DNA of 64,000 nt, from the NCBI GenBank assembly GCA_964650295.1, contig CAZYSY010000208.1, positions 35 to 64,034 on the forward strand. Direction: 5' to 3'. How positions within the stretch are numbered: the first letter of the stretch is position 1; the number at the start of each line of letters is the position of its first letter. This DNA comes from an uncultured Caldilineales bacterium. Its GTDB lineage: Bacteria; Chloroflexota; Anaerolineae; J102. The notes under the pieces were generated by a model. That model ran no database searches. It worked only from the letters and a program-made list of their open reading frames with translations, and was not told the origin of the DNA. Position numbers and translations under genes: made by a program. Positions 1 through 64,000 of the stretch are shown here, piece after piece.

Positions 1-3000
1 GCCCGAGCTCTGGATGACCGTGGTCGCGGGCATGGACGCGACCGTGCTGCTGGTGGGGTGCATCACCGTGAGAAAATTGTGCTCCAGGGCTGTGTCCGCG
101 GGCTCCAGCTCGATGCGCCATTCGCCGTAGGGCGTGTCCTCGAAGTCGTTGGTGGGGCGGGGCTGCGCTTCACTCGCGCTCCAGTGCCAGTCGTAGTTGG
201 CGTCGAACACCCAGAACGCCTTCTCGCCCCGACCGCCCACCTTACGCAGGTTGACCGTCTCGGGCAGGAGGAAGCGCATGAAGAGCTTGCCGTCGCCATT
301 GATCACGGTGGCTTCATCCCCGCCGCTGTACAGCATTTCGCCCGGCGAGACTGCGCTGGCCGCGCCATTGAGGGTCGGTTCGGTGAAAGTGTGAAACAGA
401 AGTTTCGTGTTCTCACCGCTGAAGGATGGAGCGGTGACGCCCACCCGGTCGTAGAGGATGATGTAATCCCGCTTCTGGCTGTCGCCGTTCACCGGCCGCA
501 GATAGAGCATCTCCCGCTGAAAACGACTGACTTTAGCCGTGTTGCCGCTGAGGCCGTCCATGGCCTGATTGTAGGTGGGATTGTTGTAGGCCTTGGTGGC
601 GTCGCCCAGTGCGTAGGCGTATTGGGGGGCGTCTTCGTAGCGCAGCATGTCGGCCACGTCGTACTGGGTGATGTGCTGGTCGTAGTATTCGATGGTCTCG
701 GGCGCGCGGGTGGCGGGATACATGGAGCGCTGGCCGCCATCATTGGAGGAAGCGTCGGGGCGGGCGTGGGAGAAATCTTCGTTGGGGTTGTAGACGATGA
801 GGGTGTTGTGGGCGATGGTTCGCATGTAGTAGTTGCGGTCGTGGTAGCTGAGGCCGTCGCCGCTGTACACCCCGCTATCGAGGAGGAGATCGCTGTATTT
901 GAAGAGGGTGATGCTGTTCTGGTCGAGATGCTGGTGATAGGTGAAGTAATCGCCCGCCTGGAAGCCGATGTAGGTGACGCGGGTATTCGCGTCCGCGGCG
1001 CCGTCGGGCCAGTCGGAGCGGAGGAAGAGGGCGCCGGCGCCCGCGGCATAGTGCGCAGGCTGGGCGGGCGGGCTCTGGGGGAGATCGGGGTTGAACCAGA
1101 GGAATTCCTGATGGGCCAGGAAGTCATCGGACCTGCCATCAGGTTCGGTGGCGAGATAGGCCGCGAGCTGAGGCGCCAGGGGATGGTCCGCGAAACGGTC
1201 GTTGAGGATGAGGGCCATGATGCGGCCATAGTTGGCCATAGAGCCGCGATTGCGTTCGGTGTCGCCGGTAGAGAGGTAGGGGTGGTATTTTCGACCCCAT
1301 TCCTGGGCAACGCCGGGCCAGTGGTGTAGCAACAGATAGCCGATGCGCTCCCGAAACCAGTCGCTGCCTGCGAAAAGCCGCTCGCCCGCGCCTGTCTCCC
1401 ACGCGGCCACGGCCTGCACCCGGGCATAGTTCGCGATCCAGTCGTAGATCATGCCCTCGGGCCAGCCCCCGCCCGCGGCGATGCGATCCAGCAGGTCCAG
1501 CCCGGTGTGCTCGTAACGATAGGCATCCAGCCATTCCTTGGCCCGAGCGTTGTCACCATAGGTGGCAATGCCCATGACCGCGTAGCTGTATCCGTGACGG
1601 GGCCAGTAATTGCCCCAGCCGGGGTCATCACCGTAGCTGGGGTTGTCACCCCGGTGGTTGAAGTAAGCGATGAAGTCGTCCTTCTGGGCCTGGGTCATCT
1701 GGCCGTAACACCAGTCGAAGACCAGGGCCACATCGCCCGGGCAGGATGCGCAGTCCTCGTCCGCGTTCACCTTGTCCTGGGCCAGGGCCAGGGCATCGGT
1801 GCAATAGCTGGGGTCGTTCAGTATCTGGGCGACCAGGGCCTTGTGCAGCATGGCGTCGGGCTCGTTGTCCGCCTCGTCCTTCAACTGCGTCCAGCGGGGA
1901 TTGTCTGGCGTGGCCCGGGCCTGGAGGTTTGCCAGTCTGGCCGGGGTAAGGAAGACTCGAGGATGGCCCGAGGGGATGGTGAGCAGCCTCACGAAGACCG
2001 TATCGGTCGCGGTCTCGCCCAGCTCGTTGGTGACGGTGAGCTGGAAGGTCCACTCGCCGGGCGTGTCGGGCGTGAAGGTGATGACGGCCTGGGAGCCGAT
2101 GACGCCGCTCTGGGACGAATCGAAGGCCGGGGTAAGGATGCGCCATTCGTACGCGAGCGCGGCGTCGTTGCCGCCGGGCCGATCGTGGCTGCCCGACCCG
2201 TCCAGAGTGATGGCGGCGCCGTTCCATTGCAGGTTCTCCTGGTCGGGGCCCGCATCCGCAAGGGGCGCGTCGGGGTTGTAGACCACGGTGAGCTTGGGAC
2301 GAAGAGAGGCATCACCAGCATATTGGCTGGACCAGAAATGCCGCCAGTCGGTGTTCTCCTCCGCCCAGCCAGACGCATCTCGCAGGGTGAAGCCGTAGTT
2401 GGGTTGTTCGCCCCTCACCCAGGCCTGCACCAGCGTAGTCACATCCCAGGCATACCAGCCGGGATCAGTCACATCCGCGTAGCTGGTTTCGGCCGCGGCG
2501 TAATCCACGCCCGCTTCCATCCCCCGCGCTCCCCAGGGGACGTCGACGCCTTCGCCGGGGTAGTAGTCAAAGGCATCGTCGCCGGTGACGCCATGTTTGC
2601 CCGCTGCGTCGATGGGGGAATCCACCTGATTGCCCTCATCCCAGTCCTTCAGCACCTGATAGAGCTTGATGCGGCGCACGGGAGGCGAGGCGCAGGCACC
2701 CGTATAGCAGGCGTTGGTGGTGTTGTAAAGCTCCAGGGTGGCGGAAATGATGTCACTGTTGGCGGGGATGCTGCTGAGGTCGAAACGCAGCAGGGGATTG
2801 TCTCCGCCATCCCGTTCCAGGGCCAGAATTTCGTTCAAGCCGTAGTTTTCGCTGTATTGAGGTGGATTGTCCCAATCGTTGCTGCTGACCCAGGCGTCTT
2901 CCACGCCCGCATAGCCATTCAGCCCCTGCTGGAAGACCGCGGTTTGTTCGCTAGCGGGAGCAGCGTTGATTGCAACCACACCACCAATAAGTATTGCGAT

Positions 3001-3051
3001 CTGAGCGACCAGGAATGTGATTAGAGGCAGTACTGACGTTTTGGTGGACAC
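1..3051 (-). CDS. Secreted polysaccharide lyase-like protein (heparinase II/III-like core, N-terminal CBM-like/DNRLRE-type beta-sandwich and PKD-like domain). C-terminus runs off the window edge.
   Basis: An uninterrupted minus-strand frame runs from GTG at 3049-3051, with AGGAGG 6 nt upstream, to position 1. It is absent from the supplied ORF track because there is no stop in the window. Hand translation gives VSTKTSVLPLITFLVAQIAILIGG (signal/anchor), then 'NPLLRFDLSSIP...SATLELY', 'ITLDGSGSHD...EWR' (PKD-like), and a large region with 'RTIAHNTLIVYNP' that is heparinase II/III-like from memory. The first 60 nt translate in frame as ...MHPTSSTVASMPATTVIQSSG. Confidence 0.55.
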   Translation of the reverse strand, partial: MSTKTSVLPLITFLVAQIAILIGGVVAINAAPASEQTAVFQQGLNGYAGVEDAWVSSNDWDNPPQYSENYGLNEILALERDGGDNPLLRFDLSSIPANSDIISATLELYNTTNACYTGACASPPVRRIKLYQVLKDWDEGNQVDSPIDAAGKHGVTGDDAFDYYPGEGVDVPWGARGMEAGVDYAAAETSYADVTDPGWYAWDVTTLVQAWVRGEQPNYGFTLRDASGWAEENTDWRHFWSSQYAGDASLRPKLTVVYNPDAPLADAGPDQENLQWNGAAITLDGSGSHDRPGGNDAALAYEWRILTPAFDSSQSGVIGSQAVITFTPDTPGEWTFQLTVTNELGETATDTVFVRLLTIPSGHPRVFLTPARLANLQARATPDNPRWTQLKDEADNEPDAMLHKALVAQILNDPSYCTDALALAQDKVNADEDCASCPGDVALVFDWCYGQMTQAQKDDFIAYFNHRGDNPSYGDDPGWGNYWPRHGYSYAVMGIATYGDNARAKEWLDAYRYEHTGLDLLDRIAAGGGWPEGMIYDWIANYARVQAVAAWETGAGERLFAGSDWFRERIGYLLLHHWPGVAQEWGRKYHPYLSTGDTERNRGSMANYGRIMALILNDRFADHPLAPQLAAYLATEPDGRSDDFLAHQEFLWFNPDLPQSPPAQPAHYAAGAGALFLRSDWPDGAADANTRVTYIGFQAGDYFTYHQHLDQNSITLFKYSDLLLDSGVYSGDGLSYHDRNYYMRTIAHNTLIVYNPNEDFSHARPDASSNDGGQRSMYPATRAPETIEYYDQHITQYDVADMLRYEDAPQYAYALGDATKAYNNPTYNQAMDGLSGNTAKVSRFQREMLYLRPVNGDSQKRDYIILYDRVGVTAPSFSGENTKLLFHTFTEPTLNGAASAVSPGEMLYSGGDEATVINGDGKLFMRFLLPETVNLRKVGGRGEKAFWVFDANYDWHWSASEAQPRPTNDFEDTPYGEWRIELEPADTALEHNFLTVMHPTSSTVASMPATTVIQSSG

Positions 3052-3176
3052 AAAGCGCCTCCTTGTGATTGGATGGAGAAACTTGTATCTTGTTTTACTA
3101 CAAAAATGGCGATGCTTAATGCCTTATTGACGCTATGCGGGCGCTTATAGCCTTCATGCGCGTATGGAACACGAAT

Positions 3177-3214
3177 CTACAGACCTCGAAGGAGATGCCC
3201 TTTGAGGTCTGTAG
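3177..3214. terminator. Perfect 11-bp stem hairpin (ctacagacctc / gaggtctgtag, 16-nt loop) between the S8 protease stop and the lyase start; no U-tract
   Basis: The inverted repeat is read directly from the sequence. It lies 34 nt downstream of the minus-strand stop at 3248 and is not followed by a T-run on either strand. Confidence 0.35.
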
Positions 3215-3247
3215 GGACGAGAAAAGATACCCTAGATGGGAATATAG

Positions 3248-6127
3248 CTAATTTGTGCCCGGCGTCAATTTAAAATCGAATTCGCCAACTCGATTGGAAG
3301 GTGGAGATGCGTCGCCATTCAGATAGCCAAGCACGACATAAAAGTAGTTCTGTACATCGTTGCCTAATACGCCTGAGTCGAGATAGGTCATTTCTCCAGG
3401 GGATGCAGGTTCAGTGCTGAGTAACGATCCTTCTCCTACAGCGGGATTAAAGTAGGGCGATGTATCGCGCCAGATTTGGTATGCAGAATTGGGATCGGCA
3501 TGTTGCCAACGTAGCAAGGCGTCGCTGGTTCCACTCTTTTCGATGGCAACATCAGGTGCCACAGCGGGAGCACAGGCGAGCGGCTGGCCGCTGAACGGTG
3601 TATATTTGAGGGTCAGCGTGTTGGTTACGGGGGTGGAATACGTGAAACCGCTGCTCCCATCGGCATTTTCAATACCGACCAAAGCAGTGTGCGGATTACT
3701 CAAACTTTTGTATTGCACGACAACGGAGCTGCTATTGTTGTTCAGCACGATTTCGAAGGTTTCCGGGTCTCCATTTGGCCAATGTTGCACCTGATCGTAT
3801 TCGATTACGAAACGTCCATCTCCCAAATCTTTGGTATAAATTGCCCCTTGGTTATTCTCTGGATTCAGATCCATCGCCAAAGCATAGACGGCATTGTTTG
3901 GAGGCCCTTCGAAGGGTATAATGCCATGCAATCGATCGTAACCTACACCAAAGGATATGAATCCGTTAGAACCGATATACACATCGTTGTAGCTGTTGCC
4001 GTAAAAGGTGAACGTGAAAGGAAGCGCCACCTTTTTGTTGTCATCATCATCAAGCGAGTGGGATGTGCCATCACTGGCATCAATCCAGTTGTATTCAGCG
4101 GAGCAGGAGTCGCCACCATCACCAAGTGCATAGTCTGGAGCTGGGTCCAGGCTAAAGTTATGGGTCGTTGGGCCGGAGACAGTGACTGTGGTCTTGGTTT
4201 TAGCATAGCCTCGAGCAGAGACTTCAATTACACGATCGCCATGTGGAACACTAGCAAGAATATACTCACCTGAGCTGGTTGTCGTATCTGTGATGTAAGC
4301 AGTGAAGTCCTCGACGAGTTTCACTACCGCCCCCTCAATGGTTGGTGCCGGTGCGCTGTTTTCCTCCACGACGCCTGAGATTTGATCGGCAGCCAGCGCT
4401 GATAATGGAATGTTTTGAGTTGTGGTGACATCTTGGGTGACGCTAATGCTTGTCGGTGTCGAGTCCGAATAGCCGAATGCTTCTGCATGGATGTCATAGT
4501 TTCCATTGCCAATGATAAATGTATAGTTGCCTGAGTCGTCGCTGGACTGCATAAAGGTGTGGCCATTTCGTGTGATGTAAATTTTGGCCCCAGAAATAGG
4601 TTGACCGGTGACGGCGTCAGTGACAGTCCCCTCAATAATTCCGGCATTCATAGCCATCTCCACCGCCTCCAATAGATTGATTCGGCCCCAGCCAAAAGCA
4701 TTGTTGGGCACCTCGGAACCAGGCACGCCGCCACAGGTTTGGTTACTGGTGAGATGTACCGCGGTGGCTCGAAAAATTTCCTCGATCATATCCACTTGTC
4801 CAATAAGATCGGGTTCAGCTGAGAGAAGTACAGCCACTGCACCTGTGACATGGGGGGCAGCCATTGAAGTGCCAGACATAACAGTGTAGTTGTCCCCGGG
4901 ATAAGATGAGCCGATATTGACGCCGGGAGCGCTCACCTCTGGGCCGGGACGTCCAGTAAACGGATTGGGACCCCGACTGCTGAAATTAGCAATGCCATCA
5001 CCAGAATCGGTCGCGCCAACGTTGTATGAGTTTATGTTGTCACCAGGGGAGCCAAGTGTACCGCATTCGCTGCCCTCGTTGCCAGCAGAGAACACGGGTA
5101 CGATTCCTGCTGCTCTCCATGACTCAACCGCATCCAAATAGTAGGTGCGGCCACCTGGCCCGCCCCAAGAATTGTTCACCACTTGGGGGCGTTTGGAAGC
5201 GTCTGGGTTATCACCGTTAAGGTCTGTGGGAGCTAACATCCATTGCATGGCTGCCATCAAAGTCTCGCTGTCAGGGCAGCAGCCCAGGGCGTGAATCCAT
5301 TTGGCTCCCGGCGCAACGCCGATGTCGCCATACAGCGCGCTTCCCGAATTGCCGCCTGCCACGGTGCCTGTAGTGTGCGTGCCATGTCCGTTATCATCGC
5401 ACGGCACGCCCGGGGTACTGCACAAGCTGGCAGGATCATACCAATTATAGTTGTGATTGGCGGTGCTACCATTCCAACCCCGGTAATGATCTTTTAGGGC
5501 GGGATGATCCCATTGGACTCCCGTATCTACCACGCCGGCAACGATCCCCTGGCCGGTAAAACCATACGTCGACCATACTTGATCAGCTCCTATCTTCTCA
5601 ATTCCCCAGCTAAAGTCCAGTTGCGGGGTTTCTGCGTTTACCTCTTGAGGCGGCTCAGGTGGGTACACCTTGCCGGCTGGCACAATGCGGTCAACATTGG
5701 GGTGGCGTGCGATGGCTTCGGCAGCGGTTAGATCTCCTGTGACATAGATGACGTTGGCGATCCAGAATGGCCGATAGTGGCTGATGTTGCCTGGAATTGT
5801 ATGATTGGCAAGTTTGTTCAGTAAGTCGGCTTGAGAACGTTGTGCAGTTTTTTGCAGACGTTCTACCACGAAACGACCTCGTTCATCCCAATCTCTAATG
5901 CTTTTAGCCTTGGTTAGGTCAGCATGGTCCTTCATGTACACAACGAAGGTGACTTCGCCTTCAAGACGTGCTTCAAAACTTTGGTATACCGCAGCATCGA
6001 TGTTGTCAGCATAGACCTTACTATCCAACATATCATTTCTAAACAACAACCCAACGAACAATATTCCTACAAGTCCGATAATGAATATAGACGAAATAGT
6101 ACGGTAATGAGATAAGAATTTCCACAT
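3248..6127 (-). CDS. Secreted subtilisin-like serine protease (peptidase S8) with N-terminal I9 propeptide-like region and C-terminal beta-sandwich domains
   Basis: The catalytic triad motifs DTG, HGTHTTG and SGTSMAAPHV are present. The start was moved to ATG at 6125-6127 (MWKFLSHYRTISSIFIIGLVGILF, signal anchor), preceded by GGAG; the track ORF begins 14 codons upstream. Confidence 0.9.
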   Translation of the reverse strand: MWKFLSHYRTISSIFIIGLVGILFVGLLFRNDMLDSKVYADNIDAAVYQSFEARLEGEVTFVVYMKDHADLTKAKSIRDWDERGRFVVERLQKTAQRSQADLLNKLANHTIPGNISHYRPFWIANVIYVTGDLTAAEAIARHPNVDRIVPAGKVYPPEPPQEVNAETPQLDFSWGIEKIGADQVWSTYGFTGQGIVAGVVDTGVQWDHPALKDHYRGWNGSTANHNYNWYDPASLCSTPGVPCDDNGHGTHTTGTVAGGNSGSALYGDIGVAPGAKWIHALGCCPDSETLMAAMQWMLAPTDLNGDNPDASKRPQVVNNSWGGPGGRTYYLDAVESWRAAGIVPVFSAGNEGSECGTLGSPGDNINSYNVGATDSGDGIANFSSRGPNPFTGRPGPEVSAPGVNIGSSYPGDNYTVMSGTSMAAPHVTGAVAVLLSAEPDLIGQVDMIEEIFRATAVHLTSNQTCGGVPGSEVPNNAFGWGRINLLEAVEMAMNAGIIEGTVTDAVTGQPISGAKIYITRNGHTFMQSSDDSGNYTFIIGNGNYDIHAEAFGYSDSTPTSISVTQDVTTTQNIPLSALAADQISGVVEENSAPAPTIEGAVVKLVEDFTAYITDTTTSSGEYILASVPHGDRVIEVSARGYAKTKTTVTVSGPTTHNFSLDPAPDYALGDGGDSCSAEYNWIDASDGTSHSLDDDDNKKVALPFTFTFYGNSYNDVYIGSNGFISFGVGYDRLHGIIPFEGPPNNAVYALAMDLNPENNQGAIYTKDLGDGRFVIEYDQVQHWPNGDPETFEIVLNNNSSSVVVQYKSLSNPHTALVGIENADGSSGFTYSTPVTNTLTLKYTPFSGQPLACAPAVAPDVAIEKSGTSDALLRWQHADPNSAYQIWRDTSPYFNPAVGEGSLLSTEPASPGEMTYLDSGVLGNDVQNYFYVVLGYLNGDASPPSNRVGEFDFKLTPGTN

Positions 6128-6325
6128 GGTTAATCTCCTGGTGCAGTTTGGGAATGCGGTTAGGTGCAAGTATAGGCGAAGTTTTTCATCGGAGCAATTT
6201 TTGTCAATTGTAGCAAGGGCATCAATTCACTGCACATGTGGCGTTTGATGCCCATTAACCATTCATGGCTCACCCTACCTAGATTCCGAGCCCATCTCTC
6301 TCAACCTAATCTTGAGAAGGAACAA

Positions 6326-6613
6326 ATGAAACGCAGAATCTTGTTAGACATTGTGTTAATCATGGCTTTCGGACTGACGCTCTCAGATTGCGTTGGTACC
6401 GCCCCTGCGGCTAGGAAGTCTGCGTCCGAGCCTACCAACACCCCGACGGCAGAAGCCCCCAAAGCGCCTGAGTCTAAAGGTTGGGTCGGTGAGCATGTAC
6501 TGATCCATAGGCCAGGATGCAATTGCAGCGCCGGCCATCTGCTAGGGTGCAAGCGCGTGGTAAGGCGTAGATATCGTGCAAACAGACAGTGTCTACCAGG
6601 TCATCCCCTGTAG
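6326..6613 (+). CDS. Small secreted cysteine-rich hypothetical peptide (95 aa)
   Basis: ATG at 6326 with GAGAAGG 6 nt upstream. The N-terminus MKRRILLDIVLIMAFGLTLSDC is signal-peptide-like. The C-terminal part carries 4 Cys (CNCSAGHLLGC...RQC). No family is recognised. Confidence 0.25.
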   Translation: MKRRILLDIVLIMAFGLTLSDCVGTAPAARKSASEPTNTPTAEAPKAPESKGWVGEHVLIHRPGCNCSAGHLLGCKRVVRRRYRANRQCLPGHPL

Positions 6614-7181
6614 TGCCGTGGTTATTACTGGCGACTGGGCTCCCTAGTATGTGGTGGTGTGCCATGGTGAATTGGCAATGGGCTCTGGCGGTCGTGGCCC
6701 CGAATCGACGGCGCTTTTCGCACCATGCGGGCCGGGCGTATTCGCTGCGGGTGACTTGCTGCGCGGTGCGGAGACTGCGGCATTAGCCCCATGGAGGGCC
6801 GATTCGCGGCCGAAAGCATTGCGTATTTTTTTGCTGCCGATCCTCTGGACCTTCCCCAACACAGCATCTCTCCCGAGGACCTGTCTACGCCTCAGCGGCA
6901 GCTATCCTTCCGTGTGCGAGAATTTGCAAGAGACGTGGTCTTAGTGGTGAAGCAGGGAAAGAAAGTGTTGCATCATCAGCGATTCCGGTAGCTGCTACCC
7001 AATGAGACCATGCGTGCATCAGGGCGCTGGCTTGGTATGGTAGATTTGACCAGTGAGCCGCCTGAGGTTATCCTGACGGGTAATTGTCGCCAAAAGATTT
7101 TTCCTCTCCTTTGTTTAACTGGCGTCAAACTATCGACACGTCGCTGGTTGGCACTTTCCATTTTCTCTCAATGTTTCGCCT

Positions 7182-8177
7182 ATGAACCCTTACATAATTT
7201 TCGGCATTTTGTTATCTCTGGCATTGCTCTACAATTTTCTCAACGGCTTTCACGATGCGGCCAACGTGGTGGCAACCATCATTGCCTCACGGGCTATGTC
7301 GGCTCGGGCTGCGCTACTACTAGCCGCTATTGCTAATTTTGTGGGACCGTTGCTCTTTGGTGTGGCTGTGGCAACCACCATCGGCAAAGACCTGGTAGAA
7401 CCCAGCGCTATCACCATCACAGCGCTTATTGCCGCTCTCACCTCGGCCAATTTATGGAACATCGTCACGTGGTGGTTTGGCATTCCCTCCAGCTCTTCTC
7501 ATGCCCTGGCAGGAGGCTTGGTGGGCGCTGCTCTTATCTATGGCGGCGTAGCCATCATCAAAATGGATGGGCTGGTTAAGATTGCGCTGGCTTTATTCCT
7601 TTCTCCCATTCTGGGTTTTATTATCGGTTGGGTATTACTGAAATTAACTTACTGGCTGGCTCGGGGCGCTACGCCGAAGATCAATAAAAATTTCAACCGG
7701 GCGCAAGTGCTGACAGCCACCGCTCTGGCTCTTTCTCATGGCACCAACGACGCTCAGAAGGCCATGGGCATCATTGTCATGGGGTTGGTCACGCTAGGTT
7801 TTCAGGATCATTTTTTTGTTCCCGATTGGGTGATTATCCTCAGTGCTATCCCAATTGGTTTGGGAACAGCTAGCGGCGGTTGGCGCATCATTCATACATT
7901 AGGCGGTAAATTTTATCGTATCCGTCCGGTTCATAGTTTCACCTCGCAGTTGGCGTCCTCTCTTGTTATCTTTGGGGCTTCGATGCTGGGCGGCCCCGTA
8001 AGCACTACGCATGTTGTCAGTTCTACCATCGTAGGCGTAGGCGCAGCTGAACGCAAGAGCCAAGTGCGCTGGTTGAATCTCACCGATATCATGATTGCCT
8101 GGCTGATTACTGTGCCCATCACCGCGGCCTTGGCTGCTGTTCTCTATCCTGTCTTACGTATTTTCCTGGGCGCATAG
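7182..8177 (+). CDS. pit: Inorganic phosphate transporter, PiT family
   Basis: The N-terminal 'NGFHDAANVVAT' signature of PiT/PHO4 transporters is present, in a polytopic membrane protein of 331 aa. Confidence 0.9.
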   Translation: MNPYIIFGILLSLALLYNFLNGFHDAANVVATIIASRAMSARAALLLAAIANFVGPLLFGVAVATTIGKDLVEPSAITITALIAALTSANLWNIVTWWFGIPSSSSHALAGGLVGAALIYGGVAIIKMDGLVKIALALFLSPILGFIIGWVLLKLTYWLARGATPKINKNFNRAQVLTATALALSHGTNDAQKAMGIIVMGLVTLGFQDHFFVPDWVIILSAIPIGLGTASGGWRIIHTLGGKFYRIRPVHSFTSQLASSLVIFGASMLGGPVSTTHVVSSTIVGVGAAERKSQVRWLNLTDIMIAWLITVPITAALAAVLYPVLRIFLGA

Positions 8178-8215
8178 AGCTCGCCTATTTCATCCCATTA
8201 CGGAGTCAGAATTTT

Positions 8216-8836
8216 ATGAGCATCTTAAATACTCGTAAAGAAAATGTATTTATCCGTCTCCTGCGTGAGCAAGCGGAGGTGTTGCAAAAGGGTGCTCAGG
8301 CCCTTGAGCGCTTTGTCAAGGAAGGAAATTCCGCCGATGCCGAGATTGTGGAAAAGTGTGAAAGAGAGGGTGATGAAATTCGTCGCGTTCTCATTGACGA
8401 GTTACACAAAACATTTGTAACCCCCTTTGACCGGGAAGACATCTTCGAGCTATCGCTCTTTCTCGATGATGTTCTCGATTATTGCTACACCACCATTTTG
8501 GAAATGAATCTTCTTGATGTTCAGGCTGATGATTTTTTGGTGGAGATGGTCTTGCGGGTACGGGAAGCTGGGGATGAATTACTGCTAGCCATGCAGCGAT
8601 TGGAGAATAATCCCTTAGTTGCACTGGAGCATTCTCGGCGGGCCAAGCGGCGAGAAAATCAGGTTGAGAAGTTGTACCGGCGGGCGGTAACGGACTTATT
8701 TGCCGGGCCCGAGGATGTACATCATGTGATGATGATGTTACGCACTCGAGAGGTGTATCGGCACGTTTCGAACGCTGCGGATCAGGCCGATCAGGCAGCG
8801 AATGTCATTGGTAAAGTGGTTATGAAGATGACATAA
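8216..8836 (+). CDS. DUF47 / PhoU-like phosphate transport regulator (Pit accessory protein)
   Basis: A 206-aa helical protein (…FDREDIFELSLFLDDVLD…) sits immediately downstream of pit. This pairing is typical of TIGR00153-type proteins. Confidence 0.75.
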   Translation: MSILNTRKENVFIRLLREQAEVLQKGAQALERFVKEGNSADAEIVEKCEREGDEIRRVLIDELHKTFVTPFDREDIFELSLFLDDVLDYCYTTILEMNLLDVQADDFLVEMVLRVREAGDELLLAMQRLENNPLVALEHSRRAKRRENQVEKLYRRAVTDLFAGPEDVHHVMMMLRTREVYRHVSNAADQADQAANVIGKVVMKMT

Positions 8837-8881
8837 TGTTGTACGAGATATAAACATCTGCCGCGGCACTGGTCCGACAGA

Positions 8882-11359
8882 TCAGATTCTTAACCATTCC
8901 TGACCATTTTGGGCCAGACGCAGCAAGAGTGCAGTCGTTTCTGCTGGGGTGTTGCCGGCAACGCGTTGCACCTGGCATCCATCGGCGCGTAGTTGCGCTT
9001 CAACCCGGCGGGAAACGCCAGCAGGCCCCCCAACGATGGTGACCAATTCAGCAAGGTGCGCGTTTTCGATTGAGAAGCCTGCGACAGCATCAAAGCGTGC
9101 GATATATTCTGCTGCGCCCATCCAATCTTCTTTAGCCCAATCATTTTCATGCTTCCAGAAAAGCACGTAATGTCTAAAGCTCTTCGGTGTGATGGTTCTT
9201 TTTCCATTTTGGACATTTTGTATTGCGCGGATGAGCATTTTTTTCCACCTCTTTCCTGTTGTCCACTGGTTGCCGGGGCAGGCTGTGGCGTTTTTGGGAA
9301 ATTCCTTATGTCCCAGTACGTATTCAATGGGAATCCGTAACTCTTGCATAAGCCAGGCAATCAGACGCGCTGATGCGTCGAGTTGGGGTGCGGGCGGTAC
9401 GGTACGCATGAAATTTCCTGCCAGACAGATACCGACCGTGTAGCTGTTGTTTCTATAAACATGCCAGGAAATTAGATTTATATCTTGGGTGTGATAGATC
9501 GTGCCATTGGGGGTAATATAAAAGTGGTAGCCAATGCCTGGCCAACGATAGGAGTGAACATGATAGCTGGCAATGCGACTTGGCAAAATGCTTCCTGGCG
9601 CGGCACTATGATGCACGGCAATATGTGTAATTTGGCTAATGTCTCGTTCTTTGTAACAGTCATCAGGTGAATCTACAACTACCCCTTCTTTCGGCATTGG
9701 TTGTAATCGCGGTAGCAAATCGACAACTTCAAGCATTGGAGGTTGGGAAACAACAATTTCATCTCTTTCACCCAAGTAGCCTCCACTGAAAGATGGCGCT
9801 AGAAGTGAGGTCCTGTCTGGTGCCATTCCTTGCGCAGGCCCTTCGAGCCCAAGAAAGTAGCGCTTAAGCTGTTTGTTTTCTTCCTTCAAACGTTGCAGAT
9901 AACGCCAAACTGCATCGAGCGCCTTGCCTCGATCGCCTAGTGTTACCCGAATGGTACGACGGGCCACCCGACTTTTTCCGTCTCCGAACCATATATTTTT
10001 TCCATGGATAAGATCAAAGATAAGGAGATATTTTCCTGAGATGCTGGGCGCTCCTACAGCCAATTTCACTTCCACCCACTCCCCTGGCTCTACATCGTGT
10101 GGCAGTAATGTGCGAAAATCAGCTGATTTGATTTCTTTGTGAGTATTGTCTTGCCACCGATAACCCACACTCACCGAATGCGTGCCTTTCTTTTTCCATT
10201 TTGCACTACCAATGTTTCGGATAGCCACAGTAACAGTAAATGTTTCGCCAACTGGTATGACGTCAGGGATATTAAGAACATGGATTTCCGCCCGGTAGGC
10301 TGGAGCTTTTTCCTGATAGATATCCCATCGATAGCGGTCCGTCATGGATTCCCTAAAATCTTCGATGACGCCCTGCTTACCTTCGATATACCACTGATCG
10401 GTTTTTGCCCAACGATAGAGGACCAGTGCCCGAATGGGGCGGAATGGATGTCTTTTGTTCCAATAATCAATTTCACCATAGGCCCGTTTTACCCAATCAA
10501 TGTTTTCGTTACGCCAGGGTTCGTTTTGGTCGGCTTCAGTAAGGTAAACGGGCAAATGGCGCATGTCCCATGGAATAGCATTCATGAAATCTTGATAAAC
10601 GCGAAACTCGTAGCGGTGGCGTTTGTAAGGAGCCTGCATTTTGATTTCTGCATCGATTAAGTTTGGGTCAGCGCCGTGAGTGTAAGCGTGAAGTGTGATC
10701 CCGTCGCAACGTTCAGGCCCCAAGATACGTAACATGTCCTTCAAATAGATAAGCCAGTCACCAGTGGGGTTGCCAGGATAAATGCATAACGCGTTCCACG
10801 GTGCGATTGCTGCCGTCAACACCAAATCATCTTCGTGTCCCTCGACTTCATGAATGGCGTCACGGACCATGAGATAAGCGCGGGCGTAGCGCGCGGGCGT
10901 AATCGGTTCTCCTACTGATTCCGGCGAACGCGGTTTGGCTTCTCCCCAATCCCAATCGGCTCCTGGCCATTCGATGGGATGATTGGGTTCGTTGCCAATA
11001 ATCCATATGTGCGCTCCGGACGATGCAGCCACGAAGTTAGCGCAGCGTTGCGCAAAGTACTCATAAAACTCTTCTTTGGGGATGGTGCCCGTACCCGCAT
11101 ATCCTGCGTTAAGCCTAACCATCACACTTAGTCCCTGTTGTGATAGTTCATCATAGTGCTTGCCTTCCATATTTTGGGGATCATACCCAATAGCCTCTGT
11201 TAATACAATCCAGCCCGTAATGCCCATTTCGAGCATGATTTGTTCGCCGCCAGCGTCGTGTAACCCATATAGATAGGGGGATTCAAAAGGCAATCGTTTG
11301 GTCATGATGAAGGCAAATGAGTCGGTGGGTGGGGGACGTAATATGTCCTCATTATACAC
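8882..11359 (-). CDS. Modular cell-wall hydrolase: clan GH-A TIM-barrel glycosidase-like domain + N-acetylmuramoyl-L-alanine amidase (Amidase_2/PGRP) domain + C-terminal CWB2 cell-wall-binding repeat
   Basis: 'IWIIGNEPN' and 'VYLTEADQN' are acid/nucleophile motifs of clan GH-A. 'HIAVHHSAAP…GIGYHFYI…ICLAGNF' is Amidase_2-like. The C-terminal 'VTIVGGPAGVSRRVEAQLRADGCQVQRVAGNTPAETT' matches the PF04122 CWB2 pattern. Confidence 0.7.
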   Translation of the reverse strand: MYNEDILRPPPTDSFAFIMTKRLPFESPYLYGLHDAGGEQIMLEMGITGWIVLTEAIGYDPQNMEGKHYDELSQQGLSVMVRLNAGYAGTGTIPKEEFYEYFAQRCANFVAASSGAHIWIIGNEPNHPIEWPGADWDWGEAKPRSPESVGEPITPARYARAYLMVRDAIHEVEGHEDDLVLTAAIAPWNALCIYPGNPTGDWLIYLKDMLRILGPERCDGITLHAYTHGADPNLIDAEIKMQAPYKRHRYEFRVYQDFMNAIPWDMRHLPVYLTEADQNEPWRNENIDWVKRAYGEIDYWNKRHPFRPIRALVLYRWAKTDQWYIEGKQGVIEDFRESMTDRYRWDIYQEKAPAYRAEIHVLNIPDVIPVGETFTVTVAIRNIGSAKWKKKGTHSVSVGYRWQDNTHKEIKSADFRTLLPHDVEPGEWVEVKLAVGAPSISGKYLLIFDLIHGKNIWFGDGKSRVARRTIRVTLGDRGKALDAVWRYLQRLKEENKQLKRYFLGLEGPAQGMAPDRTSLLAPSFSGGYLGERDEIVVSQPPMLEVVDLLPRLQPMPKEGVVVDSPDDCYKERDISQITHIAVHHSAAPGSILPSRIASYHVHSYRWPGIGYHFYITPNGTIYHTQDINLISWHVYRNNSYTVGICLAGNFMRTVPPAPQLDASARLIAWLMQELRIPIEYVLGHKEFPKNATACPGNQWTTGKRWKKMLIRAIQNVQNGKRTITPKSFRHYVLFWKHENDWAKEDWMGAAEYIARFDAVAGFSIENAHLAELVTIVGGPAGVSRRVEAQLRADGCQVQRVAGNTPAETTALLLRLAQNGQEWLRI

Positions 11360-11463
11360 GCCTCATAACTTCCTGTCTAACACTTGACGTATGGGGATTC
11401 CATGAGTAAAGTTTGGCTGCACTATGTTGATTATTATTTCATTCGGCACGTTCACTCTTCAAG

Positions 11464-12795
11464 GTGACAATCATGACTACATCCCTGATAGCTTCTGCAC
11501 CTTTGGCTCAGACCGCGGCTGCACTGCGTAGCGATTCACTGAACTTATTTGAATATCTAGAGGCCCTATTTGCTCGCCATGAAAAAGTTGAACCCTTTGT
11601 GAAAGCATTTGTGCCTGAGCCCTATCGGCGTCAACGGGTGATGGACGCTGCTCGAGCCCTCCTTGACCGCTATCCAGAACCTGGAAAGCGTCCCCCATTG
11701 TTTGGTATTCCTATCGGCGTCAAGGATATTTTTCATGTTGATGGTTTACCTACTCGCGCAGGGGCCAATCTTCCAGCTGATGAGCTCACTGGGCCTGAAT
11801 CAGCTATAGTAACGGCTTTCAAGCGTTCTGGCGCTTTGATAATGGGTAAGACCATTACGACGGAGTTTGCTTATTTCGAGCCAGGACCAACGCGGAATCC
11901 TCATAACCTGAACCACACGCCTGGTGGATCTAGCAGCGGTTCTGCTGCCGCAGTGGCCGCTGGCTTGGTGCCGTTGGCAATCGGCACCCAAACGATTGGC
12001 TCAGTCATCCGACCAGCCGCTTTTTGTGGCATTGTTGGTTATAAACCCAGCTACAATCGCATCGACCCCACAGGGTTGTTATTCTTCTCTCGATCGGCAG
12101 ATCATGTAGGCCTGTTCACTCAAGATGTTGCCGGAATGCGGTTGGCTGCATCGGTGGCTTGCAGTGGTTGGGATAAACATGCAGTAGTGGCGCACAAACC
12201 TGTTTTGGGGATTCCTGTTGGGACCTATTTGGAGCAAGCGAGCCAGGAAGCGTTGAGAGCCTTTTCAGCCCAGGTTGACGCCCTGCGTGCAGTTGGTTAC
12301 CGGGTAAAGGAAGTTGAGGTATTCAAGGACATCACAACGATCAATCGCATACATCGTCAGCTCATTGCGGCTGAATTCGCATGGGAGCACAAGCATTGGT
12401 ACAAGCAATTCAAGCATCTTTATCGCTCCCGCACGATCGCACTCATCGAGGAAGGGATGGCGGTGGATACGGAGACAGTGGAAGATGCCCGCGACTTGCA
12501 GCGGCTGCTAAGGGAGGAAGTGATGCATATGATGGCATCGAACGATGTTGATTTGTGGATCACCCCTGCGGCGCCAGGGTCTGCGCCTGAAGGGTTGGAG
12601 AGTACCGGCGATCCAATCATGAATTTGCCATGGACTTTCCTCGGTTTACCAGCAGTTACCGTGCCTGCTGCCATGGCAGCCAAAGGACTCCCTCTTGGCT
12701 TGCAGCTGGTTGGATCCTGGATGATGGACGAGGAATTGCTTGCCTGGGCGGAGGATGTGCAGGCTTTGTTTGCCAGGATCTTGTTACGTTTCTAG
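11464..12795 (+). CDS. Amidase-signature family amidase
   Basis: 'GGSSSGSAAAVAAG' amidase signature and a Ser-cisSer-Lys context; 443 aa. Confidence 0.85.
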   Translation: MTIMTTSLIASAPLAQTAAALRSDSLNLFEYLEALFARHEKVEPFVKAFVPEPYRRQRVMDAARALLDRYPEPGKRPPLFGIPIGVKDIFHVDGLPTRAGANLPADELTGPESAIVTAFKRSGALIMGKTITTEFAYFEPGPTRNPHNLNHTPGGSSSGSAAAVAAGLVPLAIGTQTIGSVIRPAAFCGIVGYKPSYNRIDPTGLLFFSRSADHVGLFTQDVAGMRLAASVACSGWDKHAVVAHKPVLGIPVGTYLEQASQEALRAFSAQVDALRAVGYRVKEVEVFKDITTINRIHRQLIAAEFAWEHKHWYKQFKHLYRSRTIALIEEGMAVDTETVEDARDLQRLLREEVMHMMASNDVDLWITPAAPGSAPEGLESTGDPIMNLPWTFLGLPAVTVPAAMAAKGLPLGLQLVGSWMMDEELLAWAEDVQALFARILLRF

Positions 12796-13042
12796 TAAAC
12801 CTGCGCAGACTGAAGTCAGTACGAGTTACCTGACACAGATTAGCAAGGAATGACCTGCGCCGCCTGTCCCCCTGTGGGGACGGTGCCACCAGTCGCGATT
12901 TTGCCGTCTATATCTTTGAAGGCAGGGTTGTCAACGAAGGCTGACAGGCGGCCGCAGGCCCGCAGTCCTGATTTCAATCGGTGGGCCATTGGGCATGAAA
13001 TTTGTGTGAGGTTGCCAGAAGTCAGTATAGGGTTTGGTGATT

Positions 13043-13076
13043 GTTGCGGCGCATCAAACTGTAAATGCGCCGCAAC
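13043..13076. terminator. Perfect 12-bp hairpin (gttgcggcgcat / atgcgccgcaac) between convergent genes
   Basis: The inverted repeat with a 10-nt loop is read directly. It lies between the amidase stop (12795) and the permease stop (13094). Confidence 0.4.
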
Positions 13077-13093
13077 TGGTTTGGCGTTATTAA

Positions 13094-15616
13094 CTATGTT
13101 TCCCCATTCTCCTGGGCTTCTGTCTGGTCACCTATTTCTTCCACTTCTTCTGGTTCTAGAAGTGGCGTGGCAATGTCTTCCTCAATACTGTTAATGTTAT
13201 CCTCACTGACCCCTTCGGGCATTGTTGTGTGTACCCGAATACGCCGGAATTGTTTGCCATTTGCTACCGTAATTACCATATCAAAGTCTACATTCTGGGG
13301 AACCAGGCCAAAATCCTGAAGTGTCCAGATTGTGGTGATGCGATCTGAAAGGTTGGGCCATTGGTTTTTTGCCCAGCGATAGCGTTGGCGACTGAATTGC
13401 CAGGTCTCTTCTGGTTGGCGCACCGGCTTGAAGACCTGATATTCCTTCCAGATTTCTTCGTGAGGCGTCAGGGGAAAGAGAATGTCGATCATGGCTTGTT
13501 GCACGACTTCGGGGCCTCGACCAGTCTCAGGGGAAACCCAGTTAACATGGTAATTGTGAATGAACATAAAGATACCATAATGGGAATAATCCTCAATGCG
13601 TCTGGCGATCTCTTCTTTTTTGGCATATGCCCGTTCGTACGCCTCTTCCATGATGAGGTTTGGCTCTTCTATGCGTTCCTCGTGTTGATCGTCATGGGTA
13701 AATATTACTGGATCAAGATTGTAAAGGTAGGTGATAAGCCGCTTGATTCGTTGTTCGCCCACATTGAATTTTACCAGGCGTCCTTCCTCAATAAGGTCTT
13801 CCAAAGCATCGGCGATACCGCGCTGGCGAGCCTGTTCGATGGCCCGCTCAATACCCGATTTGGGTCTAATCTTCTCTGCTCCGGCGACGATTTTGTCGAT
13901 GAGCATTCGTACATCTTGTTTCTTGATTCCGCCGTTGGCTACAAATATCTGAAAAAGAGTGAGCGCTACGCCCACCAACGCTACAGCGTAAAGCGCATGC
14001 GTCTTTTCCACCACCAGCACTGCTCCCATAAGGTAGCTGGCAAACATACCACGGGCACCTGCGAATTTTAGTGTCTTTGCCTCGGCTGAGCCTGGTTTGA
14101 TGCTCTTTTTCTCTAGTACATCGTTACGAACAAAGACCACTGCAGTGCTGGTGATCATAAACGCACTTACAAACCCGAACGCATAGTAACTTTCAACCAC
14201 CACCACTTGCTTGATGATAGGGATGAGAAAAGCCGATACTGCCCAGATGATCGCAATACCAATACGGTCATCATGCAAGAAGTTAGGCATGCGTCCTAAT
14301 CGCGCGGCATTTGCGGCGACAGCCGCCCCGCCAACATAGCCGCCACCTTGGGCCAAAAGTAAAATAATGGCCATTAGCGTGCCTGCGACAAAAAGAAATG
14401 TTGCTCCCGCAGAACCTGCCAGAGCTTTTGTGATAGCTTTGGAAACGGCTACGTCATAGGAAACTTGCTCGACAAATTCTTTGTGGTCTACAGGCGGTGG
14501 CTCTTGCGCTCCAGTTTTGCCTCCAAGAATACCTTCAAAAGGGTGTGATAGTTGTTCTTCGGCAAAAATCGTCTCTGCTGCTATCTTGTCCGCTTCTGTG
14601 ACTTGTATCTGGCCTGGATCTACACCTGGACTCATGGCTTGAGTAGCTACGATTTCATATTCGATAAGAAGCGTACTGTAGCCCTCCGTAGCAGGGATGT
14701 TCCAAACCTTGGCGCCATATAACTGGGCGACGCCAGTGCCAATAAGGAATACAGCTGCCAGGGTCAAGGCCACGCTAATGACTTTCCACTTTGGTTTTGC
14801 TGCATGCTTGCCGCTAGCCGGGATCACCTCATATCCAGAAAAACCTAACATAGCGCTGGACATGGAACGGAAGAATAGCTGCATGACAACCACCGTGCCT
14901 AGCGCTGCCATATCCTTTTGTGCGCGCACCACGTTCTCTACGACGTTGGCTGCCTGCAATCGACGAATGATACCTTCAGTAAGAAATGCCCATTCGGGAT
15001 GCGATGCTGCCTCAATTGCCACCAGGGTTAGTGCGCCCAAAGTAAAAAGAGTGAAGGCGCCACCACCAATAAGGAAGAGTGGAACGGCGCGTTTTGGGCC
15101 CATGAGCACTAGCACAACCATGATGAAAAAGGCGAAAAATTCTGCCAGTAAAATACGATAGGGCGCCATTTCTGGCAACACAAGCATCGTGACATCCGCA
15201 GCAGAGATAGAACTAATAATAATGGTTAACACGGCATCGACAAAAAAGAGACTGGTGCCGACCCAAGAGAGCCAACGTAGCCATTTGGGGCCAATGGCCT
15301 CCACCATGGGGCCGCTACCACCTGCGTTGGGGCGCAAGTAGCTTCCGGCTTTGTATGCAGGGACGATTCCAAAGTAAAGTAGCACCGACAGGACGATGAA
15401 CGCCCAGATGGCGATACTGTGATAACCTGCCGCCCCGTGTATTGCCAACAGGGTTTGATAGGCTGCGACACTAAAAGCATCTGCTGCGATTTCGAAAATA
15501 AGCGCGAAAACGCCCAAGCCTGTGCCGCCCAGCAACAAGCCTTCTACCAGCAGTTTAGGGAGTCTTCTGTTAGCTTCCTGGCGTTCCTTATCCGCAATGT
15601 AACTTTTTAGCAGCAT
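13094..15616 (-). CDS. APC-family amino acid permease fused to a ~320-aa C-terminal soluble domain of unknown function
   Basis: There are about 12 predicted TM helices with APC-like glycine-rich segments. The C-terminal third is hydrophilic (…EERIEEPNLIMEEAYERAYAKKEE…). Confidence 0.75.
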   Translation of the reverse strand: MLLKSYIADKERQEANRRLPKLLVEGLLLGGTGLGVFALIFEIAADAFSVAAYQTLLAIHGAAGYHSIAIWAFIVLSVLLYFGIVPAYKAGSYLRPNAGGSGPMVEAIGPKWLRWLSWVGTSLFFVDAVLTIIISSISAADVTMLVLPEMAPYRILLAEFFAFFIMVVLVLMGPKRAVPLFLIGGGAFTLFTLGALTLVAIEAASHPEWAFLTEGIIRRLQAANVVENVVRAQKDMAALGTVVVMQLFFRSMSSAMLGFSGYEVIPASGKHAAKPKWKVISVALTLAAVFLIGTGVAQLYGAKVWNIPATEGYSTLLIEYEIVATQAMSPGVDPGQIQVTEADKIAAETIFAEEQLSHPFEGILGGKTGAQEPPPVDHKEFVEQVSYDVAVSKAITKALAGSAGATFLFVAGTLMAIILLLAQGGGYVGGAAVAANAARLGRMPNFLHDDRIGIAIIWAVSAFLIPIIKQVVVVESYYAFGFVSAFMITSTAVVFVRNDVLEKKSIKPGSAEAKTLKFAGARGMFASYLMGAVLVVEKTHALYAVALVGVALTLFQIFVANGGIKKQDVRMLIDKIVAGAEKIRPKSGIERAIEQARQRGIADALEDLIEEGRLVKFNVGEQRIKRLITYLYNLDPVIFTHDDQHEERIEEPNLIMEEAYERAYAKKEEIARRIEDYSHYGIFMFIHNYHVNWVSPETGRGPEVVQQAMIDILFPLTPHEEIWKEYQVFKPVRQPEETWQFSRQRYRWAKNQWPNLSDRITTIWTLQDFGLVPQNVDFDMVITVANGKQFRRIRVHTTMPEGVSEDNINSIEEDIATPLLEPEEVEEIGDQTEAQENGET

Positions 15617-15860
15617 AGTCCATTCCTTATCGTGGATATTACAGCATCGAAAGATGTAACTGCTTACGCACCCGTTTCAAAGCCACAGCGGTCGCGAATG
15701 GCTGTAAGCTCGCTAGAGCATACGCACTTGCTGCGAATAGGTTTGTCAGTAGTTACTGATAGACAGCCCAATGGCTACAAAATGTTACAAGGGGAATACT
15801 ACACCCAACCAACCTCCCACCCCAAAAAATTACAGAGAGGTTGCCAATGAAGACGCTGTA

Positions 15861-16985
15861 TCAGTGTACCGCAAATAACGCTAATACCACGCCCCCAGCC
15901 ACCACGCTGGCTATTTGCCCTGCGGTGTTGGCGCCCATGGCATGCATTAGCAAGAAATTCTCGAAATCCTCTTCTTGCGCCACTTTCTGCACCACTCTGG
16001 CTGCCATGGGGAAAGCGCTAATGCCGGCAGCACCTATCAGCGGATTTAAAGGACCTCTCACGAACCAACGCAAGAATTTTGCGAACAACAAGCCGGCGGC
16101 AGTGTCAAGGCCAAAAGCAAAAATACCTAAAACAAGGATGAGTAACGTTTCTTTGCGCAGGAATGCGCCAGCCTGCATTGTGGCGCCAATGGCTAGTCCT
16201 AAAAACAAAGTAACCGCATTGGCGATTTCATTTTCCGAAGCTCCGACCAACCGTTGCACCACACCAGACTCCTTCATCAAATTTCCTAGCATCAGCATGC
16301 CGATTAGTGGGATGGCCATGGGGACGAGAATTCCCACCACGATCGTTACCAGGATGGGGAACAGGATGCGCGTGCGTCGACTGACGGGATTTTCACTGTA
16401 TGGCATGCGAATTGTGCGCTCTTTTCGGCTTATTAGCGCCCGCATGATGGGAGGTTGGATGATTGGCACCAGCGACATGTAACTGTAGGCTACCACGGCA
16501 ATAGGGGCCAGTAGATGGGGAGCTAACTGATTACTTACATAAATAGATGTGGGACCGTCGATGGCGCCGATGATACCAATGGAGGCTGCCTCGTTGATGT
16601 CGAAGCCCAGGAGCAACGCCAAGAAAAGTGTACCAAAGATGCCAAACTGTCCTGCAGCCCCCATTAACAGCATGTGGGGGCGTTCTAGTAGAGGACCAAA
16701 ATCGGTCATAGCCCCAATACCAACGAAGATGAGCAGTGGGAATAATTCATTGGCTACCCCGGCGTTGTAAAGTATAGAGAGAATTCCGTCTTCCCCCACC
16801 ACGGGCGACAGGGGGAGGTTGGCTAAAATCGCTCCGGCTCCAATTGGCAATAACAACACTGGCTCATATTCTTTGACAATAGCAAGATAGATGAGCAACC
16901 CGCCAATGATTAACATGATAGCATTGCCCCAAGTGAGCGCTGCCAAACCTGCGAAAAGCGGTGAGAGTAAATCCATCGGCATCAT
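15861..16985 (-). CDS. Na+-translocating decarboxylase beta subunit (OadB/MmdB/GcdB family)
   Basis: Polytopic membrane protein with the characteristic family sequence (…GAIDGPTSIYVSNQLAPHLL…NLMKESGVV…). Confidence 0.9.
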   Translation of the reverse strand: MMPMDLLSPLFAGLAALTWGNAIMLIIGGLLIYLAIVKEYEPVLLLPIGAGAILANLPLSPVVGEDGILSILYNAGVANELFPLLIFVGIGAMTDFGPLLERPHMLLMGAAGQFGIFGTLFLALLLGFDINEAASIGIIGAIDGPTSIYVSNQLAPHLLAPIAVVAYSYMSLVPIIQPPIMRALISRKERTIRMPYSENPVSRRTRILFPILVTIVVGILVPMAIPLIGMLMLGNLMKESGVVQRLVGASENEIANAVTLFLGLAIGATMQAGAFLRKETLLILVLGIFAFGLDTAAGLLFAKFLRWFVRGPLNPLIGAAGISAFPMAARVVQKVAQEEDFENFLLMHAMGANTAGQIASVVAGGVVLALFAVH

Positions 16986-17476
16986 CCTTCGCGATATTTT
17001 AGAAGTATGTCATCAAAGTTTACATTTTGTCCTTCACGAACATGAATCTCGTCGACGATGCCATCGCGTGGGGAGCGGATTGGGTTTTTCATCTTCATGG
17101 CCTCGAGGACGAATAGCTGATCCCCTCGCGCAACCTTTGCGCCTGGCGGTATATTGACTTTAATGATGGTTCCGGGCATGGGAGCGCGTAGTTCTTCAGG
17201 CAGTTCCTCTTGGACGGGCGAAGCAGGCATTTCGGGGGGCTCTGACTTACGGGCTCGGGGTAGGAGCTCTGGTGGTTTGTGTGCGATGGCTGGTTTTTTT
17301 CTTTGTGTTTCAACTACCTCAATGGCAGGAATTTCCAAGTCAGACTCCTCTTCACCAACAATCTTCAACTCATACACCTTACCGCCCGCTAATACACGGA
17401 ACAGATTCGTCTCCTCCTGCTGCTGCAAACCGATGACGTAGGTCTTGTCGCCAATCGCGATGGTGTAGCGTTTCAT
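16982..17476 (-). CDS. Biotin carboxyl carrier subunit of the decarboxylase (biotinyl domain)
   Basis: 'EAMKMKN' biotin-attachment motif and a Pro/Glu-rich linker. It overlaps both neighbours by 4 nt. Confidence 0.85.
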   Translation of the reverse strand: MKRYTIAIGDKTYVIGLQQQEETNLFRVLAGGKVYELKIVGEEESDLEIPAIEVVETQRKKPAIAHKPPELLPRARKSEPPEMPASPVQEELPEELRAPMPGTIIKVNIPPGAKVARGDQLFVLEAMKMKNPIRSPRDGIVDEIHVREGQNVNFDDILLKYREG

Positions 17477-17850
17477 GATGTCCTTCTCCGGCGGGGAATG
17501 ATGTTAGATCGTAATTGGTAGGCTCTGCCAACCGCCACCCATCGGGCCTGCCCAGGTTCAATTTCTGTAGGGAGGTGTTTTTTCAGTGAGCTGACGTTAC
17601 ATAGAGATTCTACCTCACGATAGTGGTGCAAGGCCAACATAATCGCAGCCATCAGATCTGGCGGGATGCTCGCGTCGGCGCGTGCCTCAGTTTTGGGGGA
17701 TAAATGCGCCTTTTTTTCCTCTCTTGCCAATGCGCGTCGGTCAATTTGTTGAAAAATGGCGATAGCACCCCAGAGCATGGTTAGAATAAGAAAGACGAGG
17801 CCCATGCCGACTACCATGAGCAGCATGCCAAATTGTAAATCCTGTCTCAT
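17473..17850 (-). CDS. Small membrane subunit of Na+-decarboxylase (OadG-like)
   Basis: A single N-terminal TM helix (LLMVVGMGLVFLILTMLW) in a protein of 125 aa, positioned between the carboxyltransferase and biotin-carrier genes. Confidence 0.5.
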   Translation of the reverse strand: MRQDLQFGMLLMVVGMGLVFLILTMLWGAIAIFQQIDRRALAREEKKAHLSPKTEARADASIPPDLMAAIMLALHHYREVESLCNVSSLKKHLPTEIEPGQARWVAVGRAYQLRSNIIPRRRRTS

Positions 17851-17910
17851 AAGAGAAGCTCCACTATGGATAAAAGCAAAAAAGAACCGATCTCTGTTGA
17901 AAAGACATCG

Positions 17911-19455
17911 TCAGACGGGTATCAGTCCATGTTTCTTTGGAGGATTTTGTTGAACCTTTGTGCGCAAATAGGCCAACGATCGAATGAGCCTGGGTCTGGT
18001 TTCTCTGGGGTCGATAATATCATCTATGAAACCAAGTTCAGCGGCGATGTACGGATTAAAGAAGGTCTCGCGATAATCTTGCACAAATTGCGCTTCCATC
18101 CGAGCAGGATCTTGGGCCTGGGCAAGGTCCTTGCGATGTAAGATGCGCACCGCCCCCTCAGCACCCATGACGGCAATTTGGGCCGTTGGCCACGCAAATG
18201 CGAGATCGCTACGCATGGCCTTAGAGCTCATGGCGATGTAAGCCCCCCCCATCGCTTTCCGTAATACCACGGAAATTTTGGGAACAGTAGCTTCAACATA
18301 TGCATAAATAACCTTGGCTCCATGTCGGATGACACCGTAATGTTCCTGGTTGACTCCGGGCAAAAAGCCGGGGGTATCAACAAAGGTGAGGAGTGGAATG
18401 TTGAAGGCGTCGCAGATACGAATGAAGTGAGCGATTTTATCGCTGGCATCGATGTCCAGCACGCCCGCCAGAAACGCAGGCTGATTTGCGACGATACCCA
18501 CGACGTATCCATCCATACGTGCAAATCCGACCACTGCATTGCGAGCAAAATAGGGCTGCACTTCCAGAAAACTACCATAATCTACCACTGCCTGGATCAC
18601 CTGCTTGATTTCGTAGGATTGATCCTCTTGCGCTGGGACAATACTCAATAGGGATTCATCGCGTCGATCAGGTGGATCGGTGGAAATGGCATGGGGCGGA
18701 TCCTCCGTGTTGTTTTGCGGAAGGTAACTGAGTAGCAACTGTACAATCTCCAGGGCATGATGCTCATTTTCAGCCAAGAAGTGAGCTACACCGCTGTGTG
18801 CGTTGTGCACCATGGCTCCCCCAAGGTCCTCGGTAGTGACCTCTTCGCCTGTCACAGCCTTTACGACTTCGGGGCCGGTAAGGAACATGTAGCTGGTGTT
18901 TCGTGTCATGATGACAAAATCGGTGAGGGCGGGGGCGTAAACTGAACCACCTGCCGTTGGGCCCAACATCACCGAGATTTGTGGAATGACGCCCGAAGAG
19001 AGCACATTGCGCGTAAACATTGAGCCATATCCGGCCAGTCCTCTAATCCCTTCCTGGATACGTGCCCCGCCTGAATCCATCAGACCTATGATCGGAGCCC
19101 CTGCCTCCAACGCTAAATCTTGGAGCGCAACGATCTTGCGAGCGTGCATTTCTGAAAAAGTCCCCCCTAGCACCGTGAAATCTTGAGCGTACACCGCCAC
19201 CTGTCGACCATCGATGGTACCGAATCCGGTTACAACGGCGTCACCAAAAAATCGCTTATTCGCCATTCCCATATCCGCTACTTGATGCTTGACAAACATT
19301 CCTAGCTCTTGAAATGAGCCAGGATCTAACAATTTTTCCAATCGTTCCCGTGCTGTCAATTTTCCCATCGCATGCTGCTTTCTTACCCGAGCTTCTCCGC
19401 CTCCTTGCAGTGCTTGTTCTTTCTTTTGATGTAATTGGGCGAGATGATCCTTCAT
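17911..19455 (-). CDS. Acyl-CoA carboxyltransferase (methylmalonyl-CoA decarboxylase alpha / propionyl-CoA carboxylase beta family)
   Basis: Two carboxyltransferase halves are visible (…GGARIQEG…, …GGAYIAMSSK…). The start was moved to ATG at 19455 (MKDHLAQLHQKK); the track start at 19521 is a TTG. Confidence 0.9.
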   Translation of the reverse strand: MKDHLAQLHQKKEQALQGGGEARVRKQHAMGKLTARERLEKLLDPGSFQELGMFVKHQVADMGMANKRFFGDAVVTGFGTIDGRQVAVYAQDFTVLGGTFSEMHARKIVALQDLALEAGAPIIGLMDSGGARIQEGIRGLAGYGSMFTRNVLSSGVIPQISVMLGPTAGGSVYAPALTDFVIMTRNTSYMFLTGPEVVKAVTGEEVTTEDLGGAMVHNAHSGVAHFLAENEHHALEIVQLLLSYLPQNNTEDPPHAISTDPPDRRDESLLSIVPAQEDQSYEIKQVIQAVVDYGSFLEVQPYFARNAVVGFARMDGYVVGIVANQPAFLAGVLDIDASDKIAHFIRICDAFNIPLLTFVDTPGFLPGVNQEHYGVIRHGAKVIYAYVEATVPKISVVLRKAMGGAYIAMSSKAMRSDLAFAWPTAQIAVMGAEGAVRILHRKDLAQAQDPARMEAQFVQDYRETFFNPYIAAELGFIDDIIDPRETRPRLIRSLAYLRTKVQQNPPKKHGLIPV

Positions 19456-19570
19456 TGGGTCACCTAAAAAGGATGTTGAGTGAAAAGGAATATCTACGAA
19501 TTTGTTCCTTATTGTAAGCAAATGTGAGCAATTCTACAAAGTTTGATGTCTCAAAATTCTCCTCCTTCCG

Positions 19571-19591
19571 ACCGGACATCTCCGGTTTTTT
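19571..19591 (+). terminator. Orphan intrinsic-terminator-like hairpin (accgga-catc-tccggt + TTTTTT) in the divergent intergenic region upstream of hpt
   Basis: A 6-bp stem followed by a T6 run, read directly from the sequence. No plus-strand gene lies upstream of it. Confidence 0.3.
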
Positions 19592-19752
19592 CAGCGTTAT
19601 CAATACTGAAACGTCTTTGTTTGTGTTAAAATAGAGTATCCTTGAAGGAGAGATTATGGCTATTCGTTTCGATAGAAAGAGGCAAGCTATCCTTATGATC
19701 TCACCCCTGTAGGTAACCTAAATTGCTCATAGAAATTGACTTGGAGTCCCTC

Positions 19753-20301
19753 ATGAAAAGTAATCACCCTGACGTCGCGGAGATTCTTATCTCGGCTAAT
19801 GCACTGCATAAACGAGTTGAAGCTTTGGGCGAGGAAATCACAGCCGCGTATGCTGGGCAGGAACCGCTATTACTCGCCGTGCTTAAAGGTAGCGTCGTTT
19901 TTATGGCTGATCTGATGCGGCAGATTTCAGTTCCTCATGCTATCGATTTTATGGCAGTTTCTAGCTATGGTGCAGCGACGGAAAGCTCGGGAGTTGTGCG
20001 AATTCTAAAAGATCTGGATGAGCCGATTGAAGGGAAAGATGTTCTCATCGTTGAGGATATTATTGATAGTGGGCACACCTTGGCGTATTTGCGCGGGTTG
20101 TTGTTGGCGCGAAACCCCGCAAGCCTACGTATTGTGACCTTGCTTAGCAAACCTTCCCGTCGTGAAGTGGATGTGCCTGTCGATTGGGTAGGCTTTGAAA
20201 TCCCCGATAAATTCGTCATTGGTTATGGTTTAGATTTTGATGAATACTATCGTGATCTGCCATACATTGGAGTATTGAAGGAGCATGTTTACGGTGATTG
20301 A
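19753..20301 (+). CDS. hpt: Hypoxanthine-guanine phosphoribosyltransferase
   Basis: 'VLIVEDIIDSGHTL' PRPP-binding motif. The start was moved to ATG at 19753 (MKSNHPDV), preceded by GGAG. Confidence 0.9.
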   Translation: MKSNHPDVAEILISANALHKRVEALGEEITAAYAGQEPLLLAVLKGSVVFMADLMRQISVPHAIDFMAVSSYGAATESSGVVRILKDLDEPIEGKDVLIVEDIIDSGHTLAYLRGLLLARNPASLRIVTLLSKPSRREVDVPVDWVGFEIPDKFVIGYGLDFDEYYRDLPYIGVLKEHVYGD

Positions 20302-22418
20302 GCGCTAAAAGGGAGCTGTAGCGCCGGGTCTCCGAGGAGCACAAATGTGTGGATAATGTCCTCCTGGCCTGGGTCAGTTGGATCGAGCGCTCGGACGGCA
20401 TTCATAAGCGCTTCGCCAAGCGTCTGGGTACGCCCAAAGATCTCTGTGCCAAACAGCGCTTGTGCCATCACTTGCTGGTTATTCGGATACGTTTCTCCCG
20501 TGGGAAATAGCCCTGCCACAGCCCCTTTGCCTGGCGCAAGCACCAGCGCTTCACCGAGTGACGTTCGTTTGGGATGCTGAAAATAGCCATTGAGACAGGC
20601 CCAAACAAACATAATTGGAAGCTTCCCTTCTTGTTTCAAGTTGTCGACGTCATCAATGGTAAAGATTGATTCCTTGGCCCAAATATCGATCGCGCCATGC
20701 CCCATATAACTTACCAGCGCCCGACCATCATTGATATCTTGAAGCAACTCCGGTCGCACATCTCTATCTTGTGAGGCAACCAAGTTTTCGCTTTCGAATT
20801 CCGGCGGGATATTGCTGATGATATCTTGATTGAAGGTCGTGAAAAAGATCTCGTCGTCATCAGCTACAAAAAGTAACTTTCTAAGCCAATCCCCTTTGGG
20901 ACGATTCTTCTCGTAGAGGATTGTCTTGCTGACAAGGGCTCTCATCTCCGCGGATGTTTGTGCTGGGAATCGGCCTACGGCCATGTCGGGCAAACCATCG
21001 CCATCTAGATCAACCATTGCATTATCGCTAGCGGTTTCACCCATCACCTGTGTGGCAACGAATGCCGTGGGTATGAGATTTTTATTAGGGGCGTCGGCTA
21101 GATATCCCAGCGGATCGTAACTGGCGTCCCCAGCCAAAAGCAAAAAACGCGGCGAAGGTTCGGGCCAGCTACTAACGGCCCAACGCAAAAAATCAGTGAT
21201 AGCTTTTGGTGACTGTTTGCCATCACTGAATTTTAGGTAGATTTGCTCCGTCGTCACAACCATAATTTTCAGCCCTTGTGTTTCGCGCCAATCCAACAAG
21301 GGTTGTAAAGCCTCTGTCATTTCAGGTAAAGTTACGACAATGTAATCCACGCTTGACGAGGGGGCTGTTAATGCCGGCGGGGCTAAGGCCATACTCGTGG
21401 GGCGCTGTATATCATTGGTAAAGATGATGTATTTGCGTTCCTCTACATTCGACTCTTGAAAAGCAATGGTTTTGCTGTGAAAGGGATCGATTTCAATGAA
21501 TTCTAGTTTTTGGGGTTGCAAACCATCAGTTACGTCCCAAATTGAGATGGGCTTGCCGGTGCTGTTTTCTATCTCTAGTGCCTTTCTGTTAGTATCAATT
21601 AGCAATTGATCGTCATCGAATATCAGCCGCCGCTCATATTGGATACTGATTTTATCTAAATATACCAAATCTGCAATGGCGCCTGTATCCCCAGGAGCAG
21701 TAATCGTCAATTCGTTGCTTGGCGTCAGTATTCCAGGTGGGATTGTTATCTTTACCCTATGTAGGCCCTTTCCGTCCCATTTACTCTCCTGTACTTGCTG
21801 TCCGTTAATGGCGTAAATAAGATGGTGGTCGGGGTTTTCCGCCGATTCTGTAGCGGCCCACAGTGTAACATTCAGAATCGCTACCCCTTCAGTGGTGTCT
21901 GGCGTGTTTATTCGAATGGTGGTTTCTGCTGGGGCAAAGAGACGCTGGCCTAGCCAAGGATCTCCTTCGCGAACTTGTGCCAGATAGGTATCATTAGTCT
22001 CAATGGTTACAGTGTCGGTAAAACTTCGAGCGGGTGCAACTTCAAGGGGAGCCACTTGGCGGGATTCTATTCTTGCAGTGTCACCAGGGCCGTAGTGCAG
22101 TAAGTAGGTTGATCGGTCGTCGTAGCGAGTATGCTCAACGTGACTATAAAATTGTATAGCTTTCTTTCGTCCATCAAGGATATTTAGTGGGATTTCTCTT
22201 TCGCCCTGGATCAAGTGGATATTACGCTCCTTTAATTCAGCTAGATCCCACCCAAATTTCCCAACATCCTTGGTTGTGATGGTGTAGACACCTGGTTTGG
22301 AGACGCGAATTATGACATCTTGGGGCTGGCCTGTGTCACTGTTACGATGACACGCTGAAAAGATAAAAATGAACGCCAGCACCAAAATGCCAACAAGGAA
22401 GCTATGAATACGACGCAT
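20289..22418 (-). CDS. Lipoprotein, clan CD cysteine peptidase of the C25 (gingipain/PorU-like) family, paralog A
   Basis: N-terminal lipobox (IFIFSAC). The C-terminal catalytic region has a His-Gly dyad (YMGHGA), Cys in 'WACLNGYF', and a terminal 'LLGDPALQLP' typical of the C25 domain end. Confidence 0.6.
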   Translation of the reverse strand: MRRIHSFLVGILVLAFIFIFSACHRNSDTGQPQDVIIRVSKPGVYTITTKDVGKFGWDLAELKERNIHLIQGEREIPLNILDGRKKAIQFYSHVEHTRYDDRSTYLLHYGPGDTARIESRQVAPLEVAPARSFTDTVTIETNDTYLAQVREGDPWLGQRLFAPAETTIRINTPDTTEGVAILNVTLWAATESAENPDHHLIYAINGQQVQESKWDGKGLHRVKITIPPGILTPSNELTITAPGDTGAIADLVYLDKISIQYERRLIFDDDQLLIDTNRKALEIENSTGKPISIWDVTDGLQPQKLEFIEIDPFHSKTIAFQESNVEERKYIIFTNDIQRPTSMALAPPALTAPSSSVDYIVVTLPEMTEALQPLLDWRETQGLKIMVVTTEQIYLKFSDGKQSPKAITDFLRWAVSSWPEPSPRFLLLAGDASYDPLGYLADAPNKNLIPTAFVATQVMGETASDNAMVDLDGDGLPDMAVGRFPAQTSAEMRALVSKTILYEKNRPKGDWLRKLLFVADDDEIFFTTFNQDIISNIPPEFESENLVASQDRDVRPELLQDINDGRALVSYMGHGAIDIWAKESIFTIDDVDNLKQEGKLPIMFVWACLNGYFQHPKRTSLGEALVLAPGKGAVAGLFPTGETYPNNQQVMAQALFGTEIFGRTQTLGEALMNAVRALDPTDPGQEDIIHTFVLLGDPALQLPFSAQSP

Positions 22419-22442
22419 GAATGATCAGCGATGCAAGTAAGG

Positions 22443-23204
22443 TTAGCTTTTGCGCCAAATGCGAACCGCAAAACCGCCAATGACGGCGGCTATGGCCAAG
22501 GCCGCTACGCCAAGGATGAGCAGAATTGTGTTGTGGCTGCTCGCAGTGTTAGCAGGTGGTGGGGGCACGCTGGCAGATGCAGATCCTCCGGAAGCAGACT
22601 GCGCCGCAGGTTTTTCGGCGCTAGTGGGATTTGCCTTCTCGACGTTTTGTGCGACAACCGGCGTTGAGGCGCTTTCTGTAGTTTGACTCGTCGATTCGGT
22701 CGCGATGGGGGAGGGCGCATGTTCTGTTGCCACGGGGGTGGAAGCAGCAGGCGTGTTGTCATCTTGCTGCTTCTCTGGAGTCGCAGACGGTTGTGTCACT
22801 TCAGGCGTTGGTGACTCTTGATTTGTGGAGGAAGAGTCGATACTGGCAGAAATTGGCCCCGCCGCCATGTTGGTAGCGCCGTTGACATCTTGCTCTTCCA
22901 GTTTGTACCAATAGGTCACCCCAGGTTGGGCGCTCGTATCGATGAATTGATAATGTTTACCCGTAACCGCATCTCCTTCTGCAGGAACCGCCTGCAATTG
23001 CTGATAGGTTCCGTCTTGGGCATCAGATCGGCTCAAAATGAACAGTGCGGTATCGATTTCGGTGGCTGTTTCCCATTCCAGATGAATCGAATTATCATTG
23101 ATTTGTCCGACGCGAAAATATTTGAGCGTAACTGCGCCGTAAACCGAAACAGGGACGAGGAGTGTGATCAAAAGAATTGCGAGTATGGTTCTTCGTTTCA
23201 ACAT
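22443..23204 (-). CDS. Cell-surface protein: signal peptide, FN3-like domain, Ser/Thr/Pro-rich linker, C-terminal TM helix plus basic tail (tripartite sorting-signal-like)
   Basis: MLKRRTILAILLITLLVPVSVYG signal. 'IHLEWETATEID…YQQLQAVPA…TYWYKLEEQDVNG' is FN3-like. A low-complexity S/T/P/A/E stretch of ~110 aa follows. The protein ends …NTILLILGVAALAIAAVIGGFAVRIWRKS. Confidence 0.6.
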   Translation of the reverse strand: MLKRRTILAILLITLLVPVSVYGAVTLKYFRVGQINDNSIHLEWETATEIDTALFILSRSDAQDGTYQQLQAVPAEGDAVTGKHYQFIDTSAQPGVTYWYKLEEQDVNGATNMAAGPISASIDSSSTNQESPTPEVTQPSATPEKQQDDNTPAASTPVATEHAPSPIATESTSQTTESASTPVVAQNVEKANPTSAEKPAAQSASGGSASASVPPPPANTASSHNTILLILGVAALAIAAVIGGFAVRIWRKS

Positions 23205-23240
23205 GAAGTGTCTCCAAGAGGGTGTGGGTGGACAATGCCA

Positions 23241-25550
23241 CTATTTTGCATAAACTTCCGCTCTCCCAGGTGTCTGCAGAAAGGGATTCCTGTTTTGTTT
23301 TGATATGGGAGAAAATAGGAAGTGTCTTGTTGCTGATTCTGGCAGTTGTAGGGTTGGGTCGCCGAAAAGTGTCATGGTTTCAATAAGGTAATGTTTACCG
23401 TATTCCTCATAGAAACGTCTCTTTGTGATTAGTAGGGCCTCCCCCAAGGTCCTCACGTTTTCGTCAAAAATAACTTCCATGAGGATGGCCCGAAATTGTG
23501 ACTGAATGAAAGTAATGCCCAGGCCTGTGGGAGAAATAGCTGCGATTGAGCCAGCATCTTTTTGGCGAAGCATGAATTCAGCTATTCCAGGCGTTCCTGG
23601 ATATGCAAAATAGCCATCCAGACAGTTGAAGGTGCTAACAAATGGATATTTACCTGCATTTCTAAGATTAACAATGTCTTTCAGTGACCAGCCTTCGCCT
23701 TTCATCCAGGTTGTAGGAGAACCATGTCCGGCATACTGAACCATCCATACGCCACGGTTGATGGCGCGTGTGATGCCATCACGGACATCCTCAGCTTCCG
23801 GATGAGTAATATTGCGATAGATGCGCTGAGGGATAAGATCGCCAGGCAAGTAATTGGTGATGATTTCTTCGCTCAACCTGGCAAAGTCCCCAGCGGGAGG
23901 GTCGTAATCTGCGACAAAAGCTGCCCGGCGCTGCCAATAGTGATTTCGTACATTTTCATCATAAGTGACCAATTTGTCAACTACTGCATTGGCTTCATCA
24001 AGGTTATTGACAGGGATGCGACCTACTGCCAACTCTGGATCGCCATCTTCATTCAGGTCGGCGTAACGGTTATCATCCGGCACTTCACCTTGCCATGGAT
24101 CTTCCCAGGCCAGAAAAGGAGGCACAATGATTGGCTCTGGTTGATATTTGTCAGGGGCGAATCCCTTAAAATTCCAATGCCCATCACCAAAGAGCGTCAA
24201 ATAATGTGGTTTCGGTTCGGGCCAGTTTTCGATGGCCCATTTCATGAATTTCACAATGGCGCGTGGGTGATAGATACCGTCATTAAATTCGTCAACCAAG
24301 TCTTGAAAAAATACTATCCGCGAGCTATACCCGCGCTTTTGGTGCCATTCTGATAAGCGTTGGGCTGCCGCTTCCAATTCGGGGGCGGTCACGATAATAA
24401 CCTCGGCCCCATGAACTGGCTGGCGCAATTCGGTTTGCTGGGGGCTTAGCTCAATAGAGTCTGGCCCGTGAATGGCTTCCTCCTCCTGCAACCAAAACCT
24501 GTCTCCTGGAGAATCCTTGACGCGGAAGAGAATCGCTTTGGCTCTACCTGGAATAGCTGCTGAATGCGTAAGCCTGCGCGGTGCATAGGGGTTGCTGATA
24601 TCTAAGATTTCGACTCTAGTTTCTGTCCATCCTTTTACTAAGTATTCGTGAGGACCGGGCGATTCTGTCCGGAAGTCAATTTGTCCCTTCCAAGCCACAA
24701 ATCGGCGACGATAATGCATGTCCCAATGATTGACAAAAACCTTGTCGATTTTGTTCTTTGGTTTCAACATTGCGCCGATAGTAACCGTATTGACGCCGTG
24801 AGTTATTAGATCAGCGGGCACTGTGGCGGTAAAGATGTTTAGACGCGTACCTGACCAGATTTCATCCAAAAGCTTTGTGCCATTCAATTCCACTATTGTT
24901 CGATGTTCTACCGGGCTCTGCGAATATTCCTCGACAATAAGCTTGGCAGGCTGACTCGCGGCTGGATAAGGTATCGTGGATGGATATGTGCCTGTAATGA
25001 CAAGTTGCTTTGAATTCATACGCAGAATGTCCCAAAACCACGTATCCAATGAGTATTCTCTTTCACGTTGCTGCGTAAACCAGTAGTTGTTTTGCTCTGC
25101 ATGAATGGTGGTTGCAAAATCGGTGGGAGAAGATAGTTTGAAACTTGGGGCGGCATTAATTTCAGGAATGCGTGGTCCGGGCTCCGCACCAATCGTCAGC
25201 CAATAAACATTTTCGTCAGTGTATTTTTCGTTTTGAATGGTGCTGTGATATTTTTGTCCAAAGAACTCGATATAGTCTCGCTTATCGAATCTCCCATCCT
25301 CCTCGCCAGCAACAAAAATGGCTATGGGTATCCCCTGGCTGGTGAGTGAGAAGGTTCGGGGATCGATGCTGACAGGCTTAATGCCTGCTGATTCAAGATC
25401 GCTAGGCGTAATGCGGACAATACCGTCTTGTGTTACGCCGATGCGCAATCTGTAGGTTTCCTGCGCCCGCACAGGTTCTGTCCAAAAGGTGAAATTGCCG
25501 AGGGCGAGTAGGGCAACGAGTGTGCTGATGGCTGTAAAGATTTTTTTCAT
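23241..25550 (-). CDS. Secreted clan CD cysteine peptidase of the C25 (gingipain/PorU-like) family, paralog B
   Basis: Signal peptide, then 'YAGHGSPTTW' and 'TFNCLDGYF', ending 'LFGDPTLQLPE'. It is colinear with paralog A. Confidence 0.6.
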   Translation of the reverse strand: MKKIFTAISTLVALLALGNFTFWTEPVRAQETYRLRIGVTQDGIVRITPSDLESAGIKPVSIDPRTFSLTSQGIPIAIFVAGEEDGRFDKRDYIEFFGQKYHSTIQNEKYTDENVYWLTIGAEPGPRIPEINAAPSFKLSSPTDFATTIHAEQNNYWFTQQREREYSLDTWFWDILRMNSKQLVITGTYPSTIPYPAASQPAKLIVEEYSQSPVEHRTIVELNGTKLLDEIWSGTRLNIFTATVPADLITHGVNTVTIGAMLKPKNKIDKVFVNHWDMHYRRRFVAWKGQIDFRTESPGPHEYLVKGWTETRVEILDISNPYAPRRLTHSAAIPGRAKAILFRVKDSPGDRFWLQEEEAIHGPDSIELSPQQTELRQPVHGAEVIIVTAPELEAAAQRLSEWHQKRGYSSRIVFFQDLVDEFNDGIYHPRAIVKFMKWAIENWPEPKPHYLTLFGDGHWNFKGFAPDKYQPEPIIVPPFLAWEDPWQGEVPDDNRYADLNEDGDPELAVGRIPVNNLDEANAVVDKLVTYDENVRNHYWQRRAAFVADYDPPAGDFARLSEEIITNYLPGDLIPQRIYRNITHPEAEDVRDGITRAINRGVWMVQYAGHGSPTTWMKGEGWSLKDIVNLRNAGKYPFVSTFNCLDGYFAYPGTPGIAEFMLRQKDAGSIAAISPTGLGITFIQSQFRAILMEVIFDENVRTLGEALLITKRRFYEEYGKHYLIETMTLFGDPTLQLPESATRHFLFSPISKQNRNPFLQTPGRAEVYAK

Positions 25551-25565
25551 AGCACTTGTTGTGGG

Positions 25566-27377
25566 TTATTCTGCCAGTCCGCGGGCGTGTTCGATATAGT
25601 CTAGACTTTGGTGTCTGAAGTATGTATTATACAGGGTTGCATAGTGTCCCCCCAAGGTTATAAGACTATCATGATCCCCCTCCTCAATAATTTTACCATG
25701 ATCAATCACCAAAATGCGATCTGCCGCCTTTACTGTGGAGAGACGATGTGCAATGAGTATGCTGGTCGTGCGGGATAAAATTAAATTTAGCGCCTGTTGT
25801 ATTTGCCATTCGGTAAAGGGATCGATACTGGCTGTGGCCTCGTCCAAAATAAAGATTGTCGGTTTATGTGCCAGAACACGCATCAAAGCAACCAGTTGGC
25901 GCTGCCCCATCGAGAGCCGCTTTCCCCGCTCGCCCACCTCGGTATACAATCCCTCAGGCAGTGTTTCCAACCAGTCTCCGTTACCAATTTGACGGGCAAG
26001 CTCAAGGATTTCTTCATCGCTAGGATTGGGATTGGCATACCGAATATTGTCCGCTACAGTCCCCGAGAATAAGAAGGGGATTTGAGAGACAATCCCCAAT
26101 TGTTTGCGATAAGAGGCTAGATTTAATGTGCGGATATCATGGCCATCCACCCATATCCGGCCAAGCTGAAACTCGTAAAAACGAGCAATGAGTTTGGCGA
26201 TGGTGGTTTTGCCAGCACCTGTGTGTCCGACCAAGGCAATGGTCTCTCCAGCACTGATATGCAAATTGAAGTGAGACAGGATGTTTTCACCCTCAACATA
26301 ACGAAACGTTACATTCTCAAACCGGATTTCCCCTGAAAGCTGTGGAGGGATTATGTTGTCTCTTTGGATAACATTGTGCTCCGCCTCGATAAGTGCAAAA
26401 ATGCGCTCAGCCGCCGAAAGTCCTGCCTGGATTTGAGCAGAAAATGCGGCCAGGTTTAGCACAGGGAAGAAGAATCGCTCCAGACTACTCAAGAAAAGAT
26501 ACCAGGCGCCAGCAGTCACAATGCCTTGCATTACCGTAAGGCCGCCTGCATAAACCAAACCTGCAGTAGCGACACCTCCTAAACCATTGAGCAGAGGAAA
26601 AACCGAGGCAAGTACGAAACCTCGGCGAACATTCACCTGGAAGCTTTCTTCATTGGCTTGCACGAATTCCTGGTAGATGGCTGATTCCTGACGATAATTT
26701 TTGGCGACGGCGATGCCGCCAACACTTTCCTTGATTCTCGCATTGACCACCGCCATGGCCCGCATTCCTAGCCGCGTGTATTTGCGCATGATTGAGCGCA
26801 ATGCGCTGGCAGCGAAAAATAGCACCGGCAAAAATAGGAAGATCCCCATTGCTAAACGCCATTCAATCTTGACCAAAAGCGCAGCCAAGATACCCGCCTG
26901 AATAAACTGCGAGGTGACATCAGTGACCAGGGTAACCACCTCACCAAAGTCGCGCGTATCAGAAGTGATGCGCGAAACGATACGCCCCGAAGCATATTTG
27001 TCAAAAAAGGAAAGATCGTGGTTCACCGAGGCGCGAAACGCATCTATGCGGAGATTTAATACGACGTCGCCAATGGTGCGCACGGTAATGCGACGCCGCA
27101 TCCAATTAGCTCCCCAGGTTAATACGCCGAAGAGGAACACCGCTGTGGTGAGTGCTGCCAATAAGATGGGATCGTTGCGGGCCTGAAGCATATCGATGCC
27201 ACGCCCAACCAACACCGGGAAACTTGCGCTTGAACCCGCGATTACCACTAGCATGACTGTGATGAGAATGAGTCGGCGTGCGTAAGGTTTAAAGTACGCA
27301 CCGATGCCCGCCAGTAATTCGCGATCACTGTACTGGCGATCATATCCTTCCACATCGAGGTTGGCAAAAAATCCCAT
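25566..27377 (-). CDS. ABC transporter, fused permease/ATPase (type I exporter half-transporter)
   Basis: 6 TM helices, then Walker A GHTGAGKTT, the LSMGQRQ signature and Walker B ILDEATAS. Confidence 0.9.
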   Translation of the reverse strand: MGFFANLDVEGYDRQYSDRELLAGIGAYFKPYARRLILITVMLVVIAGSSASFPVLVGRGIDMLQARNDPILLAALTTAVFLFGVLTWGANWMRRRITVRTIGDVVLNLRIDAFRASVNHDLSFFDKYASGRIVSRITSDTRDFGEVVTLVTDVTSQFIQAGILAALLVKIEWRLAMGIFLFLPVLFFAASALRSIMRKYTRLGMRAMAVVNARIKESVGGIAVAKNYRQESAIYQEFVQANEESFQVNVRRGFVLASVFPLLNGLGGVATAGLVYAGGLTVMQGIVTAGAWYLFLSSLERFFFPVLNLAAFSAQIQAGLSAAERIFALIEAEHNVIQRDNIIPPQLSGEIRFENVTFRYVEGENILSHFNLHISAGETIALVGHTGAGKTTIAKLIARFYEFQLGRIWVDGHDIRTLNLASYRKQLGIVSQIPFLFSGTVADNIRYANPNPSDEEILELARQIGNGDWLETLPEGLYTEVGERGKRLSMGQRQLVALMRVLAHKPTIFILDEATASIDPFTEWQIQQALNLILSRTTSILIAHRLSTVKAADRILVIDHGKIIEEGDHDSLITLGGHYATLYNTYFRHQSLDYIEHARGLAE

Positions 27378-27484
27378 GAGATGGCTTTTGTGTGGGCGTG
27401 CTAATAGTTGACGGCTGATGTTCGCTCATAGAACAATACGAACCTGCTGAGTCGCTTGTCAGCCATTGTTGTATTGTAAATCTA

Positions 27485-29281
27485 CTAACCAGCAAAAATG
27501 CGGCGGTAGGCTTCGGATGTGCGCAAGAGTGCTTCATGATCGCCTAATGCCACAATGCGTCCCTTGCGCAAAACAACAATTAGATCAGCCCAACGAATCT
27601 GTGAGAGACGATGAGTGATAATAAAGGTGGTGCGATCGCGAGACGCAGCGAAAATGGCTCGCTGAATTTTATCTTCTGTGGCGCTGTCGATAGCACTCGT
27701 AGAATCATCCAGGATGAGGATGGTAGGATCGGTGAGGAATGCGCGAGCCAGAGCCAGACGCTGTCGCTGTCCACCCGACAGCGTGACCCCGCGCTCACCA
27801 ATAACGGTCTGATATCCATTTGGCATATCCATGATGAATTCATGGGCCTGGGCGGCTTTGGCCGCTACAATGATTTCCTCCATGGTGGCGTCAGGTCGAC
27901 CAAATGCGATGTTTTCTGCGACGGATCGAGAAAACAGGAATATGTCCTGCTCGATGATGGAAATCTGACGACGCAGCGCCTCTATATCCCACTCCCGCAC
28001 ATCAATGCCATCAATCAATACGCGCCCAGACGAGACATCGTAGGTGCGATTGATGAGTTTTGCCAGAGTTGTTTTGCCAACACCTGTCTGTCCGACAATG
28101 GCAACTCGCTGGCCGGATCTCACATGAAAGTCGATATCTTGCAGAATTGGCTCAGCATCTGGGGTATAGGTAAAGAAAACATGATCGAAAGTCACATCAC
28201 CAAGCATCTTCTGGGCATGGCCACCAATGTTTTGGTCGATTTCCGTTTCGGTATTGATAAGTTCAAGAATTCGGCGTGCTGCCGAGATACCCGAAGAAAC
28301 GCGTGAGTAGGCGAATAGCGATACAAAGGTGGGAAAGCCCAATAAAGCCAATAATCCCATATAAGCTACCACATCCCCCGTGTCAATTAGACCGCGACGA
28401 AAAAGAATGACCGCATGCAGGAAGCCAGCAGCATTGGTCAGCGCTAACAAGAGCAAGGGAAGAAAACGCGCCTCGACATCACCCTGGTGGATGAAGGCGT
28501 CACGAAACGCTCGCGCCACTTGCGCAAATCGTCGCACTTCCTGTTCTTCTTGAGCCGCCCCCTTGACGATTTCGATGCCATCAAGTACTTCGGCAAGACG
28601 CGTGTTCATAGCACCAAAAGTATCACGCACACGTCGAGTAATCGGCTGCAGCTCATGAAGATATTGCGCCAGCGCTCCCATATAAAGTATCGAGAAGACA
28701 GCCGGAGCCAAAACTAGCGAGAAATGATAACGGGGCGCCATGATCATAGGCATAAGCATGAACATCATCGAACCAATGACGAGATTGACGCCTGGGTTCA
28801 TCATGAAGTTGATTTCCCTAACGTCGTTAGTGGCTCTAGCCATCGTATCACCCACGGGTTGCAAACTATGAAACATCATACTTTTACCCAGCAAGCTAAC
28901 GTACAGCTCGTCTCGAATATCCCTTTCGAGGCATTGCCCAATAAGCTCAGCGCTAAAATTACGCATGAGTTGTAGACCGCTCCGCACCAACTGCGAAATC
29001 ATAATAAGAATGGCCGATCGGATAAGGATAGCAGGCAGGGGAGGGTGTGTCAGGATGCCGTTAAATGCCTGTCCAGTAAGGATAGGGATTGCTGAAGCAA
29101 GCAGAGCGTTCGATAATGCTCCCAGAATTAACACCCCCCACAAATACCAATACCGGATGGCATGAGAAAACAACCAACGCACTGGCCCCTTACGATTTGT
29201 GTGGTAATGATCTGGAACGTTAAATTCGGTGTAGTGCGGCGGTGGTGATATAGAAGTCAGAGATGCCATAACACCGGGCAT
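27485..29281 (-). CDS. ABC transporter, fused permease/ATPase (partner half-transporter, probable heterodimer)
   Basis: Walker [10 protein letters not shown], signature LSGGQRQR, Walker B ILDDSTSA. It is adjacent to and co-oriented with the 25566-27377 gene. Confidence 0.9.
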
Positions 29282-29427
29282 TATATCGCAAAAATGCAGC
29301 AGGCGCCATCACTTGTCTCTTGTTTAGGCAAAACTGAAACGCACCCTCTCTTATGGAAAAAACAGGAGAGATCGTGGCCCGTTAAGAAGATGCGCATTTG
29401 AAACTTGAGAACAGTGCTGCGCATTTC

Positions 29428-29470
29428 GACGAACAAAGACGATGGTTGACGAACAATAGAAGATGGTTCA
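29428..29470. repeat. Tandem imperfect direct repeat (cgacgaacaaagacgatggttga / cgaacaatagaagatggttca) in the region upstream of the ABC exporter operon
   Basis: Two roughly 21-nt units with 3-4 mismatches, read directly. They lie ~150 nt upstream of the minus-strand start at 29281. Confidence 0.3.
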
Positions 29471-29557
29471 CCTCATCCACCTTCGTCTTTATTCTGTTTT
29501 CGTCCGATGAGTTAGAAGCGTCTCCAAGATTCATTTCAAGTTCATATCATCAACCAC

Positions 29558-31057
29558 TTAACTTCCTGGCACCACGTCGTAGGTAAATTTTCCTATCAGT
29601 CGTGATGGGCCTGATATGTCTCCATCCGCATTTTTGCTGCGAACTTGATAGTAGGTGCCTCCTGCTTGCGTAGCGACGCCAGAGTCAGTCCAACTGTTGG
29701 TAGTAACTTCGGTGTGGAAATGTTGGATCGCTGGTGAAAAAAGAGGCCTTTCTGTATTTCTGTAGATGCGATAGCTCATTCCCTGGTAATCATCCCACTG
29801 GATAATTACATCCGCACCATTCAGTGTAATCGTGGGGTATAGAGTGGGAGGCTGTTGGATGGGGGTAGCGCTGGGATCGAGCTGCCAGAGTCGTCCTACT
29901 AGACCGCGATCGCCGACGACGATCTTGTCTTGATCGGGCCAGTAGCTTAGGGTGATGAAGTCGCGATCGGATGCCACCATGGTTTCCCAGGTTTCCAAGT
30001 CATGCGACCGCAGGATGCGGTTATCCTCAGTAACCAGGTAGAGTCTGTTGGCCGCATCAATGGCAAAGGGGTTATATACCCATGTCTGCACAGAAAAGTC
30101 GGGGAAAGGGTAGGTGATTGTACTGCCATCTGTCTGAATAGCAATGATTCCATCCCTGGCCGCTGCAAGGGCTAGAAGCTGGTTGTTATAGACGTATAGA
30201 CGAGATCGACAATTTGTCTTCCCGTTACAACCAGCAAGGCGCTGCCACACACTACCCCCATCAGAACTTTCAGCTATTCCGCAGGGTGACCCATAATCAT
30301 CGCTCCAGGTTGCATAAAGCTTGCTGTTGAATTGAATAATATCATATGTCCGATAATTCCCCACTCCGTCATCCTTATCCGCCATTCGGGTCCAAGTCTC
30401 ACCAAGGTCTGTACTGCGAAAAATTTCACCTGTCCAGGTTTTGTAGTCGCCTGTGTGGGAACTCACTGCGACATAAAGCCCATTTGCAGTACTTTCTATG
30501 CCCCAACTGTGAATCACGTTGGGCAGATTGCGATGTTTGACAATTGTTCCCGTCGTTGGAGTATAGACATAAGTATTTCCCCAATCCCATGGGTGTCCCC
30601 CGGGGAGGGCTGGATCAGTGGGGTCTGGTCCCGGGATGTGTAAATGCTGGGTGTCTACATCTCGAACCATATCGATGAAGCCCTGTTCGCTAGGTTGGTA
30701 AATCGCACTGACGACGCTGGAGTGATAGCTTGCAAAAAGAGAGCCGTTGAATTCTGAGGGACGTGCTTTTCCAAATCCGAGGTAAAGTTCGTTTCCCCAA
30801 GGCAAGATAGAGTAGTTGCTAAAGTAGACTGGATCGGGCTGGTAGCCCGTGTTGTCCTCAAACCATTGAGCGTAATCGCATCCTGGTCTTAAGTCTTGCA
30901 GGTTGTGAACACCTGGCGCTGGTGGGGATGTCGTGGGGCAATCGGATGTCGCAGCAGTGGGCTGTTTGAGTGGGGTAGGTTGTACGTGTGGGAGGATCAT
31001 GCTGCCACATGACGCGATCAAAAAAACGAACAATAAAATAAACATTGAAAATTTCAT
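29558..31057 (-). CDS. Lipoprotein with BNR/Asp-box (sialidase-like beta-propeller) repeats and a C-terminal FN3-like domain
   Basis: The start was moved to ATG at 31057 (MKFSMFILLFVFLIASC lipobox, AAGGA upstream). Asp-box motifs STDLGETW and SSDGGSVW are present. Confidence 0.65.
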   Translation of the reverse strand: MKFSMFILLFVFLIASCGSMILPHVQPTPLKQPTAATSDCPTTSPPAPGVHNLQDLRPGCDYAQWFEDNTGYQPDPVYFSNYSILPWGNELYLGFGKARPSEFNGSLFASYHSSVVSAIYQPSEQGFIDMVRDVDTQHLHIPGPDPTDPALPGGHPWDWGNTYVYTPTTGTIVKHRNLPNVIHSWGIESTANGLYVAVSSHTGDYKTWTGEIFRSTDLGETWTRMADKDDGVGNYRTYDIIQFNSKLYATWSDDYGSPCGIAESSDGGSVWQRLAGCNGKTNCRSRLYVYNNQLLALAAARDGIIAIQTDGSTITYPFPDFSVQTWVYNPFAIDAANRLYLVTEDNRILRSHDLETWETMVASDRDFITLSYWPDQDKIVVGDRGLVGRLWQLDPSATPIQQPPTLYPTITLNGADVIIQWDDYQGMSYRIYRNTERPLFSPAIQHFHTEVTTNSWTDSGVATQAGGTYYQVRSKNADGDISGPSRLIGKFTYDVVPGS

Positions 31058-31466
31058 CTTGACATCCTTGGTTACAGTGAACAAAGATTTGTGGCTGGCT
31101 GGAGTGCGTTTTATGATAGCATGTTCCAGAGTATCATGCATGTTCCTTCCGTTACAGAATGAACATTGCAGGGGTGAAGCGTTGGACGGTATTAGGTGAC
31201 CATGGACGGGCCCATCGGGTGTACCCACGCTTCTGGCAAAAGTGGATTCGCGACATCAATTGATCAATTGGTCGAGGCTGCGCATTACTGATGCAGCGGG
31301 AGCTGCGTACTCAAAGCCAAAGACAAGGAGGCGATTACTTGATTTCATTTTGAATCTTATTCATTTTGGTGTACCATTTGGACACTTGAAAACTGGAAGA
31401 AGTTGATCCGTGTGCTATTATCAAATCTGAACTAGAATATTCACCAACAAAAGGATTGTTGCTACT

Positions 31467-31793
31467 ATGTCAAAGCCATTTCCCGTAACCGACGCCAATT
31501 TTAACAAAGAGGTCCTAGATAGTGAAACCCCTGTGATTGTAGACTTTTGGGCTGTCTGGTGTTCACCTTGCAAACTTATTGCTCCCATTCTGGAAGATCT
31601 GGCTGTGGAATTTGATGGTAAAGTCAAGGTCGCCAAATTGGATGTGGATCACAATCCCATGACGCCTGGACAGTATGGGATTATGGGAATCCCAACACTC
31701 ATTATCTTCAAAAAGGGGGCGCCGGTCGAGCGTATCGTGGGATACATGCCCAAAGATCGTTTACTGCAACGCATCTTGCCTCATATCCAATGA
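31467..31793 (+). CDS. trxA: Thioredoxin (variant WCSPC active site)
   Basis: 108 aa with 'FWAVWCSPCK' and the thioredoxin fold. It overlaps the next gene by ATGA. Confidence 0.9.
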   Translation: MSKPFPVTDANFNKEVLDSETPVIVDFWAVWCSPCKLIAPILEDLAVEFDGKVKVAKLDVDHNPMTPGQYGIMGIPTLIIFKKGAPVERIVGYMPKDRLLQRILPHIQ

Positions 31794-32836
31794 GCTCAAC
31801 TTCTCGTCCTCAGGACCCGATCTCGGCTCTGATGGGGTGGGCGGCGCACAATCTACGCGGCGCTTTGGTGACGGTGATCAAGACCCGTGGCTCCTCTCCA
31901 CGCCCGTTGGGGGCCATGATGGCAGTTGCGGAAACGGGGGAGATGGTGGGGTCTGTGAGTGGTGGATGTGTGGAGAGCGCAGTGGTGCAAGAGGCGATTA
32001 AGGTCCTTGCCGGCGCTCCCCCACGTCGAGTCGCCTATGGCATTGGTGATGATTGGGCGGCTGAGGCCGGGTTAACATGTGGTGGGGAAGTTGAAATTTA
32101 CATCTTGCCCTGGCATCCTAATCCTGTCTGGCGCGCATTACATTCGGCAAGACTGGATAAATTGCCTGTAGTTTTGGTATTGGGCTTTGGAGGAAGGTTC
32201 GAAGGCAAAATCGGTTTGTTTTATCGTGATGGCAACAAACTGGGCGCGCTGGCGCGTTATGAGGATATCTTACGTGAGCTTGTTAATACAACATTCGCTC
32301 AGCAGCGCACACGTACGAGCGTCGTTCTGCCCGATGGACGCACGGCCGTGGCGCTCATTCCCTTTTTCCCGCCGCAACGATTAGTGATCATCGGTGCAGT
32401 GCACCTTGCAGTTGCGTTGGTACGATATGCAAATGAGTTAGGCTATGAGACCATTGTGATAGATCCACGGCCCGCATTCGCTTCATTGGAACGATTTAAT
32501 CATGCTGATCGCTTGCTCATGGCCTGGCCTCAGGAAGTCTTGCCCGAGCTGCATCCCGATGCTGGCACCAGCATTGCAATTGTTAGCCACGATGACAAAA
32601 TCGATGTCCCGGCGTTGCAGTTGGCGCTGAATAGCGAGGCCCGTTACATTGGCGCTTTGGGTTCGCGTAAAACCGTGGCCCGCCGAATCAGGCGCTTACA
32701 CGAAATTGGTTTTACCCATGAACAAATCCAACGTGTTCATAACCCCATTGGCCTTGACCTGGGCGGGCGCACCCCCGAAGAGATAGCTTTGGCGGCCATG
32801 GCCGAAATCGTGGCCGCTCGCTATGGCAAGGCGTGA
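31790..32836 (+). CDS. XdhC/CoxI-family protein (molybdenum-cofactor insertion chaperone-like)
   Basis: N-terminal XdhC_CoxI-like and C-terminal Rossmann-like (…RLVIIGAVHLAVAL…) halves. It is translationally coupled to trxA. Confidence 0.75.
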   Translation: MSSTSRPQDPISALMGWAAHNLRGALVTVIKTRGSSPRPLGAMMAVAETGEMVGSVSGGCVESAVVQEAIKVLAGAPPRRVAYGIGDDWAAEAGLTCGGEVEIYILPWHPNPVWRALHSARLDKLPVVLVLGFGGRFEGKIGLFYRDGNKLGALARYEDILRELVNTTFAQQRTRTSVVLPDGRTAVALIPFFPPQRLVIIGAVHLAVALVRYANELGYETIVIDPRPAFASLERFNHADRLLMAWPQEVLPELHPDAGTSIAIVSHDDKIDVPALQLALNSEARYIGALGSRKTVARRIRRLHEIGFTHEQIQRVHNPIGLDLGGRTPEEIALAAMAEIVAARYGKA

Positions 32837-32854
32837 AATCAGCCAGCGAGGCGT

Positions 32855-35800
32855 TTGATGTCTACGACTCTCTATACCGCTCCAGCAGGTGCAGGAAAAA
32901 CAACTTTTGTAATACGGCAAGCCCACGTACGGGCTCAACGTTGGCAGTCGGCGCGGATTGTGGTGGCCAGCCGCCGACAAGCAGCTGCGGCCCACCGGCT
33001 GCTTGCTCTCTTGGGCGGAGGTATGGGGGTGCGCATCCAAACGATACATGATCTTGCTCGCGAGATATTGGACCTGACCGCCTCTCCACTGACGCTTATC
33101 AGCGATCCTATCCAGGTGCGGTTTGTACGTTCAATGGTGGATGACGCTCGGTTGCACTATTACGCACCGCTATCGCACATGCCCGGCTTCATTCGGGCAT
33201 TGCGCGAGTTGTTTTCCGAATTCACATATGATCTCGTCGCGCCTTCGGACTTTGAGCGCGCTGTGAGATGTATGGGGGAGCCAGAACGCTTAGCTGAACT
33301 AGCTCGGCTTTATGCCATGTATCGACATGGACTTCAGGACCGAAAATGGGTGGATCGTGCGGGAATGCTTTTACACGCCCGCTGTGCCGTGAAAACATCG
33401 CCCGAGCTATTAGGAAATTGGAATTTCCTTGGCGTCGATGGGTTTATGCGTTTTCGCCCTGCAGAGTTGGCGTTATTGCACGACATATCCCAACATGCAG
33501 ATACTGTTTGCTTCACGCTCATCCAACCTTCCAGCGACACAGACCTAGCAGCTGCAGCATCTTTTGCCGAAGCTATCGAGCAGGTCGAAACAACCTTTTC
33601 CGTTCGTGCGCAGCCGCTTTCAACTCAGTATTCCAGGCGTCTCTCTCCACAACATCGATTCATCGCGGCACCTGATATTGCAAATGAAGTTCGAGTGGCA
33701 CTGCGTTGGCTCAAAGAGCGCATTGTTATTGACGGCCTGCAATCATCGCAAGTGGCGCTGTTGGCACGTGACATCCGCTCCTACCGAGATGCGATTATTC
33801 AGATTGCCAGGGAATTTGAAATGCCTGTGCTGGTCTCGGGGGGATTCTCGGTGCGGAGCAATCCCGCCGTTGATGCTTTGCTGGCATTATTGAATTTGGT
33901 TGCACCAAAGACTGACCCCCATGCGCCCCCCAGGCAATTTCCGTTCCGGGCTACCATCAGCGCCTGGCGCTCTCCCTATTTTACCTGGGTATGGCCACAC
34001 GAAGGGCTTGCTATCACATCGCGCGATGCGGATAGGCTAGATCGGTTAGGTAGGTGGGCTCGTGTGACGGCTGGCGCGGAACAATGGGATGACGCTTTTG
34101 GACGATGGCTTCAACATTTGCAACATGAGCATACACCTCTATTAGACGATGGCAACACCCTGGTCACTACCTCTTCAGCCTTGTCGGATATTCAACTTTT
34201 GCGCCGAAAGTGGGCGTTGTTCAGGCAATCCATCACCCCTCCCCAAGGGCAACATCCTGTTCATGTCTTTGTGCATTGGCTTGAAGACCTCATTGGTTGC
34301 GAACCAGACGAGAGGGAGCAGTCAGAAATTATCGAGACGCCAAAAGACTCATTCTCGTTGAATATGGTGGCATCTATTCGCAACATTGATGATTCATGGC
34401 TGGTTGCTCGCGACATTGCCGCGTTAACTTCGCTCAAGGAAGTATTACGGTCCATGGTATGGGCTGCGGAGGCTTTGCAATTGCCTGACGTCACGTTCGC
34501 GGAGTTTCTCACAGATTTTGCTGGTGCACTTGAGGCCGCGCACTACGAAACGCGACAGGACGCAGGACGTGAAGTCATTTTGGCGCTCAATGTGACAGAA
34601 AGTTTAGGATTGCGCTTTGGTGCGGTGGCATTGCTAGGAATGGCTGAGGGCGCTTTTCCGGCAGTGGTGCGTGAAGATACTTTTCTTCGAGGCGATGATC
34701 GGGTTCGGCTGCAGCATTTGGGATTACAAGTGGAGCCATCTCCACGTAGTGAAGAGTCTGCCTTGTTTTATCTTGCTCGAACCCGCACCGATGGGCCACT
34801 ACTCTTTACTCGCCCTTGTTTGGCGCAGGGAGGAGCCGAATGGCAGGCTTCTCCATTTTGGGAGCAGCTCATAACAAACAGTGAGCAGCTTGGCGAATGT
34901 CGTAATGCAAGTTCGCTCAGCGGTATGCTGATAGCCTCCTATCCAGAATTATTGCTTGCACTGGCTTTCCCTGACCTGCCTCCTTTACAACGTCGAGTGA
35001 TGGAAACAGTGGCGGGCAAACGGTTGGCCCAGTGGATGCACGGCGCATCTATGACTGAACACCGATTCCATCGACGATATGATGGGCACGATGGCGATCT
35101 TTCTCGTTTGCGATCTGCATTTGCGCTCCGCTTCGGCCCCGATCATACTTGGTCTGCCGGGCGTCTAGAAACCTATCGCGCCTGTCCATACAGGTTCTTT
35201 GCCAGCCACATTCTATATCTCGAAGAACGACCTGAGCCGGCATTGGGGCTGGATAATCGTCAGTTGGGATTTATTTTTCATCGGGCGCTCGAGTTGGTGT
35301 TCCGCCGCGGCGCCGACAAAGCCAATGATGCTGATGCTCTCACTGCCATTTGGCAAGGGTTGGCAGATGAATTATTGGACACTGCGCCTGAGACTTATGG
35401 TTTTCGCCCAACAGCCTGGTGGCCTCAAATTCGTGAGCAAATCATCGAGACCGTGAGTCGCACCCTTGTCGCCCTGGCGGCAGAAAGTGATGGTTGGAGG
35501 CCCCGCGCGTTTGAGGCTGCTTTCGGATTCGAAGGGCATCCTGTGTTGGCCGTGACGCATGATGAACGTGTGGGCGAGGCGCTTCGCCTGCGAGGAGTCA
35601 TCGATAGGATTGACAGTGATGGTCGTGGAAACTTGCGCGTCATCGACTATAAGCGCGGTGGGGTTTGGGGATATAACGATCGCGCCTTGGCCGAAGGGAA
35701 ATACCTGCAACTGCCGCTGTACGCCCTGGCCGCCTCGCAGGCCCTGGAACATGGGCGGCCTGTGGATGGGTTTTATTGGAGTATCACCCGGGCAGAGCCA

Positions 35801-35980
35801 AGCAAGTTGCGCTTAAGTAAGATTGGCGTCGAGGAGGCAGCGAGTATGGCTTTAGCTCATGCCTGGGACGCAGTGGAGGGCGCGCGAGCTGGGCGCTTTC
35901 AGCCGCTACCCCCAAGTGAAGGCTGTCCTGATTTTTGCCCTGCGGCTGCATTTTGCTGGCATTACCGACCGCGACCTTGA
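32855..35980 (+). CDS. addB: AddB/RexB-like helicase-nuclease subunit (PD-(D/E)XK nuclease with Fe-S cluster)
   Basis: N-terminal degenerate P-loop 'TAPAGAGKTT'. The C-terminal nuclease has 'VIDRID…LRVIDYKRGG' and four Cys (CPYRF…EGCPDFCPAAAFC), as in the AddB iron-staple domain. No AddA-like gene is adjacent. Confidence 0.65.
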   Translation: MMSTTLYTAPAGAGKTTFVIRQAHVRAQRWQSARIVVASRRQAAAAHRLLALLGGGMGVRIQTIHDLAREILDLTASPLTLISDPIQVRFVRSMVDDARLHYYAPLSHMPGFIRALRELFSEFTYDLVAPSDFERAVRCMGEPERLAELARLYAMYRHGLQDRKWVDRAGMLLHARCAVKTSPELLGNWNFLGVDGFMRFRPAELALLHDISQHADTVCFTLIQPSSDTDLAAAASFAEAIEQVETTFSVRAQPLSTQYSRRLSPQHRFIAAPDIANEVRVALRWLKERIVIDGLQSSQVALLARDIRSYRDAIIQIAREFEMPVLVSGGFSVRSNPAVDALLALLNLVAPKTDPHAPPRQFPFRATISAWRSPYFTWVWPHEGLAITSRDADRLDRLGRWARVTAGAEQWDDAFGRWLQHLQHEHTPLLDDGNTLVTTSSALSDIQLLRRKWALFRQSITPPQGQHPVHVFVHWLEDLIGCEPDEREQSEIIETPKDSFSLNMVASIRNIDDSWLVARDIAALTSLKEVLRSMVWAAEALQLPDVTFAEFLTDFAGALEAAHYETRQDAGREVILALNVTESLGLRFGAVALLGMAEGAFPAVVREDTFLRGDDRVRLQHLGLQVEPSPRSEESALFYLARTRTDGPLLFTRPCLAQGGAEWQASPFWEQLITNSEQLGECRNASSLSGMLIASYPELLLALAFPDLPPLQRRVMETVAGKRLAQWMHGASMTEHRFHRRYDGHDGDLSRLRSAFALRFGPDHTWSAGRLETYRACPYRFFASHILYLEERPEPALGLDNRQLGFIFHRALELVFRRGADKANDADALTAIWQGLADELLDTAPETYGFRPTAWWPQIREQIIETVSRTLVALAAESDGWRPRAFEAAFGFEGHPVLAVTHDERVGEALRLRGVIDRIDSDGRGNLRVIDYKRGGVWGYNDRALAEGKYLQLPLYALAASQALEHGRPVDGFYWSITRAEPSKLRLSKIGVEEAASMALAHAWDAVEGARAGRFQPLPPSEGCPDFCPAAAFCWHYRPRP

Positions 35981-36444
35981 TCATGTTCTCATCATGCAGC
36001 ACGCCTGTGTTTTGGCCTATCTGCGGCTGGCTCCCTAATGTGCCGAGCACACATGAATGAACCCCTCCAGGACCCGGCTATGCCTCTAGCACGGATCAAC
36101 ATTAAAAAGAACCTGCTCACAAATGCTCTTACCCTCATGCTTACCTGTTGTTCGTCTGCAACAAGAATAGCCTTGATTCAGTTGCTGCTTCAAAAAACGT
36201 TTGCTTAGGCAATGGCTTTATGCTAAACTTAAAGCGTTGCTCCCTTTCATATGCGTGATGCCCGAGGAACGTTTTGAGCCAACACCAGACCCAGGGGAGC
36301 CGGGTCATGCACTGGCCAACGTGATAGCCCTTGATTGGCAAGACTGAGGCTAGGCGTAGGCTCCCACCTGTTTCATACAGGTTCAAAAGCACCTGGGCAC
36401 ACGGTATGGAGGGGGGCGGAGAAATCACAATCTTTTTTCCACCT

Positions 36445-36494
36445 AACGCCGCTGTGATGACGCAAGCCTGCAGCGGCGTTATTGTTTTTTCCCC
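36445..36494 (+). terminator. Intrinsic terminator: perfect 10-bp stem (aacgccgctg / cagcggcgtt), 16-nt loop, followed by attgTTTTTTcc; lies 75 nt upstream of the CapA-M23 gene start
   Basis: Hairpin and T-run read directly. It sits at the end of a ~590-nt non-coding gap after addB. Confidence 0.45.
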
Positions 36495-36568
36495 TTGTGT
36501 GATTTTCATCTGCCTGCATTTTGCGATTAAAATAGGCTATTCTCTGATATGGTGATGAATTTTCACCA

Positions 36569-39265
36569 ATGCGTCCTTACGCTCTCGCCATGATACCATC
36601 CAAGCGTTTTTTATTTCTTCTTGTTGTTTTGCTTATTTTTGGTTCCACCTTTTTATTGGGGGGATGCAGTGATGAGTCTGCTTCCACCACCAATCGAAGC
36701 GATGGTGCTCTCACGCCCATTCCGTTCCCCACCCCCACATTCCTCCCGGCCACGTCCACGCCAACTTTCACGCCGCCACCAAGTTTCACGCCGATTCCGC
36801 AGGTCCAAGCTATTTTCTGTGATCCCAATCTAAGGTCGGTGTGGCGGCAAGCGATTCAAGAAACGTTGCAATCACAATCGGCGATGTGCGTGGATGTCAC
36901 CGATAACGCTAATTTAATTATCAAGATACAGCCTCTGAATGTGGCTGGTGCGAACATATTGGCTCGACGATTTTATGCTGTGGTGGTTCCCTTTGCTTCT
37001 GTGAGGGATGATGTTTCTCTGGCGGAGCTACAAGCCCGTTGGTTAGGGGCGGGGGGGGCATTGGTCGTATCTGAAGAGGCAGCCGGACCTCTAACTGCTA
37101 TTTTTGGGCCGGGTGAGCCTCAGGTTGTGGCTGCGGCTGATATGGCGGCCGAACTCAGCGTTCAAGATGGTGCATTGGGAATTCTGCCATTTCATTTGTT
37201 GGATCCAAGCTTCAAGGTGCTAACGGTCGATGGCGTCAGTGTTCTGGATAAGAAAATCACGCCACAAACTTATCCCTTGGCGATAGCAATCACCTTGACG
37301 GGCTTGGGTTCTGACCAAATAGCTGGGGCGTTGAGCAACGCCATTCAGCCATTAACTAATCGTGATACGAAGCATCTAACAACGCTAATTATGACAGGTG
37401 TTACCGCCATGTCACGGGGCACTGCAGCCAAAATGGAACAAAAAGGCTATCTATATCCAGCGATGATCATTTCAGATACGCTTAGCGCTGCTGATATTAC
37501 GCATGTAAGTAATGAAGTTCCTTTCATTGAGGGCTGTGAGGTGAACAACACGTACATGAATTTAGTTTTGTGTAGTGATTATCCTTATTTGCGGACATTA
37601 GAAGCGATTGGCGTAGATATTGTGGGGCTCAGTGGTAATCATGTCAACGATTTTGGTCGCGAGGGGGCGCGTGAATCATTGCAGTTTTACAAGGACAATC
37701 ATATTCCGGTTTATGGAAGCGGTCTCAATGAAGAAGAGGCATGCAAGCCTCTGATGTGGGAGGCAAATGGGAATACGTATGCTTTTTTGGCAGCGCTGGC
37801 TTGGTGGCCCGAGGACGCATGGGCTACAGATACTGAGCCTGGCGCTTGCTATTATTGGCGCAATCGCTCCCACATCATCGATATGATTCATCAACTCAGC
37901 CATCAGGTTGATATTGTCTCGGTTGAGTTGCAGTATGAAGAAACTTATAATCCCTGGCCGACACGGGATCAAGTTGAGGAATTCCGGGCATTACATAACG
38001 CAGGAGCTGATATCGTAACGGGTGTCCAAAGTCACGTGCCGCAGGCTGCCGAACCCTATGGATTGCAGGATACTGGTGGACCAGCCATTATCCTGTATGG
38101 CTTGGGCAATCTTTTCTTTGACCAAATGCAGAGCTGGGAAACGCGCACCGGGCTCATTGCTCGTCACACCATCTATCAAGGAAGGTTGCTTAGCACAGAG
38201 TTGCTAACAACGGTGCTGGATGATTTTGCCCAACCGCGCTGGGCCAGTCCCGAAGAAAGAGCTGAGATTCTGCGCTCGATTTTTGAGGCGGCCCCTCCAC
38301 GTGATGATTTGCCCAACAACCCCTTGCCTACTCCCGCTACCTCAGGCGCTACAAAAGTTCCTACTTCACTCCCTTCGACGCCTGAGGCCAAGTCATCAAA
38401 ACCTCCTTTTGGCGATACCGCCCCACCTGTTGTTCATCCCCAGCCAACTCCACCACCGACTGGTGTGGCTGTACTATCCTGGCCTCAGCATCAAGCAAGT
38501 AGTGAACCTCATTTTTATCTCGCTCGGCCTACCGGCGCCGACGCCAATCGCATGGAAGACCTGGGTTATGCCTTTGGGAGCACTGCTAATGGTCGCTATC
38601 GGGTGCATCATGGCATTGATATTGCTAACCCTGTCGGCACCCCTTTATTGGCTCCTGCCGATGGCGTAGTGGTCTATGCTGGTCCCGACGACGATTCTCA
38701 CCGCTATGGTCCCTATGCCGATTTCTATGGCAATGTTGTCGTATTTAAATTAGATCAATCCTGGATGGAACGCGCTGTGTACGTTTTGTACGGGCACTTA
38801 CAACAGATTCAGGTTTCGGACGGAGAACGCGTGGTCCGAGGTGAACAGGTTGGTAGCACTGGCATGACAGGTATTGCCATCGGTCCTCATGTGCATGTAG
38901 AGGTTCGATTGGATACACCTGTCAATTATGATGCAGTGTACAACACAGCTCTATGGATGCAACCTTTTGCTGGTTATGGGGTCATTGCCGGGCAAGTGGT
39001 GACACCTGATGGCCGGGCTTGGAATGACGTGAAATTGCATGCTTACCGCCTCAGTGACGATGGCGCTCACCTGTATCGCGTTTTTAACTCCTATGCTCTT
39101 GATGAAGGGCTTCGTCCAGATCCGCAATTGGCTGAAAATGCCGTTTTGGGGTCGGTGCCTGCTGGTGAATATGAGATTGTACTCAAATTGAATGACGCCA
39201 CTTATCGGCAGAAATTGTATCTTGCCCCAACCCAAGTGGCATGGTTCCAATTTGTCATTCCCTGA
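36569..39265 (+). CDS. Lipoprotein fusing a CapA/PgsA-type metallophosphatase-like domain (poly-gamma-glutamate capsule family) with a peptidase M23 (LytM) domain and C-terminal beta-sandwich
   Basis: Lipobox LLGGCS. 'GLSGNHVNDFG…IPVYGSG' is CapA-like. 'HHGIDIANPVGTPLLAPADGVV…GSTGMTGIAIGPHVHVEV' is the M23 HxxxD/HxH pattern. Confidence 0.7.
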   Translation: MRPYALAMIPSKRFLFLLVVLLIFGSTFLLGGCSDESASTTNRSDGALTPIPFPTPTFLPATSTPTFTPPPSFTPIPQVQAIFCDPNLRSVWRQAIQETLQSQSAMCVDVTDNANLIIKIQPLNVAGANILARRFYAVVVPFASVRDDVSLAELQARWLGAGGALVVSEEAAGPLTAIFGPGEPQVVAAADMAAELSVQDGALGILPFHLLDPSFKVLTVDGVSVLDKKITPQTYPLAIAITLTGLGSDQIAGALSNAIQPLTNRDTKHLTTLIMTGVTAMSRGTAAKMEQKGYLYPAMIISDTLSAADITHVSNEVPFIEGCEVNNTYMNLVLCSDYPYLRTLEAIGVDIVGLSGNHVNDFGREGARESLQFYKDNHIPVYGSGLNEEEACKPLMWEANGNTYAFLAALAWWPEDAWATDTEPGACYYWRNRSHIIDMIHQLSHQVDIVSVELQYEETYNPWPTRDQVEEFRALHNAGADIVTGVQSHVPQAAEPYGLQDTGGPAIILYGLGNLFFDQMQSWETRTGLIARHTIYQGRLLSTELLTTVLDDFAQPRWASPEERAEILRSIFEAAPPRDDLPNNPLPTPATSGATKVPTSLPSTPEAKSSKPPFGDTAPPVVHPQPTPPPTGVAVLSWPQHQASSEPHFYLARPTGADANRMEDLGYAFGSTANGRYRVHHGIDIANPVGTPLLAPADGVVVYAGPDDDSHRYGPYADFYGNVVVFKLDQSWMERAVYVLYGHLQQIQVSDGERVVRGEQVGSTGMTGIAIGPHVHVEVRLDTPVNYDAVYNTALWMQPFAGYGVIAGQVVTPDGRAWNDVKLHAYRLSDDGAHLYRVFNSYALDEGLRPDPQLAENAVLGSVPAGEYEIVLKLNDATYRQKLYLAPTQVAWFQFVIP

Positions 39266-39280
39266 TCGCACCGAATTTAT

Positions 39281-40363
39281 TCATCCCATTGTCGAACGAA
39301 TTCGTTTTCGCATGTTTACCAAGGTGATAAAGGGGCGGAACCCAAACTCCTGTAAAATATCAATGGCTTCGGGTTGATAGTCATAAAGTACGGCGCTTAT
39401 CGGACGGGGCGGGTGATGTTGCAAGTAGCGCAAAGCCATCGCTAGCAGGGGCGCCGTCCACTGTGCACGTAAATCTGGCAATAACAGGATGTCGATACGG
39501 TGCTCGTTGTAGACCAGCACATCCACATCAACAACGCCCGTTAATTCTTCGTTAATGAAAAGCCCCCAGCGCAGTTTGTGCCCCAGTCCGAGCCAACGGC
39601 TGAGTTTGCGCTGCATGGTATGGGAACTGGCAGAGCGAAAATGGGGAGAGCGCGCTGGGTGCCACCAGCGCGCCTCTGTCGGCATGGCCCGGCTGATGAG
39701 ATAACGCACTGTGTTCCAGTCGTCGTCGGTGAGTAATCGCAGCGTGCCGCCAGGCGGTAAAGGTAGGTTAGGGATGGCAGCCGGGGTGTTATCTGCCACG
39801 AGGCGATGCTCTGCCATGATTTCGGCAAAGCTTAAGCGTTGGTACATGCCCCTCGCAATATCATTATCCTCCCGCACCTGCAGGATTGCCCATTGGGCCC
39901 CTTGTTCTGCGATATAATTGAGCACAATTCGCATCAACTCGCGGGCGATACCGCGACCTCGATAAGCTTTGTCCACAGCTACATTAGCTATTAAGTAGCG
40001 CGAACTAAACCTAGGTACAGGCTGTGTGGTCACATTGCCGACGATTTTACCTTCCTCAACCCACACAAAGCCATTCATGGCTATGCCTGCCGCATTATCT
40101 GCTGAAAACAATGAGAGCAGTGGACTCAATCGGGCAGCTATACGCAACTCGCGCAACGCCGCCCAACCCGCGGCATCCAGTTCGGGGCCAAATGCCTGCT
40201 CGATGAGTGCCGCGATCTGCTTCAGATCTCGGCGGGTGTTCATGGGCCGGGGACCCGATTTCTGCATTTCAGCGTTGAGTGCTGTGCTGATCATGAATAT
40301 CTTTTTACCACACTTCATATCAAAGCGGAAAGCTGGCGCTGTTTGACCTTTCGGCGTTTTCAT
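39281..40363 (-). CDS. GNAT-family N-acetyltransferase with C-terminal extension (start uncertain)
   Basis: 'KAYRGRGIARELMRIVLNY' is an acetyl-CoA-binding motif. The longest-ORF start has an AAGG 8 nt upstream; internal ATGs at 40294, 40267 and 40243 are alternatives. Confidence 0.65.
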   Translation of the reverse strand: MKTPKGQTAPAFRFDMKCGKKIFMISTALNAEMQKSGPRPMNTRRDLKQIAALIEQAFGPELDAAGWAALRELRIAARLSPLLSLFSADNAAGIAMNGFVWVEEGKIVGNVTTQPVPRFSSRYLIANVAVDKAYRGRGIARELMRIVLNYIAEQGAQWAILQVREDNDIARGMYQRLSFAEIMAEHRLVADNTPAAIPNLPLPPGGTLRLLTDDDWNTVRYLISRAMPTEARWWHPARSPHFRSASSHTMQRKLSRWLGLGHKLRWGLFINEELTGVVDVDVLVYNEHRIDILLLPDLRAQWTAPLLAMALRYLQHHPPRPISAVLYDYQPEAIDILQEFGFRPFITLVNMRKRIRSTMG

Positions 40364-40444
40364 AGTACCTTATCCGTTGTCAGTCAATCGACTCTGGCAG
40401 CGTAAGTGTATCCGTTGCCCATTCCTTTAAATTCGGAGTTATTT

Positions 40445-41281
40445 ATGACATGGGATGCATTCCTGCAACAGCTCCTCGATGACATTATTCATGTCGTTCC
40501 AATGATCCTGGCGGCAGTAGTCATCTTCCTTGTTTCGCTTTTTGCATCGGCTTGGCTGGCAAAGACTATGCGGCAGACATTGGTTCGGCGGCAAGTTCGC
40601 CGTGAGCTGGTCATCCTGTTTTCGCGCCTCGCTCGTTGGAGCGTTATTGTGACAGGATTTATTTGGGCTTTGCAAATTGCAGGTTTCAATGTTACCGCTT
40701 TTGTTGCAGGCTTAGGAGTGACGGGGCTTGTGATTGGTTTTGCTCTGCAAGATATCAGTAAGAATTTCACATCTGGCGTGTTGCTAATGATTCAGGAACC
40801 CTTCAGCTTGGGTGATTATATCTCAGTGGCTGGTTATGAAGGGGAGGTGATGGATGTGCAGATGAAAGCCACCGAGTTGCTGACCCCAGATGGGTTGCTG
40901 GTACTGATTCCTAACGCAGATGTGTTTACCAATACCATTACGAATTATACTAAGATTAGTCGCCGCCGCGTTTCCCTGACTATTGGCGTTTCCTACGACT
41001 CTGATTTACAAACAGTCTCCGAGATTGCTCTTCGGGCTATTCATTCCGTATCAGGCCTTTTGGATGAGCCTGCCCCCGTCCTTTTCTTCCACAACTTTGG
41101 CGAAAGCTCCATCGACTTTACAATTCGCTATTGGTTTGACACTTCTGAAAACGATATTTTTTCGGCTCAAGATATGGGCGTCAAGGCAATCAAGCATGCC
41201 TTCGAGCGTGAAAACATTGAAATACCCTTCCCTATTCGCACAATTCTCATGCAAGACCGCACAGACGAAGCAATGCCTTAG
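40445..41281 (+). CDS. Mechanosensitive ion channel, MscS family
   Basis: TM helices plus the MscS beta-domain pattern (…GLGVTGLVIGFALQD…GDYISVAGYEGEVMDVQMKATEL…). Start ATG at 40445 is preceded by GGAG. Confidence 0.85.
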   Translation: MTWDAFLQQLLDDIIHVVPMILAAVVIFLVSLFASAWLAKTMRQTLVRRQVRRELVILFSRLARWSVIVTGFIWALQIAGFNVTAFVAGLGVTGLVIGFALQDISKNFTSGVLLMIQEPFSLGDYISVAGYEGEVMDVQMKATELLTPDGLLVLIPNADVFTNTITNYTKISRRRVSLTIGVSYDSDLQTVSEIALRAIHSVSGLLDEPAPVLFFHNFGESSIDFTIRYWFDTSENDIFSAQDMGVKAIKHAFERENIEIPFPIRTILMQDRTDEAMP

Positions 41282-41351
41282 CCGATACAACTTTCTGTAG
41301 AGGATAATCCTCTTTCTGTATTATTTTCTAGAAATTAATTGACGATTTGTT

Positions 41352-42407
41352 ATGACTGATTCAATCCTGCCAGAGGGGGGTGTACCTGCCCCTCCAGATG
41401 ACCTGTCTGTGTTGGGGCGTTGGCGAATGACTGTGCAGCAGTGTAATGTGCCAGACATTCATCACGCTGATTTTGTCACTCGGTGGTTGGTAATCACCCG
41501 TGCATGCGTTTTTTCTATGACGATCACTTCAGGGGTGATTGGCACTTTATTGGCTGCCGAGTTTGGAGAGCATTTCGGTTGGCGCGAGTTCGGCCTAGCC
41601 TTGTTGGCAGTCGTCGGATTGTTAGCTGCGCATGCCACCAACAATTTAATCAACGACTATGTTGATACCCGTCGCGGTGTTGATACCGAGGATTACCCCA
41701 GAGGACAATATGCCACCCATCCTCTTCTTGGTGGGTTAACAACGCCCAATCGGATGCTTGCGGGGGCATTCCTCCTCACACTCCTCGATTTGGCGATTAT
41801 GCTCTATTTGGCTTCTATACAAGGGGAGTTGGTCATTGCCTTTGCGCTATCAGGCTTTCTACTGAGTATGGGATACACAAGCATTCTCAAACGCTTCGCC
41901 TTGGGGGAGATTACTGCTTTGGTGGTGTGGGGCCCACTTATGATTGTAGGCACCTACTATTCCATCACTGGTGAGTTGGCTCCCCGTGTGTGGTGGGCTT
42001 CCCTTCCTTATGGACTTATTGTTGCTTCAGTTTTAATTGGTAAGCACATTGACAAAATTGAAGAGGATAAAAAATCTCATATCCGCTCACTGCCTGTTGT
42101 TTTGGGGTTAAAGCACTCTATCTTGTTTCTCAAGGCTACTTTTGTTGTTTTTTATTTGCTAATCTTTGCTTTGGTTTTCCAGCAAACGATTGGGTTTTGG
42201 GTGTTAATAACGGCGTTGGCTGGCGTGCGTTTGCGTACAGTTTGGGCAGTGTTATCATTGCCCAAACCCCAAGAAAAACCAAAAAATTGGCCCGTGTGGC
42301 CGCTTTGGTATGTAGCTTGGAGTATGTATTTCAATCGCGCTGCGGGCGTGTTGTTTATTGTTGGTCTTATATTCAATATCGCCGCTAGATATTTATTCCA
42401 CGCCTAA
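41352..42407 (+). CDS. UbiA-family prenyltransferase (MenA-like 1,4-dihydroxy-2-naphthoate prenyltransferase)
   Basis: 'ATNNLINDYVDTRRGVD' Asp-rich motif in a polytopic membrane protein. Confidence 0.7.
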   Translation: MTDSILPEGGVPAPPDDLSVLGRWRMTVQQCNVPDIHHADFVTRWLVITRACVFSMTITSGVIGTLLAAEFGEHFGWREFGLALLAVVGLLAAHATNNLINDYVDTRRGVDTEDYPRGQYATHPLLGGLTTPNRMLAGAFLLTLLDLAIMLYLASIQGELVIAFALSGFLLSMGYTSILKRFALGEITALVVWGPLMIVGTYYSITGELAPRVWWASLPYGLIVASVLIGKHIDKIEEDKKSHIRSLPVVLGLKHSILFLKATFVVFYLLIFALVFQQTIGFWVLITALAGVRLRTVWAVLSLPKPQEKPKNWPVWPLWYVAWSMYFNRAAGVLFIVGLIFNIAARYLFHA

Positions 42408-42465
42408 TTCTTGTCATCTGTTCGCTGTTTTCCCTTATTTCTTTACATCCGGAGAGTACATTGGA

Positions 42466-43539
42466 ATGAAAGACCGCCTCATGCTTATACTGCTGCTCTT
42501 TGCGCCCATCGCTTTAGCCGCGGCGCTGTTGCACTGGTCTCCCATCCTCATTTTTGCCACCTCAGCATTGACCATCGTACCCTTGGCAGGATTCTTGGGG
42601 GACGCCACTGAAGCCCTTGCCGCCAAAACAGGCCCGCGTATCGGCGGCTTGCTCAACGCGACCTTGGGCAATGCCGCAGAGCTTATTATTACTATTATGG
42701 CCATCCGTGCTGGAGAGATGGCCTTGGTGTCAGCCTCTATCATCGGCTCTATTTTGGGTAACGTCTTGCTGGTTTTAGGAGCGGCCATCCTTTTTGGAGG
42801 CATCAAGTTTGGAGTTCAACATTTTGATCGCGAACAGGCCGGCGTGGATGCTACGATGCTTTTTTTGGCAGCGATTGCTATTTCTGTGCCATCCCTTTTC
42901 AATGCTGCCATTGAGCCCAACACAATCAAAGTCGAATGGCTAAGTGTTACTACTGCGGTGGTTATGTTAGCCATATACATTTTGTCCATCGGCTACATGC
43001 TTTTTAGCCGACAGCCCCAACCTGGAGAGGTTGGTCCTGCTGCGCCACTCCCTGAGCAAAATAAACCGCATTGGAGCCTGCCAGTATCACTAAGCGTGTT
43101 GGCATTGTCAGTGGCGGCAATCGCCCTATTCAGCGAGTTACTAGTCGGAGCGGTAGAGCCTGTCACTGAACAGCTTGGCTTCAGTACTTTTTTTGTGGGA
43201 ATTATCCTCATCCCCATTATCGGCAACGTTGCCGAGCATGTAGTGGCTGTAGAGGTCTCCCTGAAAAATCATATGGAGCTAAGTTTGAACATTGCATTGG
43301 GCTCCAGTCTGCAGATCGCTCTTTTCGTGGCCCCTCTCCTTGTGCTTGTTTCGCCACTACTTGGACATCCTTTTGTGTTGGAATTTAATACCTTTGAACT
43401 TATCGCTTTGGTGTCTGCTTCAGTTATTGGGGCACTTGTGGCTATTGATGGCAAGTCCAACTGGCTAGAAGGTGCAATGCTCTTGGCCGTTTACCTCATT
43501 CTTGGCATTGCATTCTTCTTTCTGCCCGCCATTCTCTAA
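42466..43539 (+). CDS. Ca2+/H+ (cation/proton) antiporter, CaCA family
   Basis: Two alpha-repeat motifs, 'GNAAELIITI' and 'GNVAEHVVAV'. The start was moved to ATG at 42466 (MKDRLMLILLL); the longer track ORF overlaps the preceding gene. Confidence 0.85.
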   Translation: MKDRLMLILLLFAPIALAAALLHWSPILIFATSALTIVPLAGFLGDATEALAAKTGPRIGGLLNATLGNAAELIITIMAIRAGEMALVSASIIGSILGNVLLVLGAAILFGGIKFGVQHFDREQAGVDATMLFLAAIAISVPSLFNAAIEPNTIKVEWLSVTTAVVMLAIYILSIGYMLFSRQPQPGEVGPAAPLPEQNKPHWSLPVSLSVLALSVAAIALFSELLVGAVEPVTEQLGFSTFFVGIILIPIIGNVAEHVVAVEVSLKNHMELSLNIALGSSLQIALFVAPLLVLVSPLLGHPFVLEFNTFELIALVSASVIGALVAIDGKSNWLEGAMLLAVYLILGIAFFFLPAIL

Positions 43540-43617
43540 TCCTTTGTAGGTTTTCTGCTCTGATTCAAGTCACGTTATAATTGGTGACCGTCTTGTTCAA
43601 TACGTTATGGAGTCTCA

Positions 43618-44118
43618 TTGTTCATGATCGCACGCATTGCAACCCGTACATCTATTAGCCCAAAAGAAATCGAGCGTTTCTTAAAATTCGCCATCGTTGG
43701 CGCTATTGGCGCTGTGGTTGATTTTGCCGTGCTTAACATCATGAAAATTATTTTCGAGCATATGGGGGTTGGCGTTGATTGGCACATCGGTTTAACCCCG
43801 CAGCAAATTCAACTCATCGCTGCCAATTCTATCTCGTTTTCCACTGCTGTGGTCAGTAATTTTACATGGAATCGGTTATGGACTTTTCCTGAATCGCGAG
43901 AGCGTCCAATTGCCAGCCAACTGGCTCAATTCGCCACGGTAAACGTCATTGGTCTCTTGATTAATACTATCATTCTGGTGGTGATGGACAGTTACGTATT
44001 TGGTCGCTTTGCTAGTGATCGTTTGAGTTATAATTTAGCCAAAGCTTTTGCCATTGGCGTGGTGCTTTTCTGGAATTTCGGCATCAATCGCATCTGGACA
44101 TACAAGGGAATTAAGTAG
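43618..44118 (+). CDS. GtrA-family membrane protein (polysaccharide biosynthesis/flippase-associated)
   Basis: 166 aa, 4 TM helices, with 'FAIVGAIGAVVDF…NFTWNRLWTF' typical of GtrA. Confidence 0.8.
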   Translation: MFMIARIATRTSISPKEIERFLKFAIVGAIGAVVDFAVLNIMKIIFEHMGVGVDWHIGLTPQQIQLIAANSISFSTAVVSNFTWNRLWTFPESRERPIASQLAQFATVNVIGLLINTIILVVMDSYVFGRFASDRLSYNLAKAFAIGVVLFWNFGINRIWTYKGIK

Positions 44119-44297
44119 CCCGCTTCGCTCATTCTTGCTATACGGCATAAAATGCTCCTTTGCTTTATCCCGTACGTCAATACCCCAGCCCCTTGGATAG
44201 GCGACGATTGTATTGAAAGTGAATTCCTTGCGGATTACTTCATTGAGCTGAATTCGCTTTTTCGATGCGCCCATGGCCGATCTGTATTATTGTCTGC

Positions 44298-45428
44298 ATG
44301 AATGTTACTATTGATTACACTTCAGCAGCGTTGCAAGGCGCAGGTATTGGGCGCTATACCCGCGGTTTGGTGGATGCACTGATACCTTTGTTGGGAGCCG
44401 ATGATAGTGTGACGTTGTTGTTTCCTCGGGGGAAAACGCTTTTTGCCCGCCGCAACTGGCCCGATAACGTACGGATTTGTCGATTGCCGTTGTCCGAACG
44501 CTATCAGACTATCCTTTGGCATCGGCTGCGCGTTCCTGCACCTGTCGAGTGGTGGGCAGGTGTTACTGATATCTTTCATGCACCTAATTTCCTTCTGCCA
44601 CCTGTCCGCCAGGCCAAAACCCTACTCACCATCCACGATCTTGCCTTTTTGGTGCGTCCCGAGTACGCCTGGCCTCCACTACGACGTTTTCTGCAGCAGG
44701 CTGTGCCGCGCTCTGTTGCACGAGCTGATCACATCTTGGCTGATTCCGAAGCCACTAAACAAGACGCTATGCGCCTTTTCGGTCTGGCCGCGGAGCAAGT
44801 AACTGTTGTGGGAGCTGGTGTGGAGTCTCGATTTCGCCCCATGCCTACTGGGGCTACTGCTGGCACGCAGCAGAAGTATGGCTTGGAGTGGCCATTTGTG
44901 TTGAGTGTTAGCACCTTGGAGCCCCGCAAAAATTTTGTTGGCCTGGTGCGGGCCTTCGCCCGCGCTCGACGCGAAGCAAATCTTCCACACCATCTCATCA
45001 TAGCGGGCAGCACTGGTTGGCTGTACGAAGACATTTTCCGTGCCGTTTTGGATGAAAATGCAGGTGATTTTATTCATTTCCCAGGCTTTGTTCCGGACGC
45101 CGATTTGCCCGCGCTCTATAATCTCGCCGATCTATTTGCGTTTCCTAGCCATTATGAGGGGTTCGGCCTGCCATTGCTAGAGGCCATGGCTTGCGGTACG
45201 CCTGCACTGGCCTCGAATGTTAGTAGTCTGCCAGAGATCGCAGGTGACGCCGCCTACCTCATCCCTGCGGGTGATGACGAGGCCCTGGTCTCGGCCCTCA
45301 TTCACCTGCTGACAAATGCGGAGGCGCGAGCGGCGTTATCCGCGCTTGGCCCTACCCAGGCTTCTCGCTTCACCTGGGATGCAGCCGCACGACGGCTGCT
45401 GGACGCTTATCAGGCGCTCCTCCGTTAA
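44298..45428 (+). CDS. Glycosyltransferase family 4
   Basis: 'EGFGLPLLEAMACGTP' GT4 motif. The start at 44298 (MNVTIDYTS…GIGRY) fits the usual GT4 N-terminus. Confidence 0.85.
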   Translation: MNVTIDYTSAALQGAGIGRYTRGLVDALIPLLGADDSVTLLFPRGKTLFARRNWPDNVRICRLPLSERYQTILWHRLRVPAPVEWWAGVTDIFHAPNFLLPPVRQAKTLLTIHDLAFLVRPEYAWPPLRRFLQQAVPRSVARADHILADSEATKQDAMRLFGLAAEQVTVVGAGVESRFRPMPTGATAGTQQKYGLEWPFVLSVSTLEPRKNFVGLVRAFARARREANLPHHLIIAGSTGWLYEDIFRAVLDENAGDFIHFPGFVPDADLPALYNLADLFAFPSHYEGFGLPLLEAMACGTPALASNVSSLPEIAGDAAYLIPAGDDEALVSALIHLLTNAEARAALSALGPTQASRFTWDAAARRLLDAYQALLR

Positions 45429-45434
45429 CATAAA

Positions 45435-45467
45435 GCGGGCCCGCTCCAAAACAACGTAGCGGGCCCG
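45435..45467. terminator. Two copies of the GC palindrome gcgggcccg(c) between convergent genes (probable bidirectional terminator hairpins)
   Basis: 'aagcgggcccgct…tagcgggcccgtt' read directly, lying between the GT4 stop (45428) and the yedE-rhodanese stop (45511). Confidence 0.4.
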
Positions 45468-45510
45468 TTCTATCTGTGAGTGGCATAAGCTTAATCTGAG
45501 CAATACCGGC

Positions 45511-46743
45511 TCAGCCACAGCCGCCAGCGCCAGTGGGGGCTTTTTTCTGAAGTTTAATGATCTCATATGGCTCATTTTCGTGGGGCTGCGGTGGGATTGC
45601 GCTGGTCCACCTGTCACCAAGTGCATCGGGAATTACCCAGCCCAAAGTGTCGTCTGGGTGATGGGCAATCTTTTGGAATTGCTCGTTGCCATAGATTTCA
45701 ATCCAGTGATTGATACCACCTTTCAACACGTAGGCATTGATGCTATTTTTGGCTACCAACTGCTTCCATACCTCAATAGCAGTGGTCTCGTCATTGCCCA
45801 TCACAATGACAACAGTACCCTCTGGAGCACGCAATAACTCCTTATAAAGTGTTGGAATTTGCTTCGTGTCAATACGCCTGGCATTCTCGAGGTGATACAA
45901 ATTGTAATCTCGCTCATTACGCACATCCAGAAGTACGATGTTGATCAGAGGATCGTAATATGCTTGACTGACTTCGTGTGGTGGTGCAAAGGCCTTGCCC
46001 TCGGCCAACAGGGCCTGTTTCTCTGCATTGCTGTTCCAGGCGTCAACCAGGGTGGGCTGACCAATAACCAGAATTGCTGCCGCTAATACCAATAAAGCCA
46101 CCGATACTGCCGTCAAAATTCGTTTATCTTTTCGCTGTTCCTCGGGTGTGAGTATGCCTTCACGACGTTTCCAGGCTTTTTCGATGAGATCAGAACCCCA
46201 AACCAAAAGCAAACCCAACACGATAGCGATGGATACCACAACCTCTGTTGGTAATCCTAACCACTCGGATAGTGTGAAACGGCCCATAAAACTAGAATTG
46301 TAAAAATCCCAAAAACTGTCTACGACACTACCAAAAAGCAATCCGCCAGCCATGACGCCAGCGACGAAAAAGATGCCGTCGAGGTGACCTGACGAAGATG
46401 ACACCATTGATGTCCCGGGACAATATCCTCCGATAATGATGCCGAAACCGAGCAGCAATCCGCCAAAAATGCCAGGCCAGAGATAGGTGGGAGGGACAAA
46501 AATACGGTCATAGTCCAACCATCCCAATCCAATAGTGAGGAAGAGTAATGCCATTGCCACCAGAACTGAAGTAAACATAGTCTTGAAAACAGTTTGGTCT
46601 TTGAAATAGAATTGACCCACAAGTTTGTGGGCAACGCCAAATCCTGCGATTTCAAGCGATGCGCCAAAAGCCATACCAAATAGAATAAAGACCATGTACC
46701 CCATGGGTTTGCCGAGAATTGCTACGGGATCAAAAGGCGCCAT
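45511..46743 (-). CDS. YeeE/YedE-family sulfur-compound transporter half fused to a C-terminal rhodanese domain
   Basis: 'GGYCPGTSM' YeeE/YedE signature in the membrane part. The C-terminal ~110 aa (…VLLDVRNERDY…VIVMGNDETTA…) is a rhodanese-like fold. Confidence 0.7.
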   Translation of the reverse strand: MAPFDPVAILGKPMGYMVFILFGMAFGASLEIAGFGVAHKLVGQFYFKDQTVFKTMFTSVLVAMALLFLTIGLGWLDYDRIFVPPTYLWPGIFGGLLLGFGIIIGGYCPGTSMVSSSSGHLDGIFFVAGVMAGGLLFGSVVDSFWDFYNSSFMGRFTLSEWLGLPTEVVVSIAIVLGLLLVWGSDLIEKAWKRREGILTPEEQRKDKRILTAVSVALLVLAAAILVIGQPTLVDAWNSNAEKQALLAEGKAFAPPHEVSQAYYDPLINIVLLDVRNERDYNLYHLENARRIDTKQIPTLYKELLRAPEGTVVIVMGNDETTAIEVWKQLVAKNSINAYVLKGGINHWIEIYGNEQFQKIAHHPDDTLGWVIPDALGDRWTSAIPPQPHENEPYEIIKLQKKAPTGAGGCG

Positions 46744-46789
46744 AAATGCCTCCTATGAAAATACAATGTTATCAGATGTGTGCAAAGCT

Positions 46790-47344
46790 TTAGAACCAAA
46801 GTCGCCGGACGAAGTAAGCAAGCAAATAGCCTCCTGCGAAGAAAGCCAGCAAAAAAGCCCAACTTCCTACCGAGAGAGTGGCGGCACCGTTCAATCCCTG
46901 GCCCGATGTGCAACCACGGGCCAGACGAGCGCCGAACCCCGCCAGGGTGCCGCCAAAAAAGGCGATGATCCAGCGGGTGGAAAAGGTCACTCGTGGACCC
47001 TTCACGGTCTCGAGCTTAAATCGTCCAAAGAACCAAGCGGAGAGAAATCCGCCCAAAAGTACGCCGATATCCAGCATGACAATGAATGAATCTAATGGAT
47101 TCTTGACCCCACCCCCATATTTTATGAGATATGGGGTGCTGTTTACCCAGCCAGGCGCAACAATTTTTGCCAGCCAGATGGCGATACGATTGGCTCCGCC
47201 CGAGGCACCCAAACCGTCACCGGTGAAGAAGTAGACGCCAAATAGAACAAGCCCCAAAATGACGCCAGCGATAATGGAATTCGTGAACGGCTTTGGCTGC
47301 CGTTTAGAGGTAGACTTTGTTTCACTAGTGTATGCAGCAGTCAT
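46790..47344 (-). CDS. YeeE/YedE-family membrane protein (second half-transporter)
   Basis: 'ARLARGCTSGQGL' signature; 184 aa with 4 TM helices. Confidence 0.7.
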   Translation of the reverse strand: MTAAYTSETKSTSKRQPKPFTNSIIAGVILGLVLFGVYFFTGDGLGASGGANRIAIWLAKIVAPGWVNSTPYLIKYGGGVKNPLDSFIVMLDIGVLLGGFLSAWFFGRFKLETVKGPRVTFSTRWIIAFFGGTLAGFGARLARGCTSGQGLNGAATLSVGSWAFLLAFFAGGYLLAYFVRRLWF

Positions 47345-47412
47345 ATCGAATTGCCTCCTTGGTATCGAGCGCGGCGGCCGAAATGTATTGTCGGCCGCCG
47401 CGACTTGACGCG

Positions 47413-50145
47413 TTAAACAGTGACCTTGTGGTCCTCTTTATCTTCCTCGACTTCTACTTCTTCCCAGCCCGTGATCATACCCTCAACTGCAGCGAGTGGT
47501 GTGTGACCAGTCGTGGTGAGGTACATATGCATGATGACAAAGGCTGCAAAGGACCAAGCGACGAATGTGTGAATAGGTGCGATATAGCGCAAGCCGCCAA
47601 TAGCGTTTGAGAGTGCAGGCCATCTTTGAGCGCCCCAGATCAAGATTCCGGTGACAATCTGCAACGGTAACAGTACGTTGAGGATGGCAAGATAGGTGGC
47701 CTGTTGCAACGGGTTCATCTTGCGCTTTTCATTTTTCTCGAAGGGATGCGGTTCCCCCTTAAAAATGCCTTGGCCGTAAAACACCGCTTGTTGTAACGCT
47801 TGGTTGAAGAAACCTTTGGGTTCTGGTAGGAATTGCTGGATGGAATGTCCGGCCAAGAAGTAGAAGAGCGCAAAAAACGCGTTGAACAGTAGCAAGAAGC
47901 CTAGTACGTTGTGGATAGGCACCATTGCGCCCAGGTCCATGGCCCCAAACATGTCAGGACGATGGATGACGATACCAGTAAGAATCAGCAGAATGATGGC
48001 GATGGCTTGCGTCCAATGCCAGAACCGTTCATAAAATGTGTATAGATATAATTTGCGGGTCGGGCCGTTATGTGTGGCCGCGCCATGCGCAGCCGCATAC
48101 ACTCGCAGACCTCCATGGACAAACACGCCAGCGAAAACTCCTAGCATCATCAATACGCCTAACCAGTCAATCCATTTTACACGGTCGTGCCCAGGAAGAT
48201 AGAGCCCTTCTTTGGCCGTACTAGGTTGATAGTACAATTCTCCGTTCTTGCCCCGAACCAAGTCTCCAGTAGGCTCCATGTTTACATCGCCAACCAGGAC
48301 GGGGGTGACGCCACCTGGGGTGTAGCTAGCCAACATCATCGCATCTGAGACACGAGAATCTTCACTATGGCAGGCCGTGCAATCCTGTGTGGAATATTCT
48401 CCCCAGGTTGTGTTATGGGAAATGCTATATGGCTGCACCTCAGCCTGGATGCGAGGATTGTTGAGGCCTATCGCCTCCAACTGGGAGCGTACCACCTCTT
48501 CCTTTTCGGCATTATCGATGCGGAGCTCGGAGCGTGCGAGACGCCCGTCCTTGTTGATGTCAAAGGCGCTCACGATTTCTGTTTTGTAATTGCCGTCATC
48601 GCCAAAAAAGGCTTTCTTCAAATCAATTTGACGCACTGGCCGAGCCGGATCGCCATAAACCCAGTACCATGAGCTAACCAGGTTGAACGGAGCTAGCTTC
48701 AAATTACCTTCAGTGTCATATCTAGGCAGCAAGATGGGTTTAAACCCTTCCAACATGTTATAGGGATTGTGTGGGTTTCCGTCGCCTGTCACATTACGAT
48801 AGATAAGAATTCCTTTGCCGTCGCGGTCGATTACCGTCCAGTCGTTTTGCTGTATGGCTGTGGCGTGGATGGTTGGAATGTGGCAAGCCTCACAACTGAG
48901 CTTCTGAGCGTGGCGATCTTCGTACGGCAGCCAGGTGTGGGTTGATTTGTAATCATGGCACGATTCGCAACGACGCATACTTTCGGTGAAAGAAGAGCCA
49001 ACTTCGGTTTTAGTTACTGCACCACGAGCAAAATCGTGTATGGGTTTTTGCAGATAGTCAGAAATGTCAGGGCGGCGCGGTTCAAAGACAAGGTGTTGGG
49101 GATTCAGTTCCTTTGGCGGTTCATAGTAGGTGGGATTGTTCAGCGCGAAATGGCAGTCGGTACATTTAAGGTTCCGTTCTGCATGCACATCCCAGGAACG
49201 TTTGAGTTCGCTTTTCCCCTTGATGTTTAAGGCGCTATCCGAAATGCGTTGGCCAGAGAATATCTGCCCTGTACGCATGGTCGTCCAGTCATCTCTGTTG
49301 AAGTCGCGGTAGGAAAGTGCTGTAGTGATATCAGTCTGCACCTCGCCGTGGCATTGGCCGCAATTGCTGCTAGAGGGGCTTTGGATAGGAAGAACGTCTG
49401 GGTTGAGGTTGCCTTGCTCGTCGAACGCATCCTTGTTGTATATCATGCCCTTTCCGTCAGGAGCGGGTTGGACTATGCCTGTTCCCACCAGTGTCGCTGT
49501 ATTGGCCCAACCGAATGCGCCCTCTTTTAGCATGTTAATCCGGGCTGAATTGTTGGGCTTGGGCATGTGGCATAGGAAACAGTTCATTTCCACAGTTCCC
49601 GACTCCTTCCAATCCCAGGGCTCCAGCTGGCCTGTGAGCGGATTAAGAATGCTGGTTTCAGGATTGTCGGCGCTTGCCGACAACTCTTTGAGAGACAGTC
49701 CTTGACGGCTGGTTTCGGCTGGGCCTCCGCCAACAAAATGTGCTCCATACGCCTTGAGCCAACCAGCGGTGGTGAGATCAATGTTGCTGTCTTCTGTTGG
49801 GCTGAGATAACGGTAGGTGATGGGGTCCCAAAGGCCAAAAAGGCCATTGCTGGTATCCCACGGTCGCCCTGACGGCGCCTGGCCAGCTGGGAGCATTTGA
49901 TTCAAACCAACCTGGCTATGGAAGCTATGGCTTTCTATGAATTCTGTGTCATGGCAACTTCCACAAGTGTGCATGACTGAAACAGGTTTTCCCGACACAA
50001 GAACGTTGGTGCCATCTTCGTCCAATAGTGGAAATGTTGGATGGATGGGCGAGGGCTGTGCGGAAGCGACGCCCAGACTGACGAGAACCAGCATCAGCGC
50101 CAGCGCTGTCAGTCCCACGTAGCGCTTGAAGCTGTTGTGCATCAT
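47413..50145 (-). CDS. Heptaheme c-type cytochrome fused to a C-terminal di-heme cytochrome b membrane domain (CbcL-like putative quinol oxidoreductase)
   Basis: Signal peptide. Seven CxxCH motifs (CGSCH, CFLCH, CGQCH, CTDCH, CESCH, CEACH, CTACH). The C-terminal ~230 aa has 4-5 TM helices with conserved His (Ni/Fe-hydrogenase/FdnI-type cytochrome b-like). It overlaps the upstream gene by ATGA. Confidence 0.8.
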   Translation of the reverse strand: MMHNSFKRYVGLTALALMLVLVSLGVASAQPSPIHPTFPLLDEDGTNVLVSGKPVSVMHTCGSCHDTEFIESHSFHSQVGLNQMLPAGQAPSGRPWDTSNGLFGLWDPITYRYLSPTEDSNIDLTTAGWLKAYGAHFVGGGPAETSRQGLSLKELSASADNPETSILNPLTGQLEPWDWKESGTVEMNCFLCHMPKPNNSARINMLKEGAFGWANTATLVGTGIVQPAPDGKGMIYNKDAFDEQGNLNPDVLPIQSPSSSNCGQCHGEVQTDITTALSYRDFNRDDWTTMRTGQIFSGQRISDSALNIKGKSELKRSWDVHAERNLKCTDCHFALNNPTYYEPPKELNPQHLVFEPRRPDISDYLQKPIHDFARGAVTKTEVGSSFTESMRRCESCHDYKSTHTWLPYEDRHAQKLSCEACHIPTIHATAIQQNDWTVIDRDGKGILIYRNVTGDGNPHNPYNMLEGFKPILLPRYDTEGNLKLAPFNLVSSWYWVYGDPARPVRQIDLKKAFFGDDGNYKTEIVSAFDINKDGRLARSELRIDNAEKEEVVRSQLEAIGLNNPRIQAEVQPYSISHNTTWGEYSTQDCTACHSEDSRVSDAMMLASYTPGGVTPVLVGDVNMEPTGDLVRGKNGELYYQPSTAKEGLYLPGHDRVKWIDWLGVLMMLGVFAGVFVHGGLRVYAAAHGAATHNGPTRKLYLYTFYERFWHWTQAIAIILLILTGIVIHRPDMFGAMDLGAMVPIHNVLGFLLLFNAFFALFYFLAGHSIQQFLPEPKGFFNQALQQAVFYGQGIFKGEPHPFEKNEKRKMNPLQQATYLAILNVLLPLQIVTGILIWGAQRWPALSNAIGGLRYIAPIHTFVAWSFAAFVIMHMYLTTTGHTPLAAVEGMITGWEEVEVEEDKEDHKVTV

Positions 50146-51656
50146 TGTTGGCCTCCTGGCTGAGCATTGGCGTTTTCAAGCGTGGCATTGCGACTGCCGT
50201 AAATCATAGGGTCTCCTTCATATCCCAGCGCTTCCCAGTCCAGACGTCCTGGCGATCCGTCGGGAGTATGGCAGGCATTGCATTGCAGAGCATCTTCCTT
50301 GGGAGCCACCATATGGGTGGTTGGCCAATACATGGCTGTGCGAGCAAAACCGTAATCGCCACTATATGGGAGTCCAAAGGCTTTTGCTCCGTCGCTCAGC
50401 GCTTTGTCCCAATCGAAGTCACTCCAGTACCCTCCTGGGCCAAAGGTGTGGGGGGTGAGCAGAATATTGTATTGCTTGTCGTAGGGCTGAGTGGCGTGGT
50501 GTACCTTGAAGGGGAAAATTTTTGCAGTAGGATCATTAATGGAGCCCGCTGGGGCGTTTAGTACCAGCTCTTGGGATGGATCAAATCGATCTCCAATCAG
50601 ATATCGGTCTTCGAGCTTTCCGTTGTACCAGGTGTAGGTGGGAACAACATCGCGTTCATAGACAAACTTACCTTTGATTTTGAGGTATTCGTGCGGATTA
50701 GTGATTGGAAGATCTTTGCCAGCTTGGGACCAATCCCAATAGGTTTTTGTTGCCTCTTTTCGAGCAAAAGCTGGAATATGACAGGTTTGACATGCAACCG
50801 TTTGTGTGTGCATGTTGAGGCGGTCATCTTGATGGGGCGTTTCGCTGTGACAGTCGGTGCAATGCACCTGGTTCTCGTCATCCAGGCTGACGGAAATCGA
50901 ACGCCCTCTCATGACGTGATGCTCGGCGCGATGGCAGTCGGTACAAACCATGTCTTCTCCCCCCATGTGAACATCCAGTTCTCGCGTGGGGTTGATAAGG
51001 GAGTTGTCCAGGTCTCCGTGCTTAACTGCATCTCCTCCTCCCCCTCGAAAATGACAGGTGCCGCAATTAATGCGCGTTGGGGGGCCGACATGTTTGGCGA
51101 TGTTCACTAGATCAACCGATTCAGCAGGCACGCCCTTTTTGGCCTTCACATAATAGCCTGTATTGTCATGGCAGGCTAGGCAGTCTATATTTTTGGGCTC
51201 CGAAAAATCGAAGGTATCATTCTCCCAGCCATAGCCAGCATGACAGGCTGTACAGGCTGGCCAGTTTGGCTTGATGGTAATGCAGAAGTTGTTCAGCACA
51301 TGTCCCTTGCCAGTCTTTACAGGTTCTTTCAGACCTAATACGTTATCGTGCTCGCCCGGAACGTCATCCAGCGCATACTCGTGCGTCCATGTGAAGTGGT
51401 TGTTGTGCAGCATCTCTTCCCCTGCCTCAGGATGGCATTCCAAACAGGCTTCTGTAACATCCTGACCTGTCGTGAAGTCTGCCCCATTGAAGAAGCCACT
51501 ATGATCGGTGGGCATAGAGTGCCTTGGGAGATGTGCTCTGGGGTCGTCGATTTGTTGGGAAGATGCTTTTGGCACAGCAACCAGGGTGATGGGAACCCCA
51601 AAAATGATTAGGGTTATGAGGATACCTATAATCCAGTTTTTTTTGCCATGAAGCAT
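50142..51656 (-). CDS. Membrane-anchored octaheme c-type cytochrome (OTR/HAO-superfamily-like)
   Basis: N-terminal TM anchor and eight CxxCH motifs (CLECH, CTACH, CLACH, CGTCH, CTDCH, CTDCH, CQTCH, CNACH) in 504 aa. Confidence 0.8.
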   Translation of the reverse strand: MLHGKKNWIIGILITLIIFGVPITLVAVPKASSQQIDDPRAHLPRHSMPTDHSGFFNGADFTTGQDVTEACLECHPEAGEEMLHNNHFTWTHEYALDDVPGEHDNVLGLKEPVKTGKGHVLNNFCITIKPNWPACTACHAGYGWENDTFDFSEPKNIDCLACHDNTGYYVKAKKGVPAESVDLVNIAKHVGPPTRINCGTCHFRGGGGDAVKHGDLDNSLINPTRELDVHMGGEDMVCTDCHRAEHHVMRGRSISVSLDDENQVHCTDCHSETPHQDDRLNMHTQTVACQTCHIPAFARKEATKTYWDWSQAGKDLPITNPHEYLKIKGKFVYERDVVPTYTWYNGKLEDRYLIGDRFDPSQELVLNAPAGSINDPTAKIFPFKVHHATQPYDKQYNILLTPHTFGPGGYWSDFDWDKALSDGAKAFGLPYSGDYGFARTAMYWPTTHMVAPKEDALQCNACHTPDGSPGRLDWEALGYEGDPMIYGSRNATLENANAQPGGQQ

Positions 51657-51799
51657 AAGCCTTACCTCACTGTAATGTCGGTGTGTATGGGGCTCAGGCT
51701 TCCTGCCGGGTTTGGGTTTGGCTCAGCTAGCGGGAAGGCTGAAATAAGGTAGAAGTGTTGTTTGGTATAGATTAAAAAAAATTGTTTGATGGCTAATTG

Positions 51800-51817
51800 T
51801 TTGATGGTGATATCAAA
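51800..51817. promoter_or_regulatory. Candidate ArsR/SmtB-type operator: TTTGAT-N6-ATCAAA inverted repeat, overlapping a direct repeat ttgtttgatgg x2 (51783-51808)
   Basis: Read directly in the 184-nt gap between arsR-like and the octaheme gene. Confidence 0.3.
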
Positions 51818-51840
51818 TGGACTTGCGCGTTTTACGTCGG

Positions 51841-52191
51841 TCAGTGGGCCTCCTTTGAAGTAGAAGATATTTGGTTGAGAAGTTTAGAGTGAGAGTTGAT
51901 ACGTTCATTTAGGACATCCCGCAAAAGCTCTAGAGCCTGAATGACGCGGATATCACTGAGTTCATATACGACTTCGCGCCCACGGCGCTCGAAGCTGACC
52001 AGTCCACTGTTGCGGAGAATGCGTAAGTGGCGAGAGACTGTGGATTGTGGAAGACGCAGGCGGGTTGTCAGGTCCGTGACATTGCTGGGGCGCTCCGAGA
52101 GGGCATAAAGGATAGCGATGCGGTTTGGGTCAGAAATCCCTGAGCATAGTTCAGCATGCATTCGGGCGATTTCTGCTCGTCGTGGGATCAT
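51841..52191 (-). CDS. ArsR/SmtB-family metal/redox-sensing transcriptional repressor
   Basis: Winged-helix HTH 'NRIAILYALSERPSNVTDLTTRLRLPQSTVSRHLRILRNSGLV' with a Cys in the N-terminal region. AAGGAG sits before the ATG. Confidence 0.85.
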   Translation of the reverse strand: MIPRRAEIARMHAELCSGISDPNRIAILYALSERPSNVTDLTTRLRLPQSTVSRHLRILRNSGLVSFERRGREVVYELSDIRVIQALELLRDVLNERINSHSKLLNQISSTSKEAH

Positions 52192-52798
52192 CAGGGCGCT
52201 CCTTGGCTACAAACAATTTATCCGGAAATGCGGATACACGCATTCACAGTATTTTAATCTTTTTCACCCCACTCCCATATGATATCGATCATGTTTGGAA
52301 GCTCTATCACATTTTTTGTTAATCTTGCGAGTGTATCCCAATCAAATTTCGATGCTTGCCAATACTGCTGCGTGAGCTTTTGGTGAACGCTTTAGGCTTT
52401 TCGGCATAAATACGCCTGCCTTGTTAGCGCATTCCACAGTTCTACTAGATTGTGATCCATACCCAGCAACTCTGAAAGGTTTACAAGCTCTTGGGTAAAT
52501 GTTGGGAGAACTGTTGGCCAAATCGGCGTGAAAAGTTTCATGTGGTTACATAAATATTTTACACGTTTGCGCTAATCATGGAAATTGGCGGTTGACGGTG
52601 AGCGCGACATCGTTCTAACCTGAGATGTTCACGAGCATAAACTCAACGCAAACCTTGCTCTGGAAAAAAGTCGCCTCTCGGAGTATTCCGCGAATACGCG
52701 TGAAGCACTTTCTCATCTAGCGCACTGCGCCATCCACATTCTGATTTGGTATGGTTAATTGCGAAATGGGTGGTAGAGACCGGTTATATTGGGCGGAA

Positions 52799-53713
52799 TT
52801 ATGTTTTTTCTTCGAAAAGTTCTTGTAAACGCGGGACTTGTTGTAACATCTCCGTTTCGCTGAACGTCGCCTCCCAAAATGGTCCAATGCCTCCGCACTC
52901 CAGCGAAACGACCCATGGTTTTTGCCATGAACCAGATTGCAATTGCATTGCAGCCCATTTCATGATGCTCCAATCTCTGTTCGTCAATGGAAGGTGATCA
53001 ATCATTCCGTTGGGCAGCCAAGCACCATCAGGGCCAATGAGTTTTTCGAGTTTGGAGCGCTCAAGGCCGTTTTTTTCAGCACGTTGTATCCAGTATTCAT
53101 TTACTACTTGTATTCCGGTGACGTGAATTTCACGTACGGCATGCAAAGGGAGCGCTGCGATGTACTCGCGATATCCCAAACCCAATTGCATGGCAGCCAT
53201 CCGGGCGTGAGAGATATCAAAGAGGAATCCGGTTCCAGTTTCCTCAACAACCCGCGTGATTGTGTCTGCGTGGAAGATGGCATAGTCGTTCCTTGCCCCC
53301 AAGTGGTAACCGTTTTCAAGAATAATCATCTCTTTTCCAAATCGAGAGACGACAGATTCTACATCTCGAATCATGCGCTCCTGCACTTGTTCGGCAGTTA
53401 TGTGATTCTCACTCTCGGGGGTGTCGCTCCTCAACTCCCCTTCGGAGAGGATGTGTAGATTCAGGTAAGGGGTATCTGTCTGTTCTAGCAGTCTTTCGAA
53501 TTTTGGCCAGTCCGCGGGCCTTTTTGTCTCTACGTCGATGGCGTCACCGATTCCCGCACCTACGCCTAAGGGAAAGTGAATGTAGATGGGAAAGTTACCT
53601 CTAAGTCGTGTTATGAGTTCGGGCCATGCAGGGCATTTGAAAACATCGGGCCTGATTAGGCCTTGGGTGGTTAGCTTCGCCGCAGTTTCCGAATAGTTGA
53701 GTCCAAATTTCAT
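52799..53713 (-). CDS. DUF692-family (multinuclear non-heme iron oxidative enzyme, MNIO-like) TIM-barrel protein
   Basis: Motifs 'ILENGYH', 'FLFDISHARMAA' and 'EIHVTG' parallel the conserved DUF692/xylose-isomerase-like metal-binding strands. The start was set to ATG at 53713 (MKFGLNYS) because the longer track ORF would overlap the upstream gene by 118 nt. Confidence 0.5.
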   Translation of the reverse strand: MKFGLNYSETAAKLTTQGLIRPDVFKCPAWPELITRLRGNFPIYIHFPLGVGAGIGDAIDVETKRPADWPKFERLLEQTDTPYLNLHILSEGELRSDTPESENHITAEQVQERMIRDVESVVSRFGKEMIILENGYHLGARNDYAIFHADTITRVVEETGTGFLFDISHARMAAMQLGLGYREYIAALPLHAVREIHVTGIQVVNEYWIQRAEKNGLERSKLEKLIGPDGAWLPNGMIDHLPLTNRDWSIMKWAAMQLQSGSWQKPWVVSLECGGIGPFWEATFSETEMLQQVPRLQELFEEKT

Positions 53714-53721
53714 TGTCGGTC

Positions 53722-54249
53722 TTACTCTCTTGTAATTTTCTTTTTGAAGATACCAAAACGGATATTCTTCCCTGCAATATGGTTTCGCAAGGGTTCTGGC
53801 GACAATTTGAACCCGAGTTTTTTCCAGAAACGCATCCATTCTGCATCATTCAAAGGGACCGCCGTACGGAGTTCGATCGTAGGAGAAGCAATTCGCAGCC
53901 ATTCTTCCAGGATATTGACGCTCCACGTGGCGATTTCCTCTCTCTCACCCGGAGTTTGGTCTTGCAGAATGAGGGCACCCAGCCAGACTACATTCTCCAC
54001 CGGATGGTGGAATCGAAAATCCAATGCACCAATAAGTTGTTCATCTTGCCACCAGATAGCCATGATTGCTCGATCGTCACTTTCTAACATCTGTTGGTAG
54101 TCGTTCACAGCCTGAATCGTAGAAGCGGGATGGCTGGTGAATGTGATGAAATATTTTCTACTGGCCTCATACATGCGTTGCAAGTCGGCTAGCATTTCTG
54201 TAGTGAGTGGCTTCAGCTTAATGGGGGGAGGCTGAGTTGTCGTTGGCAT
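53722..54249 (-). CDS. GNAT-fold acyltransferase-like protein (175 aa)
   Basis: GNAT-like secondary-structure pattern (…PLTTEMLADLQRMYE…AIMAIWWQDEQLIGALDFRF…VWLGALIL…). It is tightly coupled to both neighbours, with 3-nt and 8-nt gaps. Confidence 0.4.
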   Translation of the reverse strand: MPTTTQPPPIKLKPLTTEMLADLQRMYEASRKYFITFTSHPASTIQAVNDYQQMLESDDRAIMAIWWQDEQLIGALDFRFHHPVENVVWLGALILQDQTPGEREEIATWSVNILEEWLRIASPTIELRTAVPLNDAEWMRFWKKLGFKLSPEPLRNHIAGKNIRFGIFKKKITRE

Positions 54250-54252
54250 TAT

Positions 54253-55128
54253 TTATCGTCTCTCGGCATATTCGAAAGTTTGGCGTAGTTTGATGATTGT
54301 GTTGGCCGGATAGTAGCCTTTAGGAAGGGAAGCACTGGCGTAAAGTAATGTATTTGGGCCAATGAGGACGCCTGGGTTCAAAACGCTGTTGCATCCTGTT
54401 TGTACGTCATCTCCGAGAATGGCTCCCAGTTTGGTCAGCCCTGTGTCATGCACCCGGTCCAAAATCTTTATTTTTATACTCGGACGCCGGCCTGTTAGAG
54501 GGTCTTTGCGGCTGACCACCGTCAGGTTCGAGAGTTTTGTTCCGGCTCCTAAGTTCACCCTATTTCCCAAAATGCTATCTCCAACATAATTGAAATGAGG
54601 TGCATGTGCACCTGGAAGCAGGATGCTGTTCTTCACCTCCGTGGCGTGCCCGACCATACTGCCTTCGCAAAGTAATGCGTTTGATCGAATATATGCACCA
54701 TGTCTTACCAAAGTTCGTGGGCCAATATATGCTGGGCCTTCAATATACGCACCTGATTCAACCACCGCGCCAGGCCCGATATAAACATCCGTATCGGGCT
54801 TGATGTAGGCTCCATCAGCGACATCTCCAAAAATCTGGCAACCTTTACCGCCAATATGTGCTTCGAGATAGTTGGCAAGTTTGGGCAAGGCCTCCCAGAC
54901 ATAACCAATATCCCGAAAGAGTGGTGCATGGGGGGTATGTGACAGGTCGAAAAAATCACTGGGCGCGAGTTTTGGTGACATCGTGAACGCTCCAATCTGC
55001 ATTTCACGGGGTAAGATATTGGGCAAAGGCTGGTTCCCTGGGCATGTCTCCATTTGATGCTCGGGATCGACATTCATCATACATGCCATCACCCTAGCCT
55101 TCAAAATCACGCCTCCTTTGGATTTCAT
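54253..55128 (-). CDS. Left-handed beta-helix (hexapeptide-repeat) acyl/nucleotidyl-transferase family protein (start uncertain)
   Basis: Multiple [LIV]-G-x-x-x-x hexapeptide repeats (…YIGPGAVVESGAYIEGPAYIGPRTLVRHGAYIRSNALL…). Candidate starts are ATG 55128, or TTG 55107 after AAGGAGG. Confidence 0.65.
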   Translation of the reverse strand: MKSKGGVILKARVMACMMNVDPEHQMETCPGNQPLPNILPREMQIGAFTMSPKLAPSDFFDLSHTPHAPLFRDIGYVWEALPKLANYLEAHIGGKGCQIFGDVADGAYIKPDTDVYIGPGAVVESGAYIEGPAYIGPRTLVRHGAYIRSNALLCEGSMVGHATEVKNSILLPGAHAPHFNYVGDSILGNRVNLGAGTKLSNLTVVSRKDPLTGRRPSIKIKILDRVHDTGLTKLGAILGDDVQTGCNSVLNPGVLIGPNTLLYASASLPKGYYPANTIIKLRQTFEYAERR

Positions 55129-55321
55129 GGGTGCGGCCTTCAGGTCAGAGCGTATCGACTGGTCTAGTGTTGCATACGGCAAGGTGCACTTCAAGAAATG
55201 GGAACGCTTCTTTCCAGGCCGACCCAAGTAGGACCAGTGTGTCATTAGACAAAGTGTCCCGAAAATGAAACGCCCCTACGGAATCCTGGTTTGCTTTCGT
55301 GGCTGAGTTTGGGTATGATGG

Positions 55322-56014
55322 TTGTGTCTAATAGCGATCACGTCTCCGATAACTTTTATGGTTAAACACATCCATTTAATATTTTTTTTGTTCGCCATCC
55401 TGGCCCTGGTATTCTTGGCTTTTGGTTACTGGGGAAGCTGGATAGCGCATCCGGCTGCCGGGTTAAATATCCTGGGTGTTGATCTTCCTGAATACGTCAA
55501 ATTTGTGCCTGAAGTGCGAGATGGGATTATTTCCCTCAATCGATTAATTTTCTTTGCCATACCCGTTGCACTGGCCCTTGGGCTGATATTTTTGGCTAGC
55601 GTAAGAGCGGTTTTGCCTCTATGGATTCGTGGTGTGGCAGCCGCGTCGGCATTGCCTGTAGCACTTTCAATGTTGCCTCCAGCCTGGTCTCCTGGTTTAT
55701 TGATGACGTCTGAATTTCGTGTACAAACCATCATCATACTGGGTCTTATTGTCTCAGTATTCTTGATTCCAGTGTGGAAGCAAGTTATTCCTGATTGGCT
55801 GCGTGGTGCTCTTTTTATTTTGATATCCCTGTTTCTTTTACCCGCATTACGGTCCTTCTTCCTGCTTTTGCCAGCGTTGGAAAAGCTTTACCACCGTTCT
55901 TTGCTTGCTGCTGGCCCTGGCGTTTGGTGGACCGTTACAGGGACGGCTTTGATGCTTTTGGCTGGCGGATTGCTCCTCTTGACGGATGTGCGGTTTGCTC
56001 GTGATGGTTGTTAA
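55322..56014 (+). CDS. Integral membrane protein of unknown function (~6 TM)
   Basis: Hydrophobic segments throughout, with no recognisable motifs. Confidence 0.45.
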   Translation: MCLIAITSPITFMVKHIHLIFFLFAILALVFLAFGYWGSWIAHPAAGLNILGVDLPEYVKFVPEVRDGIISLNRLIFFAIPVALALGLIFLASVRAVLPLWIRGVAAASALPVALSMLPPAWSPGLLMTSEFRVQTIIILGLIVSVFLIPVWKQVIPDWLRGALFILISLFLLPALRSFFLLLPALEKLYHRSLLAAGPGVWWTVTGTALMLLAGGLLLLTDVRFARDGC

Positions 56015-56166
56015 TAAAGATTAGTGAGTAAGGTGAGGATCGATATTTGTGCTGGACCCTCAGTTTGGCGGGTGTCCTCCTGGGCGTGTAGCTTGACAAA
56101 AAAAAGGTTTTCATCGAAGATTAGATTACTTATCTCTGCTTTCCAACCTTTATCCAGTCAGAGGCT

Positions 56167-59100
56167 GTGATGACAACATTTTCCCCCTATGAGTCTATTC
56201 AAGATGTTGTACGGCGTCGGCAAAATGCTGGTTTTGTTGGGCGCTTCCAGTATATCGAGCGCTTTCAACAGAACTTGAGCAAGGATTTTGATGATCCAGA
56301 TCGACGATACATTTTTGTGGTGACGGGCGAGTCCGGTACGGGTAAGACCTGGCTTTTGCATCAGCTTCAGCGTCGCCTCGAACTTGAGTCTGGTGCTTGG
56401 GCGGTGTGGGACAGTGGCAAAGCAGAAGGTCCGCTTGCTGTGATGGTTCATCTCGCCGAGCAATTTGCACGTCTTGGCCTTACCATGCCTACTTTTGCTG
56501 AAGCCTACCAACGATATCTTAATTCCTTACGATATCTGGCTGAGCGACTCGACCAGTCATCTGGTGTACGCTTTTTTGTTGCCAATAGCCTCGTTGATGC
56601 TCCCGTCCGATGGCAGCACACGGATTCAGAGTGGGGCATCATCGCAACAGCCGATTTGCAATCGCTTTTTGATGATCAACTGCGCTTCCGAGAGAAATTG
56701 CCTCGACAGCTATTAGCTGATGAGCAGACCTACCAGCTGGTGAGTGATCCTGTTCGCTCTTTTACACCGCTGTGGTTGGCCGACTTGCGAGCACTAGCGA
56801 AAAAAGACGTGCTGGCTTTGTTCTTTGATGATGTCCATGCCGCGGGCGACTGGCTGGAAGATTGGTTGTTTCAAATCTTTTCTGGTGAATTCGGAGAGAC
56901 GCCGACTGCCACGCTTTGGGTGTTGAGCTCCGCTCAGCCTATTGATGTCCAGCGATGGCAGCCTTTGTCCGACGTTGTGGCTCGCTTTGTGCTCAAGCCC
57001 CTGTGTCAAAAAGATGTCGATGATTTTCTCCGGCGTTTTGGTGGTGAACTCTCCGCTGAGGGCGCAGTGAGGTCACAGTTAGATGAGGCCGCACCTGCTG
57101 ATTTGATCGTATTGGCCTCCTACCGTAAGATTTTTCAGCGTGATTTACCAATGACTGCTACCAGCGATCCCTTGGGTTTGCTTTTTGAGTCGCTTTCACC
57201 TGAGCAACAACGGGTTTTGGCGATCTCTGCCCTTCCGGATCTGCTTACACGGGCCGGGTTAGGCAAACTTTTACGCGTGTCCTCCGAACACCCGCTCATT
57301 GATTGGTTTTTCTCACTTCCTCTGGTGCAGCCATTGAGTACTGGGTGGCACATGTCCGGTGCCATACGACAGGAGTTGTTGGAGCTCGGAAGGAAGAAAG
57401 TGCCAGAGGCAGTTTCTGACGCATTGTCAATCATCGCTGCAGATTGGCGGCGCCATGGAGACGCATTGCAGCATTCTGGTCCAGCTAGCTGGGCTGATTT
57501 GTCCTGGAGAGAGGCGTGGCTGACGCATTTGCGTTATCGTCTATTGCAAGATGCAGAAACCTATCTGGGCATGGCTCTTGATGCTGCACTTCCTACTATG
57601 GAGATGAACCCCGCCTGGACTAAAAGCCTGGCTCGCACCCTTCTGAATGCTAGCGATGAAGGGGCTGGCGATGAAGTTAGGGCATGGGGGGAAAGGTTGT
57701 TCAACGGCGCCGAGGCGCTCTCTACGGCCAACTATCAAGGGGCGTTGGCATTGGTGAATGCGCTTATCGATGAAGCTGAATTGGAGCCACATCGATTGAG
57801 TCAGGCGCTTGGCATGAAGGCCTGGCTTTTGCGAGCACAACAACAGATGGAGGAAGCCCTTGAGTTCTACACCCAGGCAGAAGACTCAAAGCATAGCCCT
57901 GCTTGGTTGGCGGCTCAGCGTGCAGCCACTCTTTATTTGATGGGGCAGCGTTCAAAGGCTGGCGAGGTTCTCACCTTCGCCCTTGAACAGAAAAATGATT
58001 TGGATTGGGCGCTTGCACTACGCGGCTGGCTGTCGTTTGAAGAAATGAAGCTTGCTGCTGCTCGAGATGATTTTTCTGCCGCCCTCTCATTGAACAGTGA
58101 CCAATTGATTTGGGCACTGCCATTTCGGGCTGAGATTAGCAGACGCTCTGGCAATTATGAAGGTGCGTTATCTGATCTCAACCTTGCGCTTGACAAGTTT
58201 TCGGATCGGGCCTGGATGTATGCTTTGCGCGGCGTTGTTCTGCGGGAGCTTGATCGCTTTGAAGAGTCATTATCCGATTTCGACAAAGCTCTTAGTTTAG
58301 AGCCCGATAGTGTTTGGATAATCGCACAGCGCGCTCAATCACTAGAAGCCAACGGTCAAGAGGAGTTGGCGTTACAGGTCTATGCTCAAGCACTTGAATT
58401 AGCCCCTGATGATGTTTGGACTTTAACTCGCCGTGGCATTTTGTTGCAGAATATGGGGCGTCATCACGATGCTTTGCAGGACCTCAATCGGGCTGTTGAG
58501 TTAGATTCCTCAGATGCTACACCTTTGGTTGCACGGGCTGCGTTACACCAATCACAAGGCGAGCATCTACTAGCATTGGGTGACCTTGACGCCGTTGTTG
58601 CAATGCAGCCAAACAATAAGGATTTGCTCAGAAGTCGTGCTGCCAGTCGCATTCAGCTACGACAGTATGAGGATGCGGTTGATGATTTGACTCGGGCATT
58701 GACGCTAGAACCAGGTAACAAGGATTTGTTGATTTTGCGCAGTCAGGCTTTTATTGGATTGGGGCAGTTGGATGATGCACTGACAGATATCAATGCGGTT
58801 CTGCATGCCCATCCAAACGATCCCGATGTTCTGGTCTACCGTGCTGATGTGTATCGGCGAATGGGGCAATTTGAAAAAGCGCTTGATTACCTCAACCAAG
58901 TACTGTTAGAACATCCTCAGCATGTCCGTGCATTGGCTCAGCGGGGCGATGTCTATCGGCTGATGATGCGCAACGAAGAAGCGGTTTCGGATTTTGCCCG
59001 CACGTTGTCCATTGATCCTGACAACAGTTGGACACTGGCCCGTCGTGCTGATGTTTACCGCCGAATGGATCGATATCAGGAGGCCCTGGCTGATTTTGCG

Positions 59101-60789
59101 CGTGCGTTGGCAATCAATCCCAGTGATGCATGGGCATTGGCGCATCGTGGTGAAACCTATCGCCAGATGAATGAGTTGGACTTGGCCTTACGTGACTTTA
59201 CTCGTTCCATTGATCTTGATCCTACAGATCCCTGGTCCTGGTCTGGGCGTGGCGAGACATATTGTGAGTTGGGAGAAACCGAAAAAGGCGTGGAAGATTT
59301 TTCTCGGGCATTAGAACTTACTCCCGATGACCCACTCTTATTGGAGTTGCGCGGCGCTGCTTTGGTGGAACTCGATCGAAACGAGGAGGCTTTGGCTGAC
59401 TTCAGTCGGGCGTTGCCATCTCACCCCGATCAAGGTGCATTGCTGACAATGCGGGGCGAGTTACTGTTGAAGTTGCATCACTATAAAGAGAGTGAGGCCG
59501 ACTTAAATCAGGCGTTGACTCTGAACCCCAGTAATGTGGCAGCGCTGATTGCTCGGGGGAGGTTGTTACGTGCGCTAAAGCGCTACAGTGATGCCTTGGT
59601 GGATATGGATCGGGCCATCTCCCTTGATCCCAACAATGGCTGGGCAATGGCTTATCGTGGGGAGCTACATCGGCTATTAAAGCGTTATCATGCTTCTCTT
59701 ACTGATCTTACTGGCGCCCTTACTCTTCTTCCCGATGAACCATGGATTTTGGCGCAAAGAGGTGAATCTCATCGGCTCTTGGGGATGTACGCCGAGGCTC
59801 TATCCGATCTTACCCGTTCTCTGGAACTTCGCCCGAACGATATTTGGACGCTTGCGACACGGGGGCAGGTCTACCGAACCATGGGAAGGTATGATGAGGC
59901 TTTGGATGATTTTAGCAAAGCTATCGAGTTGAGTCCCCGTTACGCCTGGGCGTATGCTAGCCGCGGTGAGACGCTGCGAGTGCTAAAGCGGTACGACCTG
60001 GCCTTGGCTGATTTAGACCGCGCATTGGAGTTGGATCCCGATATGACCTGGGCCTTGGTTAATCGAGGTCAAGTGCATCTGGCGATGAAGAATGCCGAAG
60101 CCGCCTTTGAAGATTTCGATCGGGCAGTCTCCTTGAGCCCCAATTATGCTTGGGCGCTTGCTGGACGAGGACAGGCTAATCGTATGTTGGGACAACTTGA
60201 TGCGGCTCTCGATGATTTCCATCAGTCCATTGCCATCAACCCTAACTTTGTGTGGGCTTTGGTCAATCGTGGGCATGTTTTCCGGCTGCTGGGTGAATAT
60301 AAACGCGCTTTGGCTGATTTTGACCGTGCCATATCGCTTGATCCGAACAACGCGTGGGCAGTTGCTGGTCGCGCCCAGGTAAATCGCACTTTACAGCGTT
60401 ATGATCAAGCTCAACAAGATATTGGCCGGGCAATTGCGCTTACTCCCGATTTGGATATCGATCTCTTTCAGCGGGCAATCACACAGCAGCTGCAAGGCGA
60501 GGTGGAAGGCGCCCGAGCTGATCTTGATGAAGCAATTGGTATCGCTGAACCGGTTTATGAAATCGATCCAACTAACTGGCGCAATACATTCAATCTTGCT
60601 CTGTACTATCTTGCGCGCGGGCGCAGAACCATGGCTGAGCGATTGTATAGGCAAGGTTTGGGCGCTCCCGCACCACTGGCCGAAATCAAAGGCGCTGAAC
60701 GCAGCCTACAAGATTACTATGCTCTTTTCCCAGATAACACCGCAGCCTATGCTATGTTGCAGATGATACGCGACTATCTCAACGACTAA
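56167..60789 (+). CDS. Giant STAND-type P-loop NTPase (AAA_16/NB-ARC-like) followed by about 27 tetratricopeptide repeats; no effector or HTH domain
   Basis: Walker A 'VVTGESGTGKTWLL' near residue 60. From about residue 470 to 1400 there are regular 34-aa TPR units (…AWALAHRGETYRQMNELDLALRDFTRSIDLDPTD…). Confidence 0.8.
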   Translation: MMTTFSPYESIQDVVRRRQNAGFVGRFQYIERFQQNLSKDFDDPDRRYIFVVTGESGTGKTWLLHQLQRRLELESGAWAVWDSGKAEGPLAVMVHLAEQFARLGLTMPTFAEAYQRYLNSLRYLAERLDQSSGVRFFVANSLVDAPVRWQHTDSEWGIIATADLQSLFDDQLRFREKLPRQLLADEQTYQLVSDPVRSFTPLWLADLRALAKKDVLALFFDDVHAAGDWLEDWLFQIFSGEFGETPTATLWVLSSAQPIDVQRWQPLSDVVARFVLKPLCQKDVDDFLRRFGGELSAEGAVRSQLDEAAPADLIVLASYRKIFQRDLPMTATSDPLGLLFESLSPEQQRVLAISALPDLLTRAGLGKLLRVSSEHPLIDWFFSLPLVQPLSTGWHMSGAIRQELLELGRKKVPEAVSDALSIIAADWRRHGDALQHSGPASWADLSWREAWLTHLRYRLLQDAETYLGMALDAALPTMEMNPAWTKSLARTLLNASDEGAGDEVRAWGERLFNGAEALSTANYQGALALVNALIDEAELEPHRLSQALGMKAWLLRAQQQMEEALEFYTQAEDSKHSPAWLAAQRAATLYLMGQRSKAGEVLTFALEQKNDLDWALALRGWLSFEEMKLAAARDDFSAALSLNSDQLIWALPFRAEISRRSGNYEGALSDLNLALDKFSDRAWMYALRGVVLRELDRFEESLSDFDKALSLEPDSVWIIAQRAQSLEANGQEELALQVYAQALELAPDDVWTLTRRGILLQNMGRHHDALQDLNRAVELDSSDATPLVARAALHQSQGEHLLALGDLDAVVAMQPNNKDLLRSRAASRIQLRQYEDAVDDLTRALTLEPGNKDLLILRSQAFIGLGQLDDALTDINAVLHAHPNDPDVLVYRADVYRRMGQFEKALDYLNQVLLEHPQHVRALAQRGDVYRLMMRNEEAVSDFARTLSIDPDNSWTLARRADVYRRMDRYQEALADFARALAINPSDAWALAHRGETYRQMNELDLALRDFTRSIDLDPTDPWSWSGRGETYCELGETEKGVEDFSRALELTPDDPLLLELRGAALVELDRNEEALADFSRALPSHPDQGALLTMRGELLLKLHHYKESEADLNQALTLNPSNVAALIARGRLLRALKRYSDALVDMDRAISLDPNNGWAMAYRGELHRLLKRYHASLTDLTGALTLLPDEPWILAQRGESHRLLGMYAEALSDLTRSLELRPNDIWTLATRGQVYRTMGRYDEALDDFSKAIELSPRYAWAYASRGETLRVLKRYDLALADLDRALELDPDMTWALVNRGQVHLAMKNAEAAFEDFDRAVSLSPNYAWALAGRGQANRMLGQLDAALDDFHQSIAINPNFVWALVNRGHVFRLLGEYKRALADFDRAISLDPNNAWAVAGRAQVNRTLQRYDQAQQDIGRAIALTPDLDIDLFQRAITQQLQGEVEGARADLDEAIGIAEPVYEIDPTNWRNTFNLALYYLARGRRTMAERLYRQGLGAPAPLAEIKGAERSLQDYYALFPDNTAAYAMLQMIRDYLND

Positions 60790-60818
60790 TCTCGTTATCT
60801 GTATCTCATTAAACATAA

Positions 60819-60857
60819 AAGCCCAGCTGCGCCAGAGAGGCGGCTGGGCTTTTGTTC
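60819..60857. terminator. Bidirectional intrinsic terminator (9-bp stem aagcccagc/gctgggctt, T-runs on both sides) between the convergent NTPase-TPR and SWIM genes
   Basis: Read directly: 'aaaagcccagctgcgccagagaggcggctgggcttttgtt'. Confidence 0.55.
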
Positions 60858-60875
60858 TTCGTGCTTGCGTGGAGA

Positions 60876-61205
60876 CTATGCCGCAATCTCGTGGATCTCT
60901 TGGATGCTCGCCTCGGATAACATGCCCTCCAAGACCTTCTCTAGGGCCATCGTGTGACTGCAAATTCCTCTTTGGGCAAAAAAATCACAAGTGCAATGCC
61001 ATTGGTCATCCTTGAATGAAATTGTGTGATCCCGGTGGTTTCCTCTGAATACCACGGTGAAGCTTTTGAACTCCATGCGATCCCGCTCTCCTGCATAACG
61101 TTTGGCCTTCATGATTTTACTAATCATGGCTGAATCCATCATGAAAAGAAACCTCCAAGGTGTATTAAGAGATCGTCCTGAAAATAAAAAACGCTCGCGC
61201 AGCAA
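60876..61205 (-). CDS. Standalone SWIM zinc-finger domain protein
   Basis: 'WHCTCDFFAQRGICSHTMAL' matches CxCx(n)CxH. The protein is 109 aa; an internal start at MMDSAM is possible. Confidence 0.55.
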   Translation of the reverse strand: MLRERFLFSGRSLNTPWRFLFMMDSAMISKIMKAKRYAGERDRMEFKSFTVVFRGNHRDHTISFKDDQWHCTCDFFAQRGICSHTMALEKVLEGMLSEASIQEIHEIAA

Positions 61206-61328
61206 AGCGGAGCATTAGATAAACAGTACGTTGAAAGAAGAAGATTGTGACATGCAGCAAGTTTCAAGGGGAAGTGTAGATTTTGATTTTGCCTTAATCT
61301 TAGTATAACCTGCTTGGAGCGTTGTGTC

Positions 61329-61375
61329 AAACAAATTCGTATGACGGTTGATATACGATTATCATACGATTTGTT
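61329..61375. promoter_or_regulatory. 14/15-bp inverted repeat (aacaaattcgtatga … tcatacgatttgtt) immediately 3' of the 497-aa gene stop and within the SWIM gene upstream region
   Basis: Read directly. It also contains the direct repeat atacgatt x2. Confidence 0.3.
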
Positions 61376-61378
61376 CGA

Positions 61379-62872
61379 CTAAAATTCTTCCTCCACCAAT
61401 ACCATCAGCCCTGAACCGTCGCTATCGTAGTGCATTCTTCCTTGAGGGACATGGCTATCGATGACGAGTCGGGCGCTATCCATAGCTTCCCAAATAATTT
61501 GGAAAGGGGCTTTGCCCGGCGCCCATTTCTCGGCAATGACGACGCCGTGTCCGGGCAGGATGGTGAAGGCGATCTGGCGGGGATCGTCGGGGTTGAGCAG
61601 GCATTGCGCCCGGGAGAACGCGTCGCGCACGCCCTTGGCCTGGGCCTCGGTCGCGCACGAGACGATGAAGTCGAAGTATTGGGGCTCCAGCGGCGCGTAT
61701 TCCACCAACGCCGGATCGAAAGACCATACGCCGCGATGCCCGTGCAGCTTGGAGCGCACCACCGGAACCTCGGCCTCGAAGTCCCATTCGGGCGGGCTCA
61801 GGTGGATGCGGGGCAGCGGTGCGTCCATGTCCATCATCTCCACCGCTTCGGAGGAGGGGGGATCGTTGCGCTTGCCATCCACATGACGCACGATGGCCCC
61901 GGCCCGACCCGGGCGCACGCCCACGATGATGGCCAGATCATCCTCGGTGATGTTGTCCTTATCCACCGGGCGGGCGCTGCCTGTGACGGTGGCGATGAGC
62001 CCGTTGATGCGCGGCTCCCATGTGCCGAAGCAGCCCTCGCTGTACTGACTGGCCACAGCGTCCTGCACCGCAGGCACAGCCACTAAATCATTGATGCGCA
62101 CCATCTCGGTGAAAAATTTGCGCTTGCCCAGCTCCAGTGCGGCGTAGCGCATGGCCCTGGGCGCGGGCCAGGACGCCCACTCCTCATAGGGGATGGGATC
62201 GCCGACGACCTGATGATCGGTGACCTCGCGCGTGCTGATCGTGGTGATCAACCGCAAAGCGATGTCGTGATAGAAGAGTGTGGGATCGTCTCGGTTGACG
62301 CTCTTGGGATAAGCGCCCACCAGATCGAAATGATAGACGTAATCGGGATGATCGTTCCCCACCACCAGCAGTACGCGCAAGCCCATGGCCTGGGCCTGCA
62401 CCCGCCGCTCTAGCGCCAGAATCGGCCCGCCCCGGCGCCCCTGCTCGAAAAGCACGCGATACGCCTCGGACGCCAATCCGGGAAAGTCGTAATCCGCGGG
62501 ATCAGGCGGCTCCTTTTCCAGCACCTTTTCCAGATAATCCAGATCAGCCTGCAAGCGTTCAGGCGTCACATGCACCAGCGTGTAGACGGTGGGATTTTTG
62601 CTGAGCTTGAACTTGCGCCGCGCGGTCAGCACCATGGACTGCCGCCAGTTCAGGGGCACGCCATATTCCGCTGTGGTCAGCAGAATGTCGGTCTCATCCG
62701 TGGGAACGTCTTGCACAGTGTGTCCCAGCAGCCGGAAACTCTGCAAAACGCCCTGGGCGGTCTCTTCCAAAACCGGATCGAGAGGCCCGGGCGCAAAAGT
62801 GACGTGAAGATGTTTCAACCCGGAATGCAGGTGCTTATTCAGATTGAGGGTGATAGGGAGCGAATCAGCCAT
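61379..62872 (-). CDS. Hypothetical protein, 497 aa, no recognised domain; GC-rich
   Basis: Long ORF with strong third-position G/C bias. The plus-strand ORFs 61430-62086 are antisense shadows of this gene. Confidence 0.5.
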   Translation of the reverse strand: MADSLPITLNLNKHLHSGLKHLHVTFAPGPLDPVLEETAQGVLQSFRLLGHTVQDVPTDETDILLTTAEYGVPLNWRQSMVLTARRKFKLSKNPTVYTLVHVTPERLQADLDYLEKVLEKEPPDPADYDFPGLASEAYRVLFEQGRRGGPILALERRVQAQAMGLRVLLVVGNDHPDYVYHFDLVGAYPKSVNRDDPTLFYHDIALRLITTISTREVTDHQVVGDPIPYEEWASWPAPRAMRYAALELGKRKFFTEMVRINDLVAVPAVQDAVASQYSEGCFGTWEPRINGLIATVTGSARPVDKDNITEDDLAIIVGVRPGRAGAIVRHVDGKRNDPPSSEAVEMMDMDAPLPRIHLSPPEWDFEAEVPVVRSKLHGHRGVWSFDPALVEYAPLEPQYFDFIVSCATEAQAKGVRDAFSRAQCLLNPDDPRQIAFTILPGHGVVIAEKWAPGKAPFQIIWEAMDSARLVIDSHVPQGRMHYDSDGSGLMVLVEEEF

Positions 62873-63080
62873 GAATCGCCTCTTTTGTAGGAATGGTCGC
62901 GAAACGGTCTATTTGCAAAAACACCGGAAGCGATGCGATGATGCGCTGCTTCCCTGGGATTATACCAGATTATGCGTAACGACTCACGTTACTGTCATGT
63001 CGCTGCCACGGGAGCGCCGCCTTTTGCAGGATGTCGTCAAATGTCAAAAAACACATTCGACGCATACTTAGTAGTTGCGA

Positions 63081-63491
63081 TTATGCATCGTCGGGCGGGA
63101 TGATCTGATAGCTGTGGGTGATGTCCGCAGTCTTCCGCAGCATGGCGGAGGCGGAACAGAATTTCTCTTCGGAAAGCTGGATGGCCCGCTCCACTTTTTC
63201 CGGCTTCAGATCACCTTTGACGATGTATTCGATGTGGATTTTGGTGTACACTTTGGGATGCTCGCGGGCCCGCTCGCCCGAGACGTTGACGGTGACGCCT
63301 TCCACTGGCTGGCGCTGTTTCTTGAGGATGATGACCACATCCACCGCGGTGCATCCGGCCAGACCGTAAAGCAGCAGGTCCATGGCTCCGACGCCTTCCT
63401 GGCGCTTGCCGTCGATGGTGAAACTGTATCCTTCGGGCGTGGTCGCCTCGAATTTCATCTCGTCGATCCAATTGACTGTGGCTTGTGGCAT
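63081..63491 (-). CDS. OsmC/Ohr-family peroxiredoxin-like protein
   Basis: 'LLLYGLAGCTAVDV' and a second Cys in 'KFCSASAML', typical of OsmC. Confidence 0.85.
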   Translation of the reverse strand: MPQATVNWIDEMKFEATTPEGYSFTIDGKRQEGVGAMDLLLYGLAGCTAVDVVIILKKQRQPVEGVTVNVSGERAREHPKVYTKIHIEYIVKGDLKPEKVERAIQLSEEKFCSASAMLRKTADITHSYQIIPPDDA

Positions 63492-63513
63492 GATATTCTC
63501 CGAGCGTGTGTGG

Positions 63514-64000
63514 TTATTTTGTTAGCACGATCTGTGCATTGATGTTTTCAGTCGTGATGGTGACACGTTGCGCGCCGTACGCCTCGAACAGCGAGGCCAT
63601 CTCGGGCGGAGTGATGAAATGGGTCTGCATCAGTGCGATTTTCTCGAGGATGGCGATGATTTTCGTGCCCGTGGTGCGCAGGTCCGGCTCTTCGATGACC
63701 AGACGCCCGCCCGGCTTCAGCACCCGCACCAGCTCTTGCGCGGCCATCTCCTGCCGGGCGAAGTGATGAAACGCGTCCACGATGAGGATGCGCTCGATGC
63801 TGTCGGTGGCGAAGGGCAGCTGCTCGGCCAGCGCGCGTACGCCCGGCAGCCCCTTCTCGCGGGTGGATTTCAGCATCGCGGGCGAAGGATCGACGACCAC
63901 GACCCGCACGCCCGTCGCAGCCAGATGTTGCGCCACTCGCCCCGTGCCGCCGCCGATATCCAACAGCAGGTCTCCTGACCGCGCGTCGAGATGCGCCAGT
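63514..64000 (-). CDS. Class I SAM-dependent methyltransferase (N-terminus beyond the window end)
   Basis: 'LLLDIGGGTGRVAQHL' is motif I. The frame stays open to position 64000 (…ALAHLDARSGDLLL…); the track 'M' at 63963 is a TTG Leu codon. Confidence 0.8.
   Translation of the reverse strand, partial: LAHLDARSGDLLLDIGGGTGRVAQHLAATGVRVVVVDPSPAMLKSTREKGLPGVRALAEQLPFATDSIERILIVDAFHHFARQEMAAQELVRVLKPGGRLVIEEPDLRTTGTKIIAILEKIALMQTHFITPPEMASLFEAYGAQRVTITTENINAQIVLTK

Follow-up and report, generated by a model that had tools for sequence, protein, structure and literature searches.

Which task could two paralogous C25 cysteine peptidases share when their genes enclose that of a small surface protein and follow a pair of ABC transporter genes? 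The question is raised by a 64-kb stretch of Chloroflexota DNA (64,000 nucleotides; hereafter, the window). The first-pass annotation of this locus proposed that the peptidases process or attach the 253-aa protein encoded between them, with its C-terminal transmembrane (TM) helix and basic tail serving as a sortase-style sorting signal.

Gene order and conservation of the cassette

Five closely packed open reading frames (ORFs) occupy positions 20289-29281 of the minus strand in the ORF list of the window (Table 1). The gaps between them, from ABC half-transporter 1 to C25-A, are 107, 15, 36, and 24 bp, the 15 bp separating C25-B from ABC half-transporter 2 upstream of it. The minus-strand layout with short gaps described previously is thus borne out by the ORFs.

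Table 1. Coordinates of the cassette genes, their mapped segments, and the genes for two proteins with the same C-terminal domain
Feature	Position	Strand	Description
ABC half-transporter 1	27485..29281	(-)	598 aa; TM domain + ATPase; first cassette gene
ABC half-transporter 2	25566..27377	(-)	603 aa; presumed heterodimer partner
C25-B	23241..25550	(-)	769 aa; secreted PorU-like C25 cysteine peptidase
C25-B C-terminal extension after GDPTLQLP (...ATRHFLFSPISKQNRNPFLQTPGRAEVYAK)	23244..23336	(-)	degenerate, internalised version of [YF]LP[LV][VI]x[RK]
FN3-TM protein	22443..23204	(-)	253 aa; signal peptide/FN3/S/T/P/A-rich stalk/TM
FN3-like domain of FN3-TM	22839..23138	(-)	residues 23-122; motifs WETATE, YWYKLE
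TM helix ILLILGVAALAIAAVIGGFAV, then tail RIWRKS	22446..22526	(-)	taken as permanent membrane anchor
C25-A	20289..22418	(-)	709 aa; lipoprotein; PorU-like C25 cysteine peptidase
499-aa lipoprotein	29558..31057	(-)	LIASC lipobox; Met at 31057; ends in GEFDF-type domain (...SRLIGKFTYDVVPGS)
Secreted S8 subtilase	3248..6169	(-)	973 aa; Pfam S8 + CarboxypepD_reg; ends in GEFDF-type domain (...SNRVGEFDFKLTPGTN)

The five genes form a single conserved cassette in this Anaerolineae-type bacterium, and the core triad C25-B/FN3-TM/C25-A is found throughout the phylum, its order recurring in MAGs labelled Anaerolineae, Caldilineae, Ardenticatenaceae, and Chloroflexia. The FN3-TM gene directly preceded a C25-A-type gene in 35/35 cases examined and was always located between the two C25 genes in the loci examined. 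The co-occurrence of this protein with C25 genes is thus very strong, across several Chloroflexota classes. The arrangement is not due to chance, because relatives with other flanking genes keep the identical five-gene order.

Both ABC proteins contain the Pfam domains ABC_membrane (PF00664) and ABC_tran (PF00005). All their matches to NCBIfam exporter families were below cut-off, which leaves a generic exporter type and no clue to the substrate. Orthologues were found directly upstream of the C25 triad at L002, L014, L015, L017, L018, L020, and L024 for ABC half-transporter 1, and at L001, L002, L005, L013-L018, L020, and L024 for ABC half-transporter 2. Depending on the clade, the triad is adjoined by ABC exporters of two different types; in the clade of the window, the pair is inherited along with the triad. 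In canonical cassettes, a PqqD gene (PF05402, 53 bits) lies directly upstream of the FN3-TM gene (22 loci), and nearby are an S26-like gene of archaeal/SipW type and a gene with weak likeness to HprK. These cassettes are surrounded by envelope and exopolysaccharide genes. The window contains no PqqD, S26-like, or HprK-like gene.

The two peptidases and the membrane protein between them

The C25 profile of Pfam (PF01364) matched both C25-A (E 3e-85) and C25-B (E 7e-80). C25-A has a lipobox (FSAC), the catalytic His in YMGHGA and the Cys in VWACLNG, and stops right after GDPALQLP. C25-B has a signal peptide without a lipobox, with His in YAGHGS and Cys in TFNCLDG. None of the aligned paralogues, 43 of A-type and 28 of B-type, has lost this His/Cys dyad, and the C25-B dyad aligns with that of RgpB. 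The sequences thus support the earlier assignment of the two enzymes to family C25 (clan CD), and their catalytic dyads are intact. The suggested relationship to PorU was supported: PorU is the closest solved relative of both enzymes (6za2 is the top PDB sequence match for each), but both scored below the 420-bit cut-off of the PorU model NF033707 (C25-A 291 bits, C25-B 257 bits). Their alignments to this model extend from position 8 to about 736 of 1095 (8-734 for C25-B). In a fold search with C25-A, PorU 6za2 was again the best match (E 7e-32), over about 780 columns that include the N-terminal beta domains, whereas gingipains aligned over about 380 columns, in the catalytic half only. C25-A and C25-B are thus closer to PorU than to gingipains, by sequence for both and by fold for C25-A.

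The two enzymes share 28% identity over their full length. A lipobox is present in 89/119 C25-A homologues and in 0/30 B-type proteins, and 0/122 C25-A homologues end in the C-terminal tail described below. C25-A and C25-B are old paralogues whose roles and order are fixed. With PorU they share the C25 catalytic domain, the His/Cys dyad, a predicted extracytoplasmic location, and colinear N-terminal beta domains (by profile for both, by fold for C25-A). Unlike PorU, they lack the C-terminal third (about 360 aa), including the T9SS C-terminal domain; they would be anchored through the lipobox (C25-A), and perhaps through the FN3-TM partner, rather than through PorV; and they always occur as two paralogues with a dedicated membrane protein. 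The missing C-terminal third and the scores under the PorU cut-offs count against a PorU-like complex. The catalytic fold and the His211/Cys244-type dyad also align with those of the gingipains RgpB and Kgp of Porphyromonas gingivalis; in contrast to these, the window enzymes have PorU-like N-terminal domains and are devoid of the gingipain prodomain, adhesin domains, and T9SS C-terminal domain.

In the AlphaFold model of the 253-aa FN3-TM protein, a signal helix (residues 2-16) is followed by a sandwich of seven strands (26-122, pLDDT above 90), a disordered segment (about 127-210), and, at the C-terminus, another helix (224-252). FN3 domains were its top matches in a Foldseek search of the PDB, while no Pfam or NCBIfam model matched. 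The FN3-like domain belongs to a very large family (10007 cluster representatives at E<=1e-3), but full-length relatives of the protein make up only 14 database clusters. Its linker of 104 aa is composed of 33% S+T and 63% S+T+P+A, and the stalk is probably glycosylated. Model, Foldseek search, and sequence agree with the layout given in the first-pass annotation (signal peptide, FN3 domain, ST-rich stalk, TM helix, RIWRKS), and the LPXTG, PEP, PGF, and GlyGly models, none of which matched, agree with the absence of these signatures noted there.

The sortase-style role assigned to the tail found no support. A shared signature motif before the helix is absent from the 14 database relatives and about 30 locus orthologues, each cassette encodes one protein with a helix and basic tail, and the rest of the 64-kb window encodes no protein with a similar tail. 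Inside clades the helix sequence is conserved, with the pattern GxAALxxAAxxG in the window clade and LIWxLLGxWF elsewhere, and it has many small residues; both features fit a helix that is kept permanently for packing. The tail therefore looks like a plain membrane anchor and not a cleaved sorting signal. Tripartite signals (LPXTG/sortase, PEP-CTERM/exosortase, PGF-CTERM/archaeosortase, GlyGly-CTERM/rhombosortase, and MYXO-CTERM/myxosortase) resemble the 253-aa protein in its low-complexity linker, helix, and basic end, but they have a motif before the helix and recur on several proteins. None of the known sorting enzymes is encoded in the window.

C-terminal tags shared with neighbouring exoenzymes

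Better candidate tags than the TM/basic tail are found at the C-termini of C25-B homologues and of proteins encoded near them. Sixty of the 120 best C25-B homologues end in a short tail, [YF]LP[LV][VI]x[RK], another 8 end in a folded domain (the GEFDF domain), and 26 have no tag whatever. The short tail is strongly enriched at C-termini (32 observed vs 0.37 expected) and is also present on non-peptidase proteins encoded nearby. In the window clade, which accounts for 26 of these 120, C25-B is extended by 15-35 aa and ends in ..TPPL or ..[IV]YA[KNY]; Y[LT]P[LI] is retained internally in most of these proteins. The tail copy of C25-B in the window is degenerate and internal, a point against a processing complex. 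No conserved cleavage motif was found.

The GEFDF domain is an FN3-like, beta-sandwich-like domain of about 90 aa with the motifs PYF...YFYVV...NRVGEFDFxLTPG. It ends <=5 aa from the C-terminus in 73/93 proteins; nucleases, subtilases, and a phosphatase-like protein are among its carriers. Four genes with this domain abut the triad at one locus (L145), and in the window, at L014, and at L020 such genes immediately precede the ABC pair. A C25 gene was present in only 4/80 metagenome loci with the domain, most of these loci being short. In the window, the domain ends a 499-aa lipoprotein (HMM E 4e-23) with weak beta-propeller glycosidase-like matches, whose gene precedes the ABC pair by 276 bp; this lipoprotein is possibly a sixth cassette member or a client. 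It also ends the secreted S8 subtilase (HMM E 4e-30), a candidate client whose connection to the cassette we infer.

These tags differ from tripartite signals: the short tail consists of eight residues without a helix, and the GEFDF domain is a folded module. The latter resembles the T9SS C-terminal domain, an Ig-like 3+4 beta-sandwich, in its location at the extreme C-terminus of many exoenzymes and of some C25-B proteins. However, its sequence motifs are unrelated, T9SS C-terminal domain models did not match it, and it occurs in a phylum from which neither T9SS nor A-LPS is known. In T9SS, such a beta-sandwich module ends many unrelated exported proteins (PMC11285876, PMC10202324), and PorU, which is dimeric, has the same C-terminal signal as its own substrates (PMC10202324). 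The tags could also be non-covalent wall- or S-layer-binding modules that need no peptidase, which would count against a processing complex.

A proposed surface processing complex and its alternatives

Our best reading, still tentative, is that C25-A, C25-B, and FN3-TM constitute a surface-anchored, PorU-like processing complex. The triad would assemble on the outer face of the cytoplasmic membrane, where C25-A would be held by its lipid anchor and FN3-TM, as a type-I membrane protein, by its permanent C-terminal helix. The stalk of FN3-TM (about 100 aa) would set the FN3 domain inside or past the wall, and C25-B would join the other two proteins, so that two paralogues here would be comparable with the PorU dimer. 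The complex may act on secreted proteins as a specific C-terminal processing peptidase of PorU type, possibly as a transpeptidase. Its likeliest clients would be exoenzymes with the lineage-specific C-terminal tags that are also present on C25-B, for which the short tail and the GEFDF domain are the candidates; as with PorU, C25-B homologues and neighbouring exoenzymes have these tags in common. The ABC pair may export a non-protein partner, for example an acceptor molecule, which is the least supported step. The conserved cassette hints at an undescribed surface-protein processing system, and our literature search found no account of one.

The proposal that the 253-aa protein is itself the dedicated substrate, cut by one or both C25 enzymes near its C-terminal helix and basic tail and then released or attached to the wall, is improbable. 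The tail does share two of three elements with a classical sorting signal (the helix and the basic residues at the extreme C-terminus), adjacency to C25-A was absolute in our sample, and one-to-one pairs of enzyme and substrate are known from other sorting systems. In addition, recognition by PorU relies on a folded beta-sandwich, not on a strict motif, and its cleavage site is loose, T/E/D/N | G/A/S (PMC10202324). However, the missing motif in relatives and orthologues, the conserved helix, which fits a functional packing helix and not a discarded signal, and the restriction of the tail to this one window protein all argue against it, and cleavage in the stalk would free just an FN3 domain of 100 aa for which no function is apparent. 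Still less probable is a role of the cassette in the maturation and export of a small peptide or a C-terminal protein fragment, with the window version being reduced. The cytoplasmic steps would, in canonical versions, fall to an S26-like peptidase, an HprK-like kinase, and, for recognition, a PqqD-like protein; an ABC transporter would export the product, and the C25 enzymes would trim it outside. The canonical cassettes favour this through their PqqD, S26-like, and HprK-like genes, as do the two exporter types that adjoin the triad in different clades. By pairing a PqqD-like protein with peptidases, and by holding SipW-type S26-like and HprK-like genes, these cassettes resemble split lasso-peptide B1/B2, other PqqD-dependent maturation, and SipW-type signal peptidase systems. 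All matches are far below the family cut-offs, and the cassette peptidases are C25 and not transglutaminase-like. Against peptide maturation also stand the absence of all three genes from the window and the ABC proteins, which have no C39 peptidase domain and scored below all bacteriocin-exporter cut-offs; nor was a likely gene for a precursor peptide noticed.

The main rival to the processing complex, which we consider doubtful although clearly more probable than either of these proposals, is that C25-A and C25-B are gingipain-like nutritional proteases that are displayed on the surface and digest environmental protein. FN3-TM would then be only a tether or spacer, the tags would be ordinary surface-retention modules of many exoenzymes, and the ABC pair, which offers no functional clue, would be an unrelated exporter co-transcribed by happenstance. 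In favour of this, family C25 comprises potent secreted endopeptidases, the catalytic half has clear structural counterparts in RgpB and Kgp, and both window enzymes are predicted to be exported and active. The tagged neighbours (nucleases, subtilases, and the phosphatase-like protein) are typical scavenging exoenzymes, and the window itself encodes the secreted S8 subtilase. Yet a nutritional role leaves unexplained the strict, phylum-wide order around a dedicated membrane protein and the different anchoring of the paralogues, as well as the likeness to the N-terminal domains of PorU and the PqqD-like, S26-like, and HprK-like genes and envelope-glycan setting of the canonical cassettes.

Gene organization and the two C25 peptidases

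The first-pass annotation had described an operon of five minus-strand genes separated by short gaps: two ABC half-transporter genes (the ABC pair) and, downstream of them, a triad made up of two paralogous C25 peptidases (C25-B and C25-A) and the 253-aa protein encoded between them (FN3-TM). All five were recovered as open reading frames with identical boundaries (see table), and the intergenic gaps from the first ABC gene to C25-A were 107, 15, 36, and 24 bp. Because a scan of the region for consensus promoters and terminators gave no signal exceeding that of shuffled controls, the term operon refers here only to gene spacing and conserved gene order (synteny). The nucleotide composition was uniform over the cassette region, and the nearest relatives were MAGs labelled as Anaerolineae or Caldilineae. 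Both ABC proteins combine the Pfam domains ABC_membrane and ABC_tran in a single chain and are encoded by adjacent paralogous genes; judged by sequence, they qualify as a predicted heterodimeric ABC exporter. No substrate could be assigned to this pair because each specific NCBIfam exporter family scored under its cut-off.

On contigs encoding homologues of the 253-aa protein, the order ABC-ABC-C25B-FN3TM-C25A was found in L001, L002/3, and L005 (L-numbers denote related loci retrieved from other genomes and metagenomes). The ABC pair was inherited together with the triad throughout the window clade, although the flanking genes differ. Remoter loci showed the order C25B-...-FN3TM-C25A. A scan of one genome per species yielded 80 further loci, in which the upstream peptidase always had its best score with C25-B and the downstream peptidase with C25-A. 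The expected co-occurrence of the tail-bearing protein with C25 genes was borne out, as for all 35 of 35 C25-A-type genes (600–830 aa) the gene directly upstream, in the same orientation, encodes a protein with signal peptide, FN3 domain, linker, and helix. The record titles of the loci name Anaerolineae, Caldilineae/Caldilineales, Ardenticatenaceae, Chloroflexia/Chloroflexaceae, "Chloroflexota," and, for one MAG, Halieaceae. The gene arrangement is real and conserved. The complete FN3-TM/C25-A pair in the Halieaceae-labelled MAG (L019) is probably an annotation or binning error.

Outside the window clade, a PqqD-like gene (PF05402, 53 bits) was located directly upstream of the FN3-TM gene in 22 loci. 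In many of these, a small gene resembling archaeal/SipW S26-type peptidases, without an obvious N-terminal helix, was found just ahead. Some canonical loci also contained a weak HprK-like gene, an opposite-strand ABC-2 exporter, an ECF sigma factor, or envelope-glycan genes (Wzz/tyrosine-kinase, GT2, LPG_synthase_TM, DUF4012, TMEM260-like O-mannosyltransferase, and GH99-LysM). The PqqD, S26-like, and HprK-like genes of canonical cassettes suggest a cytoplasmic peptide-recognition step. None of these three was found in the window, where the heterodimeric ABC pair is present instead.

Both peptidases belong to family C25 (clan CD), as had been proposed, with matches over the full PF01364 profile far above the gathering cut-off of 23 (287.2 and 269.4 bits; E-values of 3e-85 for C25-A and 7e-80 for C25-B). 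The motifs YAGHGS/TFNCLDG of C25-B and YMGHGA/VWACLNG of C25-A aligned with YTGHGS/DVACVNG of RgpB (His211/Cys244). The catalytic His and Cys were present in every aligned paralogue (43 A-type and 28 B-type). Since the dyad is conserved in both, we rejected the idea that one paralogue is an inactive pseudo-enzyme.

The best PDB sequence match of both peptidases was PorU (6za2), with the gingipains behind. The alignments with the PorU model NF033707 started at position 8 or 102 of the model, and the scores (291.2 bits for C25-A and 256.7 bits for C25-B) remained under the curated cut-off of 420. As the alignments extended to position ~736 of 1095 and ~737–1095 were unmatched, PorU-like sequence covers the N-terminal and catalytic parts, and the last third of PorU, with its T9SS C-terminal domain, has no counterpart. 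Both peptidases stop ~5–35 aa past the catalytic domain, and neither was matched by a T9SS C-terminal domain model. C25-A is predicted to adopt a caspase-like C25 fold (pLDDT 90.6). In a Foldseek comparison, this model aligned with PorU 6za2 over ~780 columns (E 7e-32), but with RgpB (E 4e-19, target TM-score 0.65) and Kgp (E 1e-16) over only ~380 columns. The PorU-like layout, in which N-terminal beta domains precede the C25 catalytic domain, is thus found by profile in both peptidases and, in the predicted fold, also in C25-A.

With 28% identity over their full length, C25-A and C25-B are old paralogues of the same layout, and they are differentiated. A lipobox was present in 89/119 C25-A homologues and 0/30 C25-B homologues, and a C-terminal tail in 0/122 C25-A proteins. 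The databases contained at least 394 clusters of C25-A and at least 230 of C25-B at E ≤ 1e-20. Where named, these clusters from Chloroflexota MAGs are called "C25 family cysteine peptidase" or "hypothetical protein." A truncated copy, P0159 (cluster representative of the window C25-A), bears the JGI name "muconolactone delta-isomerase," a probable annotation error, and the C25-B homologue P0368 is labelled as a Nitrososphaerales archaeon, probably through an annotation or binning error.

Coordinates of the cassette genes, candidate tags, and related features in the window and in related loci
Feature	Location	Strand	Length	Remark
ABC half-transporter	window 27485-29281	minus	598 aa	
ABC half-transporter	window 25566-27377	minus	603 aa	
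C25-B	window 23241-25550	minus	769 aa	
FN3-TM protein	window 22443-23204	minus	253 aa	
C25-A	window 20289-22418	minus	709 aa	
Degenerate short tail	window 23244-23336			C25-B C-terminus
S8 subtilase ending in 'GEFDF' domain	window 3248-6169	minus		C-terminal alignment
Lipoprotein ending in 'GEFDF' domain	window 29558-31057	minus		directly upstream of ABC pair
Short tail	L010, L022, L024, L027, L028, L030, L031, L035, L042, L044			C-terminal
Short tail	L052, L056, L067, L070, L072, L083, L084, L086, L091			C-terminal
PqqD-type cassette (examples)	L007 1646-1960; L010 1570-2421; L022 5144-5930; L056 1011-2475; L070 9296-10004			
Second small FN3 protein	L042, L069, L072, L077, L088 (~9850-10360 or 6100-6780); L025 3072-3545; L027 4623-5114			

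The FN3-TM protein and candidate C-terminal tags

The 253-aa protein had no match in Pfam or NCBIfam. Its AlphaFold model, built from 14 homologues, comprised a signal helix (residues 2–16), a seven-strand sandwich (26–122, pLDDT >90), a disordered region (~127–210), and a C-terminal helix (224–252). The linker is 104 aa long, with 33% S+T and 63% S+T+P+A, and the protein ends in ILLILGVAALAIAAVIGGFAV followed by RIWRKS. Model and sequence thus agree with the anatomy originally described, that is, signal peptide, FN3 domain, S/T/P-rich stalk, and helix with the RIWRKS tail. The top 30 or more matches of the sandwich in a Foldseek search of the PDB were ordinary FN3 domains (target TM-scores of 0.6–0.78); as there was no Pfam fn3 match, its membership of FN3 is assigned by predicted fold. 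A database search returned full-length relatives in 14 clusters only. These kept the FN3 domain (motifs WETATE and YWYKLE) and ended in a helix with a short basic tail, while the linker varied freely.

The FN3 domain alone gave 10,007 matches at E ≤ 1e-3 among 1.84 billion cluster representatives, many of them in tandem arrays. It is followed by nothing or a short basic tail in Planctomycetota and Deltaproteobacteria, by the C25 catalytic domain, as an N-terminal fusion, in Acidobacteriota (L036, L047, and L054), and by a domain that looks, on visual inspection, like a T9SS-type C-terminal domain in Zixibacteria and Marinimicrobia (FCB-group MAGs). The helix with its Arg-rich tail is another such lineage-specific sequel. 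We considered whether the FN3 domain might be a counterpart of the T9SS C-terminal domain and rejected this, since its fold is that of an ordinary FN3 domain, the family is huge and often tandem, and in the FCB-group MAGs it precedes a separate domain of that type. Moreover, no NCBIfam model of T9SS sorting domains matched the FN3 domain or the 'GEFDF' domain (described below), and no T9SS C-terminal domain was among the PDB fold matches listed for the FN3 domain. The FN3 domain is a general extracellular module and by itself no sorting signal.

Two further occurrences of this domain were observed. Large secreted proteins of Planctomycetota (anammox), Deltaproteobacteria-labelled, and Acidobacteriota MAGs (L037, L038, L039, L045, L053, L060, L064, L073, and L078) have a WETATE-type FN3 as their final domain, after which there is just a short conserved tail, for example ...ATPRLIFGMGK or ...RSGGSEARRR. 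In addition, Ardenticatenaceae-like and Chloroflexia MAGs encode, upstream of the triad and after a Wzz/tyrosine-kinase-like gene, a second small protein (157–169 aa) in which a single WETATE-type FN3 domain lies between an N-terminal and a C-terminal helix.

Classical sorting signals consist of a signature motif, a helix, and basic residues in turn, and are as a rule common to several proteins. The first-pass annotation had taken the TM/basic tail of the 253-aa protein for a sortase-style signal of this tripartite layout. The helix and the basic residues are indeed present at the extreme C-terminus, but the tail differs from known tripartite signals in its motif: except for a single Pro within a Pro-rich segment, no conserved signature preceded the helix in the alignment of 14 sequences, and none was seen in ~30 orthologous tails from the loci. 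Within clades, the helix sequence is conserved (GxAALxxAAxxG in the window clade and LIWxLLGxWF in others), as is more typical of a helix with a packing partner than of a signal that is discarded. No other protein in the 64-kb window has the same tail, and the scanned window proteins gave no match to sortase, exosortase, or rhombosortase. The sortase-style interpretation of the tail is therefore not upheld. Most likely, the tail is a permanent anchor, and the specific proposal that this protein is the substrate is probably wrong.

Other C-termini are better candidates for tags. The C25-B-type proteins of related loci mostly end in [VIF][YF]LP[LIVTN][VIT]x[KR]-COOH, for example ...IYLPLTIR or ...LFLPVVTR. 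This short tail ([YF]LP[LV][VI]x[RK] type) is also found at the end of adjacent non-peptidases, namely cohesin-like (L056), glycosidase-like and "choice-of-anchor Z"-like (L070), and "choice-of-anchor L" (L083) proteins. Its core motif began within the last 12 residues in 32 cases, compared to 0.37 expected from its internal frequency. Among the best 120 database homologues of the window C25-B, 60 had the short tail, 8 had the 'GEFDF' domain, 26 had a 15–35 aa extension, and the other 26 had none of these. The proteins with the extension form the window clade; it ends in ..EPLTPPL or ..[IV]YA[KNY] and in most cases keeps an internal Y[LT]P[LI], and in the window C25-B it reads ...RHFLFSPISKQNRNPFLQTPGRAEVYAK.

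The second candidate tag, the 'GEFDF' domain, is an FN3-like C-terminal domain of ~90 aa that ends ...YFYVV.A.N..G.S..SNRVGEFDFALTPG-COOH (full end pattern ...YFYVV.A.N..G.S..SNRVGEFDFxLTPG-COOH). No Pfam or NCBIfam model was found for either tag. A metagenome scan detected 93 proteins with the 'GEFDF' domain (L094–L173), and in 73 of them its end lies ≤5 residues from the C-terminus. Among the carriers are ExeM/NucH nucleases, subtilases, and an alkaline-phosphatase-like protein, and their genes are often adjacent. In its behavior, the domain resembles a C-terminal sorting or anchoring domain that has yet to be catalogued. As in the window, 'GEFDF' genes are located directly upstream of the ABC pair in L014 (2029-3627) and L020 (468-3409). 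Tags and triad are most clearly linked physically in L145 (FWPV01001388.1, 1123-18366), where four consecutive 'GEFDF' genes, one with an additional ...RVYLPAVWQ tail, abut the upstream side of C25-B(...KVYLPLISR)/FN3-TM/C25-A.

Possible function of the triad

The T9SS is described as a system of Bacteroidota, in which PorU cuts the C-terminal domain of its clients at a loosely defined site (T/E/D/N | G/A/S) and passes the protein on to a glycan amine; PorU itself bears the C-terminal signal of its clients but remains unprocessed, and its activity is regulated by PorU dimers (PMC10202324). As an analogy, the parallel between the triad and the T9SS is specific. In their build, C25-A and C25-B correspond to the N-terminal two-thirds of PorU, and they may work in a similar way, but they fail the curated score test and are without the T9SS-specific parts, such as the C-terminal region with which PorU docks on PorV. 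The scanned proteins of the 64-kb window gave no match to the T9SS partners PorV, PorQ, PorZ, or Sov/SprA.

We tentatively favor the view that the triad forms a surface-anchored, PorU-like processing complex. C25-A would be fixed by its lipid anchor and FN3-TM by its helix, the stalk would serve as a spacer that crosses the wall, and C25-B would associate with both. Such a complex could act near the C-termini of secreted proteins, with the tagged exoenzymes as its likeliest clients. The protein families, catalytic residues, fold, anchors, tags, and synteny come from the data directly, and from them the complex, its clients, and any attachment chemistry are inferred. The part played by the ABC pair is the least secure step of this mechanism. 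The main alternative, somewhat less likely, is that the C25 pair are nutritional surface proteases, which leaves the fixed triad and the division of labor between the paralogues unexplained. A more far-reaching version of the favored view, which we consider unlikely, sees in the triad the sorting enzyme of a hitherto undescribed system for C-terminal sorting that would span Chloroflexota and resemble PorU/T9SS without a T9SS or outer membrane. In that case, the triad would recognize the short tail and/or the 'GEFDF' domain on exoenzymes and C25-B, the tag would be cleaved, and the protein would be covalently attached to wall or sheath glycan, with the glycan precursor supplied by the neighboring ABC and exopolysaccharide genes.

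The model put forward initially, with the 253-aa protein as the substrate, appears improbable, and so does a dedicated one-enzyme/one-substrate relationship. Even less credence is given to a peptide-maturation system, which fits the canonical cassettes but does not fit the window.

In the triad, the PorU-type architecture is found in a different setting, as it is duplicated, lipid-anchored in one copy, and locked as a pair to a dedicated FN3 stalk protein. Chloroflexota, whose envelope is poorly understood, carry this arrangement widely, with at least 394 clusters of the C25-A type alone. No description of the triad or of either tag was found in the literature (full-text searches for the tags), and the tags are concrete candidate signals for a possible surface-protein system of the PorU kind beyond Bacteroidota. 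If the triad is a processing or attachment machine, it would account for the display of exoenzymes by these abundant filamentous bacteria. The two C-terminal tags would then be new entries in the catalogue of sorting signals of prokaryotes, and thousands of proteins now called "hypothetical" or "C25 family" could be annotated better. A mere pair of surface proteases would still be a conserved proteolytic module relevant to carbon turnover by Anaerolineae.

Other features of the window

The sole Rfam match in the window was a full-length 6S RNA at 36238-36419 on the plus strand (RF00013, 50.7 bits compared to a gathering score of 46.4). A set of the Na+-pumping decarboxylase type (carboxyltransferase, OAD gamma-like, biotinyl carrier, and OAD beta) is encoded at 15861-19521 on the minus strand, where it adjoins an hpt-like gene and is syntenic with L001. 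Two neighboring multihaem cytochrome genes are located at 47413-51656, also on the minus strand; one encodes a fusion with a cytochrome b561-type membrane domain, the other a protein with MtrC/MtrF-like domains, and the pair suggests extracellular electron transfer.

Follow-up and report, generated by a model that had tools for sequence, protein, structure and literature searches.

The structure of the octaheme cytochrome OTR was solved in 2004 and its cellular role has been debated since, with tetrathionate, nitrite and hydroxylamine all proposed, and metagenome surveys count "otr" as tetrathionate respiration. The Shewanella enzyme reduces all three compounds in vitro, while its physiological role is not known (PMC10949509), and OTR is also among the listed candidate nitrite reductases (PMC10949509, PMC7509429). 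The otr genes of the Shewanella and Marinobacter types neighbour genes for a monoheme cytochrome c and a DUF3373 protein, those of the Desulfuromonadia type are solitary, and none of the three types is accompanied by a cytochrome b, a 7-heme partner, YeeE halves or an arm protein. Other neighbours have been reported elsewhere: in Ignavibacteriae Ch128a otr adjoins a gene for a PF01292-type cytochrome b561, the presumed quinol oxidiser (PMC7509429), and in lucinid symbionts it adjoins divergent soxY/soxZ (PMC11237559).

Several further systems resemble parts of the locus studied here. CbcL of Geobacter sulfurreducens, which serves extracellular electron transfer, is a single polypeptide composed of a periplasmic part, which packs nine bis-His c hemes into a compact 29-kDa domain, and a membrane part with a di-heme cytochrome b and six transmembrane (TM) helices (PMC9129911). 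Among the YeeE-like proteins, PmpA and PmpB are halves with one Cys each (TsuA Cys91 and Cys293) and, like TsuA and SoxT, have a link to ArsR-type regulators; SoxT imports sulfur for such repressors, and SoxY has been proposed as its donor (PMC11582611). SoxY bears sulfur on the Cys of its C-terminal GGCG(G), where tetrathionate loads an S-thiosulfonate (PMC6067878, PMC5336275); the protein of P. pantotrophus ends in ...GGCG. BigR, SqrR, SoxR and YgaV are ArsR/SmtB winged-helix repressors with a palindrome in their own promoter and with sulfur-trafficking targets (YeeE-type proteins, rhodaneses).

Here we describe a gene module that brings these elements together. Our literature search found no paper describing such a combination. 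The preliminary description had taken the system to be undescribed, which our search bears out for the module as a whole but not for the placing of otr beside a cytochrome b gene, already known from Ch128a (PMC7509429). In Ch128a neither the fusion of the b subunit to a 625-aa 7-heme domain nor the two YeeE halves and the rhodanese-GGCG protein that always lie downstream in our loci have been reported. The host of the module is an uncultured metagenome bin.

Gene order and the two multiheme cytochromes

The analysed segment covers 45511-52191 on the minus strand of the window, that is, of the whole 64-kb stretch of DNA. An ORF check bore out all five genes, which are listed here in the direction of transcription with the parts of the fusion protein.

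51841-52191, minus strand: 116-aa ORF, ArsR/SmtB-family repressor (PF01022, E 7.5e-18; NF033788)
50142-51656, minus strand: 504-aa ORF, OTR-family octaheme cytochrome c (TIGR04315; match to 1SP3)
47413-50145, minus strand: 910-aa ORF, 7-heme/cytochrome b fusion
50059-50145, minus strand: signal peptide of the 910-aa protein
48181-50058, minus strand: extracytoplasmic 7-heme domain, residues 30-655, with seven invariant CxxCH
48526-48561, minus strand: EF-hand-like loop, residues 529-540, within the 7-heme domain
47416-48177, minus strand: anchor helix and di-heme cytochrome b domain, residues 657-910 (PF01292; PhsC/HydC/FdnI type)
46790-47344, minus strand: 184-aa ORF, YeeE/YedE C-half, PmpA-like (PF04143 profile positions 166-309)
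45511-46743, minus strand: 410-aa ORF, YeeE/YedE N-half with a rhodanese-fold domain

The co-oriented minus-strand ORFs are as first described, except that they are four structural genes plus arsR, five in total, and not five genes behind a regulator. The order arsR-otr-c/b-yeeE-yeeE/rhod is kept in essentially all 80 Chloroflexota loci to the extent that the contigs cover them, with tiny intergenic gaps and at 40-55% identity; these 80 were taken from at least 577 matching stretches in a collection with one genome per species. The flanking genes are not conserved, every other gene family being present in at most 14 of the 80 loci. The preliminary description had named two ways in which its reading could fail, an octaheme of the HAO/nitrite type together with transporters for non-sulfur substrates, or an unconserved neighbourhood without co-expression. 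Neither applies; the neighbourhood is very strongly conserved and the octaheme is an OTR above the TIGR04315 cut-off.

The octaheme scored 559.6 bits against TIGR04315 (cut-off 375; model positions 2-440 of 440) and also matched PF11783. It has eight CxxCH motifs, as expected from the earlier account, and shares 49.8% identity with Shewanella oneidensis OTR (1SP3; E 5.7e-138) across the whole catalytic domain. K117 (51306-51308) aligns with Lys56 of 1SP3, the heme ligand of the active site, and C125 (51282-51284) aligns with Cys64; C125 and the heme cysteines are invariant among 74 orthologues. Judged by its sequence, the protein is a true member of the OTR family, and it may act as a tetrathionate reductase. 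Unlike the Shewanella protein it bears a single hydrophobic segment at the N-terminus (residues 5-32), which had been described as an anchor and is either that or a signal peptide.

The next gene overlaps otr by an ATGA at 50142-50145, and its 910-aa product indeed joins seven CxxCH, all invariant, to a cytochrome b. The 7-heme domain is about 625 aa long with beta-rich and EF-hand-like subdomains; a sequence search for solved structures gave no relative, and the predicted model is not usable (pLDDT 54). The EF-hand-like loop noticed earlier is well founded, with D529, G534 and E540 invariant across 21 homologues and precomputed Pfam EF-hand matches in two homologues. Residues 702-893 match PF01292 (E 7.7e-24; 84.9 bits, cut-off 30.1), H710, H728, H745, H859 and H873 are invariant, and hydropathy indicates five hydrophobic segments (TM helices). 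PhsC is the nearest named relative only, as the score against NF011582 (143.8 bits) lies under the cut-off of 204. The comparison with CbcL made in the preliminary description applies to the architecture but not to the details, since seven hemes, about 625 aa and five TM helices stand against the nine hemes, 29 kDa and six TM helices of CbcL (PMC9129911); the two are set apart here by these heme and helix counts. In addition, the two parts of the 910-aa protein are separate genes in other lineages.

The split YeeE/YedE transporter and the GGCG arm

The downstream half of the module contains the following further features.

47371-47401, minus strand: GC-rich hairpin GCGGCGGCCGA-N9-TCGGCCGCCGC, lacking a T-run, between the cytochrome and transporter genes
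46123-46743, minus strand: YeeE/YedE N-half (PmpB-like) with an H7-equivalent helix, residues 1-207 of the 410-aa protein (PF04143 profile positions 4-196)
45694-45957, minus strand: rhodanese-fold domain lacking the catalytic Cys (PF00581), after a TM helix at residues 208-228
45514-45525, minus strand: GGCG-COOH end (Cys409), putative SoxY-like sulfur-carrier arm, from orthologue conservation

At other loci the spacer that holds the hairpin contains strong but non-homologous hairpins, with z < -2 in 17 of 31 spacers, and these may serve mRNA stability or partial termination. Both transporter proteins match PF04143 (N-half 61.1, C-half 78.1 bits; cut-off 27). The 184-aa C-half is predicted to be N-in/C-in (K+R 12.3 inside versus 3.0 outside) and has Cys145, at the position of TsuA Cys293, in 63/63 orthologues. 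For the N-half, the profile aligns with residues 6-177 of S. thermophila YeeE, and residues 1-207 also include a helix matching the central helix H7; Cys108 of this half, equivalent to StYeeE Cys91, is present in 67/67 orthologues. A full-length TsuA or YedE would have nine helices and three conserved Cys, whereas the two genes here are half-size and encode one Cys apiece, and the best TsuA/YedE scores were 37.7, 18.6 and 33.5 bits against cut-offs of 400, 645 and 350, respectively. The two proteins had been described as TsuA-like halves; they are PF04143 halves, but these scores and their match to PmpB and PmpA (PMC11582611) mark them as the PmpA/PmpB type and not as TsuA orthologues. The module also differs from TsuA systems in having no TusA/TsuB partner, and from PmpA/PmpB in that its N-half is extended by the H7-like helix, one more TM helix, a rhodanese-like domain on the outside and the Cys arm.

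Residues 268-348 of the 410-aa protein match PF00581 (E 6.5e-10; 39.8 bits, cut-off 22.2), the AF2 model of this domain has a pLDDT of 80-90, and Foldseek placed it with single-domain rhodaneses at probability 1.0 (TM-score 0.66-0.76). Its loop VIVMGNDETT (consensus VVMSNDET) aligns to the catalytic loop YCGSGFRS of 6mxv with the Cys missing, and this Cys is absent throughout the 67 orthologues. Topology prediction locates the domain outside the cytoplasm and the arm on the same side of the membrane as OTR. What had been noted as a fused rhodanese thus has the fold, but because of the missing Cys and the predicted location it should not be a cytoplasmic thiosulfate sulfurtransferase.

The protein ends in GGCG in 66 of 67 orthologues; among 150 distant representatives, 112 have such an end (99 GGCG, 13 GGCGG). 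AF2 models the tail as disordered. Like that of SoxY, it is an extracytoplasmic C-terminal GGCG(G)-COOH with the sole functional Cys, and this likeness is confined to the last 4-5 residues: Pfam searches with the last 62 and the last 182 residues returned the rhodanese only and no SoxY. In the module the arm is carried by a rhodanese fold, either anchored in the transporter or fused to it, and the SoxY fold, SoxZ, SoxXA and SoxB are lacking; a soxZ-like conserved neighbour was not found in the 80-locus neighbourhoods.

Cysteine-less rhodanese-fold/GGCG(G) proteins form a family of 342 cluster representatives at E <= 1e-3, the stand-alone members of which have an N-terminal anchor or signal. 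When three stand-alone proteins were picked without looking at their gene context, all three sat in an unfused version of the same module, with OTR, a 7-heme protein, a cytochrome b, two YeeE halves and the rhodanese-GGCG protein, whose products are 30-53% identical to those of the window. The 7-heme domain is a gene of its own in loci L088 and L090, and the cytochrome b part is encoded apart, by a gene for 213-222 aa, in L088-L090. None of the three unfused modules contains an ArsR. The GGCG arm, these unfused versions and the operator described below were not part of the preliminary description.

The promoter region and the ArsR regulator

Three elements lie upstream of arsR.

52276-52293, minus strand: degenerate palindrome CATGATCGATATCATATG, at the usual position of the CRP/FNR-type TGTGA-N6-TCACA site of most orthologous loci
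52251-52256, minus strand: TAAAAT, a -10-like hexamer (GATTAAAAT), kept in the closest relatives (L003-L006)
52219-52236, no strand assigned: palindrome TATCCG-N6-CGGATA some 45 nt ahead of the arsR start codon (ATG), putative operator for ArsR

The TATCCG-N6-CGGATA palindrome occurs only once across the 64 kb, and 38 of the 59 promoter regions of orthologues contain its general form ATNCG-N6-CGNAT, where 0.11 would be expected. The TGTGA-N6-TCACA consensus, allowing at most one mismatch, is likewise present in 38/59 regions, compared with 0.4 in shuffles; the copy in the window is weak and its function there would be putative. The hexamer is a candidate promoter element.

The regulator is of the ArsR/SmtB type, as first described, with 64.6 bits against PF01022 (cut-off 22) and 82.3 bits against NF033788 (cut-off 55). 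Scores for CmtR (58.6 bits), TsoR and BigR were each under the respective cut-off. Its sole Cys, C16 (codon 52144-52146), lies in helix alpha-1 and is found in 59/59 orthologues, and E7 and H12 of the same helix are also conserved. BigR, SqrR, SoxR and YgaV have instead a Cys pair in alpha-2/alpha-5, in the BigR/SqrR type joined by a sulfur bridge, and with one Cys and 41.6 bits against NF040642 (cut-off 155) the protein is not a sulfane sensor of the BigR/SqrR type. A metal site made of H12 and C16 would be just as likely as sulfur sensing.

Proposed function and rival explanations

We propose, with somewhat better than an even chance of being right, that the module is a menaquinol-driven extracytoplasmic OTR reductase for oxidised sulfur species, equipped with a Cys carrier arm and a sulfur channel. 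It would be an autoregulated five-gene operon for a membrane-bound, respiratory-type reductase that works on the outside of the cytoplasmic membrane. The di-heme cytochrome b domain would oxidise menaquinol, and the electrons would reach the OTR octaheme by way of the fused 7-heme domain. OTR would reduce some oxidised form of sulfur, with tetrathionate or a different compound containing an S-S bond as the likeliest candidates, either free or on the GGCG-COOH arm as a cysteine S-thiosulfonate or persulfide. The arm would hang from the cysteine-less rhodanese-like domain right above the split PmpB + PmpA YeeE-type channel, which would import the reduced product (thiosulfate or sulfane sulfur), and this product or a derivative may modify Cys16 of ArsR, upon which the repressor would leave the TATCCG-N6-CGGATA operator and transcription would rise.

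This reading is favoured by an octaheme that exceeds a curated cut-off and keeps the active-site Lys and Cys, by a cytochrome b whose histidines are invariant and which belongs to the quinol-oxidising PhsC/HydC family, by the five-gene order in 80 loci together with the same partners in three unfused modules, by a near-universal GGCG(G) end where the rhodanese catalytic Cys is missing, by a topology placing the arm on the OTR side, and by the conserved operator. E0' is about +198 mV for tetrathionate/thiosulfate and about -74 mV for menaquinone, a gap that favours tetrathionate reduction by menaquinol. The reading also draws on the arm chemistry of SoxY (PMC6067878, PMC5336275), the otr-soxY/soxZ neighbourhood (PMC11237559) and the SoxT hand-over (PMC11582611). 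Against it stand the nitrite and hydroxylamine activities of Shewanella OTR in vitro (PMC10949509), a tail that resembles SoxY in its last 4-5 residues only and has no Pfam SoxY match, a single-Cys ArsR outside the two-Cys pattern of BigR/SqrR/SoxR, the unfused modules lacking ArsR, the absence of a cytoplasmic sulfurtransferase (TusA/DsrE) from the module and the low pLDDT of the 7-heme domain. The partnership is not universal in the OTR family, since Shewanella-type otr genes have none of these partners.

A more specific idea, which we hold only tentatively and think rather doubtful, is that this OTR clade acts in vivo on a sulfur adduct (cysteine S-thiosulfonate or persulfide/polysulfide) of the swinging GGCG-COOH arm and not on any free anion. 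In that case the Sox system would have a reductive mirror image in this module, whose arm would catch external tetrathionate, polythionate or zero-valent sulfur; quinol electrons would cut the S-S bond via OTR, and the pore-tethered arm would pass the product directly to the YeeE channel.

The same parts could also work in the oxidative direction, with a SoxXA-like OTR coupling thiosulfate or sulfide to the GGCG Cys, electrons running via the 7-heme/cytochrome b protein to quinones, and YeeE importing carrier-bound sulfane sulfur for assimilation or oxidation. We regard this as unlikely, because electrons of thiosulfate/tetrathionate (about +198 mV) cannot reduce menaquinone without energy input, no SoxB-, SoxCD- or Hdr-like genes were found in or near the module in the 80-locus neighbourhoods, and the sole characterised OTR is a reductase. 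It gains from the GGCG(G) arm being known solely from the oxidative Sox pathway, from the proposal that the YeeE-like SoxT receives sulfur from SoxY, from a second arsR with SQR-like and DsrE-like genes close by in 7/80 loci, and from tetrathionate-converting cytochromes such as TsdA, which are reported to be bifunctional (PMC5146829). Assimilatory scavenging, in which the cytochromes would break external polythionates, polysulfide or organic di- and polysulfides for YeeE import at a small flux and with no energy conserved, differs from the reductase that we prefer in quantity only. It fits the known roles of TsuA/YeeE and PmpAB-type proteins in sulfur uptake, the transporter genes present in every one of the 80 loci and the intercistronic hairpins, which hint at a tuned stoichiometry; we think it distinctly improbable, as a quinol-linked chain of 15 c-hemes and two b-hemes is expensive for assimilation and the CRP/FNR-like site points to global control of a respiratory or energy-related kind.

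Explanations outside sulfur metabolism fare worse. A quinol-fed OTR could detoxify nitrogen oxides as a nitrite/hydroxylamine reductase, in keeping with its in vitro activities and its listing as a candidate nitrite reductase (PMC10949509, PMC7509429), the sulfur-type neighbours being coincidental or otherwise employed. Yet OTR is obligately tied to two YeeE halves and a Cys-arm protein, fused and unfused, in several lineages, and no conserved nitrogen-related gene was found in the 80-locus neighbourhoods, which makes this very improbable. We place marginally lower still the handling of Se, Te or metals, or extracellular electron transfer, with ArsR as a metal sensor, a multiheme conduit reducing selenite, tellurite or metals, and YedE-like Se import. 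The weak NCBIfam matches to the YedE selenium transporter (E 2.5e-8) and CmtR, a possible metal site at H12-x3-C16 and the service of CbcL-like multiheme/cytochrome b fusions in metal reduction speak for it; however, the YedE and CmtR scores are far under their cut-offs, the neighbourhood survey found no YedF, SelD or porin-cytochrome genes, known As(III) binding modes are impossible with one Cys per monomer, and the catalytic subunit, an OTR of the enzyme type whose active-site heme is open, is no wire.

The operon is the first strong genomic clue to the cellular role of OTR, which gains a fixed set of partners in Chloroflexota loci that recurs unfused in other bacteria. All of these partners point to sulfur trafficking, and the module offers a testable substrate candidate, a protein-bound sulfur adduct. 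It also brings out the rhodanese-fold/GGCG(G) proteins as a sizeable family so far unrecognised, and it backs the idea that carrier arms feed sulfur to YeeE-type channels; if the arm-bound adduct is indeed the substrate, the proposed sulfur hand-over from SoxY to YeeE would gain its first fusion-based ("Rosetta stone") support. Our findings suggest that Anaerolineae and Caldilineae of sediments and activated sludge join in the turnover of sulfur intermediates.

Organization and conservation of the module

The window derives from a metagenome contig (ENA ERZ27262694, k141_272080), and ORF calling placed five ORFs of the module head to tail on its minus strand.

Genes of the module
51841-52191, minus strand: 116-aa ORF, ArsR/SmtB regulator (PF01022, E 7.5e-18 in the profile search)
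50142-51656, minus strand: 504-aa ORF, octaheme tetrathionate reductase (OTR) family (TIGR04315, 559.6 bits over the whole length of the model, cut-off 375)
47413-50145, minus strand: 910-aa ORF, PF01292 cytochrome b at residues 702-893
46790-47344, minus strand: 184-aa ORF, YeeE C-half (PmpA-like)
45511-46743, minus strand: 410-aa ORF, YeeE N-half (PmpB-like) and PF00581 rhodanese at residues 268-348

Exactly eight CxxCH motifs were counted in the 504-aa protein and exactly seven in the 910-aa protein, and an ATGA overlap joins their genes; the preliminary description of the genes was right at every point that could be checked by ORFs, CxxCH counts, the overlap and profile searches. The GC content around the module is ordinary (0.50-0.52), and we rejected a mobile or foreign island on this ground.

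A one-genome-per-species collection contained at least 577 matching stretches, and the 80 best loci (L003-L082), searched with the window's proteins, served as the neighbourhood sample; these are Chloroflexota bins throughout except one contig. The exception, L074 (CAXMRF010000055.1), is binned as Nitrosomonadaceae and carries the fused Chloroflexota-type module with identities in the normal 40-55% range, which makes mis-binning probable. Ca. Amarolinea is represented in the sample by L070, which has the module. Wherever the contig reached far enough, octaheme, c/b fusion, YeeE half and YeeE-half-rhodanese followed one another in this order on one strand, with lowest identities to the window of about 50, 50, 55 and 40%, respectively, and arsR lay directly upstream in about three quarters of the 80 loci. 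ORF clustering gave five families present in 80, 73, 68, 62 and 54 of these loci, the next family reaching only 14, and the genes flanking the module in the window were not conserved in the other loci. Adjacent genes are for the most part separated by -4 to 25 nt, and the arsR-to-octaheme distance is 0-50 nt in most loci. To judge from gene order and spacing, the module constitutes a single operon and a single functional unit.

Seven of the 80 loci (L011, L012, L038, L046, L054, L056 and L065) had a second arsR and an SQR-like FAD oxidoreductase gene within 8 kb, and five or six of these seven added DUF1641-like and DsrE-like genes; together, these genes make up a typical sulfide-handling set. 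Elsewhere in the window we observed the following.

Other features of the window
36238-36419, plus strand: 6S/SsrS RNA gene (50.7 bits against the Rfam gathering score of 46.4), the window's sole Rfam match
52799-55245, minus strand: directly upstream of arsR, an MbnB/TglH/ChrH-family gene (PF05114, DUF692), a 175-aa ORF without family and a hexapeptide-repeat gene
56167-60789, plus strand: 1540-aa ORF with no Pfam match on record

The genes at 52799-55245 seem to be a small cluster for peptide modification or some other unrelated purpose, and this cluster was not conserved beside the module in the other loci. Both ends of the window are G+C-rich (0.637 at 1-2000 and 0.591 at 62001-64000, against about 0.48-0.54 in the rest).

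The octaheme enzyme and its cytochrome partner

Over the whole catalytic domain, the 504-aa protein matched the solved Shewanella OTR (PDB 1SP3) with an E value of 5.7e-138 and 49.8% identity. K117 aligns with Lys56 of 1SP3, the lysine that, unusually, ligates the active-site heme, and C125 with Cys64, the neighbour of that ligand; the sixteen heme cysteines and C125 are all invariant among 74 OTR orthologues. The N-terminus carries one hydrophobic segment with lysines ahead of it, suggesting that the enzyme sits on the outer side of the cytoplasmic membrane, in keeping with the requirements of c-type heme attachment. OTR homologues number more than 7,000. The genetic setting is unlike that of the Shewanella-type otr, which either is adjoined by genes for a monoheme cytochrome c and a DUF3373 protein or stands alone; in the loci of Shewanella eurypsychrophilus (L083) and Marinobacter (L084), we found a conserved order of monoheme cytochrome c, DUF3373 protein and then otr. 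In one Chloroflexota locus (L024), the module is preceded, a few kb upstream, by a second OTR paralogue at 1064-2464 that is more distant in sequence (42% identity).

The 910-aa protein starts with a cleavable-looking signal peptide (…GVASA/QP), followed by about 625 residues with seven invariant CxxCH motifs and by a C-terminal part in which one anchor helix precedes a four-helix cytochrome b with invariant histidines. The closest named model to this cytochrome b domain was PhsC (143.8 bits, under the cut-off of 204). Sequence and profile searches for a solved relative gave nothing significant in the PDB, and the AF2 model had a mean pLDDT of 54, with heme regions below 40. Geobacter CbcL resembles the protein in principle only; in CbcL, nine hemes are packed into 29 kDa of periplasmic domain, and six helices span the membrane (PMC9129911). 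There are more than 1,500 homologues, most of the named ones from Anaerolineae, Caldilineae and Ardenticatenaceae. The EF-hand-like loop pointed out in the preliminary description is well conserved, D529, G534 and E540 being invariant in 21 homologues; Pfam EF-hand matches are on record for two homologues, and the EF-hands of recoverin weakly matched the profile of the 910-aa protein.

A hairpin (47371-47401, minus strand) lies in the spacer that separates the c/b fusion from the first yeeE gene. Strong hairpins of unrelated sequence were seen in the same cytochrome/transporter spacer of L003, L031, L049, L075 and other Chloroflexota loci (z < -2 in 17 of 31 spacers), and none of those inspected was followed by a T-run. 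These intercistronic hairpins may set the cytochrome:transporter ratio.

The split YeeE channel, the rhodanese-like domain and its cysteine arm

Both YeeE halves scored far under the NCBIfam cut-offs for TsuA and YedE, missing them by a factor of ten, and we rejected orthology to either. The 410-aa protein fits the short PmpB (N-half) and the 184-aa protein fits PmpA (C-half), both of them four-helix proteins with a single conserved cysteine that takes the position of TsuA Cys91 or Cys293 (PMC11582611); C108 and C145 are invariant in the YeeE halves of the orthologues. The profile of the 410-aa protein aligned with residues 6-177 of S. thermophila YeeE. Lysine and arginine counts across the orthologues predict that the 184-aa protein is N-in/C-in and the 410-aa protein N-out. 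In the latter, a fifth helix, corresponding to the central helix of full-length YeeE, is followed by a positively charged cytoplasmic loop and then a sixth helix, so that the remainder of the protein is predicted to lie outside the cell membrane.

Within this remainder, the rhodanese-like domain was modelled by AF2 with a pLDDT of 80-90, and Foldseek matched it with probability 1.0 to single-domain rhodaneses, YgaP among them; as modelled, the rhodanese fold is real. The catalytic cysteine is absent from the loop VIVMGNDETT (consensus VVMSNDET) in 67 of 67 orthologues and in the alignment to a true rhodanese. We rejected a cytoplasmic catalytic rhodanese, as the domain has no catalytic cysteine and is predicted to be external.

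The protein ends with GGCG-COOH, hereafter the arm, in 66 of 67 orthologues, after 30 variable residues and in a tail that is disordered in the AF2 model. When residues 201-410 were searched against 1.84 billion cluster representatives, 342 relatives were obtained; among the best 150 of these, the C-terminus was GGCG in 99 and GGCGG in 13, and the remainder seem for the most part truncated. In many, the terminal cysteine is the sole cysteine. A GGCG(G)-COOH end is the hallmark of SoxY, a periplasmic protein that carries Sox-pathway sulfur intermediates on this cysteine (PMC6067878), and the P. pantotrophus SoxY gene, read from a mutagenic primer, ends …GGCG-stop (PMC5336275). Tetrathionate loads the SoxY cysteine as S-thiosulfonate without an enzyme (PMC6067878, PMC5336275). 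A Pfam scan at E <= 10 found no SoxY match in the last 62 or the last 182 residues; thus the likeness to SoxY is limited to the terminal motif and does not extend to the fold.

Members of the rhodanese-GGCG family fall into two size classes: those of about 400-450 aa include a fused YeeE half, and those of about 205-215 aa have only an N-terminal anchor or signal. Three stand-alone members picked blind to context (L088-L090), all from GC-rich bacteria, each closed a row of genes equivalent to the module: an OTR with 8 CxxCH, a C-terminally anchored 7-heme protein (in 4 + 3 pieces in one locus), a cytochrome b of 213-222 aa with its own gene, a YeeE C-half, a YeeE N-half and an anchored rhodanese-GGCG(G). 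Their products share 30-53% identity with the window's proteins, and the junctions at which the fused proteins are divided map exactly to residues ~692/698 in the c/b fusion and ~208 in the YeeE-rhodanese fusion. Because the parts are fused in one lineage and split in another, gene comparison provides strong evidence that the six work together. The predicted N-terminal anchor of the free form independently confirms the external position of the arm, and the lack of arsR in the unfused loci suggests that the regulator is a Chloroflexota addition. A fused form with a GGCGG end was found in a Planctomycetota bin. In L088 (7384-8004) the YeeE N-half is broken right at the conserved Cys codon, and in L089 (4144-6187) the 7-heme gene is broken into 4 + 3 hemes; these breaks may be assembly frameshifts or real fissions.

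Regulation and proposed function

The sulfane-sensing BigR, SqrR and SoxR have a two-cysteine pattern, whereas the ArsR protein of the module has a single cysteine, C16, in helix alpha-1; all 59 of 59 orthologues share it, and E7 and H12 are conserved as well. One cysteine per monomer is too few for As(III) sensing, and we rejected that reading. The protein reached none of the specific NCBIfam ArsR models; TsoR was the second-best of these, and nothing relevant on TsoR was found in the literature.

A repeat search of the window reported no inverted repeats near arsR, and a putative ArsR operator came to light only when 59 orthologous promoter regions were compared. About 45 nt upstream of the arsR start, 38 of the 59 regions have the palindrome ATNCG-N6-CGNAT (0.11 in shuffles); the window's copy, TATCCG-N6-CGGATA at 52219-52236, is unique in the 64 kb and preceded by a conserved TAAAAT. 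A CRP/FNR-type palindrome, TGTGA-N6-TCACA, was found about 109 nt (about 85-140 nt) upstream of arsR, also in 38 of 59 regions (0.4 in shuffles) and often in two copies; the window has only degenerate versions, at 52276-52293 and ~52300-52317. Hits of a sigma-70 promoter scan were no more numerous than in shuffles.

From the families of the parts, we infer the following pathway. The cytochrome b would oxidise quinol, as PhsC/HydC/FdnI-type subunits do, and the electrons would pass via the seven c hemes to OTR, which would reduce an oxidised sulfur species with an S-S bond outside the membrane. The external cysteine arm would bind the substrate or product, and a sulfur product would be imported through the split YeeE channel; this product or a derivative would then act on Cys16 of the repressor. 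The potentials of tetrathionate/thiosulfate (about +198 mV) and menaquinone (about -74 mV) favour reduction. Less probably, the same parts might work in an oxidative, Sox-like direction, serve assimilatory scavenging rather than respiration, or nitrite or hydroxylamine detoxification, or have a role with selenium, metals or extracellular electron transfer. What the sequences directly establish is the parts, their family membership, the conserved residues, the linkage and the conservation of the operator. We lean slightly towards the whole reading, that is, quinol-driven sulfur reduction by OTR with the arm, the YeeE channel and ArsR Cys16, and we are quite confident of a narrower reading, in which the parts make up a single machine related to sulfur.

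There are precedents for otr next to a cytochrome b561 gene (PMC7509429) and, in lucinid symbionts, next to divergent soxY and soxZ (PMC11237559). The YeeE-like SoxT couples sulfur import to signalling to ArsR-type repressors, with the SoxY cysteine proposed as the donor (PMC11582611). Surveys have listed otr in Anaerolineae bins (PMC7887784, PMC9040765), and our literature search found no description of the operon, of the 7-heme/b partner or of a rhodanese fold with a SoxY-type end. The components are each of a known kind; what is new is their combination, together with the tethering to a YeeE channel of a cysteine-less rhodanese that bears the arm. The physiological substrate of OTR, a twenty-year-old question, is now open to direct experiments.

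Follow-up and report, generated by a model that had tools for sequence, protein, structure and literature searches.

The stretch of DNA analyzed here (64,000 nucleotides from an uncultured Caldilineales bacterium, hereafter the window) carries a gene for an MNIO/DUF692-like enzyme directly downstream of two acyltransferase-like genes, and the question raised by this locus is what kind of substrate such an enzyme would act upon when neither a partner protein nor a precursor peptide is encoded next to it. The features that bear on this question are:

54253..54981, minus strand: gene for a stand-alone LbH (left-handed beta-helix, hexapeptide) acyltransferase, probably 242 aa, a relative of the acetyltransferase domain found at the C-terminus of archaeal-type GlmU/ST0452
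53722..54249, minus strand: GNAT-fold gene, 175 aa, no Cys, member of a narrow lineage-specific family
52799..53713, minus strand: MNIO/DUF692 (PF05114) gene, 304 aa, divergent TIM-barrel metalloenzyme without partner and without precursor
52419..52767, minus strand: remnant of a CHAD-domain pseudogene, detected by tblastn with the CHAD proteins of two related loci (L004 and L001)

According to the ORF list and the junctions, which were read directly, the LbH, GNAT, and MNIO genes are co-directional on the minus strand. The LbH stop codon (TAA, 54253–54255) is followed by a 3-nt spacer (ata) and, at 54249, by the start codon (ATG) of the 175-aa gene, whose own stop (TAA, 53722–53724) lies 8 nt (gaccgaca) before the MNIO ATG at 53713, in agreement with the 3-nt and 8-nt spacers given in the first-pass annotation. 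The longest MNIO ORF begins at 53839 and overlaps the GNAT gene; as the homologues all begin at the MKF... methionine, the gene was taken as the 304-aa form (52799–53713). The limit at 55245 previously assigned to the LbH gene is only the start of the longest ORF (330 aa). Its real start probably lies at 54981, since the homologues have 237–245 aa and the ATG at this position is preceded by a GGAG at 8 nt, which leaves a gene of 242 aa (54253–54981) and an 88-codon N-terminal extension that is probably not translated. Promoter and terminator scans gave background levels only.

Sequence and predicted fold place the 304-aa protein among the MNIO/DUF692 TIM-barrel metalloenzymes, as a member of a divergent branch. 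The family assignment withstood the HMM search, in which the protein scored 40.6 bits against a PF05114 gathering score of 25 with an alignment that spans only profile positions 42–210 of 263, and PF05114 was matched by all of the 113 family members tested (best E 2.5e-17). Comparison of the family profile with the PDB recovered 3bww (E 5e-7), MbnB (9e-5), and TglH (6e-3), and endonuclease IV only at E 0.48. For the AF2 model of the protein (pLDDT 93.3), the top Foldseek matches in the PDB were TglH (1e-10), MbnB (1e-8), and 3bww (2e-6), with TM values of just 0.56–0.68, and sugar epimerases as well as endonuclease IV (5zhz, E 3e-5) ranked below these MNIO structures. PF01261 did not match the protein at E ≤ 0.1 and matched 10/113 family members weakly (best 1.3e-5). 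None of the curated NCBIfam equivalog cut-offs was reached (score/cut-off: BufB 42.7/310, ApyH 38.5/400, HvfB 21.6/360, MbnB 13/325, ChrH 12.2/600). The family members consist of the barrel alone, with a length of about 300 aa; they are carried by MAGs mostly labelled Chloroflexota and comprise about 200 species-level representatives.

The putative metal site is strongly conserved in this branch: in both family alignments (17 and 113 sequences) no variation occurs at H46, H87, D166, H169, E195, H197, and E272, and E133, D239, and H240 are invariant among the 17 and conserved in at least 90% of the 113 sequences. A K26-C27-P28-x-W30 motif is invariant as well. The iron ligands of MbnB are His54, His90, Glu133, Asp163, Asn166, His192, Asp208, His210, and Glu239 (PMC9060507). 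HMMER aligned E133, D166, and H197 with MbnB ligand positions, H169 with the MbnB Asn ligand, and H87 with a His of 3bww, while H46, D239/H240, and E272 were equated with MbnB ligands by order alone. The His at the MbnB Asn position also suits a different enzyme, namely a phosphoesterase that resembles endonuclease IV in using three metal ions without oxidative chemistry and that would take part in the turnover of phosphate or phospholipid headgroups together with GDPD, CHAD, and a secreted LTD/PLD protein; with this His, the family would have the H-H-E-D-H-H-D-H-E ligand pattern of endonuclease IV. The presence of endonuclease IV among the Foldseek matches points the same way, but by sequence it stays far behind DUF692 (E 0.48 vs. 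5e-7).

Partners and precursors were searched at several scales. The first-pass annotation had reported neither a DUF2063 partner nor a precursor, and this holds both in the window, where the genes called within ± 10 kb contain no DUF2063, RRE, or TIGR04222, and in orthologous and other related loci, about 100 in number, where neither a canonical (DUF2063-type) partner nor an RRE or a precursor was found. For partners of the DUF2063/PME-type 1, PME-type 2, MbnC, and Anthrone_oxy kinds, the Pfam annotation of ± 10 kb in the window has no entry, and they are missing from the top families flanking 65 loci. Among the 125 flanking genes of these 65 loci the commonest neighbour family accounts for at most 7, and DUF2063, RRE, peptidase, and exporter signatures are absent from the top 25 families. 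Comparison of all 80 species loci showed no conservation of neighbours with 70 aa or more outside the PLD/LbH/GNAT subset. A check of small ORFs of the kind proposed with the original annotation, here in ± 1.2 kb of 78 loci, yielded no conserved small ORF and no precursor, all clusters being alternative-frame shadows of LbH, GNAT, PLD, and ADH genes. A 230-aa membrane protein encoded upstream was considered as a TIGR04222 member and gave no match.

The AT-richer 600 nt downstream of the MNIO gene had been described as holding only weak tiny ORFs and was considered here as a candidate precursor region. This candidate was discarded, as the region contains a CHAD pseudogene and 51500–56500 has no Rfam match. 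With the CHAD proteins of L004 and L001 as queries, tblastn found 52419–52733 (E 1e-18 to 2e-18) and 52678–52767 (3e-4), a remnant that has in-frame stops, changes frame, and lacks about 200 of 319 residues (an intact CHAD orthologue scores 99.6 bits with Pfam CHAD). The small ORF singled out earlier, MKLFTPIWPTVLPTF, falls inside this pseudogene; it has 49 aa instead of the reported 33 (52392–52541, minus strand) and is a fragment of the decayed CHAD gene. Decay of the CHAD gene accounts for the AT-richer, "empty" 600 nt.

One alternative is that the enzyme is a genuine peptide- or protein-modifying MNIO that, like MovX, needs no separate partner, the gene for its substrate lying at another place in the genome. 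This explanation draws on the PF05114 membership, on TglH and MbnB as the closest structures, and on the fact that every characterised MNIO modifies a peptide or a protein, with MovX as a precedent for a partner-less one (PMC12452194, Table 1), a record that counts against any small-molecule reading; large protein substrates have also been proposed (PMC12452194). About 100 loci without a flanking precursor or partner speak against it. In the published MNIO survey, the precursor and partner searches started from the direct neighbours of the MNIO gene, the bufABC order was strictly conserved in bufferin clusters, and MNIO followed by its partner was the most frequent order. Moreover, MovX has an extra wHTH domain and the window's family is a bare barrel of some 300 aa, the curated MNIO subfamilies score only 12–43 bits against cut-offs of 310–600, and the tight neighbours of the family are redox and carbohydrate enzymes. 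We consider this explanation unlikely, and the 304-aa enzyme is probably not a peptide maturase.

The 175-aa protein is unambiguously a GNAT by predicted fold. Its AF2 model (pLDDT 93.5) has the topology beta1-alpha1-alpha2-beta2-4-alpha3-beta5-alpha4-beta6-7 and gave 562 PDB matches at E ≤ 1e-3, with GNAT-type acetyltransferases making up 50/50 among the matches listed; the best was 3exn (E 8e-12, TM 0.74/0.83), followed by SpeG, PaiA, and RimL. The structure prediction that had been suggested for distinguishing a GNAT from an MbnC/partner fold was thus decided in favour of the GNAT, and a DUF2063/MbnC-like partner was ruled out for this protein by the same Foldseek result. By sequence the resemblance is faint (Pfam Acetyltransf_4, 21.1 bits, under the cut-off of 24.3; one orthologue reaches 25.9). 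In the beta4-alpha3 segment, QDQTPGEREEIATW (D-E-x-P-x-D-R-D-E-I-G-x-W-A as consensus of the family), by inspection no G-x-G/A follows three residues past the Arg, so the canonical Q/R-x-x-G-x-G/A acetyl-CoA motif was not seen and the protein may be non-catalytic. The family is narrow, with 3 representative clusters at E ≤ 1e-30 among 1.84 billion proteins, and 18 loci were recovered by a metagenome scan with its alignment. The LbH protein, in turn, belongs to a very large and well-conserved family, mostly labelled Chloroflexota, with at least 7,847 matches, the best 120 of which are 59–75% identical at nearly full coverage and 225–274 aa long, mostly 237–245, if the 330-aa ORF called in the window is left aside. 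It matches Pfam Hexapep PF00132 (59.7 bits, threshold 27), the C-terminal domain of PDB 2ggo/5z09 (E 1e-27), and model positions 211–391 only of NCBIfam Arch_glmU (163 bits, cut-off 292); at 242 aa and with no N-terminal nucleotidyltransferase domain, it does not have the bifunctional GlmU architecture.

The first-pass annotation had pointed to the two acyltransferases in place of the missing partner and precursor and to a possibly acylated substrate. In a model of this kind, a dedicated three-gene system, the GNAT-fold protein would serve the MNIO as a partner of a new type, with translational coupling as a sign of a complex, and the MNIO would act on material acylated by LbH/GNAT. The identities of both acyltransferases were confirmed (Hexapep at 59.7 bits and a GNAT fold). 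The coupling is indeed tight, with the 3-nt and 8-nt spacers in the window and a 4-nt overlap of stop and start codons in L002, L008, and L009; the string is kept where MNIO identity drops to 39–46% (L002, L053, L077, L102), and the lack of a canonical acetyl-CoA motif would fit a non-catalytic GNAT. The comparison of loci does not support a dedicated system, however. LbH and GNAT form a fixed pair, with LbH ahead of GNAT in all loci whose sequence extends far enough upstream, also in L086, L087, L101, and L103, where the MNIO is absent; both acyltransferases are missing near the MNIO in about 65/80 species loci; and in one genome (L022 and L087) the MNIO and the pair lie about 92 kb apart on the same contig. 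LbH-GNAT-MNIO is not an obligate unit, and the fold of the 175-aa protein is that of a GNAT instead of an RRE or DUF2063. We therefore regard the GNAT as an MNIO partner as rather improbable; the adjacency of the three genes may be inherited synteny.

In the window's lineage, the full string reads LbH-GNAT-MNIO-secreted LTD/PLD phosphodiesterase-CHAD. The LTD/PLDc_2 gene lies directly downstream of the MNIO in about 20 loci (15/83 of the first loci and 5 among L086–L106, with an additional fragment in L086), CHAD comes next after PLD in at least 9 loci, and GDPD is found tightly upstream of the MNIO in L021, L030, and L071, which belong to different clades. All three associations favour the phosphoesterase. 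For the recurrent phosphodiesterase and CHAD neighbours, phosphate scavenging is as good a theme as a small-molecule substrate of the sugar type. Against the phosphoesterase, a signal peptide is present in PLD and absent from the MNIO, so the two proteins act in different compartments, and in the window the MNIO remained intact although the PLD gene was lost and the CHAD gene decayed. The ADH, GH42, and FAD contexts of other loci do not suit a phosphate theme either, and we hold a phosphoesterase of this type to be quite improbable.

These other contexts are concentrated in a sister clade (MNIO identity 36–45%), in which 11 loci have a Zn-ADH (7), a GH42 beta-galactosidase (6), an SDR (5), or an FAD oxidoreductase (4) tight and co-directional with the MNIO, the string being GH42-SDR-Zn-ADH-MNIO-FAD-oxidoreductase. 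Tight co-directional neighbours of the MNIO in loci outside this clade include GDPD, GH20, GT2, aldo-keto reductase, and NAD-epimerase. The sugar-catabolic context belongs to this sister clade and not to the window's own clade. In the latter, a GT4 glycosyltransferase lies upstream in L002 and L087, beside the sugar-1-P acetyltransferase-type LbH. The nearest MNIO neighbours in other clades are housekeeping genes (era, ribF), which are uninformative on function. In the NJ tree, the core MNIO clade (at least 56% identity) had a bootstrap of 100/100, and the clade uniting all LbH/GNAT/PLD-linked MNIOs one of 29/100.

Taking these lines together, the best explanation, which we hold with evenly balanced confidence and which rests on gene context for the function, is a partner-less MNIO-superfamily metalloenzyme that has a small molecule of the sugar, polyol, or amino-sugar kind as its substrate and is not a RiPP maturase. 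From the gene context we infer that the substrate is a small molecule and to which class it belongs, as well as any functional connection between the MNIO and the acyltransferases. Of the earlier idea of a non-canonical substrate, the small-molecule part thus gains indirect support from the sugar-catabolic contexts of the sister clade, and the dedicated acyltransferase-coupled system does not. The conserved His/Asp/Glu multinuclear metal site would most likely act on a sugar-, polyol-, or amino-sugar-type substrate, and the reaction may be an oxidation or an isomerisation/elimination. The MNIO gene would be a later addition to an LbH-GNAT pair that already existed and was translationally coupled, and LbH-GNAT-MNIO-secreted LTD/PLD-CHAD would be the ancestral string, from which the window then lost PLD while its CHAD gene decayed. 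More tentatively, this could be the first MNIO lineage to use a small molecule in free form, such as a derivative of a sugar, polyol, or amino-sugar, in place of a ribosomal peptide; it would do so on its own, without a leader-binding partner, and coupled to LbH/GNAT acylation in the window's clade.

If the small-molecule reading is true, multinuclear non-haem iron chemistry would extend to primary or small-molecule metabolism, and PF05114 genes should not automatically be read as RiPP clusters; this would be a caution for genome mining, which assumes the logic of a ribosomal peptide or protein and, usually, a DUF2063-type helper. The branch, with about 200 species-level representatives, has neither helper nor precursor, conserves the putative ligand positions, and lies in sugar-catabolic operons in one clade. 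The branch is not mentioned in the published landscape paper or in the other MNIO papers searched: no paper containing both "MNIO" and "Chloroflexota" was found, the main text of the landscape paper does not mention Chloroflexota, acetyltransferase, hexapeptide, or GNAT, and Hexapep, Acetyltransf, PLDc, and CHAD are likewise missing from its supplements.

Among known systems, small GNAT N-acetyltransferases (the TTHA acetyltransferase 3EXN, SpeG, PaiA, and RimL) share the full topology of the 175-aa protein (TM 0.74–0.83), which is nevertheless only 11–18% identical to them, below the Pfam threshold, and by inspection without the canonical acetyl-CoA pyrophosphate-binding motif. The C-terminal domain of ST0452/archaeal-type GlmU resembles the LbH protein over the whole LbH domain (E 1e-27), with hexapeptide repeats in common, but the latter stands alone at 242 aa without the N-terminal nucleotidyltransferase domain. 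With the MNIO/DUF692 RiPP maturases (MbnB, TglH, HvfB, BufB, ApyH, ChrH), the 304-aa protein has PF05114 and a TIM-barrel model in common, and its family has putative counterparts of the MbnB ligand positions (E133, D166, and H197 aligned; H46, H87, D239/H240, and E272 conserved in the corresponding order); it differs in being < 20% identical, in having a His for the Asn166 ligand of MbnB, in a locus without a DUF2063, MbnC, or PME-type partner or an adjacent precursor, and in family neighbours that are redox, carbohydrate, and phosphodiesterase genes and not RiPP genes. MovX, which acts in Vibrio on methanobactin-like peptides, is likewise an MNIO without a separate partner (PMC12452194, Table 1), but it has its own added winged-helix domain and an adjacent precursor, both of which the window's family lacks. 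The uncharacterised DUF692 protein HS_1138 of Haemophilus somnus (PDB 3BWW) is the best PDB profile match (E 5e-7) and has the same fold, although the match covers residues 70–204 only and identity in the structural alignment is about 15%. Finally, the xylose-isomerase-like PF01261 enzymes (ketose 3-epimerases, STM4435, and the 3-keto-glucal hydratase AtHYD) have the same superfold and are the next-best Foldseek matches (E 3e-7 to 4e-4), and the operon contexts of the sister clade presumably resemble those in which such small-molecule enzymes occur; the window's protein, however, lacks a PF01261 match, MNIOs rank first by both sequence and fold, and in place of a mono- or dinuclear sugar-isomerase ligand set its family has up to nine putative ligand positions.

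The 304-aa protein is encoded by the last of three minus-strand genes that the ORF list of the window places head-to-tail, starting with a hexapeptide-repeat acyltransferase (LbH):

probably 54253-54981, minus strand, LbH gene (from homologue lengths and a GGAG before the ATG)
53722-54249, minus strand, gene of the 175-aa protein (junctions read directly)
52799-53713, minus strand, gene of the 304-aa protein (junction read directly; ATG at 53713)

Direct reading of the junctions confirmed the tight cluster reported in the first-pass annotation, with 3 nt (ata) between the LbH TAA and the 175-aa ATG and 8 nt (gaccgaca) between the 175-aa TAA and the 304-aa ATG; two coordinates, the start of LbH and the extent of a small ORF downstream of the cluster, were corrected. 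The longest ORF of the 304-aa gene begins at 53839 and runs into the 175-aa gene, and all homologues start at the MKF... methionine. For LbH the longest ORF (330 aa) starts at 55245; as most of the best 120 homologues measure 237-245 aa at nearly full coverage and a GGAG lies 8 nt upstream of the ATG at 54981, the latter is probably the start. The window comes from an ENA metagenome contig, and its closest relatives are MAGs labelled Anaerolineae and Caldilineales. Upstream, a divergently transcribed gene (55322-56014, plus strand) encodes a 230-aa polytopic membrane protein without Pfam or NCBIfam match, whose adjacency to the cluster is not kept in other loci, and a 1,540-aa protein follows (56167-60789, plus strand), largely of TPR-like repeats, with no Pfam match on record and a 'GESGTGKT' motif, P-loop-like by eye, in the N-terminal region before the repeats. 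Further on, a 497-aa ORF without Pfam match (61379-62872, minus strand) spans an unusually G+C-rich patch (0.62-0.67 vs. about 0.50 around).

The 304-aa protein is a genuine but remote member of the MNIO superfamily. The DUF692/MNIO assignment held in the Pfam search, where PF05114 (MbnB_TglH_ChrH) was matched at 40.6 bits (gathering score 25), limited to profile positions 42-210 of 263; all 113 homologues tested matched it as well (best 2.5e-17), and 10 of them also weakly touched PF01261. Scores were far under every curated MNIO subfamily cut-off (score/cut-off: BufB 42.7/310, ApyH 38.5/400, HvfB 21.6/360, MbnB 13/325, ChrH 12.2/600). Against the PDB, the family profile found DUF692 3bww (E 5e-7), MbnB (9e-5) and TglH (6e-3). 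The AlphaFold model (pLDDT 93.3, pTM 0.92) gave TglH (1e-10), MbnB (1e-8 to 1e-6) and 3bww (2e-6) as best Foldseek matches at modest TM-scores of 0.56-0.68, with STM4435, ketose 3-epimerases and endonuclease IV ranking behind.

The usual companions of MNIO maturases were not found, as the first reading had indicated. Small-ORF clustering within ±1.2 kb of 78 loci returned only shadow frames of known genes; the other roughly 65 MNIO loci had no conserved neighbour of at least 70 aa, and among the families listed for their 125 immediately flanking genes none exceeded 7 and none was a DUF2063, RRE, peptidase or exporter family. The 304-aa gene is outside any canonical MNIO RiPP cluster; a maturase acting in trans on a peptide or protein is the heaviest of three rival explanations. 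The 175-aa protein was rejected as a DUF2063, MbnC or RRE protein: its predicted structure (pLDDT 93.5) follows the canonical GNAT topology and matched 562 PDB chains at E ≤ 1e-3, all 50 listed being GNAT-type acetyltransferases (3exn, SpeG, PaiA, RimL; TM up to 0.83). By sequence it falls under the Pfam threshold for GNAT, which one orthologue passes, and it contains no Cys and, by inspection, no canonical Q/R-x-x-G-x-G/A motif. This is a very small family: a word search gave 37 clusters, and a search of 1.84 billion proteins yielded only 3 representative clusters at E ≤ 1e-30.

The seemingly empty 600 nt downstream likewise hold no precursor locus. The stretch 52419-52767 (minus strand) is matched at E 1e-18 by CHAD-domain proteins whose genes lie downstream in orthologous loci, and since the match contains in-frame stops, changes frame and lacks about 200 of 319 residues, the region is a CHAD pseudogene. 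The small ORF noticed there earlier (MKLFTPIWPTVLPTF) has 49 aa rather than 33 (52392-52541) and is the part aligning with '...LSPIWPEVLSCVTQELVLLSELLGLDHDL...' of CHAD. No Rfam family was matched in these 600 nt; the sole gathering-level Rfam match of the window is a full-length 6S/SsrS RNA gene (RF00013, 36238-36419, plus strand, 50.7 bits vs. gathering score 46.4). Beyond lies an ArsR-family regulator (51841-52191), directly downstream of which are two adjoining multihaem cytochrome genes (47413-51656, minus strand; 504 and 910 aa, the latter carrying a fused Ni_hydr_CYTB-type cytochrome b membrane domain), with Sulf_transp/rhodanese genes next.

Scanning one genome per species gave 205 encoded relatives, 80 of which were kept, mostly from Chloroflexota-labelled MAGs (Anaerolineae, Caldilineales, Thermomicrobiales, Chloroflexia; few labelled otherwise). 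Of the first 83 loci, only about 13 had LbH and/or GNAT next to MNIO, and in these a secreted LTD/PLDc_2 protein (PLD, ~650 aa) usually came next and then CHAD. The full string is LbH-GNAT-MNIO-PLD-CHAD, with frequent 4-nt stop/start codon overlaps (loci L002, L008, L009), GNAT downstream of LbH in every locus with upstream sequence, and sometimes a 344-aa DUF7309+DUF6930 protein between these two:

L005, 3245-4279
L010, 357-1391
L097, 322-1353
L099, 2779-3810

Its modules separate freely. PLD is missing from the window's string and from L095 (GNAT-MNIO-CHAD, CHAD intact), LbH occurs by itself in L084, LbH-GNAT without MNIO in L086, L087/L088 and L101, and MNIO-PLD without LbH or GNAT in L020 and L037; on contig JAYRVO010000092.1, MNIO (L022) lies ~92 kb from GT4-LbH-GNAT (L087). 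Because LbH-GNAT is directly followed by LTD/PLD in L103 (103-3143), with no MNIO between, and by an apparent short PLD fragment in L086 (5001-6777), MNIO is seen as a facultative insert, which would have been appended to an already existing LbH-GNAT pair in the window's lineage. This modularity weakens the model of the first-pass annotation, a new GNAT-partner system, which ranks second among the rivals. The first-pass interpretation is partly supported, in that PF05114 membership of the 304-aa protein and the lack of a canonical RiPP cluster stand. All MNIOs linked to LbH, GNAT or PLD group in a single clade of the NJ tree, although the 19-member split holding them has a bootstrap of only 29/100 vs. 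100/100 for the core clade (at least 56% identity).

In a sister clade of 11 loci, MNIO belongs to co-directional, tightly spaced GH42 beta-galactosidase-SDR-Zn-ADH-MNIO-FAD_binding_2 oxidoreductase strings (GH42 in 6, SDR in 5, Zn-ADH in 7, the oxidoreductase in 4; e.g., L028, L049, L050, L057, L064, L065, L070, L080, with MNIO at about 6001 in most), with DHDPS-family, PF01261 and NAD-epimerase genes nearby. These look like carbohydrate-catabolic operons. Elsewhere, tight co-directional neighbours were Zn-ADH, Era GTPase, GH20, GT2, aldo-keto reductase, NAD-epimerase and GDPD. The last adds a further type of phosphodiesterase neighbour to PLD; its gene adjoins or overlaps the start of MNIO in three loci from different parts of the NJ tree:

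L021, 5225-6001
L030, 5237-6004
L071, 5234-5998

The third rival in weight, an endonuclease-IV-like phosphoesterase, ties in with the PLD, GDPD and CHAD neighbours; endonuclease IV reached only E 0.48 in the family-profile comparison. The simplest interpretation is an MNIO-superfamily metalloenzyme that works without a partner on a small, carbohydrate-like molecule, a substrate class that we infer from gene context only.

The MNIO landscape paper (PMC12452194) gathers about 14,000 PF05114 proteins and describes their precursors as well as partners of PME types 1 and 2. In its main text and the searchable supplement part, nothing connects MNIOs with Chloroflexota, with hexapeptide/GNAT acyltransferases, or with PLD or CHAD; in four passages of its co-occurrence table, every column is zero for the Chloroflexota genomes shown (Dehalococcoides, Roseiflexus, Anaerolinea thermophila). 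Our literature search found no paper mentioning 'MNIO' together with 'Chloroflexota'. The 304-aa protein is probably a variant of an already known enzyme type. The LbH protein is similar to the C-terminal acetyltransferase domain of ST0452/archaeal GlmU (E 1e-27; Arch_glmU positions 211-391) and, unlike these bifunctional enzymes, lacks a nucleotidyltransferase domain. It belongs to a very large family with good conservation, for which at least 7,847 matches were found, the best 120 at 59-75% identity. In the 304-aa protein, H46, H87, D166, H169, E195, H197, E272 and the K26-C27-P28-x-W30 motif do not vary in either family alignment, and E133, D239 and H240 are invariant in the alignment of 17 sequences and conserved to at least 90% in that of 113. 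MbnB binds its metals through His54, His90, Glu133, Asp163, Asn166, His192, Asp208, His210 and Glu239 (PMC9060507), and conserved MNIO ligand positions are apparently kept: the HMMER alignment places E133, D166 and H197 on Glu, Asp and His of MbnB and H169 on its Asn, the other correspondences being assigned by order only.
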